A stretch of 64,000 nucleotides of DNA from a virus: the IMG/VR virus record IMGVR_UViG_3300035696_000019, positions 32,001-96,000 of that record; one strand, written 5' to 3'. Under the pieces are notes generated by a model. The model was not told where the DNA came from. It searched no databases and saw only the letters and a list, made by a program, of their open reading frames with translations. Positions 1 through 64,000 of this stretch are shown here, piece after piece; position 1 is the first letter of the stretch; each line of letters opens with the position of its first letter. The position numbers and the translations under genes were made by a program.

Positions 1-265
1 CCATGTGAGTCTCATTGACACTCTTGATCCACTTGGTGGGGATCGTGTCTTTGATGTCGTTCCACATGATCTGCTTGGCCATCTTGTAGGTCGGCGCCAC
101 ATACCAGATTTTGCGCTTGGGCATCCGGGCGAACTTGATGATCAGCACTTTCGAAAGCTGACTTTTTCCCCACCTGCGTCCCGCCACCACCACGCGAAAA
201 CGCGCGCGCGACTTGAACACCTCCATCTGTTTCGGGTGCAGGGAAAGGCTGACACGCTCCGCCAT
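1..265 (-). CDS. Terminase large subunit, N-terminal part (runs off window start)
   Basis: Not in the ORF track. Manual translation from ATG at 265 gives MAERVSLSLHPKQMEVFKSRARFRVVVAGRRWGKS...WYVAPTYKMAK, with a TerL Walker A and the YVAPT motif. TAATG overlap with the upstream gene. Confidence 0.9.
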   Translation of the reverse strand, partial: MAERVSLSLHPKQMEVFKSRARFRVVVAGRRWGKSQLSKVLIIKFARMPKRKIWYVAPTYKMAKQIMWNDIKDTIPTKWIKSVNETHM

Positions 266-951
266 TACTCCTCCACTACGGCGTCGTCATCGTCTTCCGG
301 CGACAGATCGTCACTCGCCTCACTCACCGGCGCTTCGTCGTCGTAAAGCGAGAAGGAGCGGTTTTGCAATGCCTCGACCTGGTTGGCGGTCAACTCGGAA
401 ATCACCAGTTCGGGGATGGTCTGCACATCGACGGCATCCGGGCGATCCAGGCCCAGCACGACATAGCGTTCGTTACGACAGGTGGTCAACACCTTCGCTG
501 CGGCTTCCAGTGACTTGAGGTTGGGGAGAATGGTCGAGAGCGCATCGCCACGATTGCGACAATCCATCACCTCTTTCCAGGTGATCATGGTCAGATTGCG
601 CGCCATCGAGTAGTGCTGTTCCTTGGTTTCCTTGATGCGCTCCGTCAGCAGACTGGCTTCCATCGCTGCGGCTTTGGCATTCGCCTTCGCCACCGCATCC
701 TTCACTTCAGCCGCGCGTGAGGCGCGCTTGACGCCGCGCACCTTGAAATGTCGTGACAGCGTGCTCTTGGACACACCGAATTTCGCCATCAGGTCAGTGA
801 GCTTCATGTCGCCGGACTCCCACAGTGCCTCGACTTCCGCCCATTGCCGCATCGTCAGATGCTTGCGCTTGTCCGTTTTCGCTCTGGCCCGACGCCGCAG
901 CTTGATGGGCGGCTTGGCGGCCTCGGAAGATTCGGGGACTTCGGTGGTCAT
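265..951 (-). CDS. Probable terminase small subunit (N-terminal HTH, acidic tail)
   Basis: HTH LTDLMAKFGVSKSTLSRHF; translationally coupled to TerL. Confidence 0.65.
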   Translation of the reverse strand: MTTEVPESSEAAKPPIKLRRRARAKTDKRKHLTMRQWAEVEALWESGDMKLTDLMAKFGVSKSTLSRHFKVRGVKRASRAAEVKDAVAKANAKAAAMEASLLTERIKETKEQHYSMARNLTMITWKEVMDCRNRGDALSTILPNLKSLEAAAKVLTTCRNERYVVLGLDRPDAVDVQTIPELVISELTANQVEALQNRSFSLYDDEAPVSEASDDLSPEDDDDAVVEE

Positions 952-1055
952 GCGGTCATCCTTTTGGCAAAAAAAATGGGCGTCGGAGACGGACGCCCTG
1001 GGGAACCGGGATTAATTGGTTACAGAGCGCAATCTACCTCAACAACTCAAAATAA

Positions 1056-1472
1056 TCAAGTCACTAGTGACTTACCGTGCGAACAACAGAAAGAAAGCGC
1101 GTAATCAAGCGCAGCGCACGCCGCATGGTCTTCGACAGCAAACGGTATGGTTTCATACAATTGGCACGCGTATTCGAAGACGCAGCTCCATCCCTGACGG
1201 TTCTTATCGCGCTGTCGGATCAACATTCCGTTGATTCCGATGCTTTCCAGCGTTTCGATCGAGGCGGCGGCATCTTCACACCAATCCGGCGCCAGAGCGA
1301 AGTCGTCCGCGTCCGTGAATGCGGCGGTGCCCCACATCAGCACCGTGTCGTCCTGAATTTCCGTCCGATATCCGAGTCTATTGGCAATGGACGCGTTCAT
1401 CCGGGGGCCGACGCTGAATCCTTTCCCGATAACCACGGGGCGGGAAATTTCCCGCGTAAGTTTTAAAAACAT
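1056..1472 (-). CDS. Hypothetical phage protein (possible ABA-sandwich domain)
   Basis: PDWCEDAAASIETLE resembles the PDYSTD-AAW motif; the true start may be internal. Confidence 0.45.
   Translation of the reverse strand: MFLKLTREISRPVVIGKGFSVGPRMNASIANRLGYRTEIQDDTVLMWGTAAFTDADDFALAPDWCEDAAASIETLESIGINGMLIRQRDKNRQGWSCVFEYACQLYETIPFAVEDHAACAALDYALSFCCSHGKSLVT
1058..1073. promoter_or_regulatory. Perfect-palindrome copy of the AAGTCA-N4-TGACTT operator
   Basis: AAGTCACTAGTGACTT upstream of the terminase genes; about 25 variants occur across the window. Confidence 0.75.
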
Positions 1473-1539
1473 ACTTAAACCTTAAAAGTATTTGTATTTA
1501 TATATACGGTGGGGAGGGGAATTTTACCCACCCCATGCC

Positions 1540-1899
1540 TCAGTCGTTGAACTCCAGAACCACGTCGGAGAGATCGGTTATTTCCATCTCCACGGGAGTC
1601 GATTTCACCAATCGTTTCAGAACATGCTCGGTCGCCGGAGTAATTCCCGCGGTCATGATCGAGCGACCGGTCACGGTTATTTCCACAATGCGTCGCGCGG
1701 TATGGTTACGCGAGGTCAGGTCGCCAAACTTCACCAGCCCGCGCTCCACCAGAAACCCCAGAGAGCAGCGCAATGCCTGGCGTGACGGCTTATAGGGCAG
1801 CGCCCCGCACAACTGCGGAATATCCATCGGGGTGCCATCCGGGTTGCCCTTGTGCAAGGTCTGCAAAATGGCGATCTGTTTGTAGCTTAGAGAGCGCAT
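1540..1899 (-). CDS. Winged-helix DNA-binding protein
   Basis: MarR-like pattern: LS.KQIAIL...SRQALRCSLGFLVERGLV...VEITVTGR. Confidence 0.6.
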   Translation of the reverse strand: MRSLSYKQIAILQTLHKGNPDGTPMDIPQLCGALPYKPSRQALRCSLGFLVERGLVKFGDLTSRNHTARRIVEITVTGRSIMTAGITPATEHVLKRLVKSTPVEMEITDLSDVVLEFND

Positions 1900-2789
1900 A
1901 GCTTCTCCAGATCAAGTGGCTGGTCGGTGGGTTGATTGTCGAACGCCAGCAAGGGCAGTCGTTCAGGCAACGCGCGTTCGAAATCCGGGTTCTTGTAAGC
2001 ACCATACAGCGGCGCGGCAAGCACCAATTGTTGCAAGCTCTTGATCAGTTCGCCCGGCGTCTTGGCGGCCACACGCTCGCGGCTGTTGAAGCGGTTATTG
2101 CCGGATTTTTCGCGCGCCGAATGGTCGTAATACCACTTGTGCAACTCTTTCAGACAACGCTCGCGCACGGCGGGAGAAAACGAATCCAGTTCCTCCAGCA
2201 GTTCCACATAGTCCGCCGGATTGCCGTCGAACCAGCGACGGAATACTTCAAGCCCATGCTCGTAATAGGTTGACCGCTCCGGCTCGCCAAACTTGACGCC
2301 TGCCTTCAAGGCGAACGGATTGATGCGCGACATCGAGGACTGGAATTCGAGGATCTTAAACCCGGACATACGCATGGCGAGATTTTGCAGACGATAGGCG
2401 ACACCCACGCTGCGAAACACCGGATCAACCACGATGCGCGAATTGACACGAATCAGGCGATTGATCAGGTGGGCGCGATAGCTGTTGACGAGCTTGTTGT
2501 CCATGCCGTTCCGGTTGGGACACAACCAGGGAAACATTTTGTTGCGCGCGCGACTGGTTAATCCCGGCACAGACATGATACTGACGCCGATCAGCTTTTC
2601 GCCCATCTTGCAGCGGAAGAACAGCGGCCCGACGCCGAGTTTGCCTTCCTTGTAGTGCAATTCGTGCAACTGGTTCCAGTCTTCTACTGTTCCACGCTCA
2701 ACAATCATCCGCTCCAGCAATGAAAAGCGGTATTGCTCGGGCGGGGAGACGCGCTCGACGCGCCATTCAGCATTGTCAGTGATGATCAC
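1887..2789 (-). CDS. GNAT-family (Mom-like) acyltransferase, candidate DNA-modifying enzyme
   Basis: Acyl-CoA motif SRIVVDPVFRSVGVA, plus HELHY and SSMSRINPF; adjacent to an ABC ATPase and ParB-like genes. Confidence 0.6.
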   Translation of the reverse strand: MIITDNAEWRVERVSPPEQYRFSLLERMIVERGTVEDWNQLHELHYKEGKLGVGPLFFRCKMGEKLIGVSIMSVPGLTSRARNKMFPWLCPNRNGMDNKLVNSYRAHLINRLIRVNSRIVVDPVFRSVGVAYRLQNLAMRMSGFKILEFQSSMSRINPFALKAGVKFGEPERSTYYEHGLEVFRRWFDGNPADYVELLEELDSFSPAVRERCLKELHKWYYDHSAREKSGNNRFNSRERVAAKTPGELIKSLQQLVLAAPLYGAYKNPDFERALPERLPLLAFDNQPTDQPLDLEKLCAL

Positions 2790-3181
2790 GACTTATCCTT
2801 TTTGGCGCGCAGGAATGGTGCAAAATGCGCGTAAAGCGTATCGAGCAGATAGCAGAATGTTTCACGGTTGCCTTCGCCCGTTTCTACGCCGGCTCGATCC
2901 AGCACATCGAAGGTGCAATGGGCCAGTTCGTGAATCAGCGTCGTGCGATTGTGACCAAAGACGCCAATCAACCCGACGGCGCCCTGCTCGTTCTCGAAGT
3001 AACTGGTGACACCCAGGTTGCCGGTCAAGTCCGGCGCTGGGCGCTCTACGCGGTTCAGTCGGCGGAGTTCGGCATGCGCGGCCAGAAAGGCTTTTCGACC
3101 GGTCGCCATATAAATGTGCCCACCAAAGATCGGCACATGCAGATGCGGGAGCGATTCAAATGGATGAGGTTTTTTAGCCAT
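2786..3181 (-). CDS. HExxH protein (metallopeptidase-like)
   Basis: TLIHELAH...E.FCY; overlaps neighbours in the operon. Confidence 0.55.
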   Translation of the reverse strand: MAKKPHPFESLPHLHVPIFGGHIYMATGRKAFLAAHAELRRLNRVERPAPDLTGNLGVTSYFENEQGAVGLIGVFGHNRTTLIHELAHCTFDVLDRAGVETGEGNRETFCYLLDTLYAHFAPFLRAKKDKS

Positions 3182-3187
3182 GATGGT

Positions 3188-3295
3188 TCACGCGAAGTCG
3201 TCAAAGTCATCGTCGGCACCCTGTCGGTAATACGCCGCGATAAGACAGATAAGTATCAATGCGGGCAATCCACCCACGGCGAAAAGTCCGATCAT
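3188..3295 (-). CDS. 35-aa membrane peptide
   Basis: Manual translation MIGLFAVGGLPALILICLIAAYYRQGADDDFDDFA; ATGA overlap, fills the operon gap. Confidence 0.4.
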   Translation of the reverse strand: MIGLFAVGGLPALILICLIAAYYRQGADDDFDDFA

Positions 3296-3594
3296 TTACC
3301 ACCTCTCATCAGTGCTAGCAGTTCATCCGGCGCGAGTAATCCCTCAACGCGCAATGTCGTTTGGCCCTTTTCGATGCGCAGCATCGCGGGCGTCCGGTTG
3401 ACGCGCCAGGCGTTTGTCCACGCCTGCCCGATTTCCATCTCGTCGATCAATACAACAGGAAGGTCGTGAAAGCGATCTGCCCAATGTTGCTGGCCGGCAT
3501 GCCAACTCTGATAAACCAACACAAACACCGGAGCTTGTTTGGAAGGCTCAATTACGTCGTGATGGAAATTGATGAGGTTGGTTTTCTGGCTCAT
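3292..3594 (-). CDS. Thioredoxin-fold protein lacking CXXC
   Basis: WRVNRTPAMLRIEKG...EGLL (cis-Pro region); start MSQK overlaps the upstream stop. Confidence 0.55.
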   Translation of the reverse strand: MSQKTNLINFHHDVIEPSKQAPVFVLVYQSWHAGQQHWADRFHDLPVVLIDEMEIGQAWTNAWRVNRTPAMLRIEKGQTTLRVEGLLAPDELLALMRGGK

Positions 3595-4241
3595 GTCGGC
3601 TCCTCGGCGCGCACCACGGACACCTTCTCGCGGTAGCGTTTGACGATGGTCAAGTTGGGACACAGGTCTTGCACCATGTCACTGTGCGTGGTTGCCACCA
3701 TGAGCGTGACGCCCAACTGTCGCGCCATCTTTTGCAGCGTGCCGGAAATGGCTTTGGCGCAATCGCGGTCGAGCACGGCGCAGAACTCATCCGCGACCCA
3801 CACCTGAGCGCCGGACTCGATCAGTTTCGCCAACTTGAGGCGGTAGAGCTGGCCGTCGGAAAGCTGATCCGGCGTGCGCAGGAACAGGTAGGCATCATTC
3901 ACGCCCGTGCGCGTCAGGAAGTCACTAGCCTCCTTCATGTTATTGCCCAACTGGTCGATCACCGGCAGGTTGTAATTGAGCTTGACGGTATCCAGGTTGG
4001 CGACCTGCAAGCCTTCTGCCTGCATCTGTTTCGCCAGTTCGCGCAGCGCAATGGATTTGCCGGAGCCGGACTCGCCTGTGATGTAGACCACATCGCCGGG
4101 ATTGACCTCGATCTGAGCCGCGTCATAAACCACGAACTCACGATCATCCAGCCCCAGGCCGAACATTTCTGCCACCTCCAGAGTGCGCGGCGTGCGCTTG
4201 ACGCGCGTGTGAAAGCGTTTGTCGAGGGTGTAGACGGTCAT
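3591..4241 (-). CDS. Stand-alone ABC-type ATPase
   Basis: Walker A GESGSGKS, signature LSDGQ, Walker B VADEF, H-loop TTH; no permease nearby. Confidence 0.85.
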   Translation of the reverse strand: MTVYTLDKRFHTRVKRTPRTLEVAEMFGLGLDDREFVVYDAAQIEVNPGDVVYITGESGSGKSIALRELAKQMQAEGLQVANLDTVKLNYNLPVIDQLGNNMKEASDFLTRTGVNDAYLFLRTPDQLSDGQLYRLKLAKLIESGAQVWVADEFCAVLDRDCAKAISGTLQKMARQLGVTLMVATTHSDMVQDLCPNLTIVKRYREKVSVVRAEEPT

Positions 4242-4714
4242 GACAGCAGCCCTCCCGTCCGTTTCTCGTTCCGCATCACATCGCGGATCAATGCGACAAT
4301 GTGTGGATCGATGGGCACATCAAGCGGATTGATGATATTGACGACGCTGGATTCGTCAGACTCACGCTTCGTCTCTTGCGGCACGGGGTGGTTAAGGCAT
4401 TCGAAGTGGTCGCGCAACACATGCTCAAAGGCTTCGCCCACCGAATCGAAATGCTTGCCGTCAACTTCACAGCCTTTTTGATGCATCATTGGGCCGCCGC
4501 CGATTTTGCAGGCGAATTCGCTCAGATCCGGCTTGGGCGTCCGTTGGATCAGATCATTGTTATGGCTCAATTCATGCAGCCAGTCGTCGGGCAGCGGCGT
4601 GCCGGCTTTGGCATAGCGCAGCATGGCGTGCAAGATTTCATACTGCCGTTCCAGCAGGAAGGTATGACGGGAGCGCAAGCCAAGGGGCGGTTTATTCAGA
4701 TTCATATATGTCAC
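4238..4714 (-). CDS. Hypothetical protein
   Basis: ORF in operon with ATGA overlap. Confidence 0.55.
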   Translation of the reverse strand: MTYMNLNKPPLGLRSRHTFLLERQYEILHAMLRYAKAGTPLPDDWLHELSHNNDLIQRTPKPDLSEFACKIGGGPMMHQKGCEVDGKHFDSVGEAFEHVLRDHFECLNHPVPQETKRESDESSVVNIINPLDVPIDPHIVALIRDVMRNEKRTGGLLS

Positions 4715-4728
4715 TCGTGACTTTTTTA

Positions 4729-5382
4729 TCAGGCCGCCAAAATGCCACTGATGAATTGGATGAAGGCTTCGGCGGGCGGAAGGCCGGAGTCGGATTCGAT
4801 TTGCGCCATGAAGCGTGTCAGCACGCGCTGGTGACGCGCGGCAATCTTCTTGAAGCCAAACACCTTGTCGATGGCGATTTCCTTTTCGTCGGTCGCTTCG
4901 ATGTCGGCGGCAGTGGCGTGCTCCTGCTCGGATACCGAACTCATGATGTCGAACGCCAGAGCGTCTTCGTTGATTTCGGTCAGATCGGCCTCCATGAAGG
5001 CCAGTTCCTTGTCGTCAAAGATGCCCTGCATGCTGAGTTCCAGCGAGGCCAGTTCCTCTTGCAGCATCAGAGTATCAATGGCGGATTCCGCTACGCGGTT
5101 ATCGGCCAGGCGCGCGGCCTTCACCTCCGCCGGCGTCAGGTTGTCGCGCACCCACACCGGCACCTCGGTCAGACCAAGAGAGATCGCCGCCAGACGGCGA
5201 CCATGCCCACCAATAATGACGCCATCCTTATCGACGGAGATGACGCTTGTCCAGCCAAACCGCTTGATCGACTCCGCGATCTTCTGCACCTGCGCCTTGT
5301 CGTGCTTTTTGACATTCTTTTCATAAGGGATCAGCCGATCAATCGGCCATTTTTGGATATTCAGTTCAATCTTGCTCATCAT
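4729..5382 (-). CDS. ParB/Srx-like protein
   Basis: LIPYEKN.KKH...IAESIKRFGW...IIGGHGRRLAA...RLADN. Confidence 0.85.
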   Translation of the reverse strand: MMSKIELNIQKWPIDRLIPYEKNVKKHDKAQVQKIAESIKRFGWTSVISVDKDGVIIGGHGRRLAAISLGLTEVPVWVRDNLTPAEVKAARLADNRVAESAIDTLMLQEELASLELSMQGIFDDKELAFMEADLTEINEDALAFDIMSSVSEQEHATAADIEATDEKEIAIDKVFGFKKIAARHQRVLTRFMAQIESDSGLPPAEAFIQFISGILAA

Positions 5383-5559
5383 AATCTCCGAGAAAATCGC
5401 GGAATTCAGCCAGCGTCATGCTGCGTTCGCTCTCATCGCCGGAAGGGATGAGCGTGAAATGAAAGGCGTTGTAGCACTGGGTGCAAAGACGCCGATCCAG
5501 TTCGGCGTTGATACAATCAACGCATTGCGGGAAGTAGCCGGGCTTGCTCATACCGTCTC

Positions 5560-5925
5560 TCACGCGATCTTGCAGGGGATGGTCGCATCTTCGTTGAGTA
5601 GATACACGGCGCAAACGCGGTGGTATCCGTCAGCGATGACAAGTCGATCATTATCGGTGCGAACCAGCAGGATGGGCGATAGCGGCTTGCCCTGCTCGAT
5701 CTTGCGCAGGTTCTTCCTGACGTGCGCGTTGGCTTCATCCAGTCGCGGCTCTTTTGAGGCGCGCAGAATGTCTTTCGCCTTGAACTCGGACATGTCTACA
5801 AGGCGCAGCAGGTTCGTCAGTGCCTCGGCTTTGGTGAGTGACATCAGCAACGACAGAAAATCTTGCGCTGCGGGATAGTCGTGGTCTTCCGGCTCGGGCA
5901 GCCAGGTGGGTTCGCGTTGTGACAT
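5560..5925 (-). CDS. Small ParB/Srx-like protein
   Basis: LSPILLV...LVIADGYHRVCA; start reassigned to MSQREP. Confidence 0.65.
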   Translation of the reverse strand: MSQREPTWLPEPEDHDYPAAQDFLSLLMSLTKAEALTNLLRLVDMSEFKAKDILRASKEPRLDEANAHVRKNLRKIEQGKPLSPILLVRTDNDRLVIADGYHRVCAVYLLNEDATIPCKIA

Positions 5926-5929
5926 CAGA

Positions 5930-6286
5930 TCACACTCCGACAGGTTGCGCGACCGCGCGGACAAGCGCCATGATGCCCGTCTGGATGTCGGTCTTGCCAA
6001 CTTCCGCCCATCGCAGCGGCTCGGCTGCGATGAAGCGTCGAAACTCCTGACATTCGTCGGTGGCGCCACTCCACTCGTCATAGGGATAGCCGTTCGGCTT
6101 TTTCTGACCCCACACCGACGTGCGCGCGGCGGACAGCTTCATTTCGTGGTCGGTGGAGAGACGACCGACCAGTTCAGCCTGCAAGTTCAGCAACTCTCTG
6201 CCGGCGGTCTTGATGCGGTTCATCAGGTCGATTTCTTCTCGACTCAGCTCGCGATAGCCATCAATTTTGCGATGTTGGTTTTCCAT
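5930..6286 (-). CDS. acb2: Acb2/Vs.4-like cyclic-nucleotide sponge (anti-CBASS)
   Basis: MENQHRKIDGYRELSREEIDLMNRIK...AEPLRWAEVGKTDIQTGIMALVRAVAQP matches both ends of Pseudomonas phage Acb2 as I recall it. Confidence 0.8.
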   Translation of the reverse strand: MENQHRKIDGYRELSREEIDLMNRIKTAGRELLNLQAELVGRLSTDHEMKLSAARTSVWGQKKPNGYPYDEWSGATDECQEFRRFIAAEPLRWAEVGKTDIQTGIMALVRAVAQPVGV

Positions 6287-6294
6287 TACGATGT

Positions 6295-6546
6295 TCACTC
6301 CGGCTTTGGCCGGCGTCCTTGTGTGTGCCAGTGGAATGCGTGCCAATCAACCTCGCCACCGCAGTGCTGACAACGGTAGTGACGCGGATGGCCGAGGTAA
6401 TTGGCCGACGACTCAACCGGCGCGAATTCGTGATACGCGCAGCCGTTGAGTCTTGCCTGATTGAGCTTGACCGACCCGGCCAGCGATAGCAGTTCATCGC
6501 GTGGCAGCCCCGTCAAGGCGGTGAGCGTGTCAAGGCTGTCGCTCAT
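6295..6546 (-). CDS. Small Zn-ribbon protein
   Basis: C.YH.F and CQHCGG; start MSDSL overlaps the upstream stop. Confidence 0.5.
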   Translation of the reverse strand: MSDSLDTLTALTGLPRDELLSLAGSVKLNQARLNGCAYHEFAPVESSANYLGHPRHYRCQHCGGEVDWHAFHWHTQGRRPKPE

Positions 6547-7196
6547 TTGAATTCCTTGAGGAGATGCACCAGTGCGTCGCCGGCGTTGGTCAGCGAGTCG
6601 TCCTCGGTGAAGCGTTGCGCCTTCATGGTTTGCGTAATCAGATCTTCCACCCAATCCGCATCCTCGACCGGCACCTTGAACTTCATCACGCGGTGCGTCT
6701 GCAATGTCTTTTCAGCAGCAGGGGGAGTGCTCGCGGCGAGTTCTTCGGCGGTCAGATCAAGATCGTCCAACGCTATGCTTGAGTTTGAGAACAGCGAAGT
6801 CAGGTCTTCTTCACTCATCGGCATGAACATCGCAAGTTCTTCGGGCGAACCCAGATCAAGCAGCAGATCGTTGAGTTTCAGCGGGTCATCTTCGCCATAG
6901 CGGTTGTTATCGACCAGGCTGATTTCCTTCGCGCGTCGGTCGCTGATCTTGCCGAGATTCACAATCGGCACTTCGGTCAGACCAATGCGCTTCGCGGAGA
7001 GCCAGCGATGTTCGCCGCCAATGATTTCGCGTTCGCCACTGGGTAACTCGCGCACCACGATCGGTTTGAACACGCCAAACTTGTGAATACTCTCGTCGAG
7101 TTTGGCTTCGTGATCCGGCGACATGACGTTCACGTTCCAGGGGTTTGGAGTCAATGAATCAATTGGCGCGGTTTGAAGGGAAAGCGTGTTTGGCAC
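6543..7196 (-). CDS. ParB/Srx-like protein
   Basis: LTPNPWN.N...PIVVR...IIGGEHRW; acidic linker and short C-terminal domain. Confidence 0.85.
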   Translation of the reverse strand: MPNTLSLQTAPIDSLTPNPWNVNVMSPDHEAKLDESIHKFGVFKPIVVRELPSGEREIIGGEHRWLSAKRIGLTEVPIVNLGKISDRRAKEISLVDNNRYGEDDPLKLNDLLLDLGSPEELAMFMPMSEEDLTSLFSNSSIALDDLDLTAEELAASTPPAAEKTLQTHRVMKFKVPVEDADWVEDLITQTMKAQRFTEDDSLTNAGDALVHLLKEFK

Positions 7197-7271
7197 AACT
7201 ATTACCCGTTTGTTGGCTATGTCACTAGTGACTTATACTAACCCACGATCAAATTATTTGGCAAGAACACC

Positions 7272-8834
7272 ATGAGCAAAGAAATCATCACCATCGCCAG
7301 CAACGCCACATTGGGCAAGCTGCACAACTCCTCGCGCGAAGCAAAACTGGAGGCGCAGCGCATCCTGTCGTATGTGGTTGCCGGCGCCGAAATGAGCGAG
7401 TCGTTCAAGCGCGGCACCTGGGATGGTCGCAGTTCTTTCTTCGACTACCGCAGTGGCACGTTCCCGGCGGGCTTTGTGCATTTCCTGGCGCACGGTCTGC
7501 GTCGTGCCGGTTTCCAGACCAACTGTGTTGCGCGCCCCTTCCCCGAGCCAAAAGGTCAGAAGCGCGCCAAGGTCGATGCCTTCCCCGAAGACCCGCGTTA
7601 TGACTATCAACATCAGGTGGTAGAGAAACTACTGACGCACGGCAAGATCATCGCGCGCGTGGCAACAGGCGGCGGCAAATCAAGGATTGCCAAACTGGCC
7701 TTTGCCGCCATCCGTCGCCCGGCGCTGTTTCTCACCACGCGCTCCATTCTCATGTATCAGATGAAGGATGCGGTTGAGCGCGACATGGGCATCGAGGTCG
7801 CGGTGTTGGGCGATGGTCAGTTCGGCGTGGTCAAGACAGACGCCAATGGCGACGAACGTCGCTTCATCAAGATGTTCAACGTCGGCATGGTGCAGACGTT
7901 GGTATCGCGTCTGGCGCTCCCCTGCCCCGACGATTCGGTCGAAGTGCAGAATAAACAGATGGCAATTCGCAAGCAGACCATCGACCTACTTGGCAAGTTT
8001 GAACTGGTGATCGGCGAAGAGGCGCACGAAGCCTCCGGCAACAGCTATTACGAAATTCTGCAACATTGCACCAGCGCGCATTACCGCCTGGCTATGACCG
8101 CCACGCCATTCATGAAGGAGAACGAAGAGTCGAACATGCGCCTGATGGCCGCATTCGGCCCGATCGGCATCCATGTCAGCGAGCAGACGCTTATCGAGCG
8201 CGGCATTCTGGCAAAGCCCTATTTTAAGTATGTCGATCTAACCGAATGCCCGAAGCATCTGTCGCGCGGCACGGGTTGGCAGGCCGCTTACCGTCTCGGA
8301 ATCGTCACGCACGCACAGCGCAACCGCATCATTGTGGACGAAGTGAAGCGCGCCAGTCGCTACGGATTGTCGTCAATGGTATTGGTGCAGCAAACCAAAC
8401 ATGGCGATCTACTGCGCGACTTGATGACGGAAGCTGGTCTGCGCGTCGAGTTCATCCGTGGCGAAAATGATCAGAAAGGTCGCAAGGCGGCACTTGCGCG
8501 TCTGAGCAACGGCGAGATCGACGTGCTGATTGGCACCACAATTCTCGACGTGGGCGTGGATGTGCCGGCGGTGGGGTTGGTTATTCTGGCAGGCGGGGGC
8601 AAGGCAGAGATCGCTCTGCGTCAGCGGATTGGCCGGGGCTTGCGCGCCAAGAAGAATGGCCCGAACATGTGCTTCATTCTCGACTTCAGCGACGCTCAGA
8701 ACAGCTACCTGAAAGATCATGCCACGCAACGTCTGAATGTGGTGCGCAGCACGCCGGGGTTTGTCGAAGGGGTGTTGAGCGGCGCCGACTTTGATTATGA
8801 GGGACTTGGTTTCGAGAAATTGACTTCAAAATAA
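7272..8834 (+). CDS. SF2 DNA helicase (UvsW/XPB-like)
   Basis: ATGGGKS, EEAH (DEAH variant), TATP, DVGVDVP, QRIGRGLR. Confidence 0.9.
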   Translation: MSKEIITIASNATLGKLHNSSREAKLEAQRILSYVVAGAEMSESFKRGTWDGRSSFFDYRSGTFPAGFVHFLAHGLRRAGFQTNCVARPFPEPKGQKRAKVDAFPEDPRYDYQHQVVEKLLTHGKIIARVATGGGKSRIAKLAFAAIRRPALFLTTRSILMYQMKDAVERDMGIEVAVLGDGQFGVVKTDANGDERRFIKMFNVGMVQTLVSRLALPCPDDSVEVQNKQMAIRKQTIDLLGKFELVIGEEAHEASGNSYYEILQHCTSAHYRLAMTATPFMKENEESNMRLMAAFGPIGIHVSEQTLIERGILAKPYFKYVDLTECPKHLSRGTGWQAAYRLGIVTHAQRNRIIVDEVKRASRYGLSSMVLVQQTKHGDLLRDLMTEAGLRVEFIRGENDQKGRKAALARLSNGEIDVLIGTTILDVGVDVPAVGLVILAGGGKAEIALRQRIGRGLRAKKNGPNMCFILDFSDAQNSYLKDHATQRLNVVRSTPGFVEGVLSGADFDYEGLGFEKLTSK

Positions 8835-8867
8835 ATGCAGACTAATATTAAGCTATGAATAAATTTT

Positions 8868-9149
8868 GTGGAGATAAACATGGCAGGTAGACATTCTGTG
8901 GCGGCGTCTTCTGAAGTGTTGGAAATGCTCAAGGTATTGTGCGACCGCTACAACGTCAGCCAAATAGACGTGTTTGACGGGGTGTTCGACCAGATGGACG
9001 AGACGAAGCTGGAAGAGTTTTTGCAGCAACGTCGCTTGGCGAAGTCCGAACTGAAACAGCGATACCACGCGGTCAAACGTCAACTCAACAATCTCTCGCC
9101 CGAAGAGTTGGAGCGCACGCTGACTTTGCTGCAAGAGAAGCAGGCGTGA
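8868..9149 (+). CDS. Hypothetical coiled-coil protein
   Basis: ORF with GGAG RBS (likely start 8880); coupled to the next gene. Confidence 0.55.
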   Translation: MEINMAGRHSVAASSEVLEMLKVLCDRYNVSQIDVFDGVFDQMDETKLEEFLQQRRLAKSELKQRYHAVKRQLNNLSPEELERTLTLLQEKQA

Positions 9150-9403
9150 CACGCAGTCAGTTCGACGACTGGATTCGTTCGGTCGATGCGAATGCGGTGT
9201 CAGCCTGGGCGAAGTCGTTACAAGGCGAGGACGCTACCTACCGTTCGTTCCTCGCCTTTGTTTCGACACGGCTGGAGTATCCCGCCGGGTCGCCCGACGC
9301 CGAGTCAGATGACGAGGCGGAATGGATGACCCGCTTGAAGAACTGGTGGGAGACGGGCCGACCTGATCTGGATGCGCCAGCGACGGAAGCTGACGCCTGG
9401 TAG
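9146..9403 (+). CDS. Hypothetical protein ending in DAW
   Basis: GTGA overlap; followed by a terminator. Confidence 0.55.
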   Translation: MTRSQFDDWIRSVDANAVSAWAKSLQGEDATYRSFLAFVSTRLEYPAGSPDAESDDEAEWMTRLKNWWETGRPDLDAPATEADAW

Positions 9404-9493
9404 TTCGAGGAGTAGTTGAGCAAATAAGCGATTACTCGTATTCTTTTCTCAATTCATCAGCCGGGCGAGTGACGGCCTGACAGGTCAGACGAC

Positions 9494-9526
9494 AAACGGG
9501 AGCCTTCGGGTTCCCGTTTTTGTTTT
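9494..9526 (+). terminator. Rho-independent terminator
   Basis: AAACGGGAGCC-TTCG-GGTTCCCGTTT followed by a T tract. Confidence 0.85.
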
Positions 9527-9753
9527 GAGGCTTGGAGCCTTGGGCTTCAGGGCTGAAAGGGTGATGTTTTGAGGATTTGGCTCCGGGGTGAAAGGGTGAT
9601 GTCTGGAAGGTCGAAGACAGTGGAGGGTGGGCCTCCTCTACATAAAAATTTTTCTAAGACATGAGCTATTCAGCACGCACGCGCTACGGATACAAAAAAT
9701 CGACCACACATATATGCGCGGTCGATTAGTTTATATTCGCTCGCGATTATTAT

Positions 9754-10284
9754 TTATTCTATCGTGTAGATATATTCTATCGTCGGATATATCGACGTTT
9801 TATCATCGATGCATTGCATGATATCGTTCATGCATTGTGTAGTTATTATTCCGTCCTTATTCAGATTCTCTAAAGCGTCAAAAGCATAAGAGATATTCCG
9901 CTGTTTTTGATTGATCAAAGCAGTCATTTTTCGCGCTGTCGATTCTACGATCGACTGATACACAAGCGCGTAAAAGATAACCAGCGTCCTTTCACACACA
10001 GTCGCGTCATACGCGCGTTTCTTGCTCGCGAGCATATCAAGGTATTCCGATGCATACGCGCGCGCACCAGTCAGTGTTTCTGTAGTCGCTACGCGGTCGG
10101 AGATGTAACCGCTCGACTTTACTTTGACGTAGTAGCGTGACTCCTGCTCACTCCAAAAGATCCACGCTATATCATGCGCACTGGATACATGCGCGACGAT
10201 AGAATCAGACTTTGCGGTAAAGAAAATTTTGCGCGCTGCATTAGCAATCATTGCGAGACGTTGCGCTTTAGTCATGGTGCTCAT
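9754..10284 (-). CDS. Hypothetical protein in the GGS-free zone
   Basis: 176-aa ORF with AAAGGA RBS; very few Gly/Pro. Confidence 0.6.
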   Translation of the reverse strand: MSTMTKAQRLAMIANAARKIFFTAKSDSIVAHVSSAHDIAWIFWSEQESRYYVKVKSSGYISDRVATTETLTGARAYASEYLDMLASKKRAYDATVCERTLVIFYALVYQSIVESTARKMTALINQKQRNISYAFDALENLNKDGIITTQCMNDIMQCIDDKTSIYPTIEYIYTIE

Positions 10285-10308
10285 TTTAATATCCTTTCAG
10301 AATTAAAA

Positions 10309-10342
10309 ATTAGTGACTGAATAATATTATTCAGTCACTAAT
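10309..10342. repeat. 34-bp perfect palindrome
   Basis: ATTAGTGACTGAATAAT|ATTATTCAGTCACTAAT; overlaps an operator variant at 10332. Confidence 0.9.
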
Positions 10343-10348
10343 GAGTTA

Positions 10349-11131
10349 TTATTTAGATTGGAATAGTCGCGCTACTTCACGCGCGATGTCGGAGTCCAGC
10401 AAAGTGATACTGTCTTTTGCTGCACCTTTTTTGATGCTCGCAACACCGATAAAGGACAGCATCATGCGCGTGCTACTGCACTGAGTCGATGCTGTCGACT
10501 CGCTGCAGTTGTGCAGTCGCTTTATATCCAGCGTCTGATCCATCGCATCGTATGTGATGCTGCTGCAAATCGTCATGCGCGCGCTTTTATTATCGACATA
10601 GTTCAAACGAATCAGATTCGATATGATAGAGCGCGAATAACCATCAAAACCGGATTTAATACCACTCGCGATAGCAAAAATCGCTTTGCGGATTTTTTGC
10701 ACTGCGTAAATTGCAACAAAATCCGCGCTGGACTTGTCTGTGATGCTGATTTTTTGCGCAAGCGCAAGCAGGTCGACATCCAGATCAAGCATCTTCTTAA
10801 TCGCGAGCTTTGCAGCGCTTTTTTCAAAAGCTTTACGCTCTGTAATAAAGCTGTGCGTCTGATTCGCGCACGGTGCGTGATCCGCGCGAGCTTGAAGCGA
10901 CTCTATAAGAGCGGAATAAATCATGTCGATTTTGTTTTCGTTCTTTTTTGCTGCGAGTGTCGCAGCGCGCTTTGCTGCGATTTCCGCTTTTTGCGTATCG
11001 GTCAAAGCTACTTTTTTAGCAGTAGTCTTTTTGACGCTTTTCTTTTCAGCAGTAGCGGAAACAACCGCATCGATAACGGTATCAACTGCTGTATCCACTG
11101 CTGTATCCACTGCTACGGTTTGCTTTTCCAT
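10349..11131 (-). CDS. Hypothetical protein with Lys/Ala-rich N-terminus and probable C-terminal winged helix
   Basis: Start MEKQ has a GGAGA RBS; AVDT repeats; C-terminus SESTASTQ...LSFIGV. Confidence 0.7.
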   Translation of the reverse strand: MEKQTVAVDTAVDTAVDTVIDAVVSATAEKKSVKKTTAKKVALTDTQKAEIAAKRAATLAAKKNENKIDMIYSALIESLQARADHAPCANQTHSFITERKAFEKSAAKLAIKKMLDLDVDLLALAQKISITDKSSADFVAIYAVQKIRKAIFAIASGIKSGFDGYSRSIISNLIRLNYVDNKSARMTICSSITYDAMDQTLDIKRLHNCSESTASTQCSSTRMMLSFIGVASIKKGAAKDSITLLDSDIAREVARLFQSK

Positions 11132-11529
11132 GATGCATATCTCCAGATAACGCGCAAAGGTGCGCACATCGATGCAGCGCGTTAGTGCGCTGTCGATGTA
11201 GTCACTATACACGCTTACTTTTCATCTACAAAAAATATGTAGCTGAAAACTTGACCTAGATCAATTTACAGAATGAGTTACAAATAACGCGCGGATTAAC
11301 AACAAACGAACTGGATACCTGAGCGAATTACTCGGAATCGCAGAGCAAAGTTGATTTATGTCAAACAAACGAACGGTGTCGGAGTGAAAACGCGGTCTAG
11401 CTACTTGACAACCGCTAAAAGCAGCTCAAAAACGCTGTTTTTCTTGATATAAGTCAACAAAATCGACCGGTTTGACCAATTTTTAAGCAGCCCTGGACGG
11501 TTGCGAGACGCAATGAAGCGGTTCCGACA

Positions 11530-11820
11530 CTTTCCCTAGGGTTTCCGACGGTTTTCGGTATTTCTCCTACCCCTAGGGCACCTTCCCTAGCCCTTACCAG
11601 TCCTCGGGTGGCACCTAACCAGTCCTCGGGCGGCCCCTAGGCAACCACCCCAAGGCACAAAGGGAATCCCCAAGGCTCCAGGCATCAAGCCCGAGGTGTC
11701 ACCAGGCGTCGGGCGGCTCCTCACCAGGCAGGCAATGGCAACGCCTAGGCGTCAGGCAATAAAAAACCCTAGGTGTATCCTCGGGCGTGAGAAAGTGAAA
11801 GTCCCGAGAGTTGCCCGAGG
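11530..11820. repeat. Non-coding spacer dense in CCTAGG / CTCGGG / CCCGAG motifs
   Basis: Many copies, including ACCAGTCCTCGGGYGGC at 11596 and 11618; similar spacers at ~12260-12420, ~13215-13430 and ~14520-14730. Confidence 0.7.
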
Positions 11821-11860
11821 AGATAAATCCATAAACCGCACGGTGGCGGTTTCTGCTGCT

Positions 11861-12157
11861 TTAGAATTCATCCAAAGCATTTGCAATTAGCGTTTTGAAC
11901 ATAACGCGCGCTTGTCTGTAGTCGCGATTATTGAAAACGAACGCGGTGCGGAATGCGTCCTTTTCCATCAGCGCGCTATTTGCGTGAGAGATATTAGAAC
12001 AACCTTTTGCGTCAAAAATTGCAACAATGTGCGTGTATTCGTCCACGGTAGAAAAATCAAAGTGCTGACCAGCGATAACCGCGAACCGGTTACCCATGAT
12101 GGATTTAGCGGATTCCATCATCGCGGAATATTGCTCAAACGTCGTTATAACTCGCAT
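11861..12157 (-). CDS. Hypothetical small protein (own promoter and terminator)
   Basis: Promoter at 12193-12221; hairpin AAACCGC..GCGGTTT at 11832-11852. Confidence 0.65.
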   Translation of the reverse strand: MRVITTFEQYSAMMESAKSIMGNRFAVIAGQHFDFSTVDEYTHIVAIFDAKGCSNISHANSALMEKDAFRTAFVFNNRDYRQARVMFKTLIANALDEF

Positions 12158-12192
12158 GGTGCAGACCTTTCGTGTTTGGTTTCGATGAAATA

Positions 12193-12221
12193 ATTATCGC
12201 AACCGGATATTGGCACTTCAA
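12193..12221 (-). promoter_or_regulatory. Sigma70-type promoter, prototype of a repeated family
   Basis: TTGAAG-17bp-GATAAT with extended TG; related copies at 12530-12558 and 13130-13158. Confidence 0.75.
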
Positions 12222-12424
12222 GAGAGTTAAACACGATTGGTTTGGGCGTTTTAAACCGTAGGTGTGGCCTAGCGATCCATAAGCACCGCCTAGGTGTTGT
12301 GGCCTAGGCATGGTCAGGCAGAGGATTGGCCTAGCGATCAATAGGCAGTGCCGAGGAATTGAGTGAGATTAATACCTAGGTGTTGTGGCCTGGAGATGGA
12401 TGGGCAGTGCCTAGGAGGATGCGA

Positions 12425-12524
12425 AGTAAACCGCACATAGGCGGTTTATCTGGCTACTCCAGATCACGCTCAGCAAGTCGTGCGCCCTCCAAATCATCCA
12501 CACCAAACACGGTGCGCGGTTCGC
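12425..12524 (-). ncRNA. Candidate ~100-nt small RNA
   Basis: Promoter TTGTAA-17-GATAAT (12530-12558) and hairpin TAAACCGC..GCGGTTTA (12427-12448), with no RBS-led ORF between them. Confidence 0.35.
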
Positions 12525-12653
12525 ACATAATTATCACAACCGGATATTGACGTTACAAGCAATCAGCGTTGGGAGATTTGAACGAATTTTCGCTCGCCCG
12601 AGGAGAACCCGAGGAAGAATTAAAACAACCACTCATAGGAGTGGTCTGGTTGA

Positions 12654-13088
12654 TTACCATGGGAGAATGCAGTTTTCACCGTCGTCATCATCGAACTGGA
12701 TTTCATCCAGATCAGCGAAATAAACCGCGCGACCAAATTTTTCATGCATATGCAAGCGGTCATCATCAAAGCACAATTGCTCTACCGAGAGAATGATTGC
12801 ATCGTGTTGAATGTATTCCGCGCTGTAGTGCTTGCTTAAACACTCATTCAATTCCGCGTAGTCGGAACCCAACGCGAATTGTTCTTCAATCAGTTCTCCA
12901 GTCACGATGTTAATCGTGCGGTAAAACATGACATCGTTGAAGTAATCCGTTTCACCGTCGTCATTAGTCATGCTGACCACGCTGACCACGTATGACGCGC
13001 TGCGATTTCCAGCGTTGACGTAGCAACACTCAAACAGCGGTATAGATTTAAACTGACTGCTTGCACGGTCGATAGCGTTTTGTTCCAT
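12654..13088 (-). CDS. Hypothetical acidic protein
   Basis: Start MEQN with AAAGG RBS; promoter at 13130-13158. Confidence 0.65.
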   Translation of the reverse strand: MEQNAIDRASSQFKSIPLFECCYVNAGNRSASYVVSVVSMTNDDGETDYFNDVMFYRTINIVTGELIEEQFALGSDYAELNECLSKHYSAEYIQHDAIILSVEQLCFDDDRLHMHEKFGRAVYFADLDEIQFDDDDGENCILPW

Positions 13089-13529
13089 GATGTTACCTTT
13101 CATTCGGTAGCGAGTTATCAGACGCATTTAGTATCCATGACCGGTATTGGCACTTCAAGCGATCTACTTGGGAGCTTTCTACTCAGGGAGCACCCATCGT
13201 CCGGTAGGATACCGTTTCCTCGGGCGCTGACGCCCCTAGGAGACGCCCAAACACTCTAGAGCTACCCAACCCTTCCCCTGCTAGCGAAAACGCCTAGGAA
13301 GCGCTCTGTGTGCCCGAGAACATTTCACCTATCCCTACGTCGCCTAGGTGTCGGTAGGCAACGCCAACACCCAACCAGGGATGCGCCGCACTCAACCAGA
13401 CCTCGGGCGGCTCCTATCCAGGCTTCGGGCGGCAGAGAAAACGCCTTGGGGTCAGAGTGTGTTGAAACGCCCGACGGTGCGCTGCGTCGGGTGAGGTGAG
13501 TGACCGCGCGATGACGCGGTCAAGATCGA

Positions 13530-13811
13530 TCAGTATTCGATTTCCAGCGTATCGGACATTTCCTCACCGTAACCAAAATAATTGTCCGTTTGATCGCGCA
13601 CCGTCGCGAGCAGCGCACTTGCTGCGTAAAGATCAACGGTGGTCATGGTGACTTTGATGTTGCGCTCGTTTTCACCATCGGTCTGAAAATCCAGGCGGAT
13701 GTCCGCGACCACACCGTCGTTATCGCGGATCAGTTGGGCACAAACATAGTTGTCGTAGTCCGGGTTAAATTCCGTGATCTTCACGGTTCCTTTGCGGGGG
13801 ATATGTGTCAT
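13530..13811 (-). CDS. Hypothetical acidic small protein
   Basis: GGAG RBS; family promoter at ~13846. Confidence 0.6.
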   Translation of the reverse strand: MTHIPRKGTVKITEFNPDYDNYVCAQLIRDNDGVVADIRLDFQTDGENERNIKVTMTTVDLYAASALLATVRDQTDNYFGYGEEMSDTLEIEY

Positions 13812-14164
13812 GGTGGTTTACTCCGTGGTGGGTTTCGATACTCACAGTATCGCGCAGCGGAATAGGCTTAGAAAGCGAAAAACAGGCTGTTTGCGCAATT
13901 TTTCACTCATGCGCCCGCGAGGTGATGGGTTGAATATTGCTCGCAAAGTGCATTTATTGGCATTTTCCACCGCGCTCAACTGTGACACTCGGCAGGGTGT
14001 CACATAGAGGAGAAATGCACCCCTCGGGTGTCAATCGTGGTCTGAGATGGGTCAGGCAGCGCCTCGGGCTGGCCTGGAGTGGAATAGGTAGTGAGTGCGC
14101 TATGGCGTGGCCTAGGTGCAGAGAGGCAGCAGAACAACCGGACTGATGACCGGTCGGGTGTTGG

Positions 14165-14359
14165 TTACGGCATACAGGGATCAACCCTGGCATCGGAAAC
14201 CCAACCGAGTTGCATGGCGTGTTGCTCGGACTTTGGCAGTGCGTCGAACTGGGCGCGCGTCATGTCATTGCATTCGATGATGGCTTCGATCAGGTCGTCG
14301 TCGCCCAGACGACGGTTGAACTCGGCGTCGATCACATCTCCGTCACGGTAGGTTTCCAT
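14165..14359 (-). CDS. Hypothetical acidic small protein
   Basis: GGAG RBS; family promoter at ~14392. Confidence 0.55.
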   Translation of the reverse strand: METYRDGDVIDAEFNRRLGDDDLIEAIIECNDMTRAQFDALPKSEQHAMQLGWVSDARVDPCMP

Positions 14360-15280
14360 GATTTTATGCTCCGGTCGGTTGGTATGAGCACAGCATGACC
14401 ACGCAGTATTGGCATGAAAACACGTTTTAGAGGGATTTCGCGCAATCTTTCATTGTCGTTTTCGAGGGTGTAGGGGCATAAAATGCTAAAACGGCGGATT
14501 TTGAGCGGCAAGGGTGTCCCATGCCGAGGGGTTCGGCTGATGGCAGGGTTTCCCGATTCCGTGGTATCTCTGTGGCCGAGGGCTTTCGACTCCCGCCAGT
14601 AGACGGTAGGCACCAGGTGAGCGCCGCAGGCGCGAGCCGGTGCCGTTCTACTCCCGAGGATATCACCAGGCCGAGGGCTTTCCCTCTCCGCTACCTAGGA
14701 TCAGTCCTACCACTCCCTAGGGGTCAATCCCTCTGCCAACCATGCGCCTTCGGCGCCAACTGGCACTGGGAACACCCTTTCCAGTCTATAGTTGGCAGGG
14801 AATTTTTATACCGTGGATGAATTTTTCCCTCGCGCGCGCGCATTTAGAAAAAACCGACGAAGCGAGAGGAGGAGCCGGATGACGACGAGCGAAGCGAGGA
14901 GGAAGAAGGCTCCGTAGCGAAGCGAAGGAGGTTTTTTCCAGAGAGGAAGTAAATCAAGAGAGTCGAAACTCAGAAACAAGCCCCCCTCCCCCAAACGCTC
15001 TATGAAACTGAGCACCAGTAACGACTTGCTTGTCACTAGCGGGAGAGGGAAACCGTTTCAAGGCGTTGAGCTTAGTCGTGTCGATGGCGAAACAACAGAG
15101 CGAACCCAGAAACAAGCCCCCAGAAGAAAGAGTAAAGCGAGAGAACAAATCGCTCAACATCCCGAGACGGATAGTAAGTCACGGGTGATTTATCTGTCAA
15201 GTGGAGTAGGTGAGACCAATGCAGGTCGGTGAGAGGGGTAGATGGCGACAATGAGTGGAATACCGCCGCCCGCCAGTCAC

Positions 15281-15346
15281 CCCACTGTTGACCCACTGTT
15301 GACCCACTGTTGACCCACTGTTGACCCACTGTTGACCCACCAGTTA
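15281..15346. repeat. 11-bp tandem repeat CCCACTGTTGA x5 plus one degenerate copy (iteron-like)
   Basis: Read directly; an extra copy lies at 15403-15413. Confidence 0.9.
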
Positions 15347-16334
15347 CTCCTCTATAGCCGCCAGCAACTCTCGCTTCACTCCCACCACCACCACACTATG
15401 AACCCACTGTTGATTCACTGTCGCTCTCACCATTGCCCCCACTATCCCGCTATTCCATCTCTCGTCATTCCCCACTCTTCTCCCGATCGTTCTCTTTCTC
15501 TCCGGTATCTTATGGTCTGGTCATGCATACTCACTGGCCTGGAGATAGACAACCAGTTTGGCCTTGTAATGTTCGGGCAGCGTTTGTGCGTTCCCTGATG
15601 TGTGATTGGATCAGATGTTGATCTGGATGGTTTGGCGCGCTGTTATGGATTGCTACGTCTTGGGAATGGATATCTGGATTGGTCGGTTCGGGTAGTCTTT
15701 TCGCTTACGGTTTGTGATTGCCCGAGGCGGTTTCATTTGATCGAGGAAGGGGTTCGGGAGCCGCTATTGTGTTTGATTACGAGAGAAGTTCTCGGGAACC
15801 GGTGTTGGAGGATTTCCCGTTCCATTCATTTGACTTTTCCATTGATTTCCCCTTGTTTTGTCTTTGTGGGGTTTCATGGGGAGTCAGCCGTATGTTTAAT
15901 CATGAATTGTTTTGTTTTATATTTAATATTTATATATACGGTGGGAAGAGGTATGGGGAGTCGTCGGCTCCCAGTGTTCGCGGTTTTGGCGAAACGCTTG
16001 TAATCGCGTTGTGCGCGCTTGTTTTATGCTCTGGTATATCTCGGTATACCAGCGATTCGGGGAACGCTTCTATGGTTGTTTCTGTGGTCGGAATCGCTAT
16101 ATCACTTGCATCTATGGTCTGGATAGACTCAGATTGCGGATTGTGACTCGGGTGTCAATTTGTTTCATTGCCAAATTCCCCTTTAGAATCATAGGCTTAT
16201 AACGCTTATTGCGTTAATCCTCGGCGTCGAATTGAGAAAAACGCCTGAAAATGCAAAAAGTGTCATTTGCACACAAGCCCGAGGGGTGATTCAGCAATTG
16301 GAAAAGGCGACCGGGAGTTCCGATCGCCTTTACT

Positions 16335-16565
16335 TTAGAGTCGCGCCTTAACCAGTTCAGCGAAGCGCGCCCATGCTGCGTCGCGCCCTTCATTGGTCGG
16401 CGGGAACACTTCATGGTCGGGCAGTATTATGTCGTCGCGTGGGCGGCGGGTGTCGATCTTCTCGACGACGTGATACGCCAGGTTCTCGTCCTCGTCGAAG
16501 TCATTGACCAGTAAAATCGACTCAATCCCACAGTAGTCGAAACGCTTGATGGTGAATTGGGGCAT
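16335..16565 (-). CDS. Hypothetical small protein
   Basis: GGAG RBS; operon position. Confidence 0.55.
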   Translation of the reverse strand: MPQFTIKRFDYCGIESILLVNDFDEDENLAYHVVEKIDTRRPRDDIILPDHEVFPPTNEGRDAAWARFAELVKARL

Positions 16566-16580
16566 GGTGCCGTCTCCCTG

Positions 16581-16811
16581 TCAGTTGTGAATGAGATCGA
16601 CCAGTTTTTCGAAAGGGAGTGCCTGCGAGGATTCGATCTGACCGGTGATCTGATCGATTACGTCGAGGACAACGCCTTCGTGCGTGATCTGAACATGCAG
16701 ATCCTTGAAGCTGTCGTCGTCCTCGCACGTCTCGCGACAAACGATGCGCAACCCCTTCGGCGCGTCATGCCAGGTTATGCCGTCATCCGTGGAATACTGC
16801 GTGTGGGTCAT
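16581..16811 (-). CDS. Hypothetical small protein
   Basis: Start MTHT with AAAGGA RBS; promoter and operator at 16851-16894. Confidence 0.55.
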   Translation of the reverse strand: MTHTQYSTDDGITWHDAPKGLRIVCRETCEDDDSFKDLHVQITHEGVVLDVIDQITGQIESSQALPFEKLVDLIHN

Positions 16812-17115
16812 GGTCTTTCCTTTCGTCGCGTGGTTTGTTTCCATGCACTCAGTATGACCGACCGGTATTGGCGTAGATACGTCAGTTGTGACTTAGCCAA
16901 ATGGATCGCCAACGCCGGTTGGAGGCGCTCTTGGCGTGAAGAAGGAAATGAAAGCGCCTGCGAGAATGCAGGCGTTGGAGGGATTAGAGCTTTTTGAGTA
17001 GCGCGACCTGGCGCTCGGCCACCAGGCGCATTGTCGTAGAACTTGGTGGTGTTACCGGTGATGTGATCGATTGACCAGCCGGCATCAGCCAACCGCGTGT
17101 TGATCTGTCCTCGGG

Positions 17116-17418
17116 TCATGAAAGATCCTCCATGTGAGACTTCGGAACGGGGCCGCGCACGAATTCATAGTTGGAAATCTCACAGGCGTGTCGGTCGCGA
17201 CCGAGCATGGCCTTTCTGAATTTGCCAACTGCCTTGCCAACCCAAAAGGGACAGACCACATCGGCACGAATCCAACCCAAGCGATTGATCGGACCGCCGC
17301 CGTAAGTCGCCGTTGTGGCGAGATAGTCGGACTGACCGGTGTAGGTCAGCGACAGTTGGCGCACCAGATCGTCGGCCAGGATAACGTCGTCATCCTCAAG
17401 AATTTGAACAGAGATCAT
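17116..17418 (-). CDS. Hypothetical protein
   Basis: Overlapping operon ORF. Confidence 0.5.
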   Translation of the reverse strand: MISVQILEDDDVILADDLVRQLSLTYTGQSDYLATTATYGGGPINRLGWIRADVVCPFWVGKAVGKFRKAMLGRDRHACEISNYEFVRGPVPKSHMEDLS

Positions 17419-17728
17419 GGCATTTTTTCTCGTATTTCTTCAGCAGATCCTCGCCGTATTCGATCCACTCGGCGGCTGTCATGGTGACGATGGTTGGCCG
17501 CCCGCGCACAAACTCCTCCATGTCGGTAATCACATCCCACCAGGCGTGCATTGAGCCGTAGGGCGCAGCGATGGCGCGCATCTTTCGGGTGATTTCCAAA
17601 ATCTGCACAGCCTCAAGCAGCTCCTCCAGAAGCAGGAGAGCAATATCGCCATCTTCGAACGAGTGGCCGTTCGTATTGCGGGTGACTTTTCGCGCGCGTT
17701 CAAGCCATTCTTGAGATAGGAATTTCAT
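17396..17728 (-). CDS. Hypothetical protein
   Basis: Start MKFL overlaps the upstream stop. Confidence 0.5.
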   Translation of the reverse strand: MKFLSQEWLERARKVTRNTNGHSFEDGDIALLLLEELLEAVQILEITRKMRAIAAPYGSMHAWWDVITDMEEFVRGRPTIVTMTAAEWIEYGEDLLKKYEKKCHDLCSNS

Positions 17729-18108
17729 TTCAGCAACTCCTCCGGCACGTCCACCGAATCGCCCAGCTTGCTCGACACGTAACAGCGCATGGCGGCGATC
17801 AGCGGGGTTGGGCCGTCTTCGACGATAGTTCCGCCCGCGTTTCCGGCAGACCACTCGTCGCCCAAGAAGACCAGACCGATGCCTGCCTGCTCAATGATCG
17901 GGCCGCCTGCCTCCCACTTTTGCGAAAAGAGTAGGTCTGGGCCGGCCAAGTAGCACCCGTTCAACTTCCCGTCCTCGTCGCGCAAATATCGGAAAAGGCC
18001 GTCGCTTCTGCTCCAGGGAAGTTTCAATTCTTCGGACGGGATGCCCTTTGCGATGGCGACCGCCCAATCAAGGGCGGCGTCAGTCAGTTTGTTGGTCTTG
18101 ACTTTCAT
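17725..18108 (-). CDS. DUF2591/NinX-like phage protein
   Basis: LDWAVA...WEAGGPIIE...GPTPLIAAMRCYVSSKLG. Confidence 0.75.
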   Translation of the reverse strand: MKVKTNKLTDAALDWAVAIAKGIPSEELKLPWSRSDGLFRYLRDEDGKLNGCYLAGPDLLFSQKWEAGGPIIEQAGIGLVFLGDEWSAGNAGGTIVEDGPTPLIAAMRCYVSSKLGDSVDVPEELLK

Positions 18109-18410
18109 TCGTCGTCCTCGACAAAGAAGCCGTGTTCGCGCAGGCCGGCGGCGACCGCTTTCGGCAGGCAAACAACGCCGTCGTAATCTGTGAGCATGAC
18201 CTTGGCACCGGATGCGATTGCTGCCTGGTATTTGCCCTGCTCGAAGTCGAAGAAGCGATCCGGGGTGATCGGGGCAAGCCACAGACCACCGCCGCACTCA
18301 TCGCCGCGCTCATCGTGCTCGAAGTAGCCGTAATTGGCCGCAGTGTCGATTTCGACCGTGAATTTGCCTGCCTGGAATTTCAGGTCGAAGTTGTATTGTT
18401 GTCCGCCCAT
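18105..18410 (-). CDS. Hypothetical phage protein
   Basis: YGYFEH...GGLW...LTDYDGV; first gene after the promoter at ~18449. Confidence 0.6.
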   Translation of the reverse strand: MGGQQYNFDLKFQAGKFTVEIDTAANYGYFEHDERGDECGGGLWLAPITPDRFFDFEQGKYQAAIASGAKVMLTDYDGVVCLPKAVAAGLREHGFFVEDDE

Positions 18411-18582
18411 GATGCTTTCCTTTCATGCTGTGCTGTTCTGATGATTCATTATCGCAAGCGGTTATTGGCACTGCTACGTCATGAATGACTTACCCAAGCA
18501 AGTCGCCAATGCCGCAGAATTCTCGCCCAAGGGCGCTGTCCGGACGTGAAAAGGCCGACCAGTTGGTCGGCATGAGTCGATT

Positions 18583-19305
18583 TTAGGGGCATGTGTCCGG
18601 CCAGCAGCCATCCACAAGGCGACTGCCAATCGCGCAGCACTCACTGACAAGAGCCTGAGATAGATTGCCACGGAAGAACGACTCGACGCAGCCGAGAATG
18701 CTGCCGCGCAGCGTCTTGCGAAGCTCGACCATAAGCCACTCTTCGCCGGGCTTGCGTTCCAGCAGCCAGCGACTGAAGTCAGCCCCGACCACTTCCGACG
18801 CCTCATAGACGAACATGCCGCCAAAGTTCTCGCCACGCGCCTCCAGCATCCTCCACGTTGCGTCCTCAATGTCCGCAAGCAGCACGCCGATTTCGGCGAC
18901 CTGCTGGTAGAGTTCGGCACAACCCTGATCCCATATGGGCAGCAAATTGGACAGCATGTCGGGCTTGTCGCAGGTCAACATGCCGGTCATGACTGCGGCG
19001 GCATGGTGGGCGAAGTATTGCGGTTCCATATTGGCATGTGTTTGGCTTTTGACGTTCATGACAGTTCCTCTCAGGTTCGGGCCGACGCGCAGGCCGCCTT
19101 TCGGGCCGACGCTCAGAACGTAATCGGGGTCTTCTACGACCTCATCGTAAGTCTTGGCGATGTGGATCGACGCAGGCTCGGGCTGGTTGCCGAACGCCAA
19201 CATTTCGTTGACGTAGAGCACGTATGCGCACTTGGCGTTGTTGACGCTATGCAGGCGTCTTCCTTCGGTGACAGGCGTTGAGCCGATGCAGAGAATGCAT
19301 TTCAT
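18583..19305 (-). CDS. Hypothetical protein (possibly two fused genes)
   Basis: Internal GAGGA RBS before MNVK. Confidence 0.45.
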   Translation of the reverse strand: MKCILCIGSTPVTEGRRLHSVNNAKCAYVLYVNEMLAFGNQPEPASIHIAKTYDEVVEDPDYVLSVGPKGGLRVGPNLRGTVMNVKSQTHANMEPQYFAHHAAAVMTGMLTCDKPDMLSNLLPIWDQGCAELYQQVAEIGVLLADIEDATWRMLEARGENFGGMFVYEASEVVGADFSRWLLERKPGEEWLMVELRKTLRGSILGCVESFFRGNLSQALVSECCAIGSRLVDGCWPDTCP

Positions 19306-19317
19306 GATGGATTCCTT

Positions 19318-19644
19318 TCAGGCAGCAAGCGCCAGGCGGTCGATGTAATGACGAGCAACCCGTTCCATCGCCTCCTTCAGATCGGTGACGCCCAAGTGGT
19401 AGCGAGTCATCAGCGGGCGTTCCGAGAACTCGTATTTGGTCAAATACCGACTCAGATAACCCACGCGACCGTAGCAGTCGCTCACCAACCACGTCTCCCG
19501 CGTAAAGACGCTGAAGTCGATCACCCAATCTTCCTCGTCGGTTTCGATGTGGTAGTTGTGATCGTCATCCTTGACGAGCGCGAAGCGGGCATCGCCCACC
19601 ATGAAAGTGCGTTCGATCATGTTTATCTCCGGTTTCGTTTCCAT
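19318..19644 (-). CDS. Hypothetical protein
   Basis: Likely start MIER with GGAG RBS; promoter and operator upstream. Confidence 0.55.
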   Translation of the reverse strand: METKPEINMIERTFMVGDARFALVKDDDHNYHIETDEEDWVIDFSVFTRETWLVSDCYGRVGYLSRYLTKYEFSERPLMTRYHLGVTDLKEAMERVARHYIDRLALAA

Positions 19645-19891
19645 GCATACAGTATGCGACGTGAGAATAGGCGTTACTATGTCACCGATGACTTACCCAA
19701 ACAAGTCGCCAAAGGCAGAATCAGGATTTCGAAACCGGGAGAGGAAGACAATTCGCGCCAACGACGGTGGGCGTAATCGAAGGCCATGCGACGATCCGCC
19801 ACCATCTCCTCGGGCCGTCCGTTATCAGTAACAAGCCAATTGCCTTCACCGAGACTGCGCAGTGTGACAATTGGTTTCATGATGGCTCCTG

Positions 19892-20155
19892 TTAGAACAT
19901 GAGGGCGTGACGCGAGCGCACGTCGACGTAATCAATACCCTTCGTAGCCCGCAGCCAATGATCCAGATCGCCTTCCGTGCAGCGCGCCTGCACATGCACC
20001 TGGGAGATTGTCGGGTCTTCACGATAGACGCCACCATCGCGCGCTACATCCACCCAACTGAGCTTCTCCAGACGCCGGATCAGCGTCGCTTTGGCTTTGG
20101 TCGACACGTCGATGACGAACTGTTTGGCTATAAGCGTTTTCTTCGGTTTCATCAT
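19892..20155 (-). CDS. Hypothetical small protein
   Basis: AGGTG RBS; operator at 20165. Confidence 0.5.
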   Translation of the reverse strand: MMKPKKTLIAKQFVIDVSTKAKATLIRRLEKLSWVDVARDGGVYREDPTISQVHVQARCTEGDLDHWLRATKGIDYVDVRSRHALMF

Positions 20156-20239
20156 ATCACCTATAAGTCAGTTGTGAGTTATCTGATGAATATATTATCG
20201 CAAGCGGATAAAGGGCTTTCCGCTTGCGAACAGGGAGAG

Positions 20240-20659
20240 CTACAGCAGGGTGTGCAGATGCCCGATGAATACCGAGAGCACGACGGGGTCGCCCTCCGCC
20301 ACTTCGAACAAGCGTTCGCGTGCCGCCTCGGGCGTGTCGGCGGCCAGGTGGAAAACGAAGGGCTGGAGATTGTCGGCATAATAGCCAACCACGGTGAAGG
20401 CCGAGTCGGCGCCAACGACACGGGTGTTGATGGTGCGGATGGTGATCGGCACTTGCTTCTCGCGGATCGCCTGCAAACGCTTGGCGAGGGTCTTATGAAC
20501 CATTTCAGGCGCCTCCTCGACCACGCCAACGCCATTGTCATCGCGGATGTCAGCACGCAGCATGGCTGATCCGAGAAACTGGCCGATGGCGTAAGCCAGA
20601 GCGGTCTTGCCAACCCCTGCCGGGGCACATACCGTGATGTGGATTTCGGGAGTCTTCAT
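20240..20659 (-). CDS. Hypothetical protein with P-loop
   Basis: APAGVGKT; start MKTP. Confidence 0.5.
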   Translation of the reverse strand: MKTPEIHITVCAPAGVGKTALAYAIGQFLGSAMLRADIRDDNGVGVVEEAPEMVHKTLAKRLQAIREKQVPITIRTINTRVVGADSAFTVVGYYADNLQPFVFHLAADTPEAARERLFEVAEGDPVVLSVFIGHLHTLL

Positions 20660-20842
20660 TGCTTGGGGTTCCTGTAAGTGTTCAACCATGCGAGGCCGAA
20701 CTGGTTGCGAATCTGTTGCAGCAAGGGCTGGTCGGCTACCGGCAGATGGCGATAGTCGCCCGTCATCCAGCAAAGACGCAGAGCCTTTCTCCAGAATCGC
20801 CCATGCGTGACGGCAAAGCGCCGCAACGCCGCCTACTGATCT

Positions 20843-21208
20843 TCATTGGGTTGTTGCTTCATTCGAGGCTCCTTCCAGCGCTTTCAATGCCTGGCGCAGT
20901 TCGTCGCGCCCGTAGTCGGCGGCGTTGAAAGTGCATTGGGCGATGTCGTCCAGTTGTTCGATAATCCAGACTACTTTCTCTCGGTTGTCACCCCGGACGT
21001 TCTTAGCCAGGGCATGCAATTGGCTGAGAATTCCACTCAGGAAGTCTTCAGCCGGGTATTGGGTCATCGCCTCCTCGACGTGTGCGTCGATACCCTTGAC
21101 AGCCTGAAGCTGGGCGTCAAGGGTCAGCAACTCCTCGATGCGGTCTTCGGGCAGTGTGCCGTTAAGGCGGAAGTGCTCCGCGTTGGTCAGGTTGGTGGCG
21201 TAGACCAT
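20843..21208 (-). CDS. Hypothetical acidic helical protein
   Basis: Start MVYA; promoter-like ACAAT..ATCGAAC upstream. Confidence 0.55.
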   Translation of the reverse strand: MVYATNLTNAEHFRLNGTLPEDRIEELLTLDAQLQAVKGIDAHVEEAMTQYPAEDFLSGILSQLHALAKNVRGDNREKVVWIIEQLDDIAQCTFNAADYGRDELRQALKALEGASNEATTQ

Positions 21209-21260
21209 AACTTTCTCGCTTGGGTTTGTTGGTTCGATAGGGTTATTGTGCCGATTGGGG

Positions 21261-21857
21261 TCAGACGCAAAACACAAAAATGCGCCCCTGCGCCTTGAGG
21301 TATTGGGTATCCGCGAACATGTCGGTAAGCACCAGATGATCACCACGCGCCATCAAGTTCGCCCCATGCACGTCCAGCTCCAGGGCGCCGATCCAGTTGG
21401 TAGCGAAATGCTCAACATCCAGTATCGCGTTGACGTAATCGTCGTCGCCGGTTGACTCTGCGTGTTCCACCATCGCTGCGAGCCTTCTGCGCTGCCAGTC
21501 TCGCCCTCGCCACTCCTCAAAAGCAGCACGGTTGAAGGCGCGCACGAGCCGACGCCCCTGCTTTGCAACTGGCGCTCCTGCTCGATGTAGTGGCGTAAGT
21601 TTTTCAATCTCCAGCACGTCGATCGGCAATCGCGCACTGTCCTCTCTGTGGCGGCCATACAGCGCTGGGAAGAAATCGCCCTTGCAGTAGTCGAGAAAAT
21701 TGACGTATGCCAGGTCGCTCGTCACCTTCATGACACGATCACCACAGTCGTATACAGCAGAGAACATACCCCGGCCAATCGGCTTGGCATCGTCCAGCCC
21801 ATACTTGAACAGAATGTTTCTGATCCCGGGGTCGCGTAGGCTAAAGGTGCGTCTCAT
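21261..21857 (-). CDS. Minimal protein-kinase-like enzyme
   Basis: Gly loop IGRGMFSAVY, VMK lysine, catalytic DVHGANLM, LTD. Confidence 0.75.
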   Translation of the reverse strand: MRRTFSLRDPGIRNILFKYGLDDAKPIGRGMFSAVYDCGDRVMKVTSDLAYVNFLDYCKGDFFPALYGRHREDSARLPIDVLEIEKLTPLHRAGAPVAKQGRRLVRAFNRAAFEEWRGRDWQRRRLAAMVEHAESTGDDDYVNAILDVEHFATNWIGALELDVHGANLMARGDHLVLTDMFADTQYLKAQGRIFVFCV

Positions 21858-21887
21858 GGTCGTTCTCTGCGTGTTGTTTCGATAGAT

Positions 21888-22418
21888 TTATTGTGCCGGG
21901 GCCGCAGTGGATGGCGAATTCAAGGTCTTGAGCGCTGTCTGAACCGTCTGGACAATCTCCTTCAGATCCAGATAGTCCGGGTTGGGCTTTTCGGACAGTT
22001 GAAGCCACCACTCGTCGCCAAATACCCCATAAAGAAAGTCGCCCTCCTCGCTGTGGTGGCCCATCAACTCGGATCGATCAAACAGTCGCCGCGCGTCTTT
22101 CTTCGACAAGTCACCTTCGCGGCGCTGGCAACAGATCGCCGCTCGGACGTGAGCGGGTAACGCGTCTTCATCGACGACCATGCTCGACATGTCAGGCTTG
22201 AGCTTGTTGACAAGGTAGGGTGCATCACACTCGGCTAAGAAGGACGTGATGGTGTGACTCTCGCCCATGTGACTCCAATAGTGCGACCAGGCTTCGCCGA
22301 CGCGCTCGATGGTGATGCGGCCGGCGCCAGGGCCAAAGTCTTCGAGGAAGACATTGATGGTGTCGCGTTCTTCTTTGAGAATGCTGATCTTGCGCACGGT
22401 GGATTCGGTGATTCTCAT
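21888..22418 (-). CDS. Hypothetical phage protein
   Basis: 176-aa ORF; GRITI...WSHYW..MG. Confidence 0.65.
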   Translation of the reverse strand: MRITESTVRKISILKEERDTINVFLEDFGPGAGRITIERVGEAWSHYWSHMGESHTITSFLAECDAPYLVNKLKPDMSSMVVDEDALPAHVRAAICCQRREGDLSKKDARRLFDRSELMGHHSEEGDFLYGVFGDEWWLQLSEKPNPDYLDLKEIVQTVQTALKTLNSPSTAAPAQ

Positions 22419-22419
22419 G

Positions 22420-22647
22420 TCAGTTCTCGATCAATTTGACCATGCGCTTGCAGCGCCGGATGTAGCGCTCGATCATGCCTGCCACGCGCCCAATGCGCGT
22501 CTCATACTCGACCTCGTGACGAATGCACGTCCTGAACACGAACTCCTCCACCGCCTCAACACCGTCATACGGGCCATCGGTGGTGTCGTAGTCGATCCGG
22601 CAGGTGTAGACGGTTTCAATCTTGACCTGCGGCTTTTAGGCTTTCAC
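22420..22647 (-). pseudogene. Small gene with an apparent +1 frameshift near its start
   Basis: Removing one A from CTAAAAG gives MKALKPQVKIETVYTCRIDY...KLIEN, which fills the operon gap. Confidence 0.4.
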
Positions 22648-22883
22648 TTTGGTCTCCTTACAAGATCGAAATGAGTGTCATCGATCATGTAGGCATTGAG
22701 TTCGTTGTGATCTACCGCTATCGGGTAGGTCTCCTCCGGGAAGGTGATGGACTCGTCGGCCACGCCCACTACGCGCATTTCAAGCGTCTTCATGTGAGAG
22801 AGGCCGAGTTTGCGACCAAAGATGATTTCCAGTCCGTTGTCGTTCAGACGCACGATGTCGCCCATTTTCAGTTTGCAGGCCAT
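22644..22883 (-). CDS. Hypothetical small protein
   Basis: LKMGDIVR; TAATG coupling. Confidence 0.55.
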   Translation of the reverse strand: MACKLKMGDIVRLNDNGLEIIFGRKLGLSHMKTLEMRVVGVADESITFPEETYPIAVDHNELNAYMIDDTHFDLVRRPK

Positions 22884-23113
22884 TACGCGCCCTCCGTGGC
22901 CGTGGTCCGATTGGTGTCGCGCACAAAGTCCACCAGACCGGCGAAGTCCAGCTTGCCGACCTGATGAACGAAGCGATAAAAGCAGGACTCGATGGACTCG
23001 CCATTACGGTCCAGCAGATGAACCTTGCGCGTGGTGATCTTCACGCCATACACGCCACACAGGTCGCCCATGAATGTCGGCGGAACCATTACGGATACGA
23101 GGTCAGCAGTCAT
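22883..23113 (-). CDS. Small protein, paralog of 23856-24053
   Basis: Shared VPP...GVKIT...LLD...LDF..LVDFVR. Confidence 0.65.
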   Translation of the reverse strand: MTADLVSVMVPPTFMGDLCGVYGVKITTRKVHLLDRNGESIESCFYRFVHQVGKLDFAGLVDFVRDTNRTTATEGA

Positions 23114-23343
23114 ACGCACCCCTTCTTGATCCAGGCAGCGACCTGCTTGTCGTGAATGGCCTGAAGTAGCTTATGCAGGGCGGCATACGGCTTGCGCTGC
23201 TCGTTCGCCTCGCGCTCCGTCTTGCCCTCGCAACGCGATGCGGTGTTGTCCAGGTCGCGGAGAAAGGCCGTCTGCGTCGGCCAGGACAGCGCCGCAAAGA
23301 GGGATTCCGTCATTTCCAGCAGGTGTTTGTTCGGGGCGCTCAT
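23110..23343 (-). CDS. Hypothetical small protein
   Basis: Overlapping operon ORF with GGAGG RBS. Confidence 0.5.
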   Translation of the reverse strand: MSAPNKHLLEMTESLFAALSWPTQTAFLRDLDNTASRCEGKTEREANEQRKPYAALHKLLQAIHDKQVAAWIKKGCV

Positions 23344-23855
23344 ACAGCCTCCTTGACGACTTGTTCGATCAAGCTCTGCGTGAGCCGCGACAGGTAGGCG
23401 CTGAGAACCTTTGCGTGTTGGGCGTTATTCATGATTGTTTCCTCGGTTGCGTGGGCGGAAGAACGTAGGCGGAGCGGCAATTGCCACTTGTCAACATGCG
23501 CCGACAGTGAGCGTCCGCCTCTTCCGCCGAATCCCACAATGAGCGCGACTGAAAGCCGCTGCCTTTGGCAGTTTCGACAACCGCCCACTTTTCCGCGCGG
23601 TAAAGCGGGGTCGGATTGTGCTTGGCTGCTTGAGCCTGATGCCAGGTGGTCATTTGCGTTCCTCCAGCCAGTAGAACCATGTGTCGGGCTGCTCTTTATT
23701 CCACTTCGCGACTAGGCTGGCGCAGACCTTCATCAGTGCGCACTCCGGGTGGCCGTCGGGGTCAGACAACATCCAGTGCTGATAACCTGTCCATTTGGCC
23801 TCGGTATCAATGCCCGTTGGTATATGCCTGCGTATCAGGCGCGGAAGTTGGGTTT

Positions 23856-24053
23856 TCATTGAGCGCCCCTCACGAAATCCACCAGTCTGCCAAAGTCCAG
23901 ATTGGCGATCTGACTGACGTGACGGTAGGTTTTGGATTCGGTCGGGCGTCCCAACTGATCCAGCAGACGCACTTCGCTGGCGGTGATTTTCACACCAAAG
24001 GCGCCATAGATTTCCGCCAGGTAAATCGGCGGAACAATAACCGATGAGGTCAT
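23856..24053 (-). CDS. Small protein, paralog of 22883-23113
   Basis: Shares the paralog motifs; GGAGA RBS. Confidence 0.65.
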   Translation of the reverse strand: MTSSVIVPPIYLAEIYGAFGVKITASEVRLLDQLGRPTESKTYRHVSQIANLDFGRLVDFVRGAQ

Positions 24054-24064
24054 AACACTCTCCC

Positions 24065-24394
24065 TTAGCGGTGCGTGAAGTAAACGCGACGCCATTCGGC
24101 GAACTCGGGATGGTCGGGACGAACTTCGCTCCTGACAATGCAGTAGCTTTGGCCCTTCGACTCGCTCACATACATGAAGCCCGCGTAGCAGCCGGCGCGA
24201 TGCATCGCCTCTTCAAGCATGGTGTTGGCACCATCCGCCAGACCGACGTAATAGTCGGCGGATTTCTCGCGCACATGATCGGCTTGGCTCTCGACCGGCA
24301 CAGTCGCCTTCACCCGCAGCACCTCATCAACGTGCCGTAAAATCAACTCTTGGCGCTCCATCAGCCTGAGCACATGAGTGGGGGTTTTCGCCAT
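24065..24394 (-). CDS. Hypothetical protein
   Basis: Start MAKT with GGAG RBS; promoter at ~24428. Confidence 0.55.
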   Translation of the reverse strand: MAKTPTHVLRLMERQELILRHVDEVLRVKATVPVESQADHVREKSADYYVGLADGANTMLEEAMHRAGCYAGFMYVSESKGQSYCIVRSEVRPDHPEFAEWRRVYFTHR

Positions 24395-24724
24395 GATTGC
24401 GTCTCCGGTTGTTTCGTTTCGATAATTCATTGTCGCAAGCGGATAGAGGACTTACGCTTGTTCACGCGGGAGATTGCGAAGACGGCCTGTGCGTGCGTGT
24501 ATCGCCCCGTGGCAGCGCCAGAATCTCGCCATTGCCGATCATGCGGTGACGCCATCGACCCTCGGGGGTGCGCGTGGGCGAACCATGCAGCCGCATGATG
24601 TCCTCGATATACCAGACCACCGCCGACTCCTCGGTATGGGCGGCGATTTCAATCATCGGGAAACGGCGCGACCCGCGCGTCAGATCATTCGACACCGGGT
24701 CATGCCGGCCAATCATAAAAACCT

Positions 24725-25118
24725 TCATTCCATCCTCAACATTTGCATGGCGCGTTCGTTGCACGCCTTAATGACTCGCTGACACAAGTCAACGTCAAAC
24801 ATGCCGATGTGACAGTCAGCGGGGTCAATTCCCAACGCCTCCGCAAGCCACTTGTAGGCACTGACGCGCGCCACGTTCTCACCCCCTCCAGATCGGGTCA
24901 AAGGCGGCGTGGGCGGCCGACTTCATGCTGCGCAGTTCGGCATCAGCAAGCCTGCCCAGCGGGCGCTCGGAATGCGGGTGACACCCGACATACGCATCAC
25001 AGGGCGCGCAGCGGTAAAAGACCTTGGCATACAGGTCAGGGCGGTGCGAATAGATGACCTTGCCCGATACCTTCTCAGACCACTTGCCGCAATACGGGCA
25101 TTTAGGATTGATGTTCAT
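24725..25118 (-). pseudogene. DUF3268-like zinc-finger protein split by a frameshift in a G5 run
   Basis: CPYCG...CAPCDAYVGCH...AFDPIWRG then stop. Deleting one G at 24882-24886 continues ENVARVSAYKWLAEALGI...CHIGMFD. Confidence 0.75.
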
Positions 25119-25461
25119 GGTATTCGTTGGTCACCAGGAGTTTGATCGGGCGAACTTTGAGTGACATCACCCGAATGAAGGAAAGAATACGCGCCGCTGC
25201 CGCGAAAACATCACGCTCGGATTTGCCGACAAAAGAAATGCGACAATACGGGTGCTTGCTGGAGCGGGTGTCGTTTACCTTGCAACGAACGCCAAATCGC
25301 TTGGCGGTGGCAAATGCAAAATCTTCGACGTGCGCAATGGCGTCGATACTCGAATAGGCATGAAGGGAGTCCAGAGTGTCGTAACAGATAACGACAAGGA
25401 AGGATCTTTTGCCAGCGCCCAGCTTCAAGCCAGCGGCCTCCACGATTTCAGAAACGTTCAT
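25102..25461 (-). CDS. Hypothetical protein
   Basis: GGAGA RBS. Confidence 0.5.
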   Translation of the reverse strand: MNVSEIVEAAGLKLGAGKRSFLVVICYDTLDSLHAYSSIDAIAHVEDFAFATAKRFGVRCKVNDTRSSKHPYCRISFVGKSERDVFAAAARILSFIRVMSLKVRPIKLLVTNEYHEHQS

Positions 25462-25621
25462 ATCTATCTCCTCCGCCGCAGCGGCACAATATCTCTTGCA
25501 AACCCGCAGCCTTCTACCCGGATGCAGTGCTTCACTTTGTTGGCGTAAAGCTGACCCCAGGCCAGCGCCCAGTCTTGTCGGTCAAAGTGCCGACCCACCA
25601 CGATGTAATCGGCACTCATGG

Positions 25622-26233
25622 TCAATTGCCCTTCGCTTGCAGACGCGCGCACAGAAAGGCCAACATGTCGTTGACTACGTCCGTCGGCAGATAGGGCAAG
25701 TTGATCGAGGTGGTTTGACTGTCGCCCGATACGGAAACGGCGGCATAGCGCCCGCGCCCGCCCGGCAGCGTCAGATGCAGACGCCTGGGGCTGTCGTCGC
25801 CCGAAGCGAGACGTTCAACCGTGCGCGTGTCTCCCGCCGTCGTCGCCAGGCGCACCGCCATCGCCTTCTGGCGGTCGGTTTTCGCGTTCGATTCGGCGAC
25901 CATATCGAGCGATTTTTGCCACGCGCCGTTCAGCAGAGGCGTCAACAGTCGGCGGCGAATGTCTCGCGCCAACGTTTCCGCACTGCGTGTCATCGTCAAC
26001 TTGATGGGATACAAATCATGATCACCCACTTGCCGATAACTCTGGGCGTCTTCCGGCCAAGCCACGCTGACCGTCACCTTGTCGATATGAGGATGAACGC
26101 CAAACACGACACGCAGCGTCGGCCCATCGGAGTGCGTCAGCTTGAACGTTTCACCTGCGCCGCATGGGTTGCGGAATTCGGCAACGCAGCCTAGTAAAGC
26201 GCCAATCTCATTGGCCTTTTGATCGTATTTCAT
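25622..26233 (-). CDS. Hypothetical protein
   Basis: Start MKYD with ATGA overlap. Confidence 0.55.
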   Translation of the reverse strand: MKYDQKANEIGALLGCVAEFRNPCGAGETFKLTHSDGPTLRVVFGVHPHIDKVTVSVAWPEDAQSYRQVGDHDLYPIKLTMTRSAETLARDIRRRLLTPLLNGAWQKSLDMVAESNAKTDRQKAMAVRLATTAGDTRTVERLASGDDSPRRLHLTLPGGRGRYAAVSVSGDSQTTSINLPYLPTDVVNDMLAFLCARLQAKGN

Positions 26234-26864
26234 TGAATGTTCTCCCAAACATGCGCACCCACCTTGCGGCATTGCGCGAAATTCGCCTCAAGCATGGACA
26301 GGTCATCCACTTGCGGCTGACGGTCACAGCGGCCAACCAGCGTCGGCACGCCCACTTCATTCAGCACGCGAAACTCGTAGGGCAGTTCGCGTCCAGAGGG
26401 CAGCAAATCACCCCCGATCGCGTTTCCGCGCTCTAACGCCTGTGCGCCTTTGGTCACAATCCATTTCATCGGTCGTCCCCTTTCGGTTCCGTTTTCTGAT
26501 GATTCATTATGACCAGCGCGGCTAGGCATTTCTATGTCACCGATGACTTACCCGACCAGATCGCCAACTCGCGCAAAAGCAATAAATCGCCCTGCCACAG
26601 AATCGCGTTCTGAGAGCGTTTTACAGTTCGGATAAGGTCGGACTATGGAAACGGTAAAATAATCGCGTATAGCGCGATTCTGTGCGTCTACCTACGCACT
26701 TGCGATATAGCTCGCGTTACAACCAGCACAGCGCATTGGGCGCACTCCGTTCAAACCCCCAAGGGGGTCAGCCGACTCAAAAAAACACCCGTCCAGAGGA
26801 CGGGCATGGCTCGTGGGAAGAACAAGAGTGAGATAAGTATGTGGTGACTTACCTTCAATGTCAA

Positions 26865-27206
26865 CTACCAGGCATCGTCTACCGTGGGCTTGTGCGGCGC
26901 AGGCGCAGGCTTGACCGGCACCAGTTTGCGTGGTGACGCCACCACCACGCAAAACTCGGGTGATGCGCGCCATTTGCCACGACTCGGGTGGGGGTTGCCA
27001 TATTCATCGGTTTGATCGCCCGACAGCGTTCGGCTGTTGATGCGATTCACTCGCATGTAGATATCCTCACCAATGCGGTTGGTAAACTTCACAATCGCGC
27101 CAACACACAATTGACGATCCATACGACGTGACTGTTCGGCATTCACCGCGTCAAACAGTTTGGCGAACGCCTCTTCCGAGAGATTCTGCAAGGCGGCAAT
27201 ATTCAT
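26865..27206 (-). CDS. Hypothetical protein ending in DAW
   Basis: Start MNIA; SH3-like core and Pro-rich tail. Confidence 0.6.
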   Translation of the reverse strand: MNIAALQNLSEEAFAKLFDAVNAEQSRRMDRQLCVGAIVKFTNRIGEDIYMRVNRINSRTLSGDQTDEYGNPHPSRGKWRASPEFCVVVASPRKLVPVKPAPAPHKPTVDDAW

Positions 27207-27259
27207 GGTCGAGTCTTTAAACGGGCGACACCGCGATAGCGCCGCCCTGGGTGAGTAGA

Positions 27260-28159
27260 TTACGCCAGACCGAGTTGCGCGTAAGCGGCGGCGAGGATGG
27301 TGGAGTCTTCGTTCGGCGTCATGCCGCCTTTGGTTTTGACGCAGATGCCGAGAATCGGAAACAGCATGAACACTTGGTTGGCCTGCGCCCGGCACGTCCC
27401 CAACGAATACGGTTTCAGCGCCAGATTTTGCTGCAAATTTCCCTTGTCGCCCGACGTAAGCTTGCCCTCTTCGTGCAGCACCACGAAGGCGCGTCGCAGC
27501 ACATCATTCATCTGTGCGCCCGCCGCCAGCCCGGTCAAGAGCAGAATCGCCTTGTCGCGCACCTTGATGGCAATCTTGTCCGGGTCGTTCATGTCGGCGA
27601 CGAAGGCGTCTTGCTTGAGAGCGAGTTCACCCGCTTCCAGTTCGGCGTCCGCGAACGAGAACACGAGCATGTCACGCGCCTTTGCTCCGAGTTTCGCCAT
27701 CAGCAGATCGCCAGGCTTGTGCGTGATCGACGTGGCGCGCGGCGCTTTCGGTTCCTTCGCGGGCTTTTCCATTTCCGGTTCAGCAACCGGAGGGGTCGGT
27801 TCCGGTTCGGCCGCCGCTTCCGCCTTCTTGCCACGCTTGCCACCCTTCTTCTTCGGCGCTTCAACTTCCGGCGTTACTTTCGGTTCCGGTTCGGCAACCG
27901 GCGCCATCTCTACCGTCGGCGTCATCAAATCCAGATCGGCAAGGAGGTTGTCCACTGCCGATTCGGCGCTCAACGGGGCTTCCGGCACCGTCGGGCTAGT
28001 CAGTAAAGCGGCGTCCAGATCGGATTCCAGCAATTCGTCGGCACTGAGTGCAGGCTCGATACCGGTGGGTTCCAGCAACTCCGAGCCGAACAGATCGGCC
28101 AACAGAGCTTCGTCGGATTGGGTCAGTGCGTCGGTTTGGGTATCCATTTCATTCTCCAT
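27260..28159 (-). CDS. Protein with disordered acidic N-terminus and probable C-terminal winged helix
   Basis: YSLGTCRAQANQVFMLFPILGI; GGAGA RBS. Confidence 0.7.
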   Translation of the reverse strand: MENEMDTQTDALTQSDEALLADLFGSELLEPTGIEPALSADELLESDLDAALLTSPTVPEAPLSAESAVDNLLADLDLMTPTVEMAPVAEPEPKVTPEVEAPKKKGGKRGKKAEAAAEPEPTPPVAEPEMEKPAKEPKAPRATSITHKPGDLLMAKLGAKARDMLVFSFADAELEAGELALKQDAFVADMNDPDKIAIKVRDKAILLLTGLAAGAQMNDVLRRAFVVLHEEGKLTSGDKGNLQQNLALKPYSLGTCRAQANQVFMLFPILGICVKTKGGMTPNEDSTILAAAYAQLGLA

Positions 28160-28435
28160 TCACGTTAAAATTCATTCATTGATGACAGTATCGCAAGCGA
28201 CTAAAGGCGTTGAAAGCGTTTATACAGGCGACTTTCGCGTCTTTTCTTTACTCGTTGCGTCATTCAGTAATGACGGTATCGACAGCGCGGCTAGGGGAAG
28301 GAAGTGGTTTACTTGGCGATCAGGCTTGGGCACGTGCGGTCGCCAAGGGAGTGAAACGATATGATTCCATATGATATCGCCCAAGGGCGGATATAGAGCA
28401 AAAGAAAAGCGCCCGAAGGCGCTTGAGATGAGGGG

Positions 28436-28609
28436 TCAGTATTCTCGCTCGACCCAATCGCCCCTCTCATCCTGAACCACCTCGATCAGCGAATCGAATT
28501 CCCGCTGGCACTCGGCGGGATCGACATTCCAACGCGGCATTTCCGCCAACCAGTTCTCGCGGGTATCGACCGAACCGGTCTTGGGATTCATCAGCATGAC
28601 ATCAGCCAT
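28436..28609 (-). CDS. 57-aa acidic protein
   Basis: Manual translation MADVMLMNPKTGSVDTRENW...WVEREY; AGGAGA RBS; terminator at 28399-28424. Confidence 0.6.
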   Translation of the reverse strand: MADVMLMNPKTGSVDTRENWLAEMPRWNVDPAECQREFDSLIEVVQDERGDWVEREY

Positions 28610-28645
28610 CTTGCTCTCCTGAAAGTGTGTATGAGGATGGTAACC

Positions 28646-29011
28646 TTAATCCATCCAGCGAACCATATCCTCCCACTTGTCGGCATGGTCGAACAGCCCG
28701 AAGAATTCATTGTGCCACTTGCCAATCGCGTTGAAGGTGTCGAAGCCCTGACGCTTCAAATTGGCGAGAAAGCGCCCGACTTCGCGCGTCGTGACGCAGG
28801 AACAATCGCTGGATTGCTCGATCAGGTAAGCCCTTGTGAATGAAGGATTCACCGCGTCGGTCGCATAGAACCCAACTACCTCAGCCCCATCATGACGCGC
28901 CTTCATGACGCGCCCCTGATTGTTCGGTATAGCGGCTTCAAGACGATACCCGATGATCCGGTCAGTCGTTAGAGTGCGGACGGTGCGAATACGGACAACA
29001 GCGCGTTGCAT
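28646..29011 (-). CDS. Hypothetical protein
   Basis: AAGGGG RBS; promoter upstream. Confidence 0.55.
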   Translation of the reverse strand: MQRAVVRIRTVRTLTTDRIIGYRLEAAIPNNQGRVMKARHDGAEVVGFYATDAVNPSFTRAYLIEQSSDCSCVTTREVGRFLANLKRQGFDTFNAIGKWHNEFFGLFDHADKWEDMVRWMD

Positions 29012-29391
29012 GGTAAACCCCTTTCGTTGGTCGTTGCTGCGTTTCAGTGATTGCAGAATACAAACCGGACTGCGGGGTTACAGCGTGTTTACAGGCGACT
29101 TTGCAAGATGCCCAAGCCTCTCAACACGCGCGCGTATTAATGAGCGCGCACGCGATAATCAACACATGCAGGGAGAGCAAGCGGTGGCATTGGGAGAGTC
29201 GTCGGGTGAGTGCGTGGGCGGTTGGGTGCGTCGGGCAAGACGCCTAGGACGGACAGACGGTTGGGCGTATGAGGAGAATGCCTAGGGCGAAGCGCCGCGC
29301 AAATAAAAAGGCACATCAAATGATGTGCCCGTATACGCCTATCCAGGCATGAAATGGCAGGGAAATCGAAACCAAAATCAGAACTCCCAAC

Positions 29392-29838
29392 TCACCAGGC
29401 TTCGCCACCGTCAATCAGACCGGCGTCACTCGATGGTCGATCGGTCGGAACAGGCGGCGGAGGCGGTTGCCTCTGCTCCAGTGTGTTGTCTTCCGACTCG
29501 GTGAAGTTGCCCTCCTCATCCACCAGGCTGTCCGTCCAGCGCAGCATGAAGTCCTCGTAGGCGGCAACTCCCGAAGATTCCGTGCCGAAGAACTTGTCGC
29601 GGAAGTTGGGATCATCGACCAACTGACCAGCATCCAGATAATTGAACACGCGCAACTGGAACAGTTCCCAATAATCCTCGAACGAGTCGGGGGTGGACAC
29701 CTTGCCATACCATTCCAGCAGCACCCGCACCTTGCCATTATCAAACTGGCGGATGGTGCGATAGCTATCATCGGCGCGCTTGTTGATCCAGCCGGATTTA
29801 CTGATCAACAGGCCATCCTTGTCCATATACGCCACCAT
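29392..29838 (-). CDS. Hypothetical protein ending in EAW
   Basis: TAATG coupling; Pro-rich tail. Confidence 0.6.
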   Translation of the reverse strand: MVAYMDKDGLLISKSGWINKRADDSYRTIRQFDNGKVRVLLEWYGKVSTPDSFEDYWELFQLRVFNYLDAGQLVDDPNFRDKFFGTESSGVAAYEDFMLRWTDSLVDEEGNFTESEDNTLEQRQPPPPPVPTDRPSSDAGLIDGGEAW

Positions 29839-30224
29839 TACTCGCCCTCCTTGCCCAACAGAGCGTCCGCAGACGGCACAATCTCGACTCGATCCGCGCC
29901 AGTTGCAAGACCCGTCAGGCTCAGGCCCACGCAGCAGACAATCAACAGCGCGAATTTGAGGCCGATTTCACTGACGCACTTGATGAAACGCAACAGCACA
30001 TACAGCACCGCGCCAGTTGCCAGGCCGGCCTCACGCACGATCGGCCAGGCCAACGACTCAATAAGCAGTCTCGGCAGCCAAAGGATCAGCGAGGGAATCG
30101 CCAAAAGTGATTTCCACCAGATGTTACGCCGCGCGAAAATCAGTCGCGGATCAGGCAGCAAGTGTTCGCGCCACACCAGAAGGTTGCCATCTTCGTCCGG
30201 CGCAGTTTCAATGATGTTGGACAT
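29838..30224 (-). CDS. Putative membrane protein
   Basis: Hydrophobic segments; start MSNI with GAGGAG RBS. Confidence 0.5.
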   Translation of the reverse strand: MSNIIETAPDEDGNLLVWREHLLPDPRLIFARRNIWWKSLLAIPSLILWLPRLLIESLAWPIVREAGLATGAVLYVLLRFIKCVSEIGLKFALLIVCCVGLSLTGLATGADRVEIVPSADALLGKEGE

Positions 30225-30382
30225 GCAGACTCCTCTGGATGATGTTGAGTGGCAGTGTGACGCCATTGGTGCATTTACTGAACACCGTGCAGCACAGCAG
30301 CGTAACGAACAGCACACCCATCAGAAAATTGCCAAACGAACGGCTGTTGCCGTGCCGCCCTCTTCCTCTCATGATGCTCTCC

Positions 30383-30928
30383 TCAAGCGGCAATACCTGC
30401 CGGCAGCGTAAAGAAACCGAGGTCAAGCCCTCGGAAGAAGCACTGCGCCATGACTTCCACGTCGTATTCGGCGGCGTGTGCGCGTGTCGTGTCGTAGTCG
30501 ATACCAAGCGCAAAGCACAACTCACCGAGCTTGGGCCATTTGCCATTCGGCGTCGCCCAGCGCGCTTGCGTCATGGTGTCCACGCCGGGGAAATCGAACG
30601 GCGCCAGGCCGGCGGCAGTAAACTCGGCAGACAGCATGCCTTTATCGAACTCGATGTTGTGTGCCACGGTCACATCGCACGATTCGAATTGCTTGCGCAC
30701 ATCCGCCGCCAACGCGCGGAACTTGGGTTGGCCCACAAGCTCACCATAGGTGATCCCATGCACCGCGAGCGCGTCGGGATGGATCGGACATTCCGGGTCG
30801 AAGCGTTGCACCAGACGATGCACACAGGCGCGCGATGCACTGTCGTAAACAAGCAGCGCCAGTTCAATCACGCGATCCGTGCCGGCTTTCAGCCCGGTGG
30901 TTTCAGTATCGAAGAACCCGATTAACAT
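30383..30928 (-). CDS. DEDDh 3'-5' exonuclease (Pol III epsilon-like)
   Basis: FDTETTG, AHNIEFD, HAAEYD. Confidence 0.9.
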   Translation of the reverse strand: MLIGFFDTETTGLKAGTDRVIELALLVYDSASRACVHRLVQRFDPECPIHPDALAVHGITYGELVGQPKFRALAADVRKQFESCDVTVAHNIEFDKGMLSAEFTAAGLAPFDFPGVDTMTQARWATPNGKWPKLGELCFALGIDYDTTRAHAAEYDVEVMAQCFFRGLDLGFFTLPAGIAA

Positions 30929-31182
30929 TTCCCTCTCTCCTCCAGTTTTGCGATCACCCGATCTGAAATTTGCTCGATCAGGTCGGCGCGATCTTTTTGA
31001 GCCTGTTCTTCGAGCGCCTTGCGTTGGCTCTCTTGAGCTTGGAACCGAAGCTTCCGCTCCTCTCGGTATTCACACATCAGACAGCGACCCAGCTCTTTAA
31101 CGAGAAGATCGTGTCGAGTGTCGCCACAAGGCGGTATGGGTTTCTCTGCTGTGATTTTCTTCGAAAACGGCCAAAAGACCAT
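30922..31182 (-). CDS. Hypothetical small protein
   Basis: AGGAGA RBS; Cys/His cluster. Confidence 0.5.
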   Translation of the reverse strand: MVFWPFSKKITAEKPIPPCGDTRHDLLVKELGRCLMCEYREERKLRFQAQESQRKALEEQAQKDRADLIEQISDRVIAKLEERGKC

Positions 31183-31559
31183 GCTATCTCCTTGCGAGCC
31201 ACGCGGCTCAAAAAATGGCTCAAGCGTTGACTGATGCAGTCATGAACAATTCATCCATAACCGCATGATAAACGCTCGATAGCGGGGCGACAGCACCCCG
31301 CAACAGGGTTAATGCTGATAGATGTGAATCACCGGTTGATCGCCAAACGCCACCTCGACCACTGCCGGGGTCGGCGTGGGGTCGGTAATGGTCGGCGCAA
31401 TCGGCGCAGCGACCGGGGCCGCTACAGTTTGCGCCACAGCGGCGACAACCGGTGTCGGGGTGACAGATGGTTGAGAAAGGGTTGACGCGGCGGTCGCGCT
31501 GGAGGGTTGGGACGCCTGTGCGTCGGTTGCCAAATCGGGCATTGCGGTTCCTTTCGTGG

Positions 31560-31814
31560 TTAAGAGACTTTCTTGCGGCCCAGGTGCAGGCCGATGCCGC
31601 GACGGAAGCCACGGTCATTCTGGATGTCGAGCAGTTTCACTCGGTCGATGAACATCGGCTTGTAGGCGCGCACAGCGGTCAGCACCTCGCCATTGATGCG
31701 GATTTCGATCAGGTCGCCCGGTTCGATCATGCGCGCCGCGTCCTCTTCGCGGATGAGGTTGAATTGAGGCTCCAGCAGCAGGTCGCGGTTGGATTCGGCA
31801 GTGCTATGTGCCAT
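31560..31814 (-). CDS. Hypothetical small protein
   Basis: GGAG RBS; operator at 31836. Confidence 0.5.
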   Translation of the reverse strand: MAHSTAESNRDLLLEPQFNLIREEDAARMIEPGDLIEIRINGEVLTAVRAYKPMFIDRVKLLDIQNDRGFRRGIGLHLGRKKVS

Positions 31815-31896
31815 AAATTCGTTTCTCCGTATGATATGTCAGTAGTGAGTGATTATAGCGCACAAAGCAAACGACTTGCTTTGTGCGCTATTTGCA

Positions 31897-32793
31897 TTAC
31901 GCTGCGAGTGGAGCATTCAGAACAACTGGCTGGAGCGTATCGACTTCATCGAAGTTGGCATATGGCTTCTTGGCGACAAAAGCATTCCAGGCCGCCATGA
32001 CTACGCGAGCGCGAACGTCATGATTGACGGTGCGCGCCGTATGCTCGCGCAACCAGTTCGCCAGTTGCACGCAGGGATGTGCGCCTTTCAACGACTCGGG
32101 GTGCGCAACCGCCGTCCAGAATTTCACTGCCATTTCAGGCTGCTCGATGAGCGACACGATGCCAACCGACATCGTGCCGGCGCTTTTCAACTGCGCTCGC
32201 AGTGCGCCTTCTGCCTTGCTGGTGACGGTGAGAAACTTTACTCCCGGTGCGCCATACTTCTCTTCGAACAGTCTGGCGATTTCGGAGGAATCGCGTGTGT
32301 CGGCGTAAACGGGATCATTCTTGCTCACGTTGTTTCGGAAGCCGATCATGATCGTGCGAATGGCGCTGGCAATCTTCTGCGCCTCGCCACCCGTCAGGTT
32401 GAACTTTTTGGGCAGGCCGTGTGCGTGGTAAATCTCGGAAGGCGACCGGGGCAGTCCAACATCATGCTGCGAATAGGCGCGGATCAAATCCACTTCCTCG
32501 GTCGCCTCTTGATATTTGATCGCCAAATCGATGGCCACTCCCGATTTGACGATGGCGGCCAGCCGGTGTTGACCGTTGATGATGTAGACTTCGCCCTTGT
32601 ATTTCATCAGATGAATCTGTGTGCCAGGCTCGAAAGTTCCGCCGATCATATGTTTCGCCAATTGGCGAACGTGGTGATCTTTCACGCGGCGCTGCTCTAG
32701 CACCTCCAGTCGTTCCCACTTGCAGGCTTTCAACAACTTGTCGGCGTTTTCGGGCGTAATGACATCTGCGTAGTGTTGGGTATCGGTAATCAT
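31897..32793 (-). CDS. ParB-like (DGQHR-type) protein
   Basis: QRRVKDHHV..LA..M..G.F...IINGQHRLAAIV. Confidence 0.7.
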   Translation of the reverse strand: MITDTQHYADVITPENADKLLKACKWERLEVLEQRRVKDHHVRQLAKHMIGGTFEPGTQIHLMKYKGEVYIINGQHRLAAIVKSGVAIDLAIKYQEATEEVDLIRAYSQHDVGLPRSPSEIYHAHGLPKKFNLTGGEAQKIASAIRTIMIGFRNNVSKNDPVYADTRDSSEIARLFEEKYGAPGVKFLTVTSKAEGALRAQLKSAGTMSVGIVSLIEQPEMAVKFWTAVAHPESLKGAHPCVQLANWLREHTARTVNHDVRARVVMAAWNAFVAKKPYANFDEVDTLQPVVLNAPLAA

Positions 32794-33686
32794 CAGTTGT
32801 TTCCTAAACGGTTAAAGAGGACGGAAGCCGAGTCGGCTTTCCGAATGGATGCCAGCACCTTGTCTACTTCATTGGCGTCCGGCGTGAGGGTTTCCGCGAC
32901 GCCGGCATTGATGACGTCAGTGAAGCCGAGAGAGGGTTGCGCCACCTCTTGAGTGCTGGCTTTGTGCTTGCGGAGATGCCTTCCAACGGTCTGGTCCCAT
33001 ACGCCAACCTTTCGCGCAATCTCACGCGCACTCATGCCGGTTTTCGAAAGAGCCAAAATCCGGTCGATCTTCTCTTGTGGGATGGATGCACCAGCGTTCC
33101 CGCGAAGACTGGCTTCCGCTAAAGAGAACGTTTTTCGTCCAGTGAGTTTGCGAACATACTTGCTGATGGTTTTCCTACTTACGCTCACTTCATTTGCGAT
33201 CCGGGTGTCACTCATACCAGATTTGGAGAGCGCCAGAATCCGGTCGATTCGCTCTTGTGAGAGACGAGGCTTCCATTCACTTTCGCCCCAATCTTTTCTC
33301 TTCACTTCCGCCTCGGTCTTGAGCGCCGGCAAGCCACACATGCTCAACGCTCTCTTGATCGTCCCGCCGTGCCATTTCTCGCCTGCGAAAATACAGGGGA
33401 TGTCATGCTCTTTCAGAGCTTGTGCCGCCTCGCTGTAAGTGGCGCCCGACTTGATCATTTCGGGGAAGAACTCAAGCAAAATGTCGCGCTTGATCTCCCA
33501 ATCAGTTTGAGGTTTGACGGGCTTGATGGGCTGAACAGCAGCCATCAAGGCTTTTGCGTGCTCCTGAACGACGATTGCCGTCATCCTGGCGGCATCCATG
33601 ACAAGATCGCCCGACTCTGCAAATACCGCTCTGACCGCTTCGCGCACAAGGCGCAGAGTCGTGTCGTTAGACGTTTTGTGTTCCAT
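32793..33686 (-). CDS. Multi-HTH DNA-binding protein
   Basis: Two copies of QE.IDRILALSK.GMS...IA..V.V...T, plus a recombinase-type motif. Confidence 0.7.
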   Translation of the reverse strand: MEHKTSNDTTLRLVREAVRAVFAESGDLVMDAARMTAIVVQEHAKALMAAVQPIKPVKPQTDWEIKRDILLEFFPEMIKSGATYSEAAQALKEHDIPCIFAGEKWHGGTIKRALSMCGLPALKTEAEVKRKDWGESEWKPRLSQERIDRILALSKSGMSDTRIANEVSVSRKTISKYVRKLTGRKTFSLAEASLRGNAGASIPQEKIDRILALSKTGMSAREIARKVGVWDQTVGRHLRKHKASTQEVAQPSLGFTDVINAGVAETLTPDANEVDKVLASIRKADSASVLFNRLGNN

Positions 33687-33694
33687 TGCTCCCC

Positions 33695-34129
33695 TCACAG
33701 TCTTTCAAAACCGGACTTACTCATCAGCGCCGGCAGATTGTCCCAATACGCACGCGCCTTGCAGGCTTCGTCGAAATCCACGGTTTTTTGCGTATCAACC
33801 TTCATGTCATTTAGCGCATCGCGTCGCGACACATGCACTTGCAGCGCGCCAATTGTCCAGTCGAAGGTCAGAACCTTGGTTTCGCGGTAAAAGCTGACAG
33901 ACAGCGTTTGCTTCTCTGTCGGGCAGATCGCCTGCAATTCCGTGAACATATTGATGAAGTCAGCATCCACCAGCCCCGACACCGCCATGAATAGCGTATC
34001 GACAGCAACCGAAAGTTGGTCGCCAGTGATGGCGCCCGATTCGGTTGAACGCACAAGCCACTGGATCGTTTCCAGGGTTTTGCGATCCAACTCTTCACGC
34101 AGGGTGGGCAATTCCGCAATCGCGGTCAT
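33695..34129 (-). CDS. Hypothetical protein
   Basis: GGAG RBS. Confidence 0.6.
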   Translation of the reverse strand: MTAIAELPTLREELDRKTLETIQWLVRSTESGAITGDQLSVAVDTLFMAVSGLVDADFINMFTELQAICPTEKQTLSVSFYRETKVLTFDWTIGALQVHVSRRDALNDMKVDTQKTVDFDEACKARAYWDNLPALMSKSGFERL

Positions 34130-34225
34130 GGTGAAAACTCCGAACCAAATGAGCGATAACCGCTCGACACAATCATGTTACAAAGCGGTCACAGGGTTGT
34201 AACCGCTGACACAGGGGAACTTCAA

Positions 34226-34861
34226 TCAGTGCAGCACATAGCCCAACTGGCGAACTTCATTCATGCTGGCCGCCGCCATTGCACGCTCACGCGCACAGGC
34301 TTCTTCCAGCGCGGCCAGGCGTTGCTTGATGTCGAGAATGTGCCGCCCGAGGTGGTAGCGCGAAATCTGGCAGCGACCATCCGCCATCAGGCCCAACATC
34401 AGCGTGTTCAGGTGCTCGATGTAGGATGGACTCAGCGCAGCCTTGCCAGGCTCGTAGACCAGCGGGATGCCAGGTTGCACCAGCATGATCACGCCAAAGC
34501 GTCGGTTGAGCATGTCATAGCAGGCGTCCACATAACGCTTGATGCGCGTCTCTTCCGCCTCGCCCACTTCCGGCTGACCATGCAGGTCGGCCATCAGGTA
34601 GGCGATGAAATCAATTGGCGTGCGATCGGTAATCGTCTCGGCGCAGACGTAGCGTTCAAAGAGGGCGTCGGCGCGCGCCAATACCGCCTCTTGCACATCC
34701 AGGCGCGTGGCGAAGGCCATCGGCTGCCCCGGATCAACGCCCAGATCACGCATGATCGCCGACACCGACGTTTCCACAAACTCAATCTTGTTCTTCTTGG
34801 CGTATTCGCGCGCCAACGTTGTTTTCCCGGTGCGATGACCGCCTACCAGACCTGCCAACAT
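34226..34861 (-). CDS. P-loop nucleotide-kinase-like protein (AAA_28)
   Basis: GGHRTGKTT, ITDRTPID. Confidence 0.75.
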   Translation of the reverse strand: MLAGLVGGHRTGKTTLAREYAKKNKIEFVETSVSAIMRDLGVDPGQPMAFATRLDVQEAVLARADALFERYVCAETITDRTPIDFIAYLMADLHGQPEVGEAEETRIKRYVDACYDMLNRRFGVIMLVQPGIPLVYEPGKAALSPSYIEHLNTLMLGLMADGRCQISRYHLGRHILDIKQRLAALEEACARERAMAAASMNEVRQLGYVLH

Positions 34862-34949
34862 GCTTGTCTCCTCATTGATCTTCACCAACCGCTTAGTATA
34901 GCCGGTAAGTCACTGGCGACTTACCGGCTAGGGCTAAACGTTCGGACGT

Positions 34950-35474
34950 TTATTTCAGCGGGAACGGCGACACGATCACGCGCGGCTCAACATACAGCGG
35001 GGTCGGCTTATGCGTTTCCGGGTTGACGCACTCGACCCAGGTGCCATCGGCGCTTGCCGGACTGAACAACGTATTCGGGTCGGCCTGCGGCAGCACAATG
35101 TTTCCACCATTGCTTTCGCCCGAATGATATTCAGGCTTCGACGGGTTGGTGTATTGCGTGGCATACGGGATGCCATAACCCACCGAGTCGCACAGCTTGT
35201 GCATGTGGCCGTTCATGTCGGTGATGTAGACGATCGTCGGAATCATCTTGTCGCGCAACTCGTAAATGTCCTTGAGCTGACGCTTTTCCGAGAACCGGGT
35301 GATGGTCGGCATGCCGACCTCCTGCGCACCCTGAGCTTCGATACTTTCCTGCGCATGGTGTTGCTGCACGTCAGCGGGCGGAGTCGACTCGGCCCGGCCG
35401 CAACCGGTCAGACCAATCATGACAAAAGCGAATACGACGGCGGCAATGATGCCGAGAATGGTGCGGTTTTTCAT
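34950..35474 (-). CDS. Phage lipoprotein
   Basis: Signal peptide with lipobox LTGC; YGIPYATQYTNP, QADPN.LF. Confidence 0.75.
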   Translation of the reverse strand: MKNRTILGIIAAVVFAFVMIGLTGCGRAESTPPADVQQHHAQESIEAQGAQEVGMPTITRFSEKRQLKDIYELRDKMIPTIVYITDMNGHMHKLCDSVGYGIPYATQYTNPSKPEYHSGESNGGNIVLPQADPNTLFSPASADGTWVECVNPETHKPTPLYVEPRVIVSPFPLK

Positions 35475-35475
35475 T

Positions 35476-35826
35476 TCAGTTGTTTCCTTTGATGGATTGC
35501 TCATAGAAGTCGCGCAGATCGGGCGCGAGGTTGCTGGTGTCGAAGTCGCGCATGCGGCTACGCAGCACGGCGCGAACCGAGCCTTTCTGGGTGTTGTTCA
35601 GCGTCGGCCATTGCTCGGCCGCATCGGCCAACTGCTGCGCCATGCCGTCCTGATACGCCTGGCTCTTTTTGTGAACGTCGTAACGAACTTGCTCGACCTT
35701 GGGCGCCCAGAACTTGAACGACCACCAGTTCATCGCGTCGCCGACGAACCCCAGACCAAAGCCTGTCACCATGATCAGCAGCAGTGCGCCGATCACCTTG
35801 AGATAGAGTTTTGTGCCTTCCATCAT
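35476..35826 (-). CDS. Membrane-anchored protein (partner of the lipoprotein)
   Basis: N-terminal TM helix; SQAYQDG. Confidence 0.65.
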   Translation of the reverse strand: MMEGTKLYLKVIGALLLIMVTGFGLGFVGDAMNWWSFKFWAPKVEQVRYDVHKKSQAYQDGMAQQLADAAEQWPTLNNTQKGSVRAVLRSRMRDFDTSNLAPDLRDFYEQSIKGNN

Positions 35827-36443
35827 GCTTCCCCTTCCAGAATCGCGCGCTCTGCCGCCAGGTCGCGGTTCAGTGCATCGACCGAGGTGAAGCCTGATGG
35901 ATAACGCTTGGCGAGCTTCTGGCTGTTCTTGATGCGCTCGACGGTTTCATCGGTGCCGACCGCGGCGTGGCCGATCGCCTGATACCACGACAAGTCCCCG
36001 CCGACTTCCTCGCCCCAGTTCACGGCGTCAAACTCGCCGCCTTCCAGTTGCTTGAACAGGATTTCCAGCGCCTCACCGGCTTCCGAGAAGATGCCCAGGC
36101 CGGCATGCAATGCGCGCAGGTTGAGCTTTTCGGGATGCAGATGCACCGCCTTGCCGGTGTCGTTCATGATGGCGTCAAAGAAGGCGCTATCACCCGGTTT
36201 GGACACGATATCCAGATGCGCCCCCATCACTTCCGCCATCCCCATCACGCGACCCAGTGCGGTTCTGAAGGCTTCACGATCCAGCGGCTTGCCGTAATAG
36301 ATGACGCGCTTCATCTGGTCGGCCACGGAGGCCGCTCCCATCATCAGATTGAGCGCCATGTGCAGACCCACCTCGCCAAAGTTGAGTGTGTCCACCTGGC
36401 TTTCGGTGCGCAGGGCGAGTGCTTGGTATTGTTTGAAGTCCAT
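35823..36443 (-). CDS. MazG-like NTP pyrophosphohydrolase (tandem domain)
   Basis: YQALALRT, GIFSEAGE, EEVGGDLSWY, KLAKRYP.GF. Confidence 0.8.
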   Translation of the reverse strand: MDFKQYQALALRTESQVDTLNFGEVGLHMALNLMMGAASVADQMKRVIYYGKPLDREAFRTALGRVMGMAEVMGAHLDIVSKPGDSAFFDAIMNDTGKAVHLHPEKLNLRALHAGLGIFSEAGEALEILFKQLEGGEFDAVNWGEEVGGDLSWYQAIGHAAVGTDETVERIKNSQKLAKRYPSGFTSVDALNRDLAAERAILEGEA

Positions 36444-36457
36444 AATTCCTCCGGGAG

Positions 36458-37414
36458 TTAAATGGCAACCGGCGCCTTGATGGCCGGATGCGGGTTGTAA
36501 TTCACCAGTTCAATGTCGCTAGCTTTAAAGTCGAACAGATTGGTTACGTCCGGGTTGAGACGAACGCTCGGCAGATCACGCGGCACGCGCGTCATCAGTT
36601 CTTTCACCTGATCCATGTGGTTCAGATACAGATGCGCGTCGCCGAGTGTGTGAATGAACTCGCCGGGTGCGTAGCCGCAGACTTGCGCGACCATCAGCGT
36701 CAGCAGCGCATAGGAAGCGATGTTGAACGGCACGCCTAGGAACACGTCGCCGGAACGCTGGTAAAGCTGGCAGGACAGACGCTTGCTGGGGATGCCCATT
36801 TCGTCGAAGAAAGCCATCGCCTTCTTTTCTTCCGTGATGTTTGCCGCCAAGATTCGTCCCGGCGGCATCAACGCGGCTCGCTCTGCGGCGGTCATGTCCT
36901 GCACGTAGAACTGGAACAGGGTGTGACACGGCGCCAGAGCCATCAGGCCACACTTGACGTTCTCGTGTGGTGAAATACCTTCGATGGGCAGGTCGGCCAC
37001 GCTCCACGCCGAGACGATGTGGCGACGGCTGTAGGGGTAATGCTTGAGGCTGTTGACCAGATCGGTGATTTGATCGATCAAAATCGACTCGGTGTGGCCC
37101 TCATAGCCCTCCCATGAACGCCACTGTTTGCCATAAATCGGCCCAAGTTCGCCATCCACCGCCCATTCGTCCCAGATGTGATTGCCGGCGGCGTTCAAAT
37201 CCCTGTTGCTGGTCGAGCCGGACAGGAACCACAGCAGTTCGGACACCACCAGCTCGAAAGCGGTTTTCTTGGTCGTCACCAGCGGGAACTTGCCGCTCGA
37301 CAGGTCGAAACGCATTTGATAACCAAAGATCGAACGCGTGCCCACCCCAGTGCGGTCACTGCGGTCGCGCCCATGACTCAGAATATCCCGAGTCAAATTA
37401 CGGTATTGCCTCAT
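36458..37414 (-). CDS. thyA: Thymidylate synthase
   Basis: [35 protein letters not shown]. Confidence 0.97.
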
Positions 37415-37575
37415 TGTTCTCGTCTCCCATAAATCTCAGACACCAGTGCGCCGCCACACAGCGCCCCGACGCCAAACGCGATGATGATCAGCTTGAATGC
37501 CGCTGCGGCATGAACCATGGCGTCCATTGACAGCCTCGCATATGAATTGGGCGGCTTGCGCCGCCCGGTTTCGAC

Positions 37576-37863
37576 TTACTTCAGGTGGTCTTTCAAGGTT
37601 TTCGACACCTTGAACTTGGCAACCTTCTTGGCTGGAACCTTGACGATTCCGCCCGTGCGCGGATTACGCGCTTCGCCCGCCGGCTTGTCGGTCACTTCAA
37701 ACTTACCCAACGAGGCCAGAGAGACATCCTCGCCTCGCGCCAGTGCATAGGTGATTTCGTCTTGCAAGGCGTCCAGCGTTTGTTTGGTGGCGACCTTGGT
37801 CAAGCCGGTGGCGGTAACGACCCTTGCAACCAGTTCGGTGTAGGTGACGGTTTGTTGCTTCAT
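37576..37863 (-). CDS. HU-like DNA-binding protein
   Basis: LGKFEV...ARNPRTG...VPAKKVAKFK. Confidence 0.92.
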   Translation of the reverse strand: MKQQTVTYTELVARVVTATGLTKVATKQTLDALQDEITYALARGEDVSLASLGKFEVTDKPAGEARNPRTGGIVKVPAKKVAKFKVSKTLKDHLK

Positions 37864-37915
37864 CGTGCTCTCGCTTCAAGTGATGGCGGCGCGAGGCCGC
37901 CGGTTAAAATTGGGC

Positions 37916-38290
37916 TTAGTTCAGCAGAGCTTCCAGATCGGCCAACGAGCCGGATGCAGGAACGTCGCTCGCGTCCTTGACGATGTCTGCCGCAACCGTT
38001 GCGGCGGTCGGAATAGCAACCGCCACACCCTTGCGGCGAGTGCCGCGCTTCGGGCCGGGCTTGCTGGCGGCGGGGCGCTTCATGGTCAGCGCAGCAACAA
38101 CCTCATCTGCGTTTGTGAGCAGGTATTGACGCAGGCCGGCGGGGAAATCCTCGCTGGGCCACTCTTCCTTACTCAGCAGTTCGTCGATGTTCTTGGCGCG
38201 CACCACGGTGCGTTCGTATTCGGTGCAAAGGGCTTCACTTTCGTGAATAGATCCGTCAAATGCTTTCCAGGCGGCGATCTTTTTCGCCAT
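37916..38290 (-). CDS. Hypothetical protein
   Basis: Start MAKK with GGAG RBS. Confidence 0.6.
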   Translation of the reverse strand: MAKKIAAWKAFDGSIHESEALCTEYERTVVRAKNIDELLSKEEWPSEDFPAGLRQYLLTNADEVVAALTMKRPAASKPGPKRGTRRKGVAVAIPTAATVAADIVKDASDVPASGSLADLEALLN

Positions 38291-38875
38291 AGTTGTCTCC
38301 GGTGGTTGAAATGATGAATTTGCGTCGCGTGAATTAACGTCAGAAGTGACTGAATTTCCCCAAACGATTTTGAATTCGCGCATTACGCTGACAAATTGAA
38401 TTGTATGGACTTCAACTCGGGCAGACAAGTCACTTGTGACTGATCTGCACAGCTTCCTGAAAATTGTGGCGTTATTCATCCAGCAAACCACACTTCAGTG
38501 GGAAGAAAACATTCTTGAAGCGCAGACCGGGCGTCGCCGAGCGACAGCGGATGCGGCCATCAAGCGTCAATTGACGCAGCCAGATACGCGCCCGCTCTAC
38601 CTGAATGCCGGTCATCTTGGCGACCTGGGTCGCATTCACTCCCTCGGGCGAGGCATTGACCGCCTCTTCGATGGCATAAGCCTGCGTGCCGGGTGTCTTG
38701 GGCGGCAGAGGCGCTTGAGGGGAAAACAGCGAAGCGAGGGCGTGGTTCATATGTAGATTCTCCGAATAATACAGCGCGCCAGGTTGCGCATAATTGTAAT
38801 CGCACATGCGCAGCGCGTGGCGCGCTCAAAACAACAACAATAACTCAGCAATGACTTACATGAAAGCGCGAAACG

Positions 38876-39229
38876 CTACCACGCATCACTGTCGGTAGAA
38901 GGCCGATCGCGCACAGTCGTTTCTCCCAATGCCTCCGCCAGCGTTTCGATGTCCGGCAAGGGCGTCTCGTGTGGGCAGTCCCGCCTCATGATGAGGCTGC
39001 ATCTGGCGCACACATGAATAGTATGGCCATCATTGTGCGAGTCGTCGCGTCGCCAATTGCACCGCTCACACTGCGGCGCGGCGTTGCGCACCAGCCCATC
39101 CAGTTGGCGCTGCACCGCTTCTTGATCGGCCCGTATCGCGTCGAAAGCGGAATAGGATATCGACTGAACCCACTTGCGCAGCGAACTCTTATCCACCGCA
39201 CCCAGGCGGATCGCTCTGCCATCACTCAT
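38876..39229 (-). CDS. Zn-ribbon protein ending in DAW
   Basis: CERC...CARC; tail RPSTDSDAW. Confidence 0.6.
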   Translation of the reverse strand: MSDGRAIRLGAVDKSSLRKWVQSISYSAFDAIRADQEAVQRQLDGLVRNAAPQCERCNWRRDDSHNDGHTIHVCARCSLIMRRDCPHETPLPDIETLAEALGETTVRDRPSTDSDAW

Positions 39230-39272
39230 GAAAGTCTCCGTGTGCCAACGATTGGCGAACAGGGTTACGGAA

Positions 39273-39839
39273 TCAGACGCACATCATGGCGGCGGCGCGC
39301 TTGAATTCCTGAGTGCGGATGCCGGCATAGATCGCCGCCACCGCGTCAGCCAGGTGTTCGTTCGCATCAACAAACACCTGCTTACCCTGACGCTTCACGG
39401 TGAGCCATTGCGCTTCCGGGTGCTTCTCGGTGGCCCACTCGATCATCTCGCTCTTGGTGGCCGTCTTCACGCCCGCTCCCGCCAGCTTCACTTCGGTCGG
39501 CGTCACCTCCAGCAACGGACGGTCACAGCCCGCCAGCACACCGACGCACAATCCGTAGCTTGCCATGGCGCGCGCCGACTGGCTGCCTACCGGGACTTCG
39601 GCGAACACCATCACGGCATCATGAGTGTGTTCGCGCATCGCCTGAGTCAGCACCCGCGCACGCCGCAAGTCGTCGGAGTTCTTGCGAATCTGCTTGCCGT
39701 CCTTGTCACCCTCGGTCTTGGCGAGCACCAGTTTTTCAACTCTGACCAGTTCCAGGGTTTCCAGATCGACATGCCCGACGGCGATGCCCATGTTGCGCAA
39801 TGCCGGGTCGATCCCGGCGACTTTGATAGTTTTACCCAT
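39273..39839 (-). CDS. RuvC-like Holliday junction resolvase
   Basis: VAGIDP..RNMG, FAE, PTEVK, ATKSEM, HLADAVA. Confidence 0.85.
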   Translation of the reverse strand: MGKTIKVAGIDPALRNMGIAVGHVDLETLELVRVEKLVLAKTEGDKDGKQIRKNSDDLRRARVLTQAMREHTHDAVMVFAEVPVGSQSARAMASYGLCVGVLAGCDRPLLEVTPTEVKLAGAGVKTATKSEMIEWATEKHPEAQWLTVKRQGKQVFVDANEHLADAVAAIYAGIRTQEFKRAAAMMCV

Positions 39840-40032
39840 GATGTTGCCTTTTCTGTAACGGTTTGCCGCCGTCGAGCACGGCGAACAACGACGAATTGAG
39901 CGCCCCTGCGAAGGTGGGGCTGCTTTCGATTTCGGTGCGCGGCACCACGAACGCCTCGTGCCGCGAGTCAGCATCCACCTCGACGCAGCGCAATTGTTGA
40001 CCTTGCGGGAAATACACTCGCATGTCTGCTCC

Positions 40033-40527
40033 TCAAAATGAGCCGAAACCCTGTTCGGCATACACGTCGAACAAGTTCTCGTTGCGTTTCAGTTCTTCGG
40101 TTCGCGCGCTCTCTTGGCGATCCTGACGCAGTTCCGTCATGGCGCCGCGCAGCATCACGTCCACCAAGCCATTAAAGCCACTCAATGAACGGCGCGCATC
40201 CGCCTCTTTCATTTCCATCACGTCGTAGCCTTCCGGGCTGATGGGCTCGAACACGAAGATCAGATCGCCCTTTTTGCCCAGATAGACATCCTCCACCGTG
40301 AACTCCTCGCCGCCGATATGTGGGCGCTTTTTGTAACCGCTCTCCTCAATCTTGACGGTGAGCGTCTCCGGCCCGGTGAGCATGAAAGTCTGACCGGTTA
40401 TTTCCTTGAGCCTCGCCCGGATATCGGTAGCGATTCTGGCGCGTCGATCCTCCTCGTGCTCTTCGGCGTCCTTGCCCAACGCTGCCGCGAGCGATTCCAT
40501 ATCCAGTTGTTCATCCAGATTTTCCAT
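40033..40527 (-). CDS. Hypothetical protein ending in FGSF
   Basis: GAGGA RBS. Confidence 0.65.
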   Translation of the reverse strand: MENLDEQLDMESLAAALGKDAEEHEEDRRARIATDIRARLKEITGQTFMLTGPETLTVKIEESGYKKRPHIGGEEFTVEDVYLGKKGDLIFVFEPISPEGYDVMEMKEADARRSLSGFNGLVDVMLRGAMTELRQDRQESARTEELKRNENLFDVYAEQGFGSF

Positions 40528-40540
40528 AGCATCCTCTGTG

Positions 40541-42493
40541 TTAGCTGACTCGGGTGGTGGTGGCGCCCGAGACGGTGGAAACTTTGCCCTTCTTTTCGAC
40601 GGTGATGACGTTATCGATCCAGTCAGAGAGAGAATTGTGCGAGATCACCAGCACCGTGCCGCGTTCGCGCGCCTTGCGCTCCAGCACGCCCATCAGTCGC
40701 TCCAGTCCCGCCTCATCCAGCGAGTCGTCAATCTCATCGGCGGCAAACAGGTTGATCGGCTTGGAAGCGCGACTGGCGACCATATCCTGCAATGCCAGCG
40801 CTGCGGCTAGACGCACCTTGCGCTTCTCACCGCCGGACAGCCCGACGAACGATTCGGCGCCATTGTCGTTGGTCACTTCGATGTTGAACTTCTCTTTCGC
40901 TTCACCCTTCGCCGTCTTGGCGAGCGTCGTCCAGACGGCGCGGATGTTGCCGTCCGACAGCGCCGCCAGGTATTCACTGGTGCGATCGTTCAGATAAGGC
41001 GTAACGGTATCCAGAATCAACGCGCGCACCCCGGCAGGCCCGAATACCTTGACGACGTTGTTGGCGACTTCCAGGGCCGTTTCTGCGTCGGCAACAGCTT
41101 GCTTCGCCATCACCATATCCGTCTCAACCTTTTCGATCTGACGCTTGAGCGTTTCGACTGCGGCGATATACGGGTTAACCTCTTTCAGCTTGCCCGCCGC
41201 GTTGACCTTGCACTGATTGATCCGGTCGTTGGCGCGTTCGATCTGCCTCTTGTAGCTCACCGCGTTGCGCAGTTCGGCGTTGATAGCTGACTGGCGCGCG
41301 GCGATGGCGCTCACGCTCGGCAGTGATGCGGCGTAGGCATCTCGTTCTTCGACAGCCTTTTGCAGCGCACCTTCCGCCGTTTTGACTGCGGCGACCGCAT
41401 CCAGCGCCGGTTGCTTCATGCTCACCGCAGCTTTCTCGCGCAGCTTTTTGGCGTCTTCCAGATCCGCTTCGCTGTAGACCTTGCCGCACTCGTGACAGGC
41501 GGTGCCGACGAGTTTGTCCACGTCCTTGAATTCGGCAATGGCGTTACGCAATGCGGTTTTCGCGCGCGTTTCCGCATGTTGCGTAAGCGTCAATGCGCTT
41601 TGTGCGTCATGTGCAACCTTGCGCAAGCGTTCCAGTTCGCCAGCCAGCTTTGCATGGTCAGCAAGTTGCGCAGCAATCGTGGCGGCTTCTGCGGTCAGTG
41701 CCGGTTCGTCGATAGCGGTCAGGGCGGCGGTCAACTTCTCCACCGTCTCTTTCAGCGCCGGCACTTCGGCCATTTCCTTCGCGGCGCGCGGCTTACGCTC
41801 GTCTTCAAAGGTCTTGATGGTCAGTTCGGCGCTTTCCAGATCACGCCCCAGGCTTTCCAGCCGACGTGTCGCATCAGTCACCGCCGCCACCTTCCCGTTG
41901 AGCGAAGTCTGCGCCACGGTCATTTCACTGCGCGCCAGCGTGTAAGCCGCCTGTAGCTCTTGCACGCCCGCTGCCTCTTCGATCAACACTTTCAGTTGCT
42001 TGTCGGTCAATCCCGGCAGATCGACCATTTGTTCCTGTCCGACGTAGATCGCCGCCTGGAATACTTCCAGACTGCACCCCATGATGGTGTCGATCACCGC
42101 CTGGGTTTCCTTGTCGGTGCCTTTGGACAGATCGACCCAATCGCCGGTCGCATCGTCAAAGCGATGCACGAACGTCTGATTCTTGTGAGTGTTATGCTTG
42201 CGGTGGCGCGTGATGCGGTAGGTGACTGTGCCGTCGAGCAGCTTTACTTCACCCACGCAGTCTTTCTTCGCCTTGTTGTTGACGATGGCGTCACCGGTCA
42301 CGCCGCGCGCTGTCGTGCCGTAAATCGTCCAACACGCGCCATCGACAATGGACGACTTGCCCGCGCCATTTGAGGTGGCGGATGTGTCACTCAAATTCAC
42401 GCCCTGCACCAGCAGCAAGCCGCGATTGCTCAGTTCCAGCTCGGCATGACCAAGCGTGAGCAGGTTTTGAAAATTAGCACTCAGAATTTCCAT
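40541..42493 (-). CDS. SbcC/Rad50 (gp46-like) ATPase
   Basis: NGAGKS, coiled coil with CHECG zinc hook, LSGGE, ADE, ISH. Confidence 0.93.
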   Translation of the reverse strand: MEILSANFQNLLTLGHAELELSNRGLLLVQGVNLSDTSATSNGAGKSSIVDGACWTIYGTTARGVTGDAIVNNKAKKDCVGEVKLLDGTVTYRITRHRKHNTHKNQTFVHRFDDATGDWVDLSKGTDKETQAVIDTIMGCSLEVFQAAIYVGQEQMVDLPGLTDKQLKVLIEEAAGVQELQAAYTLARSEMTVAQTSLNGKVAAVTDATRRLESLGRDLESAELTIKTFEDERKPRAAKEMAEVPALKETVEKLTAALTAIDEPALTAEAATIAAQLADHAKLAGELERLRKVAHDAQSALTLTQHAETRAKTALRNAIAEFKDVDKLVGTACHECGKVYSEADLEDAKKLREKAAVSMKQPALDAVAAVKTAEGALQKAVEERDAYAASLPSVSAIAARQSAINAELRNAVSYKRQIERANDRINQCKVNAAGKLKEVNPYIAAVETLKRQIEKVETDMVMAKQAVADAETALEVANNVVKVFGPAGVRALILDTVTPYLNDRTSEYLAALSDGNIRAVWTTLAKTAKGEAKEKFNIEVTNDNGAESFVGLSGGEKRKVRLAAALALQDMVASRASKPINLFAADEIDDSLDEAGLERLMGVLERKARERGTVLVISHNSLSDWIDNVITVEKKGKVSTVSGATTTRVS

Positions 42494-42516
42494 GATTCAG
42501 TTCCCCTTGATGAAGG

Positions 42517-43584
42517 TCACGCCACGCTTCTGACTTGCGCCAGAATCGACTCGCACGCGGCAATCGTTCTCTTCGGGTGCGTCAGTTCGCTGTCGTGGAT
42601 GAAGTTGCCAATACTGGCTTCGATGGTGATGCCGGCAGTGGCCGGCCCGGTGGTGCGCGTCACGGTTGCTTTGGCGGGTTCGGGAATGATCACTGCGCCG
42701 GCTGCGTGACAGTCGTTGACCAGATAGTCGCGCAGGGACTCGATTTCGCTTTGCTTGGAGGTGGAGACGCGGCAGCGCACATAGTTGCCATCGACGATCA
42801 GTGGAATCTCGCTCGGGTCGGTCGCGCCGCTGATTTCCACAAAGCCTGGCGCGTGGCTCTTGAACCAGCGCACTTTCTCCTCGTCCACGATCAGGAAGCC
42901 CGCCTTCGCGCCCACGTCCGACCACGTTTGCGAAGTCAGCGAGCCAATCGACCAAACCTTGCCTGGCACGACTTCCTTGTGAGCGTGGTAGTGTCCGGCG
43001 AAGACGCGACGAAAGCCCAGACCGGCGAGATACGCAGGGTCAAGACCATGATCGGGGATACCGGGCATGACGCCATCGACCGGCGCGTGGATCAGCAGAT
43101 CAATGCCCGCGCGATCTTCTTCCAGCGTCATTTCGATGGTGGCTTTCAGATCGACAATCGACTCGATCCACGGCACGATCACCATGTTGCCGTCGATGCC
43201 GATACCTTGATCCACGCTGTTGACCACAATGCAGCCGATATCCGCGAGTGCGGTGATGGCGGAAGACACGCGGCTGACCTTCTTGTCTTCAAGATCGTGG
43301 TTGCCGGCATTGATGACGACTTGCACGCCCTTCTTGATGATGGCGCGGTAGCAGTCGAGTGTCGGGTTCAGCACCGACGGTGCCAGCTTGCCGCGCACAT
43401 GGAACAGATCACCGCCGTGATACAGACGATTGCCGCCCGCTTTCAGCACTTCGTCGGCGCAGCGCGTCGTTTCGTCAAGAGTCTGTTGCAAACGGTTATT
43501 CACCCCGCTCGGCAAGATGGATGAGAATGCATCCCATCCGTGGTTGTGACTGTCACTGATGACACCATAAGGCTTGATTTTCAT
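42517..43584 (-). CDS. SbcD/Mre11 (gp47-like) nuclease
   Basis: SDSH, GDLFH, GNHD, GHYH. Confidence 0.92.
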   Translation of the reverse strand: MKIKPYGVISDSHNHGWDAFSSILPSGVNNRLQQTLDETTRCADEVLKAGGNRLYHGGDLFHVRGKLAPSVLNPTLDCYRAIIKKGVQVVINAGNHDLEDKKVSRVSSAITALADIGCIVVNSVDQGIGIDGNMVIVPWIESIVDLKATIEMTLEEDRAGIDLLIHAPVDGVMPGIPDHGLDPAYLAGLGFRRVFAGHYHAHKEVVPGKVWSIGSLTSQTWSDVGAKAGFLIVDEEKVRWFKSHAPGFVEISGATDPSEIPLIVDGNYVRCRVSTSKQSEIESLRDYLVNDCHAAGAVIIPEPAKATVTRTTGPATAGITIEASIGNFIHDSELTHPKRTIAACESILAQVRSVA

Positions 43585-43941
43585 TTCGTCTCCTGTGCGG
43601 CAACTGCCGCGTGTTACTTCCGTTTCGGCATCCCAAGCGCGGCGCGCGCCTGGTTAATCTTTTCGACGGTCATGCCGTCGGGTGCTTTCATGATTTTGTC
43701 GATCTCGCTTCGGAACCGACCCCATTCGGTCTTGAGCGCGCAGTGAGTCATGCCTTCCTCTCCTCGGTCGAGTCGGTCACATAAATGAATGTGCCGGCAC
43801 CGCAATCGGGCAGACCCGCGTTCACGAGAGCTATTGAGGTATCGAAGCAGTCGAGACAATCCTCAAAACAACACCCCTCACAACAGCCATTCCCCGGCAC
43901 TGCCTTGATCGTGATTTTTGCGTTCATTTCATCCACCATTA

Positions 43942-44361
43942 CTATGTCACTGATGACTTAATCGGCACCATAAAACGATGCCGTCCAATTTTGGCGACCA
44001 CGCGCATTTTCTTTTCCCAGGCGGGATGCACATCCTTGCGGTCGTAATAGGTGGCGCCGCGCGTGATGTCGGCAACCACTCCGGTCATGGTCACGGTAGC
44101 GACCCAGACCGCTTTCTTCCAGGCGTCGGTTTCGACCGGCGCCATGTCCTTTGGCAATACCCAGCGGCGATGTCGCCGCTGCACTCGATCCGTCCACGAG
44201 AATTGTTTGGGCGCCATCACCACATCACACACGTTGCGAGAGGTCTGCTCGGCGCGATTCAGCGTTACCAAAGCCACTCCATACTGGCCCGCCAACGACT
44301 CCCCTCGACTTTCGAAATACACGTTCAAGGCAAGGCACGTCAGCGTCCCCGCGATCAGCAC
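43942..44361 (-). CDS. SleB/Hydrolase_2 cell-wall hydrolase
   Basis: CLALNVYFESRGE, QFSW, GATYY, IGRHRF. Confidence 0.9.
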   Translation of the reverse strand: MLIAGTLTCLALNVYFESRGESLAGQYGVALVTLNRAEQTSRNVCDVVMAPKQFSWTDRVQRRHRRWVLPKDMAPVETDAWKKAVWVATVTMTGVVADITRGATYYDRKDVHPAWEKKMRVVAKIGRHRFMVPIKSSVT

Positions 44362-44597
44362 AATAGCGCCGGGTCAACACCGGCATGCTTCAGTTGGCTG
44401 ATCCAGTTCAGTTCGGCGCGAGAACAGCTCGGGCTACTCGGCACCGTGACGGTAATCTTGCCGTCCGGCGAGGAGATGCGAGGATGGCGCTTTGCGCGCT
44501 TTAAAAGCCAGCCCATCTTGATCAAATTATGCGCCACCTTATCGATGCGCTTATTGGTCGAATAAATCATGATGTTGTCCGTGTTCGTTATTGACAC
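44355..44597 (-). CDS. HicA-like protein without an adjacent HicB
   Basis: GW......H.....PDG...TVP.SPS. Confidence 0.55.
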   Translation of the reverse strand: MSITNTDNIMIYSTNKRIDKVAHNLIKMGWLLKRAKRHPRISSPDGKITVTVPSSPSCSRAELNWISQLKHAGVDPALLC

Positions 44598-44633
44598 TTG
44601 CAGTATGACGCGCTAAGTCAGGGGTGACTGAGT

Positions 44634-44996
44634 TTAACGCAGGCGCATTTTGGTGGCAATGTAAGCGGGATCATGGGCAGGTGTGATCGTAAAGCGATTC
44701 AGCGGCAGACCACGCTGCGCGGGGTTGTCGGGGTTGATGAAGGAATGAGCGCCCCAGAAATCCTCCGGGCGCGTCAGGTAGTAATAGGTCTTCTTGCCTT
44801 CCTTGACCGCAACCCCGATGGCGACCGCCGCATAATCGCCCGCGCGGTTCAGCGTCGAGCAGTCCAGGCACCACGCAATGCGCTTGCGGTAGACTTGCGA
44901 GTAGCGGCGGTGCGCCAGGTAAATGTAGCGGCCATCAGGCAGTTCGTAGAAGCAGCCGTAATGCTTGCCGCCTACCTTATGCTGAACGACTCGCAT
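44634..44996 (-). CDS. Hypothetical protein
   Basis: TGATG coupling. Confidence 0.6.
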   Translation of the reverse strand: MRVVQHKVGGKHYGCFYELPDGRYIYLAHRRYSQVYRKRIAWCLDCSTLNRAGDYAAVAIGVAVKEGKKTYYYLTRPEDFWGAHSFINPDNPAQRGLPLNRFTITPAHDPAYIATKMRLR

Positions 44997-45286
44997 CAGA
45001 ATTCACCCCATTCGCCGTATGACTGAGACAAACGCGCGCACTCATTGGCTTCATGCTCGCGCACACGCAGACGTTCGGCCTTCTCCGCCTTGCGAGCAGC
45101 CTTCCCAGTCATGCCTGCCGACGCTGTGGTCTTGTTATGATTGTGTATGGGGTCGCCAACGATGAAAGTGGTCATACTCCAGCCGTCTCCCTCTACAGTC
45201 TCCATGCGCGCGGAGTCTGCGTTCGCCCTGTCCTCGCGCCGTTTTAAAACGCGCTCCCAGCGTCTGCGCTCGTCAAACTTCGCCAT
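44996..45286 (-). CDS. Hypothetical protein ending in WGEF
   Basis: TGATG coupling; start MAKF. Confidence 0.55.
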   Translation of the reverse strand: MAKFDERRRWERVLKRREDRANADSARMETVEGDGWSMTTFIVGDPIHNHNKTTASAGMTGKAARKAEKAERLRVREHEANECARLSQSYGEWGEF

Positions 45287-45627
45287 CAGAAGCTCCCCCA
45301 ATCGCCCGCGTAAGCCTCATCGCGATTCAGACCCGAGAAGGCGACAGCCGGCGTGGCTTGCGGCGCTACTTCGCCGGTATCGGCAAACACATGCAGTTTG
45401 CCGATACCTTCCAGCCAGGTCGCAGTCTTGTGACCGCGATATTGATTCTTGCCGGGCTTCACCAGCAGACCATCCAGCATGGCGTGCAGATCGCGCGAAA
45501 AGGCATGGTCGGTGTTCTCGCGCAGCCACATCAAATAGGAAGGGTCGGATTCAAGTAGATGCTTGACCGTCCGACCCTTGTGCTTTCCAAACGGGATTAC
45601 GCTACCAATGCCAAAATTAGCCATCAT
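45286..45627 (-). CDS. PFGKHKG-motif protein (ExoX C-terminal/DUF3820-like) ending in WGSF
   Basis: IPFGKHKG.......DPSYLMWL. Confidence 0.7.
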   Translation of the reverse strand: MMANFGIGSVIPFGKHKGRTVKHLLESDPSYLMWLRENTDHAFSRDLHAMLDGLLVKPGKNQYRGHKTATWLEGIGKLHVFADTGEVAPQATPAVAFSGLNRDEAYAGDWGSF

Positions 45628-45974
45628 TCAATCCTTCTCAAAAAGACCACGCTCGCCGGGCGCGTCGGGCGCACCATCTGTGGCCCATAAATGCGCGTCA
45701 ATGTTTCATACAGATTGGCGGCGGCGTAGTTCGCATCCTTGCCTAACTCGGAGTGGTTCCGGTGAGCATGTAGTGCGCACATTTCCATCAACGCGCCACT
45801 GTCCACTGAAATCACTTCCGCGCTACCGAATACAATTTTCTTCTTCTCGTCGAGGAGATACACAGTCTGACCAGGGGATAATTCCTTGGCGTAGCGTTTC
45901 CCCAAACGGAAAGTGTTGAATTCGCCTTCTACGCCCACAACGGGCGGGATAAAACCAATGCAAACGGTGTCCAT
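45624..45974 (-). CDS. ASCH/PUA-like protein
   Basis: TFRLG.....L.PGQTV.L...FGSAEV...IYG. Confidence 0.5.
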   Translation of the reverse strand: MDTVCIGFIPPVVGVEGEFNTFRLGKRYAKELSPGQTVYLLDEKKKIVFGSAEVISVDSGALMEMCALHAHRNHSELGKDANYAAANLYETLTRIYGPQMVRPTRPASVVFLRRIE

Positions 45975-46046
45975 CGTCTTCCCCTCACAAATGACTGACC
46001 TGTCATCAATCATAGCAAGGGGAAGCCCTATAGCGACTGTGGCGAG

Positions 46047-47069
46047 TTAGCTTTTGGCGTAGAAGTCCTGAATCATCTTGCGCAACAACGGCTCCTCACC
46101 GTCTCTGCGAATCTTCTCCGCCAGCGCCTTGATGAAGTATTGCTTGCCATCCACCCAGGTCACGCGCGGTTTCTTGTAGACGATCGCCTCATTTTCGATC
46201 AGGAATTCGATTGCGCTTGTGATGGTGTCAAACAGGGCGATGTCGTTCTCGTCGTAGATCAGGCGCAGACTGGTATCCTGAAATGGTCGGGTGAATTTCG
46301 ACTTCACGCACTGGATTGAAATCTTCTGGCCGATGAACTCTTTGTCGTCTCCCGTGCCTTCCATGATCTTCTGGCGTCCGAGGATCAGGCGGAACGACGC
46401 ATAGAACTCCATCGCCTTACCGCCTGGCGTGGTGCGAGGATCGCCGAACGACACGCCAGGTTTGAGGCGCATCTGATTGAGGTAGACAAACAGCGCGTTA
46501 TATTCTTCTGCATGCTGCGCCATCGCCTTCAAGGTGGTCGAGGTGACGCGCGCCAGTGCCGTGGTGTCATTCATCGTGTATTCAGTGATTTCCTTCTCCG
46601 CCTGCGACTTGGGCAGAGCGGCGGCAATCGAGTCGAACACCCAGACGATCGGCGCCTTCGGATCAAGCGCGCCGGATTCGCGGATCACCTTGCACGCCTT
46701 CGCCGCGACAACATTGCCCTCCTCCCAGGTCTTCGGCTTGAAGTAGAGCCATTCCGGGCGCTTATCGCTCAGACCGAACTGTTTTGCCAGATCAACCGAG
46801 AACGAACGCTCCCAATCGGAGAAGCCGGCAACGCCACCCGCTTGTTGCGCAGCCACCATCCACTTCGTCGCCAGTGCTGTTTTACCGGTAGAGCTTTCGC
46901 CAAATACTTCACCCATGCGCCCCATCGGTAGGCCACCATGCGGCGAGCCGCTGATGATGGCATTCAGCGGATCGAAACCGGTATCGATCCAGTCAGTGAT
47001 CGCCTGGTTGCCAGCGTTGTCGCCCAGCGCTGAATCCAGCGACGCCATCAAGTCTTCCAGTTTTCCCAT
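46047..47069 (-). CDS. RecA/UvsX-like recombinase
   Basis: IDTG...LN, GGLPMGR, GESSTGKT, DSIAA, NQMR, TPGGKA..FYAS. Confidence 0.93.
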   Translation of the reverse strand: MGKLEDLMASLDSALGDNAGNQAITDWIDTGFDPLNAIISGSPHGGLPMGRMGEVFGESSTGKTALATKWMVAAQQAGGVAGFSDWERSFSVDLAKQFGLSDKRPEWLYFKPKTWEEGNVVAAKACKVIRESGALDPKAPIVWVFDSIAAALPKSQAEKEITEYTMNDTTALARVTSTTLKAMAQHAEEYNALFVYLNQMRLKPGVSFGDPRTTPGGKAMEFYASFRLILGRQKIMEGTGDDKEFIGQKISIQCVKSKFTRPFQDTSLRLIYDENDIALFDTITSAIEFLIENEAIVYKKPRVTWVDGKQYFIKALAEKIRRDGEEPLLRKMIQDFYAKS

Positions 47070-47072
47070 GAT

Positions 47073-47996
47073 TTATGCTCCAGCCAGCGCCTTGAACGGC
47101 GCGACAAAATGATTGAAGGTATCGGCATTGCGAATGATCGAGAGGAAGCACAGCTCCTCGCACAGCGCCCGGAAGGCGTCTTCGTCATAGGCGCCGTTGT
47201 CCACGACCAGCGCCTCGCGCGACGGCTTGGCAACCTTGAGTAGCTGCATCAACTTGAAGTTGCGCAGCAACAGCGCGCGACCGCTTTTAGATGCGAGATT
47301 GACGTGGGCCTTCTTCTTTGGAATGAAGTCACCGCTGTCACAGCGCGCCAGAAAGTTTCTGACTGATCCGAACTCAGCGAGAAATTCTGGCGCTCCTTTT
47401 TTACCGATTCCACCGACGCCCGAAATACCGTCGGAGTCGTCTCCCTGGAGCACCTTGCCCTCCAGAAACGCCATCGGTGTGCGGTAGCCGGTTCTCTCAA
47501 ACAGATTGGCGACCGTCAGCATCTTGCTGTCGTTGCGATGATCATTCCATGTCACGTTCGGGCGGATCAGTTGCGCCCAATCCTTATCGCCGGTAATCAG
47601 GATGATTTCGTTTTCCGGCTTGTTGGTCAGTCCCGCCACCAGAAAGCCCGCCAGATCGTCGGCTTCATAGTTGGCGGCGCGCATCTGGCGCACACCCAAC
47701 GTGTGAAGCGCGCGCTCGATAAAGGGGGTTTGCGACTTGTAGGCCGCGGTGTCTTGCTGTTGCTCGGGCGTCTCGTTGCGCTTGCCCTTGTAGTCGGGAT
47801 GCAGATCGAAGCGCCACTGCGCGCGCTCGTCCCACAATGCGACCGGCGTGAAGCCGGGGTGGCTACGCAGCGCATCGCGGATTGAGCGGATGGTGCCAAA
47901 AACAGCCTGAGTTTGCTGCGTGCCGACGGTCAGCTTGGTCGCGCTATGCGCCGCGCGCCCGACAGAATTGCAATCAACCAAAATGGTTCGACTCAT
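47073..47996 (-). CDS. 5'-3' exonuclease / flap endonuclease (T4 RNase H-like)
   Basis: YKGKR, YEADD, TGDKDWAQL, GDDSDGISGVGGIG.K.A. Confidence 0.92.
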   Translation of the reverse strand: MSRTILVDCNSVGRAAHSATKLTVGTQQTQAVFGTIRSIRDALRSHPGFTPVALWDERAQWRFDLHPDYKGKRNETPEQQQDTAAYKSQTPFIERALHTLGVRQMRAANYEADDLAGFLVAGLTNKPENEIILITGDKDWAQLIRPNVTWNDHRNDSKMLTVANLFERTGYRTPMAFLEGKVLQGDDSDGISGVGGIGKKGAPEFLAEFGSVRNFLARCDSGDFIPKKKAHVNLASKSGRALLLRNFKLMQLLKVAKPSREALVVDNGAYDEDAFRALCEELCFLSIIRNADTFNHFVAPFKALAGA

Positions 47997-48010
47997 GTTT
48001 TCCTCCGATG

Positions 48011-48037
48011 AAAAAGGCGGGTGAATTCACCCGCCTT
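48011..48037 (-). terminator. Rho-independent terminator
   Basis: AAGGCGGGTG-AATT-CACCCGCCTT with a T tract on the minus strand. Confidence 0.75.
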
Positions 48038-48054
48038 CGTTGGTCACAAGTCGA

Positions 48055-48855
48055 TTACTGCGGAATGTCAGCCAGCAGGTCGTCCAGATCGGATTCCAGC
48101 GAGGCGCTAGCGCGCGCGCTTTCCACTACGCGACCCGCTTCCGCTTCGCCGGTTGCCGCAACCGATGCGGGTCGCGCTGCCGGGGCCGGCAACAAACCGG
48201 AGACAGTGCGAATCGCGCCCAGTGCACGCCTTTCCTGCTCCTCCGATTCCTGCGCCACGAATTCGTCCAGATTGCGACGCTTTTCCATCGCGCCCTTCGG
48301 CATGGCGATCTTCTTCGGGCTGACGTTCACGCTGTAGCGCGTATTCAGCCCCTTGCCAGTGCGTTCGATTACGACGATTTGCGGCTCGGAGTCGTCGAGC
48401 AAGGCTTCCGCCCAGTCTTCCATCAGCGAGTTCAGATCGGAGAAGATGCCCTTGCCCACTTCGAGCACTTGCGGCTCGTTCGGGGTGTCGGTATCCAGCG
48501 CCAACACGTTCAGCACGAAGCCCTGCTTGGAACCGGCTTCCTTGAGCATGTTGATGACGGCATCTTCGGTGGCGTGCGATTGCGCTTGCGCGATACCGGC
48601 ACAGACTGCGCAAGGTGTGCCGTAGGTCTTGTCAGCGCACGGATAAACAGCCTGGATCTGACCGGCGGCATCCTTGATGTAGTGCTGGCCGAATTCATGG
48701 AACCAGACATGCTCTTCGCCTTTGCGCCAGCCTTGCAGGATCACAAAGCGGTTGGTGCCAGCGACCGGCTTGATGGTCTTTTCCTTCGGCTTGAGGGCGG
48801 CTTTTTTCTGTTGGGTCAGATTCTTGAGTGCTGAGAAGTCCATTTGTTTGCTCAC
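48055..48855 (-). CDS. gp32-like single-stranded DNA-binding protein
   Basis: H..C..CAVC zinc site, RTGKGLNTRY, acidic tail DLDDLLADI. Confidence 0.75.
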   Translation of the reverse strand: MSKQMDFSALKNLTQQKKAALKPKEKTIKPVAGTNRFVILQGWRKGEEHVWFHEFGQHYIKDAAGQIQAVYPCADKTYGTPCAVCAGIAQAQSHATEDAVINMLKEAGSKQGFVLNVLALDTDTPNEPQVLEVGKGIFSDLNSLMEDWAEALLDDSEPQIVVIERTGKGLNTRYSVNVSPKKIAMPKGAMEKRRNLDEFVAQESEEQERRALGAIRTVSGLLPAPAARPASVAATGEAEAGRVVESARASASLESDLDDLLADIPQ

Positions 48856-48998
48856 TTTCGTTTGGCGTAAATTAAGTGCTTGGTGAATTCACCAGATGCG
48901 GTTAATGCCTTTAGATAGCCTGTTTCGCTATCGGTTCAGCAATTTGATTATAGCTCACTGCTGACTGATTTTAGCAAGACAAAACAATCGCCTCGCAA

Positions 48999-50018
48999 TC
49001 AGCCCAACGCACGCGCGGCAGCAGCGGTTGCGCGACGCGACAACTCTTCGCGCTCTTGCTGTGCGGCCAGCACCCGCAGTTGTCCCTTGCCCTCTTCGCG
49101 GCGATCTGCGCCAAGCTGAATCAGCATGTCGCGGCGATCGCCGAACGAGATAGCCATTCCCTTGTTGATCTGAGCGATGGCTTCCGCCTCGATCACGGTG
49201 TTTTTCATCTTGAGCCAGCGCGGATCAGTCTTGACTGCCGATTCGATCGCCTTCTCGGTCACTTTCGGGCCGCCGGCAGCCGCCAGCGCCTCCAGTTGCT
49301 TGCGGTGATCCATATACAGCTTGGCCTCCACCACGTCGAAGCGCGCCTTCATGCGCCCCGCCTGGGCCTCCGCCTGTGCGGCCAGTGAGCCGTAGTAGGC
49401 GCGCATGCTGGCTTGTTCCATCATGCAGTTGTCCAGATTGGCTTCGCTCACGCTCACGTCACGCCTGAACTGCGACTGATCCACCATGTAGTCGAGCGGA
49501 TAGGGATCGGTGGTGACTTCCTTTTTCGGCGCAACGGGAGGAGCGAGTTCTGGGCGCCCCATTGGTTCAATGGCGACAGCGCAGATTGGCTCAACCACTT
49601 TGGCAACGGCGACCGACTCCATCACCGAGCCACCGTTGTCAGTCAGAAGAGGCTTGTCGAGAGCCGGCGCTTCGGGTTCCGCTGCCGGTTTCTCATCCGG
49701 CACAGTCACCGACTCACTGGCGAGCGCCTCGATTTCCGCCAGTTGCGCTTCCATGTCGGCGTCTTCGTTGACGACTTCCGGCTGTCCTGGTGGGGTTGAC
49801 TCAATGACCGGCGTCGAGGCTTCGACTTCCGCAACCGGCTCGTCCAGTGCCTCCAGCGCAGCCAGGTCAGCATCGTCGAGTTCGACCGGCGCAGCCTCCG
49901 CAGCGACCGTCGGGGCGGGCGCCGCAGCGGTTGAAGTGGCGGTGATCGCTTCCAGATCGGTGAGCAGGCTCATCAGCTCCTCTTCACTCACTGCGACTTC
50001 GGGATTGGTTGTTGCCAT
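48999..50018 (-). CDS. UvsY-like recombination mediator with a long acidic N-terminal extension
   Basis: C-terminal KVTEKAIESAV..DP...RRDMLIQLG..R.E; located beside SSB and RecA. Confidence 0.55.
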   Translation of the reverse strand: MATTNPEVAVSEEELMSLLTDLEAITATSTAAAPAPTVAAEAAPVELDDADLAALEALDEPVAEVEASTPVIESTPPGQPEVVNEDADMEAQLAEIEALASESVTVPDEKPAAEPEAPALDKPLLTDNGGSVMESVAVAKVVEPICAVAIEPMGRPELAPPVAPKKEVTTDPYPLDYMVDQSQFRRDVSVSEANLDNCMMEQASMRAYYGSLAAQAEAQAGRMKARFDVVEAKLYMDHRKQLEALAAAGGPKVTEKAIESAVKTDPRWLKMKNTVIEAEAIAQINKGMAISFGDRRDMLIQLGADRREEGKGQLRVLAAQQEREELSRRATAAAARALG

Positions 50019-50102
50019 GTTCGTATTCCTTGCGTCATTTGGTTCGACAGTTGAATGGTATAGAGCGCGGCCAGGGGTTGAAATCACCCCTGACCATGTT
50101 CC

Positions 50103-51353
50103 CTATTCCAGAATTTCGGCAACCTTCTGGAAGGTTGCCAGTAGCAGTTCCGCTTTTTCGGGCGTGAACACCAGTTGCACCGGGTTCAGACCGCACACGA
50201 TCGAGGCATCCAGCTTCGGGTCGTAAATAGCCTGTCCCACCAGTTCGGACGGCGGCGACTTCTGGCCCGGCAGCAGGCGCTTGATGGTTGCGCTGCCCAA
50301 TGCCACGATGACCGAGGGTTTGATCAATTCGATTTCACGCTCGATATACTTGGCGCAGCCATTGATCTGCTCATTCGACAGAAATTTGCCGTCTTTCTTG
50401 GCTTTGACCAACGTGGTGTAGTAGCCCTCCGCCACATTCAGCCCCGCATCTTTCATGGCGGCTTTGACGAAATCGGCAGCGTCGCCCACCAGCAGCTTGT
50501 CCTCCCTCTCCTCCTGCCAGGTTGGGCAATCGGCAATGACCATGAATTTGACCTTGCTCTTGCAGCGCACCGTCGGGTGTCCCGCGCCGGCCAGCGAGCA
50601 ATCCTCGCACTTGGTCTTGTAGTCTTGCGCCAATTCGATAATTTGAGTGCGTAGGAATTTTTCACTCAGGTCAGTCACGCGATCCGCCTTCACCGAGTCG
50701 ATGATGAGGCCCGGCAATAGCTCCATCTGGTCTTTGCGGCGCGAATCATGACGCGCAGGCTTGGCGCCAGGGTCAATGTTCGCCAGTGCGCCGACCAGCT
50801 TGAGACTTTCCACCACTCGCACGTTGACCTTGGAGCCAGGCTCGGCGGCTGCGTATTCGAATTCCTGCACGGTATCGAAACGCCCCTTGACCGGACAGTC
50901 TTCATCCATGCCGTATACCGCTTCGCCATTGCGCTTGGTCTTGACCACCTTCCAGTCACGGTTATTGACGCGCAGTTCCATGATGCGTCGCGCGGTCGTG
51001 TCGGACACCCCTTTGACCGCATTGAACGGCGCGAGAATATGCTGGTCATCGGGGATCACATAAGTGTCGGCGGAGCGATTGATGTCCGGCGGCAGTAGCT
51101 CAATACCGGCCTCGCGCGCATCCTTGACCAGTCCCGGCAGCTTGTCTTCCGCCACAATGGACATGCAGGCGGCGAAGTATTCCGCCGGGTAGCGCACCCG
51201 CAGCCACATGGTGAAGTAGCTGATGATCGAGTAGGCGGTGGCGTGGGATTTGTTGAAGCCATACTGCGCAAATGTCTCCAATTTATCAAACAGTCGCTCT
51301 GCATCGGCTTGAGCCATGCCGTTGTCCACTATTTTGCAGGCGGTAATTTTCAT
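50103..51353 (-). CDS. dnaE: DNA polymerase III alpha, C-terminal half, fused to a family-4 UDG-like domain
   Basis: Start MKIT has a GGAGA RBS; FAQYGFNKSHATAY, YPAEYFAA, PPDINRS, HhH VKGVS; then CEDC...EIELIKPSVIVALG. Confidence 0.9.
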   Translation of the reverse strand: MKITACKIVDNGMAQADAERLFDKLETFAQYGFNKSHATAYSIISYFTMWLRVRYPAEYFAACMSIVAEDKLPGLVKDAREAGIELLPPDINRSADTYVIPDDQHILAPFNAVKGVSDTTARRIMELRVNNRDWKVVKTKRNGEAVYGMDEDCPVKGRFDTVQEFEYAAAEPGSKVNVRVVESLKLVGALANIDPGAKPARHDSRRKDQMELLPGLIIDSVKADRVTDLSEKFLRTQIIELAQDYKTKCEDCSLAGAGHPTVRCKSKVKFMVIADCPTWQEEREDKLLVGDAADFVKAAMKDAGLNVAEGYYTTLVKAKKDGKFLSNEQINGCAKYIEREIELIKPSVIVALGSATIKRLLPGQKSPPSELVGQAIYDPKLDASIVCGLNPVQLVFTPEKAELLLATFQKVAEILE

Positions 51354-51517
51354 TTTATCTCCATCAAAAAATGATGCACTTGTTCGGAGTCGAAAAGAGG
51401 GCGCCCGAGCACATCGCTCTCTTTCGTCAAGCCAGAGTTCCACGCTGACCGCCCTTTCTTTGCCATTTCTCCGCGCCTGAGACTATGTTTCTGTAGCCAG
51501 TTTTTATCCATGATTTT
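51350..51517 (-). pseudogene. Decayed homing-endonuclease remnant between the dnaE halves
   Basis: One frame reads KSWIKNWLQKHSLRRGEMAKKGRSAWNSGLTKESDV...EQVHH...IK*. It contains a WNKGLTKETD-type motif, and its stop overlaps the dnaE-C ATG. Confidence 0.55.
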
Positions 51518-51555
51518 CACAAAGTCACCAATGACTTATTCGGCATAGCAACAGA

Positions 51556-53922
51556 TTACAAGCCACTCAATAGCGTGTAACCTTTTGCCATAATCTCCTC
51601 TACGGTAAACTTTTCGTCGCTTTCGCTGACTGCAAATTTTGCCGCGCGATGAACTCGTTTTACAGTGCCATTCTCAAGAGTGACCTCAATTTCCCCTTTC
51701 GTTGCGCCATAAACGAATTTCTCTCGCATGGACGCCATAAGCGTCGCGTCTTTCTTGCCCATCGCCTTGCGTAGCTTGTCGGCTTCCGCCAGTGTGTAGC
51801 CCGCCACGTCTTGCGACACGCGCATAACCTGCTCTTGATAGATCATCACCCCGTAGGTGGTTTCCAGTGCACCGATCATGTTCGGATGGTCGTAATGTGG
51901 CGCGCGATGGCCTTGCCTGATGCGCACGAATTCATCCAGCATGCCGGAATCCATCGGGCCGGGGCGGTAGAGCGCGGTCGCGGCAGTGATGTCTTCGAAC
52001 GTCAGGCGGCCACCTTGCGCAATGTCGCGCAGCAGCTTCTTCATGCCTGAACTTTCAAACTGGAATACGCCGGTCGTCTCGCCGCGCCCGAAGGCATCCA
52101 TGATGTCGGGGTCTTCCAGCGGCAGCGTCAGGTAATCCACCTCAATGCCATGCCGCTCTTTGATCATGCGCTTGGCGATGTCGAGCACGTCGAGCGTGGA
52201 CAGGCCCAGAATGTCCATCTTGACGAGGCCCATGTCCTCGACCACGCGTTTGTCCCAATTCGTTACCGGCGATTCACCGCGCGTTTCAACCACGGCGCGC
52301 TCGGTCAATGGTTCGCCTGCCACCACCACACCCGCAGCATGTGTGCCGAATGAGCGCATCACGCCTTCCAGCTTGGTTGCATGGCTCCAGATGGTCGGGA
52401 ACTCGCTCTTGAAGCGTTCCAACTCAGGCACGGCTTTGGCTGCCTCTGTCAGCGAGAACGACGTGCCGCCCTCTTTGGGCACCAGCTTGGTGGCGGTCAT
52501 GTCGAGACCCGACAACCCGAATACACGCCCGGTATCGCGTAGCGCCGATGCGGAGGCCAGTGTGGCGTAGTTGGAGATACCGGCGACGCGATCTGCACCA
52601 TAGGTGTCGCGCAGGTATTCAATAACCTTGTGGCGCACTGAACTGGCGAAGTCCAGATCGGCGTCGGGCAAATCCTGACGCTCGGGGTTGATGAAGCGCT
52701 CAAAGATCAGATGAAAGCGAATAGGGTCAACTTCGGTCATGCCGATCAGGTAAGCAACCAGTGAGCCGCCGACCGAACCCCGACCGGGGCCAACGATTAC
52801 GCCGTTGGCTTTGGCCCAGTTCACCAGATCCTCGACCAGCAGGAAGTAGTTACAGAATCCCAGGCGGTTCAGCGTGCGCAGTTCGTATTCCACGCGCTCG
52901 ACATAGGGCTTGAGATCGGTGGGCTGATAGCCCAACACCGGACGCAGCAGGCGCTTCTTGAAGCCCTCTCTGACTTTGGCGCACAACAGCGCAAAGTCGT
53001 TGTCCGACATGACTGGCAGACACACCGGTTGATTCTTGAAGGCGTAGTAGTTGCGCTTGGCGAAGGCTTCGATGTTGTTCAGACCCGCCATCCACAACTT
53101 CGGAAAAGGTGTCGGGTCGATGCCGTCTTGCTTGCAGCGCGTCAACATGCGTGTCGCTGCCGCCTTCACCTTTGTCACCAGTGACTTATCGTCCTGAAAG
53201 GCAAAATCCGTGACGAATTGCACTGGACGCCACCGGCTATCCATCTTCTCCTGTGAGGCAATCACACTCAGCACGTCGAGCGTGGGCGCGTCTTCCGCCT
53301 GGCGATAGAAGACGGGATAGGTCACGAGCGTCGACAGACTCAGCGCATCGGCTGTCAGCGCCGCCTTGAGATTCAACGTGTCGAACAGCGGCGTATTGAT
53401 CGGCGTCAGTTCCACGTAAGTCGGAAACCGTTTGGCGAGTTCACCCACAATGCGACGGTGATCCTCGACGTGGAACACGTTGAACAGGTCGCCAGTCGTG
53501 ACGACCACATCCTCCAGAGCCAGCACATCCTCCAGCCCGACACGGCTCACGTAATAGAAATAGTCGGGCGCATTGCCTTTGGAGAGCAGCTTGATCAGGC
53601 TTTTCATCCCCGCTTCCGACGTGGGGTAAACCTTGATCTGATACATCGGATTGGGGGCTTCCTTCTCACCGCTCGCCTTGGAGGGTTTGCGGTAAGTCGG
53701 ATCACGCACCACACGCACCGTGCAGCCAATAATCGGCTTGAGGCCCGCTTTGCCCATCTTGTTGGAAAAATCAATCATGCCATGAATCGACATGATGTCG
53801 GCCAGCGCGACCGACTCCAGCCCCATTGCTTTGGCCGTTTCGACGATGTGATCGATTTGCAGCATCGATTGCCCGATGCTGAAATCGGAACGCACCGCGA
53901 GAGCATGTGCCAGGTTCATCAT
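51556..53922 (-). CDS. dnaE: DNA polymerase III alpha, N-terminal half, with an intein-like 48-aa tail
   Basis: PHP domain (metal ligands degenerate), GPGRGSVGGS, FERFINPER, PDADLDF, KMDILGL, YQEQVM, LRKAMGKK. Confidence 0.95.
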   Translation of the reverse strand: MMNLAHALAVRSDFSIGQSMLQIDHIVETAKAMGLESVALADIMSIHGMIDFSNKMGKAGLKPIIGCTVRVVRDPTYRKPSKASGEKEAPNPMYQIKVYPTSEAGMKSLIKLLSKGNAPDYFYYVSRVGLEDVLALEDVVVTTGDLFNVFHVEDHRRIVGELAKRFPTYVELTPINTPLFDTLNLKAALTADALSLSTLVTYPVFYRQAEDAPTLDVLSVIASQEKMDSRWRPVQFVTDFAFQDDKSLVTKVKAAATRMLTRCKQDGIDPTPFPKLWMAGLNNIEAFAKRNYYAFKNQPVCLPVMSDNDFALLCAKVREGFKKRLLRPVLGYQPTDLKPYVERVEYELRTLNRLGFCNYFLLVEDLVNWAKANGVIVGPGRGSVGGSLVAYLIGMTEVDPIRFHLIFERFINPERQDLPDADLDFASSVRHKVIEYLRDTYGADRVAGISNYATLASASALRDTGRVFGLSGLDMTATKLVPKEGGTSFSLTEAAKAVPELERFKSEFPTIWSHATKLEGVMRSFGTHAAGVVVAGEPLTERAVVETRGESPVTNWDKRVVEDMGLVKMDILGLSTLDVLDIAKRMIKERHGIEVDYLTLPLEDPDIMDAFGRGETTGVFQFESSGMKKLLRDIAQGGRLTFEDITAATALYRPGPMDSGMLDEFVRIRQGHRAPHYDHPNMIGALETTYGVMIYQEQVMRVSQDVAGYTLAEADKLRKAMGKKDATLMASMREKFVYGATKGEIEVTLENGTVKRVHRAAKFAVSESDEKFTVEEIMAKGYTLLSGL

Positions 53923-53955
53923 TATTGCCCCTTGATTACTATCTGATGATTCATA

Positions 53956-54645
53956 TTACGCATCCGCTCGCGGGACGAGAATGACGCGACCGTTCTTCTC
54001 CTCGACCAGGCCAAAGGCGAGCAGCACCGGGACGACGATGTTTACATGCGATGATGCCGACGATGTGCTCCAGCCCAATTCCGACTTGAACAGATCGCGG
54101 ATTTCCGACCGTGTGAGTGCGCCACGCAGCAATCCAGCGCAAATTACACTGACGAAGACTGGCTTCTCGTTGAGCATTGGATTGCGACCTTGCGCAAGGT
54201 CTTTTCGCATTGCGTCAATCAGACCGCGACGCAGCAGCTTTTCGGCCAGATCGCGCGGCTTCACATTCAGCGTATCCAGTTCACGACAACAGGCGCCGGT
54301 AATGGCGACCTCTTGCGCTTTGGGCGCGGGTTTAGGTTTTGACTTTGGCTCAGGCTTGACGCGCTCCAGTGCAGCCATACCGGCGGCAGACGCGGCAAAG
54401 GCCATCGTGGGCTTCTCCGCGTCTGCATCCGCCGCTTCCTGACGTGCCTTGATGATGGCTTGCGCATGACGACGCAACAGGGCTTCCACATCGACCTGCT
54501 CGCGGATCGCCTTTAGAGTGCGCAACGACTCGACCTGGCAGTGCTTGAACGCCATGCACGCCTGACACAGCGCGGCGTCACTGCTGAATACGCTTGCGGC
54601 GCCAAAGCATCCCGGCGCCTTGCGACTGACATCCAAAGCATCCAT
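53956..54645 (-). CDS. Protein with N-terminal Cys4 cluster and C-terminal winged helix
   Basis: PGCFG...CQAC....C; ELGWSTSSASSHV...L.AFGLV. Confidence 0.65.
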   Translation of the reverse strand: MDALDVSRKAPGCFGAASVFSSDAALCQACMAFKHCQVESLRTLKAIREQVDVEALLRRHAQAIIKARQEAADADAEKPTMAFAASAAGMAALERVKPEPKSKPKPAPKAQEVAITGACCRELDTLNVKPRDLAEKLLRRGLIDAMRKDLAQGRNPMLNEKPVFVSVICAGLLRGALTRSEIRDLFKSELGWSTSSASSHVNIVVPVLLAFGLVEEKNGRVILVPRADA

Positions 54646-54652
54646 GATTCCC

Positions 54653-55312
54653 TCACTGATTCAGGCTGTCGGACAACCGCAGCAACTCTTCATGTGCGGC
54701 GCGCACTCTGCCCGCTGGCACACCCATGCGCGTCATCAGGCGACAGATCAGTTGCAGATCTGTCGCCACGCGAGCGCGTTGACCTTGAGTGCGCGCGTAG
54801 TTGGCATGTGCCTCTTCCGCGCAGATTTCACGTTGTAATGCCGCAGAGGGCGCAAGCATCCAGCGCAACATCAGGCTGGCGAGCGGCGACAGTGTGCGTA
54901 GTGCCTGACGCACGCCCATGCGTCGCGTCCACAGCTCCTCCGGCGAGAGCGTGCCGGAGTCGATACACTCCAGCAGATCTCCATCCGAATCGTCCGGCAT
55001 CAACTCCTCAACCGAGCACACGCCCAACTCACGCTCCTCGATTTGCGAGGCAAAACGACGATTCATTTCGTTGAAAGCGGCGCGGTAGAAATAGGTGGAG
55101 AATGCGATGCCCCGCGACGGATCAAACTTGCGCTGCGCCACGATCATGACCGTGATCAATTCCTGGCGCACGTCGTCGAATTCTGAAGATACGCCGATAC
55201 CATGCAGACGACGCAGCACCTTGCGCGCCACGGTATACAGCATCCCCTCATGCTTCTGTAGAAAAGCAGCCACCGACCGCTTTTCTTCCGCGACAACCAG
55301 ATCGGCGGCCAT
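54653..55312 (-). CDS. Sigma-70-family factor
   Basis: FDDVRQE......A..KFDPSRGIAFSTY (region 2), SPEE, ALRTLSP. Confidence 0.8.
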   Translation of the reverse strand: MAADLVVAEEKRSVAAFLQKHEGMLYTVARKVLRRLHGIGVSSEFDDVRQELITVMIVAQRKFDPSRGIAFSTYFYRAAFNEMNRRFASQIEERELGVCSVEELMPDDSDGDLLECIDSGTLSPEELWTRRMGVRQALRTLSPLASLMLRWMLAPSAALQREICAEEAHANYARTQGQRARVATDLQLICRLMTRMGVPAGRVRAAHEELLRLSDSLNQ

Positions 55313-56517
55313 TATCCGAACACGCGTTTGGCAAGCCCGGCTACCACTTCGCGGTCTACCTTGGACAGCTTGTTGGTGAAGGCGAGCGTAATGCCCTGGC
55401 TGAAACTGGCGCGCTTCAAACCGATGGTGGCGGCATATAGCAGCGCGCGTGGCGAAATGGTGTCACCGATTTTCGCGCCATCATAGGCTTCGCGCACCAG
55501 TGCGGCGAACTCGACCATCTTGTCGGCATCCACACTCTTGAGGCCCAGGTGATTCTGGAGGATCTTCGACTCGTCGGTTTTCTCCATGTATTTCTTGTTG
55601 ATCACCATGCCGAAGCGGTCGTAGTTGGCGCTGTTTTGCAGCACGGTGCCCTGATACAGACCGGTTTCATCGCCGCTACCGTTGGTGTTGCCCGTTGCCA
55701 TGAATCGGAAGTTCGGATGCGGCTTGACGTGACGCATGTGCTCGGGCGCCTCCTTGATGTAGAGCGCTTTGCGTTCCAGCACCGGCTGATACACCGCAAG
55801 CACCGACGGCAGCGCGAAGTCATACTCGTCCGCTAGGTAGGCATAACCGTGGATCATGGCGTGCGGCAGCGGCCCGTATTCGAAGACGGTTTCCCCAGCG
55901 CGCGCCGTCCACTGACCGAGAATGTGACTCTCTTCGGTGTTGACCGTATGTTGGAGACGCACCATCGGGCGATTGGTGCGCGCGCAGACCTGCTCCATCA
56001 GTTCGGACTTGCCCGAGCCTTTGTGACCCCAGACGTAGGTCGGGATGTTGAGTTCCAGTGCCAGCACCACGTTTTTCAGTTCGTCCACGTCGTAGACGTA
56101 GCCTTCAAACACATCCGGCACCATGTTCTGATGGTCGTGTGGCGAGAGTGTCTGGATCGGGATCGGCGCGCCCTTCGCGCTCATGGCGTCCTTGCAGGTC
56201 GCGGACAGCCCGAACACTTCATGCAAGGGTCGCTTGACGATGGCGGCCGGTGGCAATGTTTCAAGCAGGTTCAGCGGCGGCGGTTCAACGGCGGCCGGCC
56301 TCTCTACCTCTTTGGTTGGGATGGCGGCACCCGCTTTCTTCGCGGCGTTCTCTTCTACCTTCTTCTGCGCAAAGGGGGACAACAACGGTTCGCCGGGATA
56401 CGTTTCGCGGTATTCGCTCAGCGTCATTTCCGGGTGGTCGGACTTGAGGTGCAGCGGCACCGCATGAATTTTCGCGCCGCAAATGGCACAGGTAATCTTG
56501 TCGTTTTCAGACGCCAT
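55312..56517 (-). CDS. CobS-like MoxR AAA+ ATPase
   Basis: N-terminal CAICG..H...H; GHKGSGKS, ADEYD, PHPNFRFMATGNT.G.GD, DRF, SPR. Confidence 0.9.
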   Translation of the reverse strand: MASENDKITCAICGAKIHAVPLHLKSDHPEMTLSEYRETYPGEPLLSPFAQKKVEENAAKKAGAAIPTKEVERPAAVEPPPLNLLETLPPAAIVKRPLHEVFGLSATCKDAMSAKGAPIPIQTLSPHDHQNMVPDVFEGYVYDVDELKNVVLALELNIPTYVWGHKGSGKSELMEQVCARTNRPMVRLQHTVNTEESHILGQWTARAGETVFEYGPLPHAMIHGYAYLADEYDFALPSVLAVYQPVLERKALYIKEAPEHMRHVKPHPNFRFMATGNTNGSGDETGLYQGTVLQNSANYDRFGMVINKKYMEKTDESKILQNHLGLKSVDADKMVEFAALVREAYDGAKIGDTISPRALLYAATIGLKRASFSQGITLAFTNKLSKVDREVVAGLAKRVFG

Positions 56518-56627
56518 GTTCTTCTCCGATAAGTGAGTGGTGATGCAGCATATCCGCTGCTGACATTAGAAATTCTAAGCACGGTGACTTGGGTAAACAA
56601 GTCACCGCTGACTTATTTTACAGGCAA

Positions 56628-58586
56628 TTAACGCGATTGGTCGAGCAAAGCCTCTTTCAATTGCCCAATGACTTTGGTCGGCAACTCGGATATGGAATTG
56701 ATCAGCACGTTCTTCGGGTAGAATGCGCGCGGCGCATCTGATTGAATGCCGATCCCTACCACGCGCATGCGCTTGGAAAGCTCCGCCACCGTTTCTTTGA
56801 GATGCGGCGCCAGTGTTTCATGTGCGCCATAAGCGGCGGGATAGCCGTCGCTCAGCACGATCAGAATCTTGCCCGCTTCACGACGCTGCAACAGCCGACG
56901 ACCAGCAATTGCGACACATTCCCCATCGACGTTGTTGCGCATGGTGCCGCAATGCGGAAGCCAGGCGAAGCGGTTGCGCACTTCGGTGGTCAGGCGCTCG
57001 TTGAAACTGCGGATCACCGGCATATACAGCCCTTCGACGCGCGAGTAACGAATCCCCAACTTGCGCTGCTCGCGCTCAATATCGGCGCTCATATCCTTGC
57101 CATCCAGATCCTTGGTGGTGAAGCAGATCACCTCATGCTTGATTCCCAGGCGCTCCAGTGTGGATGATAGCGCGTAGGCGGTCTGCGCCGCGCAATGAAT
57201 CTTCGCACCCGACATCGAGCCGGACATGTCAATAACCAGTGATACCGCCACGTCTTTCGTGGTGGCTTCGTGCTTGCGCGAGAACACGCGCGGGTCATTG
57301 AAGGTGAGACGCGTCAAGTTGGAGGCGTCCAACTTGCCCGATCGATGACCGTGGGAGCGCACCGCCATGGAACGGGCCGAGATAGCGCGCTCCAAGTCCT
57401 TCTGGAGCACGCCAACCATGTGATCGACTTCATCTTGCAGCTTTTTCAGCATTGTCGGCTGAAAGCCCTTGCCAACGTGCAGCGGTTCGATTTCGTCAAA
57501 GTCTGTGGTGTAGACATTGTAATCGCTCTTCTCAACAGCCCTAACTGCTTCGGCGGAGATTTCGCGCGACAGCGATTCGTCAAATGAGTTGGCAGAGTCT
57601 TTGTCGAGCGCCTCCCAGATGGGACTTTCTTTAGCGTCGTTGATTTCTGTGGAAGGTTCGCCATCTTCGTCGGACGTGATCGGGCCGTCACCTTCGTCTT
57701 CGCCTTCACCTTCGCCTTCGCCTTCGTCTTCACCTTCGCCTTCGCCTTCGTCTTCACCTTCGTCTTCACCTTCGCCTTCGTCTTCCTCGCCAGCCTCTTT
57801 CTCCTCCTCCTCCTTCTCCTCCTCGGAAGGTTTCCCCTCCCTCTTGCCTTTCTTGCTGGAGGGCTTCTTCTCGCTCTTGCCACCGCCAGACTTCTTCTCT
57901 TCCTTTGAAGTCTTGCTCACTCCGGCGGTGGAAGTTCCGCCGCTGGTCGGCGGGCAGACGCGCGCGACAATCTCCTCGCACACGTCAAAGCAATCCTGAG
58001 TGCTCGCGCATGCCTCGATCTTCGGCGCCAGGTCTTTGACCTTGTTGTAGAAGCCCTCGACCAGATGCATGCGATCTTTCATGAAGTCGCGGTAAAGCTC
58101 TTGGCCCGCCATTGCGCGGATCAGCGGGACAATCAGCGCCGCTTCAATAGCTTGCGGTCCCTCCGCTTGCGCCTTCTTCAAGTTCGGAATGAGGATTTTA
58201 TTGAGAAAGAAACGCCCTGTGTCGCGCAGGTTGGAGCCAGAGCCGGCAAACTTGCCGGCCATTGCCTTCTCGACATGCGGGTCTTCCAAAATATTGAGCA
58301 TATTGGAGAAAGCTTGACCGCGCGCGGCGCCCTTCATGATGATTGGCCATTCTGTGAAGAACACATGGCCCATTTCATGATCGAGAAAGCCTTGAATGGC
58401 GTCGCACAGTTCTTCGCTCGCCCCCTCTGGAATGAAAGGTAAGTTGATCAGTATCGGCTTACCTGACTCGTCAGCGCGCACGTAGGCTTGCGCGCCGCGC
58501 TGTGTAACTTGAATGTCGCTCCCGGCCAAAATCTGTGCGATTTTTGCAATCGACTCGCGCAAGATATAAATGCGACCATTTTTCAT
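56628..58586 (-). CDS. CobT-like vWA protein with N-terminal HExxH domain and acidic linker
   Basis: DHEMGH..F, NILED; MIDAS DMSGSM; VLSDG.P; GIGI. Confidence 0.88.
   Translation of the reverse strand: MKNGRIYILRESIAKIAQILAGSDIQVTQRGAQAYVRADESGKPILINLPFIPEGASEELCDAIQGFLDHEMGHVFFTEWPIIMKGAARGQAFSNMLNILEDPHVEKAMAGKFAGSGSNLRDTGRFFLNKILIPNLKKAQAEGPQAIEAALIVPLIRAMAGQELYRDFMKDRMHLVEGFYNKVKDLAPKIEACASTQDCFDVCEEIVARVCPPTSGGTSTAGVSKTSKEEKKSGGGKSEKKPSSKKGKREGKPSEEEKEEEEKEAGEEDEGEGEDEGEDEGEGEGEDEGEGEGEGEDEGDGPITSDEDGEPSTEINDAKESPIWEALDKDSANSFDESLSREISAEAVRAVEKSDYNVYTTDFDEIEPLHVGKGFQPTMLKKLQDEVDHMVGVLQKDLERAISARSMAVRSHGHRSGKLDASNLTRLTFNDPRVFSRKHEATTKDVAVSLVIDMSGSMSGAKIHCAAQTAYALSSTLERLGIKHEVICFTTKDLDGKDMSADIEREQRKLGIRYSRVEGLYMPVIRSFNERLTTEVRNRFAWLPHCGTMRNNVDGECVAIAGRRLLQRREAGKILIVLSDGYPAAYGAHETLAPHLKETVAELSKRMRVVGIGIQSDAPRAFYPKNVLINSISELPTKVIGQLKEALLDQSR
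57685..57825 (-). repeat. In-frame Glu/Gly/Asp repeat (GEGEDE)n
   Basis: CCTTCG/TCTTCA hexamer array inside the CobT-like gene. Confidence 0.85.
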
Positions 58587-58727
58587 TTCTGCATCTCCGA
58601 ACAAAAGTCACTCATGACTGAATGACGCAAGTATGCAATGGATGTGCAGGGGAGACAACTGCTTGTGGATTTCGCCAACAAAAAAGCCGAGCATTCGACT
58701 CGGCTTTGAACAGGTTGTCGATCAGCG

Positions 58728-58919
58728 TCACGAGGACATTGCCGCGCGCCCACTAGCGGAGTGGAGAACGGAAACCTTGCCACGCTTGGGGTGAAGGCCG
58801 CAAACCACCACCACGTCGCCCAAATCCAGGCGGCATTCGATCTGCATCTCGCCCATGGCGTCCGATGCCGTTTCGAAATCTACTTCCTCCCAACCCTCAT
58901 GCGCACTCATACCACTCAT
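58728..58919 (-). CDS. Hypothetical small protein
   Basis: GAGGAG RBS; terminator at 58680-58707; divergent from the repressor. Confidence 0.55.
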   Translation of the reverse strand: MSGMSAHEGWEEVDFETASDAMGEMQIECRLDLGDVVVVCGLHPKRGKVSVLHSASGRAAMSS

Positions 58920-58957
58920 TCACATCTCCTCTCGTCAAATAACGGTAACGCTTAGTA

Positions 58958-59107
58958 TAGTCACTAAGGACTTATTTCATACTGTCAATTTAAAAAAAAC
59001 TGCATTTTCGATAACTAATCTTTACTTGATTGGCAACGGTTGCCGTTATATAACTTGCGTTTGCGGCGGATTCGCGCACTGTCTAGCCAGTAAGTCACGA
59101 TTGACTG
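58958..59107. promoter_or_regulatory. Divergent control region with two operators
   Basis: TAGTCACTAAGGACTT (58958) and AAGTCACGATTGACTG (59092). Confidence 0.65.
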
Positions 59108-59196
59108 TTACTTATCTATACTTAGTGCTGATGGTTGAACATCCGTAACCCGACAGTTAGTTACCAAAGTGCGGCACGTGCCGCGAAGGAGAAGAA

Positions 59197-59637
59197 ATGA
59201 CGGCTTCTACCCAACCCGATACCAAGTGGAAAAAGTTACCCAAGGTTTCCGAATACATCACCAGGCAAGTTGCACTATGCGGCAAACCTCAAACGCAAAT
59301 TGCGAGTGAGGCGGGCTTTGACAAGCCGAACATTATTACCATGTTCAAAACCGGCGCTACAAAATTGCCGATTCCTCGCGTTGCTGTTTTGGCAAAAGCT
59401 CTTGGCGTCGATCCAATCTTTTTACTACGACTTGCCATGTCCGAATATCAACCGGATAACTGGGCGGCCATTGAGTCAATTTTGACCCAACCAGTCTTAA
59501 CGGAAAATGAACTAGAAATCATCCAACTTGTCCGATCTGCAAATGTTCAAAATCCAAAACTACGAAATGACGAAGATAAGCAAATGCTACTAGACGCCAT
59601 CAATAACTTAAAAGGCGACAATGAAATAGCCGATTAA
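59197..59637 (+). CDS. XRE-family HTH repressor
   Basis: QTQIASEAGFDKPNIITMFKTG..KLP...LAKALGVDP; terminator at 59661-59692. Confidence 0.85.
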   Translation: MTASTQPDTKWKKLPKVSEYITRQVALCGKPQTQIASEAGFDKPNIITMFKTGATKLPIPRVAVLAKALGVDPIFLLRLAMSEYQPDNWAAIESILTQPVLTENELEIIQLVRSANVQNPKLRNDEDKQMLLDAINNLKGDNEIAD

Positions 59638-59906
59638 GCCACAAAAATAAGAAATTTAATCAAAGGGCGCAATATTGTGCCCTTTGCATTTTCTCAACAC
59701 TCACGCAACGCGGGTGAAAATAATAGAACCGCGCTTACTGTGTCGCAATCAATTTAGTGCATGTTACGCTTGATTAAGATCAACCCTTTTCCATCCGTTT
59801 AGAACAACTCAAAACATGGAAACAGTTTTAAATCGCTCTTATCTGCGTCATGCCTCAATTGCATTCCAACTAATGCCCAGACACCCCTTATGTGCTGTTT
59901 CTCGCA

Positions 59907-59936
59907 AATATCCTAAAACCTTTGTTTTAGGATATT
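59907..59936. other. Putative tyrosine-recombinase resolution site
   Basis: AATATCCTAAAA-CCTTTG-TTTTAGGATATT (12-6-12), about 80 bp upstream of the recombinase gene. Confidence 0.65.
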
Positions 59937-60014
59937 CCAGCCGCTAAACCGCGTCGTTGCTAGGTTCCGCGACTTGCCTTACCTTTCGCCCCGAGTGCAC
60001 CCTATAATCAGCGC

Positions 60015-60593
60015 ATGGGACGAAAACAAGGCATTGCTCCATATATCGAGGAAGAAGACATGCAGCGCGTCATCGCGGCGTGTGATGGCCCCAACCAGGC
60101 ACGCAACCGCGCGATTCTGCTCGTCTCCTACAACCTGGGGCTACGCGCGAAGGAACTTGCCTCACTGACGATCGGTGACATGCTCGACGCGGACGGTCGG
60201 CTGAATGAGACGATCCGACTGTTGAAGCACATGACCAAGGGCGCGAAGTTCCGTGAGGTGTTTCTGGTGCATGACGCGACTCGTCAGACATTGGAGGATT
60301 ACCTGTCTCATCGCGGCAGACGCGGCGGGGATCGCCCGCTATTTCTCTCTCAGAAGGGCCAGCCTTTTTCCGCCAATTCCATGCAACGGCTCATGGGTCA
60401 GCTCTATCACAATGCGCACATCCTCGGGTCATCACACTCCGGGCGCCGGTCGTTTGCCACGCGATTGATCGAACGCGGGGCCGACATTTACGCCATCAAG
60501 GAACTGATGGGTCACGAGTCCATCACGACAACGCAGGCTTACTTTTTCGCATCGCCGGAAAGACTCAAGAAAATCAGCAAGTTGCTAGGTTGA
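60015..60593 (+). CDS. Tyrosine recombinase, catalytic domain only (resolvase)
   Basis: GLRAKE, TKG, HSGRRS, LMGHESITTTQAY. Confidence 0.92.
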   Translation: MGRKQGIAPYIEEEDMQRVIAACDGPNQARNRAILLVSYNLGLRAKELASLTIGDMLDADGRLNETIRLLKHMTKGAKFREVFLVHDATRQTLEDYLSHRGRRGGDRPLFLSQKGQPFSANSMQRLMGQLYHNAHILGSSHSGRRSFATRLIERGADIYAIKELMGHESITTTQAYFFASPERLKKISKLLG

Positions 60594-60697
60594 TATGATT
60601 TCATAGCATAGGCTTTGATCGCACATCATTTCATATGACTTGCTTTGCTTTCATAGCATATGCTTTGCTATGCTTTGATTTGATTGCCTCATATGAG
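60592..60697. repeat. Putative partition centromere/operator
   Basis: Repeated TTTCATAGCATA / TGCTTTG units directly upstream of parA. Confidence 0.6.
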
Positions 60698-60717
60698 GCC
60701 GCAACGTGGAGAATGGG

Positions 60718-61371
60718 ATGATCACGGTCGTGGGGTCTGAAAAGGGCGGCGTAGGCAAGACAACGCTCGCAACCAATATCGCAACGGTCATTGCGGCAGA
60801 GCCGAGCGTCGGAAGCGTGCTGCTGGTCAGTTGCGACAAGCAGGGCAGCGCAGTCGGGTGGGCGACGATCCGTTATAGCTGCGGCGTTGAGCCGAACATC
60901 GAGTGGCTTTCAAAGCTTGGGGCCGATGTGGGCAGTGCACTGATCAGTCTGCGTGACGACTTTGACCACATCGTTGTGGATTGCGCCGGCGAGGACTCGA
61001 CGGAGCTGCGTCAAGCAATGATGGTTGCCGATCGCATGTTACTGCCTCTACTGCCAAGCTCATTCGATATCTGGACACTCGGCACACTGGCGGAACACGT
61101 CAAGAGCGCGCGCGCCAAGGGGAACGCCAAACTGACGCCGCTGATGGTTATCAACAAAGCCAGCACGAACGCCAGTCTCGAAAGCGAGGTCACAGAGACG
61201 CGCGATCTGCTCGCCAGCTTTGACGGCGTGCTGCGACTGGCGAACACAGTGGTGCACGACCGTGTAGTGTTTCGTCGGGCTGTGCGCTCCGGACATGGCG
61301 TCATTGAGGTCTCAGGCAGTCGGAAGGCAGCCGACGAGGTGCGAGCGCTCTGCGAGGAGCTATACGCATGA
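60718..61371 (+). CDS. parA: Type Ib ParA (ParF-like) ATPase
   Basis: EKGGVGKTT, D.QGS, IVVD; no N-terminal HTH. Confidence 0.92.
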   Translation: MITVVGSEKGGVGKTTLATNIATVIAAEPSVGSVLLVSCDKQGSAVGWATIRYSCGVEPNIEWLSKLGADVGSALISLRDDFDHIVVDCAGEDSTELRQAMMVADRMLLPLLPSSFDIWTLGTLAEHVKSARAKGNAKLTPLMVINKASTNASLESEVTETRDLLASFDGVLRLANTVVHDRVVFRRAVRSGHGVIEVSGSRKAADEVRALCEELYA

Positions 61372-61676
61372 CTAAGCCAACCAAACCCCCGCTACAGCTT
61401 AACCCACTTGCACAGGGCGCCACCTCGTCGGAAGAACTCGCTCGACGACTGGAGAATGCCGCCGACTGGACGGCGCAGGCAGAGTTGAAACCTGGCGTGA
61501 CGCCTTGGGCCAACGCCCACCCCAAAATGAAGGTAAACTTCCTCTACAGGATGAGTGAAGAACTCCATTTGAAGCTTAAATTTATCGTGGAGCATGAGCC
61601 TCAGACATCCATGCAAAAGCTTGTCAATGAAGCTGTTGAAGCCGAAGTGGAAAGGCGACTGAGAAAGTTTAGATAG
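61368..61676 (+). CDS. Ribbon-helix-helix centromere-binding protein
   Basis: ATGA coupling to parA; PW...FLYRMSEELHLKLK...SMQKLV.EAVE. Confidence 0.75.
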   Translation: MTKPTKPPLQLNPLAQGATSSEELARRLENAADWTAQAELKPGVTPWANAHPKMKVNFLYRMSEELHLKLKFIVEHEPQTSMQKLVNEAVEAEVERRLRKFR

Positions 61677-61680
61677 CGGC

Positions 61681-62204
61681 GATTGCACCCCAATTGCACC
61701 GCAAATGCTATTTGAGGGACAAAGTTAGCGTGCGGAATATCGCTCAAAGCCAATAGCGACAAGACCTGAAAGGCTACACGCTGCGCGCGGCGGGCATCAT
61801 CAACATGTTCCCGCACACCGCCCACGTCGAATCCATCGCCTTGTTCGAAAAAACCGGCCCGGGCAAGAGCCGCGAAGAACTCGACGCAATGGAAGCCGAA
61901 GAAGCCGCACGCATCGCCGCCAACAAGGCCGCGAAAGAAGCGCGTAAAGCCCTGGAAGCCGAAGAGAAAAAGCGCCTGGCAGAAGAAGCCAATGCCAAGA
62001 AAGAAGCGCGTCACCAGCACTATCTGGACAACAAGGAATACTACGACGCCAGAAGCGCGGCGCAGCTTGAAAAACAGAAGGCCGAAGCCGCGTTGAACCC
62101 GAACCCGGTGAAGAAGAAAAAGAAGTCCAGAAACCGGCGGTAAACGGGAAGATTTATCATTGACGAGTAGGTAGGTTGCATGGATTGCACCGCAATTGCA
62201 CCGC
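61681..62204. mobile_element. attP: arm-type direct repeats flanking the rlmD 3' replacement
   Basis: GATTGCACCSCAATTGCACCGC at 61681-61702 and 62183-62204. Confidence 0.75.
61769..62143 (+). pseudogene. rlmD: 3' fragment of 23S rRNA m5U1939 methyltransferase gene (rlmD/rumA)
   Basis: [28 protein letters not shown] is the RlmD/TrmA C-terminal motif; there is no 5' part; codon usage is host-like. Confidence 0.8.
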
Positions 62205-62223
62205 GAAAAATGCGGGGAAAACC

Positions 62224-63414
62224 ATGCAAGTTGTTCTTACAGATAGTCTCATTTCCCGGCTGTCGTTTGCCTCAAAGGGCGACCGATACGAGGTCATTGA
62301 CCGACGACAGCCGGGATTGATCGTTGTGGTAGGCTCGCGCTCGAAAGTCTTCTACTGGCGCACGCGCGTCAATTACAAACCTATCAAAGTCAATCTGGGT
62401 CAATTCGGGACGACGACGACCCAACAAGCTCGGGCAGAAGTCCTCAAGTTGATTCTCCAGTCGCGAGAGGGGGTCTTGCCGCCCTCTCTACGCAAAGAGA
62501 AGGCTCTGCGTGTAACCACTCCCTCTCTACAACAGGTCTTCGATCAGTATTTGGTGATGCGCAAGCTGCGCCAAACATCCATCGACTCCTACAAGAAAAT
62601 CGCCCGTCTTTATCTGGCTGATCTCATGTCGCGAGAAGTCTCGGCCATAACCAGCCTTGACTGCATGAAGCTTTACCAAGCATTGCGCGACGACAAGTCG
62701 CCAGCCAAAGCCAACGATGCCATTCGTCTTCTGAATGCGCTAATGGTCTACGCGGCAGCGGCGTTCGATGTTGAGGTTTGTCAGGTGAAGTCGAAGCTTA
62801 AAGCCGCCGGGCTTCTCCAGCCGACGCCAGCGCGCAACGACCTGATTAAAGACGGCGAATTGACGGCGTGGTTTGAGGCGCTGATGCCCCGGCCCACCCA
62901 TTATCGAATGATGTTGCTGACGGCGATCCTGACCGGCTTTCGCAAAGGCGAACTCGAAAAACTCGCGTGGGACGACTTCTCAAAAGTTGAAGGCACACTA
63001 CTGGCCCGCGACACCAAAAATCACCGCGATCATTTACTCCCCATAGGGCCGGCGCTGACAGATACATTGGGTCGTTACCTCGAACAGCGCTCAAGGATCG
63101 GACTTATATTTGGCCCGAGAATAGACCGGTGGATTTCACTCTCTGCCGCAAAGGGTGGAGTCGAGTTCTCGGCTCACACGCTGCGTCGAACATTCGCATC
63201 TGCCGCATCGAAGCTTTTGGGTAATCCAACCATGGTGAAAACGCTACTGAATCACAGCATGGGCAACGACGTGACGGCGCACAATTACATTCGATTTGAG
63301 CGCGAAGACCTGCGTGCGGCGATGACGCACATAGAGGAATTCTTTCTGTCAAAAGTGGACATCACACTCTTTTTGACGGAGCTATACCGCGCCAAGCACA
63401 AGTCTGAGGATTGA
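62224..63414 (+). CDS. Tyrosine integrase with arm-binding domain
   Basis: N-terminal D...PGL.V.V....K.F; TGFRKGE, TKN, HTLRRT, LLNH, HNY. Confidence 0.93.
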   Translation: MQVVLTDSLISRLSFASKGDRYEVIDRRQPGLIVVVGSRSKVFYWRTRVNYKPIKVNLGQFGTTTTQQARAEVLKLILQSREGVLPPSLRKEKALRVTTPSLQQVFDQYLVMRKLRQTSIDSYKKIARLYLADLMSREVSAITSLDCMKLYQALRDDKSPAKANDAIRLLNALMVYAAAAFDVEVCQVKSKLKAAGLLQPTPARNDLIKDGELTAWFEALMPRPTHYRMMLLTAILTGFRKGELEKLAWDDFSKVEGTLLARDTKNHRDHLLPIGPALTDTLGRYLEQRSRIGLIFGPRIDRWISLSAAKGGVEFSAHTLRRTFASAASKLLGNPTMVKTLLNHSMGNDVTAHNYIRFEREDLRAAMTHIEEFFLSKVDITLFLTELYRAKHKSED

Positions 63415-63425
63415 GTGTTCGACAG

Positions 63426-63707
63426 TCACGCCACTTCGTTCTCGCGCAGACCCGCCATGCTTAACGCCGGACAGCGGATCGGTGCGCGGTTCTGCGTCAC
63501 TTCGCGCGCGATGTAAGATAGCATCAGATCGACGAGACGGAAGCCTTCGCTACGCTGACCATCCAATCTCAAGCGTGTCTGAAAGGCGAGCACATGGATC
63601 GGTTGCAGCGTGTCGAGCGGACGCGACCAAAGCGGAGACGAGAATAGCGCCGTGTCACATAGAGCGTAACGCAGCGCCGGGATGTCTTTCATAGCCAGTG
63701 TGTTCAT
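63426..63707 (-). CDS. Hypothetical protein
   Basis: Likely start MNTL; convergent with the integrase. Confidence 0.4.
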   Translation of the reverse strand: MNTLAMKDIPALRYALCDTALFSSPLWSRPLDTLQPIHVLAFQTRLRLDGQRSEGFRLVDLMLSYIAREVTQNRAPIRCPALSMAGLRENEVA

Positions 63708-63726
63708 ACTGGCTATCGTAGCAAAG

Positions 63727-63936
63727 TTATGCGGCGTTTGCCGCTCGTTTGGAGAGTTCGGCGGCGCGCTGAGTGGAGTATTCCACCCAGGCGAGCATAT
63801 CGAACAGCGGCACGACCTGACCATTGGCATCAATGATCTGCACGTTGCCTGGCACCCCTGGCGGGCCAGCAAACGACCGCCAGGGCATTGTTTTGACCAG
63901 ATCGTCGATGCTGCGCTTGTTGAGTTGTTCGCTCAT
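63727..63936 (-). CDS. Hypothetical small protein
   Basis: GAGGA RBS. Confidence 0.5.
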   Translation of the reverse strand: MSEQLNKRSIDDLVKTMPWRSFAGPPGVPGNVQIIDANGQVVPLFDMLAWVEYSTQRAAELSKRAANAA

Positions 63937-64000
63937 TACTGACTTATTCCTCAGAGTTTAGTTACGTCGCATTGACTGGCGGATCGTGTCTCTTTCAATC

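Follow-up and report, generated by a model that had tools for sequence, protein, structure and literature searches.

The first-step-transfer DNA of phage T5 has no EcoRI site, and in the pre-early DNA of T5 and BF23 the block of genes needed first lacks restriction sites that are cut elsewhere, with repeat-rich DNA adjoining it. In restriction-site and CRISPR-PAM avoidance, an agent that reads DNA makes a short word disadvantageous on either strand; in the cases known so far, this avoidance is genome-wide and statistical, and concerns sites of 4-8 bp. In T4, Alc blocks transcription of cytosine-containing DNA, from which T4 DNA containing hmC is exempt. RNA provides comparable cases, as RNA viruses are depleted in CpG, which ZAP reads, and mRNAs lacking ACA are resistant to MazF. 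In both, genes are purged of a 2-3-nt word such that the effector reading that word cannot act.

We examined a locus in a 64-kb window (the whole stretch of DNA analyzed) of a 105,923-bp phage genome that shares features with each of these systems. An earlier note, made by reading the letters, had claimed that GG[GC] is missing from both strands between 9634 and 11489. A computational word scan agreed, finding 0 copies each of GGG, GGC, GCC, and CCC (GGS/SCC). The flanking sites start at 9631 (the last before the zone) and 11490 (the next after it), and the word-free stretch can also be stated as 9632 to 11489. At 1856 bp, the zone is the sole such segment in the 105.9-kb genome; the next-largest GGS/SCC-free gap, in both the window and the whole genome, is 281 bp. 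The genome-wide mean of 71.4 sites per kb predicts ~132 sites in the zone, while ~78 are expected from its own base composition (G+C 43.7%), close to the ~80 estimated by eye at ~45% GC. GGA/GGT, GCGC (33 copies), and CCGG (2 copies) do occur, as had been noticed.

The zone resembles T5 first-step DNA in that sites are missing locally (0 GGS in 1856 bp versus 71 per kb elsewhere). However, the T5 block is a physical genome end and its missing site is a 6-bp host restriction site, while the phage zones described here concern a step of 2-3 bp, occupy variable map positions, and are conserved across three proteobacterial host classes. Unlike restriction-site and PAM avoidance, the ban is local and absolute, and has removed Gly, Pro, and Trp from proteins. 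The ZAP and MazF cases differ as well: they involve RNA and one strand, whereas here both strands are affected alike and the ban takes in DNA that probably goes untranscribed.

Neither composition nor chance explains the zone. When synonymous codons were resampled according to genome usage with the proteins unchanged, the two genes in the zone contained 21.4 ± 4.0 and 41.3 ± 5.2 sites (minima 10 and 26), so that ~63 sites are expected together. Permutation of each gene's own synonymous codons gave 6.7 and 13.4 sites, with zero reached in 0 of 1000 trials for each. Since these permutations never reached zero, words formed at codon junctions have been purged too. Thus the codon-shuffled controls, a check suggested in the earlier note, reveal a depletion that amino acids and codon usage do not account for. 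The proteins themselves are bent as that note described: a 176-aa protein has 3 Gly (13.8 expected) and 1 Pro, a 260-aa protein has 5 Gly (20.3 expected) and 1 Pro, and neither gene contains GCC or GGC codons.

The zone corresponds to one expression cassette. Its features and those of its borders are as follows, with coordinates in the window:

9520..9633, plus strand: GG-dense left border, plus strand G-rich, with two copies of TGAAAGGGTGATGT (repeat D11)
9634..11489, read on the minus strand: GGS/SCC-free, GG/CC-poor zone, one expression cassette (word scans)
9698..9727, minus strand: terminator-like hairpin and T run at the cassette end; the ban runs ~65 bp past the hairpin
9754..10284, minus strand: second cassette gene, a 176-aa orphan at a variable "cargo" position
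10309..10342, no strand: perfect intergenic palindrome, 17+17 (inverted repeat I8, 100% complementary)
10349..11131, minus strand: gene for the 260-aa winged-helix protein, with ATG at 11131, after GGAG at 11144-11141
11132..11489, minus strand: GG/CC-poor upstream region, with putative promoter, leader palindrome, and ~260 bp further upstream
~11197-11166: imperfect palindrome in the cassette leader, from reading of the sequence
11231-11226 and 11209-11204, minus strand: putative sigma-70 promoter (TTGTAG, 16-nt spacer, TATAGT), read by eye
11490..11860, no strand: right border and spacer, dense in GG/CC, with CCTAGG, CCTCGGG, and CCAAGG words and 22-bp periodic repeats
11861-12157 and 12654-13127, minus strand: two early-type single-gene cassettes, partially depleted in coding parts only

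The palindrome between the genes could form a terminator-like hairpin, built without GG/CC. The putative promoter was not among the matches of a consensus scan, and no known RNA family matched within 9300-12700. The ban spans ~360 bp 5′ of the start codon, ~260 bp of which lies beyond the proposed promoter; across loci, it extends 140-290 bp upstream of the promoters as read and ~50-100 bp past the terminators. Relatives carry perfect leader palindromes of the CTGCA..TGCAG type at the same place.

More broadly, it is the GG/CC dinucleotide step that is avoided, and the GGS ban is the most extreme expression of this. The observed/expected ratio of GG/CC is 0.37 in the zone, falling to 0.22 in 300-bp windows, compared to a genome median of 0.78; for AGG/CCT it is 0.24. 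On the coding strand, GG (36 copies) and CC (30 copies) are similarly rare, making the ban strand-symmetric. In the zones of relatives, GG/CC ratios are 0.0-0.5 versus ~0.8 in the flanks. CG and GC are enriched 1.2-2.0-fold in the zones, which keeps G+C at 33-52%. In the zone studied here, CGC/GCG is 3.6-fold enriched, which looks like compensation, while GAG/CTC stands at 0.68. The palindromes GCGC, CGCG (34 copies), and TCGA are also enriched, a difference from the usual palindromic restriction sites. The avoided word is instead GG/CC plus one flanking base, and the rest of the genome is not depleted in it. The earlier note had proposed strong DNA-level selection against a 3-nt motif. Selection is borne out by the strand symmetry, the upstream DNA, the codon junctions, and the conservation and substitution data described below, but the unit is wider than was thought. 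Since the ban is strand-symmetric, extends upstream, and has purged junction words, it operates on DNA rather than on protein or codons.

We compared the locus with its relatives, as the earlier note had advised. Of 21 related loci, 19 have their largest GGS-free gap over the homologous gene, and in 9 of the 21 this gene is entirely free of sites. The ban is conserved at 30-50% protein identity. Pseudomonas phage nickie and Rhizobium phage RHph_N1_15 each contain one ~1.15-kb stretch from which GG/CC is wholly absent and, like the phage studied here, have one zone per genome. Substitution simulations revealed that the ban is still being maintained. Between nickie and a 75%-identical relative, 130 sites differ and ~26 new GG/CC steps would arise by chance, yet 0 were seen; between loci L016 and L017, 213 sites differ and ~60 forbidden words are expected, versus 2 seen. 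That evolution maintains the ban suggests that something reads guanine doublets on DNA and has to be kept off the cassette.

The ban does not depend on the protein family or on the host. Pairs of paralogues within one genome differ sharply in their sites (42 versus 1 in L005, 66 versus 12 in L007, and 93 versus 0 in L022): the paralogues outside the cassette are GG-rich, and the two GG-rich copies group together as a clade inside the GG-poor ones. Judging from these sequences, the ban follows the cassette, not the protein. Comparison of resident families with hhalign gave weak scores (A2 versus A4, E 0.076, with in-register alignment only C-terminally; RHph EVB78_014, E 0.098; SSU5_120, E 0.32), and the fold model of nickie gp019 (pLDDT 57) was too poor for structural comparison. 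Hosts of the phages with a zone span alpha-, beta-, and gammaproteobacteria. In the strictest lineages, ribosome-binding sites lack GG (GAGAGA type) and proteins lack Gly, Pro, and Trp; all three residues are absent from 62 of the 74 cluster representatives of the nickie gp019 family. The tolerated context is GGW in the phage studied here and TGGT in L020 and L010, while nickie and RHph tolerate none. The L009-L017/L026 clade tolerates only CGGT/ACCG, which is 1.8-fold enriched in all frames. These lineage-dependent contexts would fit a reader that evolves with the phage.

The borders of the zone are rich in the words that it lacks. The earlier note had placed its start immediately after a G-rich patch, and 9434-9633 indeed holds 24 GGS/SCC words; GG/CC density in the 200 bp left of the zone is 190 per kb, versus 127 per kb in the rest of the window's first 22 kb. 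At the right border, density reaches 260 per kb in the first 200 bp. CCTAGG has 15 of its 18 window copies in spacers at 10-16 kb, and CCTAGG arrays lie upstream of the homologous gene in most relatives. GG/CC-dense repeat arrays are found beside the zone in most loci, with an array motif that differs between lineages; GG-dense flanks are not universal. Depletion fades rightwards, again as noted: the genes at 11861-12157 and 12654-13088 have 0 GGC/GCC and 1-2 GGG/CCC each, and that at 13530-13811 has 2 GGC and 5 GGG. GG is abundant in the spacers between the two neighboring cassettes, which have related sigma-70-like promoters at 12221-12193 and 12558-12530. We saw no GG/CC-free promoter stretch elsewhere in this genome, and 14 related early promoters contain CC/GG.

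The AF2 model of the 260-aa protein (pLDDT 88, pTM 0.78) has long N-terminal helices and a C-terminal winged-helix domain. Residues ~150-260 match winged helices of the MarR/ArsR/PadR type (Z 7-8.5, rmsd 2-3 Å over ~80 residues); such Z scores are middling on the scale of the structure search, with uniform matches and the domain covered. Helices 164-176, 181-186, and 211-227, followed by strands 231-234 and 241-244, make up a helix-turn-helix and a β-hairpin wing. Like these regulators, the locus pairs this fold (in the C-terminal ~110 residues) with leader palindromes; unlike them, the protein has no Pfam match or sequence match to a solved structure, and its N-terminal helical part is unmatched. 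From the model, the protein is probably a transcription regulator. It belongs to phrog_4202 and phrog_9272 (function unknown), and its homologues share the motif TASTQASSTRMML. Pfam gave no match at E ≤ 0.01 and none common to 24 aligned members, PDB gave no sequence match, and the Protein Atlas returned only clusters without names. A tblastn search found nothing in phages and only 26%-identical matches in Acinetobacter phage-plasmids, and the phage collection contained no DNA similar to the zone. In phage-plasmid Cyrano, CYRAN_113, which corresponds by position only, is missing from the list of lysogenically expressed genes (PMC9928086, Table 1). The 176-aa protein matched only itself in the databases, with no Pfam or PHROG match; relatives have unrelated ORFs at the cargo position.

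We also surveyed the wider genome. The 98%-complete genome contains no match to PF01702, PF00145, or PF01555 (TGT/DpdA, C5, and N6/N4 methyltransferase families). In a comparison of six whole genomes, no gene was restricted to those with a zone, and a ParB-like/ABC-ATPase module beside the terminase also occurs in ANB28 and JGB6, both without a large zone. An Acb2/Tad1-like gene lies at 5930-6346, and ArdA is encoded in the same array of Acinetobacter phage-plasmids. Public runs containing the stretch are three peat-metagenome DNA runs, with contigs identical in sequence; no RNA run is among them.

Several explanations could account for a ban of this kind. The cassette could be the first or only DNA in the cell, as in T5, and have to survive a host nuclease or defense that recognizes GG/CC, with the repeat arrays acting as an injection stop. 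This is the only scheme in which a local purge suffices by itself, and both the arrays flanking the zone and the anti-defense genes nearby (the Acb2/Tad1-like gene, and ArdA in the phage-plasmids) speak for it. However, the zone lies 41.6 kb into a contig for which IMG/VR records no end repeats, and its distance from the helicase gene varies (0.8 kb here, ~4.4 kb in RHph_N1_15, and ~9-10 kb round the map in nickie). These map data also count against the earlier proposal of a virion end or packaging zone near 9630. Moreover, the context rules track the phage lineage, and no nuclease that recognizes a GG word of 2-3 bp is known to us to be common to Pseudomonas, Rhizobium, Burkholderiales, and Acinetobacter hosts. 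We regard first entry as unlikely. It is also quite unlikely, in our judgment, that the cause lies in DNA structure or replication, with the cassette holding the origin and its initiator, or another site that needs to melt or to stay clear of A-form or G-rich structures, such that GG/CC is excluded physically or as primase or initiator sites. A winged-helix protein beside short repeats spaced by 22 bp does resemble an initiator with iterons, and the cumulative GC-skew minimum is 600 bp from the zone in nickie, with a local minimum near the zone here. In RHph_N1_15, however, the minimum is far from the zone, making GC skew ambiguous as an origin marker across the three genomes. With G+C at 33-52% and CG/GC enriched, easy melting is not the selected trait; whole coding regions and a variable second gene are under the ban, and DNA physics would hardly yield tolerated words that change with the lineage (CGGT versus TGGT versus none).

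Selection could instead act on RNA, if both strands were transcribed and the transcripts had to lack GG because of a GG-specific ribonuclease, an RNA-binding repressor, or internal Shine-Dalgarno-like words. The ban roughly coincides with the transcription unit, strict lineages have ribosome-binding sites without GG, and the neighboring cassettes are depleted in coding parts, not spacers. Nevertheless, the coding strand lacks GG and CC equally, which would require antisense transcription of the whole unit, and the ban reaches well upstream of the promoters as read; we find this explanation improbable. Still more improbable is a cassette freed of PAMs (CC for type I-F CRISPR-Cas, NGG for many Cas9 enzymes), so that it is neither targeted nor sampled as spacer. 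The avoided unit is exactly the strand-symmetric GG/CC, and Acinetobacter and many Pseudomonas carry type I-F systems. Yet a cut anywhere else kills the phage, such that a purge confined to one cassette gives no protection; flanking-base rules (GGS here, all but CGGT elsewhere) are lineage-specific, unlike PAM rules; and Rhizobium and Burkholderiales hosts are, to our knowledge, not typical type I-F carriers. We give hardly any credence to the absence of selection, with the zone as a foreign island of unusual composition or as the product of locally biased mutation, for example by deamination at CC, although the G+C of the zone is below that of the genome (43.7% versus 56.5%) and its second gene is an orphan. 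An island or compositional artifact is ruled out, as the homologous gene is under the same ban in 19 of 21 loci, cultured phages have it too, and it has been kept through 130 and 213 substitutions that avoid making the word. Mutational decay is ruled out by these simulations and by the k-mer spectrum, since C-to-T decay products are not enriched (CCT/AGG and GAG/CTC are both below expectation, while CGC/GCG is in excess), and the open reading frames are intact.

The explanation that we favor, tentatively and at somewhat less than an even chance, is that DNA outside the regulator cassette is blocked or marked by a reader directed at GG/CC, which the phage itself probably encodes, and that the cassette is exempt. 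Of the three causes that the earlier note had offered, exclusion of a phage-encoded binding or modifying protein fits best, but no such protein was found, nor any match to the TGT, C5, or N6/N4 families. The cassette would be self-contained, with regulatory DNA, a sigma-70-type promoter, a gene for the winged-helix regulator, one variable small gene, and terminators. Selection would keep it without GG/CC as some factor that reads this step on duplex DNA would otherwise block it. The reader could be a DNA-binding or DNA-modifying function of the phage, possibly delivered with the infecting genome or made soon after, that acts at GG/CC-type words throughout GC-rich DNA, host and phage alike, and hampers transcription. 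As the only promoter-to-terminator unit without a target, the cassette would always allow host RNA polymerase to express the regulator from a single genome copy, serving as an ignition or immunity switch.

We infer a DNA-level, phage-encoded reader that blocks transcription. The logic resembles that of T4 Alc, where a phage function blocks DNA with a common chemical feature and exempt DNA is expressed. While T4 exempts its whole genome by base replacement, sequence would exempt one cassette here; we identified no Alc-like protein in this phage. Since other phage genes, including early ones, carry normal GG/CC density and need expression, the model needs an extra step, in which the regulator or a later function might lift the block. 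The known phage DNA modifications (T4 hmC and Mu Mom) do not, as far as we know, stop host RNA polymerase, which counts against a block. The resident protein is unlikely to be the GG reader itself (a "self-exempt binder"), as its own leader palindromes, which are probable operators, lack GG.

Coding and RNA structure aside, few sequence constraints known to us are as strong as this complete and conserved exclusion of a two-base step from an entire cassette. Codon and amino-acid choice give way to it (Gly, Pro, and Trp are lost), as does even the Shine-Dalgarno sequence, and it implies a molecular agent of very short specificity that is highly important to these phages. We know of no restriction, CRISPR, modification, or silencing system described so far that would account for the ban. 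With nearly even confidence, we propose that the SSU5/nickie/RHEph10 supergroup possesses or faces a hitherto undescribed kind of DNA reader of the single GG/CC step, tuned by one flanking base and acting genome-wide, to which one autoregulated regulator cassette per genome has become invisible, at the cost of proteins lacking Gly, Pro, or Trp; the reader may coat the DNA, modify it, or block its transcription. As the ban is present in cultured and harmless phages of plant-associated bacteria (nickie and RHph_N1_15), these ideas are directly testable. Once found, the reader could bring to light a further level at which phages control genes or take over their hosts, or a defense not seen before, and would show how a phage of 100 kb gets its program started or protects it.

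A computational scan of the window located 4375 occurrences of GGG, GGC, GCC or CCC (hereafter sites), with a largest spacing of 1859 bp, from 9631 to 11490, and a second largest of 281 bp. The 1859-bp gap is also unique in the whole 105,923-bp genome, of which the window comprises bases 32001-96000. The earlier note had claimed that GGS (GGG or GGC) is absent from both strands between 9634 and 11489, and the scan found 0 sites in this zone. The zone is 43.7% G+C, compared to 56.5% for the genome, and its base composition predicts ~39 CCC/GGG and ~39 GCC/GGC, yet neither occurs. The description of the avoided word as a 3-nt motif was only partly right: GGS is wholly absent, but avoidance is wider, with observed/expected ratios of 0.37 for GG/CC and 0.24 for AGG/CCT. 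Ratios for CG, GC and CGC/GCG are 1.7, 1.8 and 3.6, respectively. Each GG in the zone is followed by A or T, and each CC is preceded by A or T. On the coding strand, GG (36) and CC (30) are equally scarce.

With protein sequences fixed and synonymous codons sampled at the frequencies seen across 41 long genomic ORFs, the two zone genes contained 21.4 ± 4.0 and 41.3 ± 5.2 sites (minima 10 and 26). When the synonymous codons of each gene were instead permuted among themselves, 6.7 and 13.4 sites resulted and zero was reached in 0 of 1000 trials for each gene, revealing that words spanning codon junctions were purged too. The purge also extends over the zone's non-coding DNA (542 bp). Thus, the depletion goes beyond amino-acid and GC composition. 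It also bends the encoded proteins, as the earlier note had proposed: they contain 3 and 5 glycines (13.8 and 20.3 expected) and 1 proline each (6.8 and 10.1 expected).

The window encodes DnaE, CobS/CobT-like proteins, RecA, SbcCD, an integrase, a UvsW-type helicase and several ParB-like proteins and ABC-type ATPases. Its source is a large and probably temperate tailed phage, whose closest cultured relatives are Stenotrophomonas, Xanthomonas, Rhizobium and Pseudomonas (nickie) phages and SSU5 phage-plasmids. DNA polymerase III alpha is apparently split (50103-51443 and 51556-53922, both minus strand) into a 788-aa PHP/NTPase/finger part, then a 446-aa protein joining an HHH_6 motif to a uracil-DNA-glycosylase-superfamily domain. 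The zone, itself a minus-strand unit, is flanked by the end of the helicase operon on one side and by a minus-strand array of single-gene cassettes on the other.

Features of the zone and other parts of the window
~360 bp, minus strand: upstream DNA of the zone, with a putative promoter (TTGTAG, 16-nt spacer, TATAGT; read by eye) and an imperfect leader palindrome
10349-11131, minus strand: resident gene, 260 aa
Between resident and orphan genes: perfect 17+17 palindrome
9754-10284, minus strand: orphan gene, 176 aa
9727-9698, minus strand: terminator-like hairpin
~11490-11860, 12160-12650, 13130-13530, 14000-14150, 14500-14700: CCTAGG-rich spacers
12190-12222, 12527-12559, 13127-13159 and ~11 more up to 28188, minus strand: related promoter family
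3591-4241, minus strand: ABC-type ATPase of the terminase-helicase module
4729-5382 and 6543-7196, minus strand: ParB-like proteins of the same module
5930-6346, minus strand: Acb2/Tad1 hairpin-domain ORF, 138 aa (Pfam PF24729, E 1.5e-15)

On the left, the ban on GG/CC words gives way to a GG-dense patch ~65 bp past the hairpin; the G-rich patch immediately left of the zone contains TGAAAGGGTGATGT twice, 35 bp apart (9547-9607). On the right, it ends in a spacer crowded with CCTAGG, CCTCGGG and CCAAGG. The spacers between minus-strand early cassettes at 11490-14700 hold 15 of the window's 18 CCTAGG sites, plus many CCTCGG and CCAAGG, and most related loci carry CCTAGG arrays, with as many as 18 copies in a locus, on the upstream side of the homologous gene and almost never on its downstream side. 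Members of the promoter family (TTGAAG/TTGTAA, 17-nt spacer, GATAAT, with a conserved spacer element GCCAATA..CCGG) each drive one small gene and, unlike the zone, contain CC/GG. No stretch free of GG/CC between promoter and start codon was seen for these 14 early promoters. A long plus-strand frame (10511-11185) is open antisense to the resident gene, as are minus-strand frames in the related loci L016 (9704-10381), L017 (9743-10402) and L009 (7053-7775). Such frames, of 219-240 aa in several lineages, may be by-products of the odd composition or real overlapping genes.

Relatives of the resident protein (26-50% identity) were found in 22 IMG/VR loci, one Paraburkholderia MAG contig and Acinetobacter phage-plasmids. 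The depletion is conserved, as the largest GGS-free gap overlaps the homologue in 19 of 21 non-redundant loci, which span 5 to 20 kb. Nine of the 21 homologous genes have zero sites, versus 39-78 expected, and the longest gaps, 2247 and 1933 bp, include a second, unrelated gene. Both exceptions are two-copy loci: L005 (42 and 1 sites) and L022 (93 and 0). Two copies are likewise present in L007 (66 and 12 sites), a locus that follows the rule. Its GG-rich copy and that of L005 group in a supported clade that arises from within GG-poor copies. Thus, the ban goes with a cassette or genomic slot and is no property of the protein family. In L023 (Acinetobacter baumannii plasmid NZ_CP115646.1), an ArdA anti-restriction gene (750-1292) shares a co-oriented array with the homologue, supporting an anti-defence or early character of that array.

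Whole-genome scans of cultured phages for stretches lacking GG or CC revealed a single 1150-bp stretch in Rhizobium phage RHph_N1_15 (59.8% G+C; next gap 79 bp, bar a 154-bp gap directly adjoining it), a single 1137-bp stretch in nickie (57.4% G+C; next gap 145 bp) and a 1490-bp stretch in a 75%-identical relative of nickie. The genes within, EVB78_014 of RHph_N1_15 (190 aa) and gp019 of nickie (184 aa), have GAGAGA-type ribosome-binding sites and encode proteins devoid of Gly, Pro and Trp, as are 62 of 74 cluster representatives of the gp019 family. In SSU5 and Cyrano, the corresponding gene exhibits no more than a weak dip; a large zone and a detectable homologue are both lacking from ANB28 and JGB6. 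Homology among resident proteins of different lineages was not demonstrated, and the gp019 model was too poor for comparison; judging by size, position and a weak in-register alignment, all zones may carry one kind of gene. Three copies of CCCCTTACACAACC occur at 4600-4720 of L050 (nickie 105100-105220), starting no more than ~55 bp from where the GG/CC-free stretch of nickie ends.

Of 549 coding positions compared between nickie and its relative, 130 differ. The same substitutions placed randomly created 26 ± 4 GG/CC (minimum 13-14), while none was observed. Between L016 and L017, which differ at 213 positions, ~60 ± 6 forbidden words were expected and 2 were observed in each. We conclude that the depletion is real, extreme, conserved and actively selected.

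Pooling eleven zones (ten for trinucleotides) gave observed/expected ratios of 0 for GGS, 0.11 for AGG/CCT, 0.19 for GGA/TCC, 0.20 for TGG/CCA, 0.63 for CGG/CCG and 0.68 for GGT/ACC. The only four-base word not depleted was CGGT/ACCG, which was 1.8-fold enriched and, in the L009-L017/L026 clade, contains almost all residual GG, in all three frames. TGGT is also tolerated in L020 and L010, and the window's zone tolerates GGW.

No Pfam family matches the resident protein; its PHROG matches are limited to two families, both of unknown function. Its AlphaFold model is confident (pLDDT 88; alignment of 24 relatives), and residues ~150-260 superpose on MarR/ArsR/PadR-type winged helices (Z 7-8.5); Foldseek returned the same kind of chain, not significantly. 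A near-invariant motif, TASTQASSTRMML, lies on the helix predicted to sit in the DNA groove. Relatives carry perfect palindromes (CTGCA..TGCAG or GTGCATGACGTCATGCAC) between promoter and start codon, which we read as the protein's own operators. Since these putative operators lack GG, the resident protein is unlikely to be what recognizes GG. In one clade, the palindrome GTTTCACGTGAAAC, which could be a GG-free terminator or operator, directly follows each zone gene (L009 8143; L011 10722; L014 4700; L016 10584 and 11405; L017 10674 and 11354); it was not found in the window with up to 3 mismatches allowed.

What could select against GG/CC? Because the ban is strand-symmetric and covers 140-290 bp upstream of the putative promoters, the agent, or reader, would act on duplex DNA. 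An absolute purge, paid for in amino acids and ribosome-binding sites, implies that a single site would matter. Its fine specificity appears to drift with phage lineage, while hosts span three proteobacterial classes. These properties favor a phage-linked reader of the GG/CC step over DNA physics or a universal host factor. In each genome a single cassette is exempt, and it encodes a DNA-binding regulator, putatively autoregulated, behind an ordinary sigma-70-type promoter; hence the reader may block or mark transcription templates in general, and the regulator cassette would be the unit obliged to run regardless. We favor this model tentatively; it must also account for expression of the phage's GG-rich remainder. 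No such reader emerged from the genome: TGT, C5 and N6/N4 methyltransferase families are absent from it, and among six whole genomes no gene co-varies with presence of the zone. By position only, a ParB-like/ABC-ATPase module near terminase is a candidate, although it also occurs in relatives lacking the zone. Located between terminase and helicase (1887-7196, minus strand) and present in all relatives examined, the module also contains a 300-aa phrog_886 'ABC ATPase', annotated in Cyrano as fused to an acetyltransferase (GNAT) domain. The Acb2/Tad1 ORF, likely encoding a sponge for cyclic-nucleotide defence signals, is overlapped by a 154-aa plus-strand ORF.

A T5-like block of DNA that enters first would logically suffice, but we consider it unlikely, as nothing indicates a genome end at the zone and its map position varies. 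Slightly less probable is an origin or DNA-structure requirement, at which iteron-like arrays and skew hint, since G+C content is maintained and such context rules would be odd for physics. Selection on RNA would require full antisense transcription and is improbable. We give still less credence to a PAM-free cassette, as a local purge would not be protective and the context rules differ from PAM rules, and the data contradict a foreign island or mutation bias, leaving it very little room. About a fifth of our expectation goes to causes not thought of. The zone's cause, whether a phage-linked reader or otherwise, matches no described system. The phenomenon is present in cultured, harmless phages and is therefore testable.

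Follow-up and report, generated by a model that had tools for sequence, protein, structure and literature searches.

A dnaE gene broken in two within an insert homologous to half an intein and devoid of splicing residues

In the window, by which we mean the whole 64,000-nucleotide stretch of viral DNA analysed here (IMG/VR record IMGVR_UViG_3300035696_000019, positions 32,001 to 96,000), dnaE is present as two minus-strand open reading frames, an N-half of 788 aa and a C-half of 416 aa, which are separated by 202 nt and lie in different reading frames (Table 1). The N-half carries the Pfam domains PHP, DNA_pol3_alpha and DNA_pol3_finger, the last matched over positions 1-164 of 166 and ending at residue 742, and its palm catalytic motif PDADLDF conforms to the pattern PDxDxDF that is invariant in the family alignment. 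The C-half contains the domains HHH_6 (residues 83-135) and UDG (residues 265-398), and the characteristic parts of a DnaE (PHP, palm with catalytic aspartates, fingers and HhH domain) are shared over the two frames. In a hmmsearch of the PDB with a profile of seven N-half sequences, positions 4-743 matched residues 6-739 of the E. coli alpha subunit, and Taq alpha was also matched. When the halves are aligned with E. coli alpha and with nickie DnaE, which is unsplit, the polymerase sequence is fully kept across the break, and the break falls within an insertion of ~56 aa between the native motifs F..GA and ..G[LM]. Tail and head, the new ends of the N-half and C-half, are this one insert: the tail is absent from the unsplit nickie-type DnaE in the alignment, and the final 4-5 residues of the head stand in place of native residues. 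The initial annotation of this DNA had described a dnaE split without loss of polymerase sequence, a 48-aa tail on the N-half and a C-half beginning MKITACKIV, and all three are confirmed by the reading frames and the alignments. In the pABTJ2-type plasmids of A. baumannii, the sole annotation of the C-half is ‘uracil-DNA glycosylase family protein’.

Table 1. Features of the split dnaE locus, in positions of the window.
Feature	Position	Strand	Remarks
dnaE N-half, whole ORF	51556..53922	-	788 aa
N-half native part, aa 1-740	51703..53922	-	PHP, palm, thumb, fingers up to REKFVYGA
N-half 48-aa tail, aa 741-788, TKGEIEVTLENGTVKRVHRAAKFAVSESDEKFTVEEIMAKGYTLLSGL (TKGEIEV...LLSGL)	51559..51702	-	half-HINT module
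N-half TAA stop	51556..51558	-	sequence
202-nt spacer	51354..51555	-	site of a 191-252-aa HNH homing endonuclease gene in relatives
P0003, 56-codon ORF, HNH homing endonuclease fossil	51350..51520	-	match to L167 endonuclease
GGAG Shine-Dalgarno site of C-half	51359..51362	-	5 nt before ATG
dnaE C-half, whole ORF	50103..51353	-	416 aa; start MKITACKIVDNG
C-half 12-aa head MKITACKIVDNG	51318..51353	-	predicted beta-strand completing the half-HINT module
C-half remainder	50103..51317	-	fingers rest (YGFNKSH), HhH beta-binding domain, C-terminal uracil-DNA-glycosylase-family domain

Adjacent, co-oriented gene halves with an endonuclease between them are the hallmark of fractured genes, and this arrangement is found here. 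An intact HNH gene lies between the halves in Klebsiella phage p4727 (HNH_3, NUMOD4 and HTH), in the IMG/VR contig L167 (HTH and HNH_3) and in A. baumannii pABTJ2, where the gene order equals that of the window. In the window itself the endonuclease is decayed to a 56-codon fossil, P0003, whose TGA stop shares bases with the start codon of the C-half (ATGA). Residues 37-51 of P0003, VLGRPLFDSEQVHHF, are identical at 9 of 15 positions to the HNH_3 core of L167, LLGRPLRAEEHVHHI (E 2e-4); the match to PHROG 20891 ‘HNH endonuclease’ was weak (E 0.12) and Pfam gave no match. Similarity of the spacer to the NUMOD4-type endonuclease of p4727 and pABTJ2 was not found, and the spacer's sole match is to the HTH-HNH type of L167. 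The decay of the endonuclease implies that the locus in the window is not selected for homing, as might be expected if the split had inactivated the phage polymerase and the element replicated by the host Pol III. Nevertheless, the halves are full length and free of internal stops, with PDxDxDF, HhH and UDG intact, and the split is kept in ~24 N-half clusters (at 50% identity) and ~50 C-half clusters, among them over 120 near-identical plasmids of A. baumannii that carry the same split. A broken gene is therefore very improbable.

The same module is fused in-frame in SSU5 DnaE, in Kluyvera and Yersinia plasmid contigs and in P0007, P0009, P0292 and P0311; the SSU5-type gene is unsplit and its insert measures about 52-56 aa. 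For this SSU5-type form, a 94-aa query containing the tail was covered to 80% or more by 929 PLSDB records. Homologous tails occur in ~26 other split N-halves. On a DnaE tree of 95 taxa, presence of the insert entails 25 state changes, 17-19 of them forced by well-supported branches, and the AU test rejects monophyly of the insert-bearing DnaEs (delta lnL 3020, p-AU 4.6e-82). The distribution is sporadic over the tree, which indicates that the cassette is mobile. Tails are present on split N-halves and absent from insert-free relatives, and relatives 84% identical to one split C-half are unsplit, lack the insert and differ precisely in the exon adjoining the head. Several states of dnaE had been anticipated among the relatives by the initial annotation, and insert-free (nickie), fused-insert (SSU5), endonuclease-split and true-intein (at other sites) forms were indeed found. 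By contrast, a reading of the insert as a local decay product of the window genome has to be given up, since the module is also fused in-frame in SSU5-type enzymes, flanks HNH genes and is scattered in the phylogeny, and so behaves as part of a mobile cassette. Near-identical DNA was not found by megablast against phages and plasmids, and a homologue search with nothing but the 51-aa tail recovered no sequence other than the query. Scans of IMG/VR yielded insert-free DnaEs only (tail peptide) or out-of-frame chance matches only (degenerate DNA pattern), while a single metagenome scan with P0007 gave 80 ordinary bacterial DnaEs, all with the normal 70-72-aa spacing, and did not return the P0007 contig.

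The HMM built from 31 inserts detected the split DnaE N-intein of P0295, a protein with two intein stretches according to Pfam, with 28.5 bits and an E value of 2.4e-8 among 1238 targets. Reciprocally, phmmer with the P0295 N-intein as query matched the tails at residues ~50-95 (E down to 6.8e-5), so that homology to bona fide inteins was detected in both directions. The window tail searched alone gave a weak match to the P0295 intein (E 0.037 among 31 sequences); the significance of the HINT match derives from the family profile. No HINT signal was found by Pfam searches of the tail and the SSU5 insert at E<=10, by phmmer of the SSU5 insert against the PDB or by hmmsearch of the seven-sequence N-half profile against the PDB, and Intein_splicing and the other Pfam HINT models left the insert undetected. 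In a six-frame search of the whole phage genome with PF14890, dnaE was without a match and two HINT domains were found, both in tail genes of the phage.

We modelled the fused SSU5-type module with AF2 from a 31-row alignment (pLDDT 80.5); this model supersedes a low-confidence one from 9 rows (pLDDT 59.7). When it was compared by VIA-align with 48,161 PDB representatives, inteins took 13 of the 14 top rows, the best match being the HhaDnaE intein (Z 4.9, 61 residues aligned, chain residues 48-115). With Foldseek, all 10 top matches were inteins and 8 of them DnaE inteins (best E 0.021, probability 1.00). These scores are modest, with Z below 5 and a Foldseek E of 0.02 at best, because the module is small. 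The model covers intein residues ~48-115, the segment that matches the head forms strand 52-59 and is aligned to intein residues beyond ~100, and the break coincides with the canonical split or endonuclease-insertion site. The insert might alternatively be a small, unrelated beta-rich addition to the fingers that resembles an intein by chance or convergence, in keeping with the structural Z below 5 and with its escape from the Pfam HINT models and PDB sequence searches. Such a resemblance is very improbable given the profile match to a true split N-intein of the same protein family, the reciprocal match, the almost exclusive ranking of inteins first by two independent structure aligners, and the break and endonuclease gene at the canonical intein site. 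Our data support derivation of tail and head from a HINT domain, the tail being equivalent to residues ~50-100 of a DnaE N-intein (second lobe of IntN) and the head to the first strand of the C-intein.

None of the residues that catalyse splicing was found at the junctions. In place of the Cys or Ser nucleophile of block A, the tail starts with T-K-G directly after FVYGA, and its first position varies in the family (T, Q, V, A, K, M, E, S, I, C). The TxxH of block B, T-S-N-H in P0295, aligns with H-R-A-A in the window and with the consensus H-R-x-x in the family. Blocks F and G with a terminal (His-)Asn and a Cys, Ser or Thr after it were not found, as the 12-aa head passes directly into native DnaE and its Asn is followed by Gly and then by Met or Leu. 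About 56-60 aa are present, short of the complete HINT fold of two lobes and at least ~130 aa. With blocks A, B, F and G missing, splicing by known chemistry is excluded. True inteins of related DnaEs sit at LRK/C and GYGFNK/C (the slash marking the insertion point), the second of them 24 aa downstream from the head. What the initial annotation had claimed on these points largely stands: the proposed similarity of tail and head to Npu DnaE is now backed by profile, reciprocal and fold searches, the profile match coming from the 31-insert HMM and not from the Pfam models; the absence of block A, the HRAA reading of TxxH, the absence of F/G and the Gly after Asn are borne out by the sequence and the P0295 alignment; its statement that splicing is impossible holds for known chemistry, all catalytic blocks being missing; and a site ~20 aa upstream of the cyanobacterial split is compatible with the GYGFNK/C intein.

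A covalent link between the halves is conceivable, whether made by non-canonical protein splicing or, in the RNA, by an intron, bypass or frameshift, as phage polymerase genes commonly hold inteins and HNH-bearing group I introns and true inteins lie within 30 aa to either side in relatives. Against this, the junctions have no nucleophile, TxxH or F/G, and the insert offers ~60 aa where at least ~130 aa are needed for the fold. Moreover, Rfam detected no intron family in the spacer, whose predicted RNA structure does not exceed that of shuffled sequences (z -0.32); the endonuclease ORF of p4727 and of pABTJ2 takes up the gap, with no space left for an intron core; and the C-half has its own Shine-Dalgarno site and ATG, with its MKI start conserved in ~50 clusters. 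We therefore regard covalent joining as extremely improbable. A sigma-70-like promoter or terminator was not found on the coding strand of the spacer.

The relatives compared are divergent, their N-halves 32-62% and C-halves 45-69% identical to those of the window. Across them, M1, K2, I3 and G12 of the head (in 40 split C-halves) and G743, D751, G752 and T773 of the tail (across aligned N-halves) are invariant or nearly so, and the tails share a single length class and a single predicted fold. The mean pairwise identity of the head (0.56) equals that of the rest of the C-half, whereas the tails (0.34-0.36) fall below the neighbouring fingers (0.50). Family-wide, the mean net charge is -3.2 for the tails, which are acidic, and +1.1 for the basic heads; this complementarity is weak in the window (tail -1, head +1 by hand count). 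A complex prediction of tail (aa 736-788, 25-row alignment) and head (aa 1-34, 40-row alignment) gave ipSAE values of 0.24 and 0.25, below the mark of 0.32, and weighs neither for nor against contact. The intein-derived flanks could be neutral passengers co-converted with the endonuclease, the halves being joined by the native fingers-domain interface alone. This would accord with the low conservation of the tails, with the Aeh1 NrdA halves, which heterodimerise without their tails (PMC3045599), and with the fused SSU5-type enzymes, which keep the module where docking is unneeded, so that persistence alone is no proof of function. On the other hand, neutral flanks of 48 aa would be expected to erode or change length, and both the near-invariant residues in divergent halves and the family-wide complementary charges speak against neutrality; we hold the passenger reading to be unlikely, though it is the most serious of the alternatives.

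As an explanation of the whole we consider it reasonably probable that a cassette invaded dnaE, with half-HINT flanks that do not splice and a non-covalent assembly of two chains. A mobile cassette made of a ~48-aa coding flank, a free-standing HNH homing endonuclease gene and an ~8-12-aa coding flank would have entered dnaE of a ~106-kb SSU5/pABTJ2-like phage, the longer flank now ending the N-half as its C-terminal tail and the shorter one starting the C-half. Together the flanks represent the central half of a HINT domain, broken at the canonical split/endonuclease-insertion site; the other half, with Cys1, TxxH and the terminal His-Asn, is missing, so that protein splicing is not possible. 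The endonuclease of the window has decayed to the fossil, which is still translationally coupled to the C-half. Since the flanks are half an intein fold without splicing residues, the replicase is most likely assembled from two unspliced chains: intact, co-oriented polymerase halves with a start each would be made separately and associate non-covalently. We infer that tail and head bind each other and contribute to this assembly, possibly through strand complementation, in which the half-HINT beta-sheet is re-formed from the acidic tail and basic head strand beside the native fingers-domain interface. The outcome would be a two-chain Pol III alpha-UDG replicase.

If the half-HINT tails hold the chains together, an intein could outlast its chemistry and keep only its ‘capture’ interface; the finding would join two phenomena hitherto treated apart, split-intein fractured genes and tail-assembled endonuclease-split genes, and would explain an unannotated replicase split in common clinical plasmids. 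The family comprises natural life-cycle states (empty site, cassette with endonuclease, cassette with fossil, re-fused insert) and offers candidate small non-covalent protein-docking pairs. More tentatively, and with the odds slightly against it, the family may exemplify widespread endonuclease-driven ‘non-splicing split inteins’, in which the cassette splits dnaE and supplies a minimal half-HINT heterodimeriser (~48 + ~10 aa), and may later lose its endonuclease, as in the window, or re-fuse as an in-frame insert, as in the SSU5 type. This would constitute a third route, beside introns and inteins, of neutralising the insertion of a mobile element, and would give a natural supply of small, orthogonal tags for docking.

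A description of the module was not found in the literature on DnaE inteins of SSU5 and phage-plasmids or on intein remnants, and several known systems share parts of it. In fractured genes (Dassa et al. 2009, PMC2677866), as in the window, an essential replication gene (dnaE included) is divided into adjacent halves on one strand with a free-standing endonuclease between them, intein-type sequence ends the N-half and starts the C-half, and the break lies at the canonical endonuclease-insertion site. Their split inteins retain six HINT motifs and five catalytic residues and trans-splice, whereas the window has only the central half of the fold (~48 + 8-12 aa) and a split intein with all catalytic residues was not found there; furthermore, their endonucleases are GIY-YIG or Vsr-like and those of the present family HNH (NUMOD4-HNH or HTH-HNH), a fossil in the window. 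In Aeromonas phage Aeh1 (Crona et al. 2011, PMC3045599), NrdA is likewise an essential gene fragmented by a free-standing HNH endonuclease (mobE, between NrdA-a and NrdA-b), with tails at the new C- and N-termini that are missing in unsplit homologues and a proposed neutralisation through protein-protein contact without splicing. These tails derive from the mobile element, are unneeded for the heterodimer and serve only higher-order assembly; unlike them, tails of the window type share homology with a lobe of the HINT domain, are found across many lineages and are also fused in-frame. Whereas the function of the Aeh1 tails was demonstrated, that of the window tail we infer. The best structural matches of the module are the cyanobacterial DnaE split inteins (Npu/Ssp DnaE; PDB 4qfq, 4lx3, 2keq) and HhaDnaE (7qil), with which it shares the host protein, the location in the fingers region, the break in the fold, and an acidic N-part with a basic C-strand. 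In contrast to the cyanobacterial intein, the insertion site lies ~20-25 aa further upstream, the module lacks the first lobe (Cys1) and blocks F/G, block B reads H-R-x-x, and the two genes are adjacent where the cyanobacterial loci are distant. Finally, the DnaEs of SSU5/pHCM2/pMT1-type phage-plasmids have the same DnaE-UDG architecture with the insert at the equal position, but there it is carried in-frame in a single polypeptide of 1172 aa without an endonuclease, while the polymerase of the window is cut in two.

In the window, dnaE is carried on the minus strand as two open reading frames, and the initial annotation of a split gene proved right on every point that the sequence alone can decide. 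The DNA_pol3_finger profile is exhausted at residue 742 of the N-half (Pfam) and 46 further residues precede the stop codon, while the C-half supplies the remaining fingers (…YGFNKSH…) and two further domains, HHH_6 for beta binding and one of the uracil-DNA-glycosylase (UDG) family. Flanked by 'F..GA' and '..G[LM]', the insertion that holds the split point is ~56 aa long and is made up of a tail on the N-half (aa 741-788) and a 12-aa head on the C-half. The two halves, joined end to end, were aligned with the unsplit DnaE proteins of Pseudomonas phage nickie, which has no insert, and of Salmonella phage SSU5; in addition, residues 6-739 of the E. coli alpha subunit correspond to N-half profile positions 4-743 in a profile match. 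By both comparisons the polymerase is complete at the level of sequence, none of it having been lost at the split. The UDG-family domain takes the place of the usual OB-fold/tau-binding C-terminus, and this DnaE-UDG fusion is common to nickie-, SSU5- and pABTJ2-type elements.

Features of the split dnaE locus, of the gap genes in related elements and of HINT domains elsewhere in the phage genome
Feature	Position	Strand	Description
dnaE N-half	51556..53922	-	788-aa ORF, TAA stop; Pfam PHP, DNA_pol3_alpha, DNA_pol3_finger
dnaE C-half	ATG at 51353	-	416-aa ORF; different frame, 202 nt after N-half, GGAG Shine-Dalgarno upstream
UDG domain (Pfam)	50160-50561	-	C-half aa 265-398, at the DnaE C-half C-terminus
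Replication module	46047-55312	-	syntenic with pABTJ2
Mini-intein-like domain	G000:C1:6687-7127 (L044/L047; whole-genome numbering, outside window)	-	CLIAG…THN|NC in glycine-rich fibre/adhesin-like ORF
Hint domain	G000:C1:13952-14293 (L045/L046; whole-genome numbering, outside window)	-	CFRAG…VHN|GG near N-terminus of 1394-aa open frame (gpJ-like tail protein)
Gap gene, Klebsiella phage vB_KpnS_p4727 (also GArcari-2022a/b records)			233-aa ORF: NUMOD4, HNH_3, HTH
Gap gene, IMG/VR contig L167			252-aa ORF: HTH + HNH_3; end overlaps C-half start
Gap gene, A. baumannii plasmid pABTJ2			191-aa NUMOD4 protein; stop overlaps C-half ATG

Splicing had been judged impossible from the first reading, and this judgement holds for known splicing chemistry. 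Neither junction has a nucleophile, TxxH and blocks F and G are missing, no terminal Asn is followed by Cys, Ser or Thr, and ~60 aa are left of a HINT (intein) fold that requires at least ~130 aa. An Rfam search in and around the gap found no intron, and folding of the spacer RNA gave no excess of structure over shuffled sequences (z -0.32). In p4727 and pABTJ2 the gap is filled by the endonuclease ORF, and the C-half start MKI.S.K.LNDG is kept in ~50 clusters of free-standing C-halves. The halves are predicted to be joined neither by protein splicing nor at the RNA level. Tested for four defining features of splicing inteins, the module has none and stands outside that class.

Library searches with the tail or the insert returned no HINT match. 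Exhaustive representative searching recovered ~24 further split N-halves together with genuine inteins within the same DnaE family. Pfam-confirmed examples are an intein at LRK|C…HN|CMGKKD in P0294 and P0295 (P-numbers denote DnaE-family proteins compared), a 97-aa split N-intein forming the C-terminus of P0295 at GYGFNK|C, and a full intein with LAGLIDADG at that same site in P0322. Further, P0215 has an intein at C|VYQEQ, and P0289 has another split N-intein at its C-terminal end, near residue 619. The ~70 aa of DnaE that surround the split in the window form a hot spot of mobile insertion. An HMM of 31 inserts was run against 1238 targets, comprising the insert-free proteins gathered and six-frame ORFs of the phage genome, and its single significant non-self match was to P0295 residues 981-1019 (28.5 bits, E 2.4e-8), inside the split N-intein, with block B T-S-N-H lying over H-R-x-x of the insert. 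The reciprocal phmmer search with the P0295 N-intein listed other inteins first and then tails (P0008, E 6.8e-5; P0274, 4e-4), the tail matches always involving intein residues ~50-95. The tail in the window is of a divergent 'type A' and by itself matches the P0295 N-intein weakly (E 0.037, 31 sequences); its link to the others comes from the family profile and from a tblastn match to SSU5 (48.9% identity, 90 aa). Outside the window, two tail genes of the same phage genome each encode a real HINT domain, both domains giving weak C-terminal matches to PF14890 (E 0.0018).

Structure prediction led to the same family of folds. An AlphaFold2 model of the fused SSU5-type module of a Kluyvera contig (71 aa, 31-row alignment, pLDDT 80.5) consists of strands 9-14, 19-23, 27-29 and 35-37, a helix 38-44 and a strand 52-59 corresponding to the head. 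When it was compared by VIA-align with 48,161 PDB representatives, 13 of the top 14 matches were inteins, as were, counting BIL and hedgehog domains, 23 of the 50 listed. HhaDnaE intein aligned over 61 residues (chain residues 48-115, Z 4.9, rmsd 3.4), followed among others by PI-PfuI (Z 4.6), gp41-1 (Z 4.0) and the Npu DnaE N-fragment (Z 3.6, residues 48-96 of 101). The Foldseek top 10 in the PDB were all inteins, eight of them DnaE inteins, with 7qil as the best match (E 0.021, probability 1.00) and 4qfq superposing at 1.9 Å rmsd over 40 columns with 25% identity. The scores are modest, as would be expected for half a domain, but the ranking is specific; an earlier low-confidence model had given the same ranking of inteins. 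Together with the profile and reciprocal searches, these results bear out the DnaE N-intein similarity proposed for the tail in the initial annotation. What the module retains of a HINT domain is its middle half, with ~45 residues missing at the start (block A) and ~25 at the end (blocks F and G). Moreover, tail and Npu N-fragment end together in the alignment, with the head matching the residues that come next. The break in dnaE, and with it the endonuclease gene, is therefore located at the canonical site of intein splitting and endonuclease insertion.

The same module occurs unsplit in relatives. The SSU5 DnaE is a single CDS of 1172 aa with the module in frame (…QAGWIDVEMEDGTTQRIHRAEHFKCEDGALRTVEEALEAGVKLPMAAVRVTGSQPG…), and a 94-aa query ending in the tail of the window was matched at a coverage of at least 80% in 929 PLSDB plasmids (Klebsiella, Escherichia, Enterobacter, Yersinia, Salmonella and others) and in 17 phage records. 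Additional fused forms (P0007, P0009, P0292, P0311) have tail-head linkers that are unlike in length and sequence, P0009 retaining an internal 'MKIKNILVLDDG' after a 17-aa linker. Given these linkers, independent re-fusions of split genes are an easier reading than repeated splitting of one ancestral insert.

The contents of the gap are known for four split loci, and in three of them, p4727, L167 and pABTJ2, an intact endonuclease gene lies between the dnaE halves, so that one site is occupied by two different endonuclease architectures. The pABTJ2 C-half is at least 90% identical in 126 plasmid records, 154 of its 273 matching records come from Acinetobacter, and it is publicly annotated merely as 'uracil-DNA glycosylase family protein'. 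Window and pABTJ2 share the order sigma-70-family factor, hypothetical, dnaE-N, (endonuclease), dnaE-C, two hypotheticals, 5'-3' exonuclease and RecA-like recombinase, and from this synteny the phage is grouped with the SSU5/pABTJ2-like phage-plasmid relatives. All that the gap in the window holds is a 56-codon ORF, with a TGA that overlaps the ATG of the C-half. At residues 37-51 (VLGRPLFDSEQVHHF) it is identical to the L167 HNH core (LLGRPLRAEEHVHHI) in 9 of 15 positions (E 2e-4), and it weakly matches the PHROG 'HNH endonuclease' (E 0.12). Judged by these matches, the ORF is a fossil endonuclease.

The distribution of the cassette, i.e. the module flanks and the endonuclease gene, was followed on a FastTree phylogeny of 95 DnaE N-parts with the insert excluded and the states none, fused and split. 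This tree needs 25 state changes (shuffled mean 27.6), 17-19 of which are forced by well-supported branches. On a 38-taxon IQ-TREE subset, the grouping of insert-bearing DnaEs in one clade was rejected by an AU test (delta lnL 3020, p 4.6e-82), group and subset having been picked with the first tree already known. Furthermore, IMG/VR relatives with 84% identity to P0150, a split C-half, have neither split nor insert, and differ from it sharply in the exon directly after the head (…FDKIEAFAGYGFN… vs …WEKTEANANYQFN…); DNA identity between SSU5 and p4727 is 80-88% along dnaE and 55-67% beside the cassette. Both patterns look like the co-conversion tracts of homing. The normal spacing of 70-72 aa is found in 113 other DnaE loci. 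On this phylogenetic and comparative evidence the cassette is mobile. Many cassette-bearing alleles (P0125, P0132, P0139, P0150, P0173, SSU5 and others) have, close behind the head, a variant exon in which W[ED]xTEANANYQFN[KR]SH replaces FDKIEAFAGYGFN[KR]SH, and this may be a co-converted, cleavage-immune form of the endonuclease target; the exon in the window is of the ordinary type (LFDKLETFAQYGFNKSH). The contig IMGVR_UViG_3300012075_000001 (109,742 bp) encodes a C-half much like that of the window (common …NRDMKIVKYKRN…YGYDDDAPIKGRFDS…) in an unsplit, insert-free dnaE, and so represents a naturally occurring 'empty site' of the lineage.

Tail and head had been proposed to act as a non-covalent clasp, and we infer that they dock. 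This is supported by their conservation, mean pairwise identity being 0.56 for the head, as high as in the rest of the C-half, and 0.34-0.36 for the tail, above the PHP domain (0.27), by the (near-)invariant residues G743, D751, G752 and T773 of the tail and M1, K2, I3 and G12 of the head, by the opposite mean net charges of acidic tails (-3.2) and basic heads (+1.1), and by the head forming a strand inside the predicted module. The charge pattern recalls the electrostatic 'capture' step of split DnaE inteins. Nevertheless, the module is retained in fused enzymes, where docking is unneeded, as might be expected of a passenger remnant. A further point against docking comes from Aeh1 NrdA, the sole studied analogue, whose tails are essential for activity and not needed for heterodimerisation (PMC3045599).

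No description of a half-HINT module in dnaE was found in the literature searched. The module is of interest for how widely it occurs, for being mobile, and because it might serve as a natural docking pair of minimal size. In the terms of Dassa et al. (PMC2677866) this is a fractured gene, which differs from their examples in having an HNH endonuclease and an intein without any catalytic block. The tails described here would work, if at all, similarly to the Aeh1 NrdA tails (Crona et al.), from which they are distinguished by an identifiable HINT origin.
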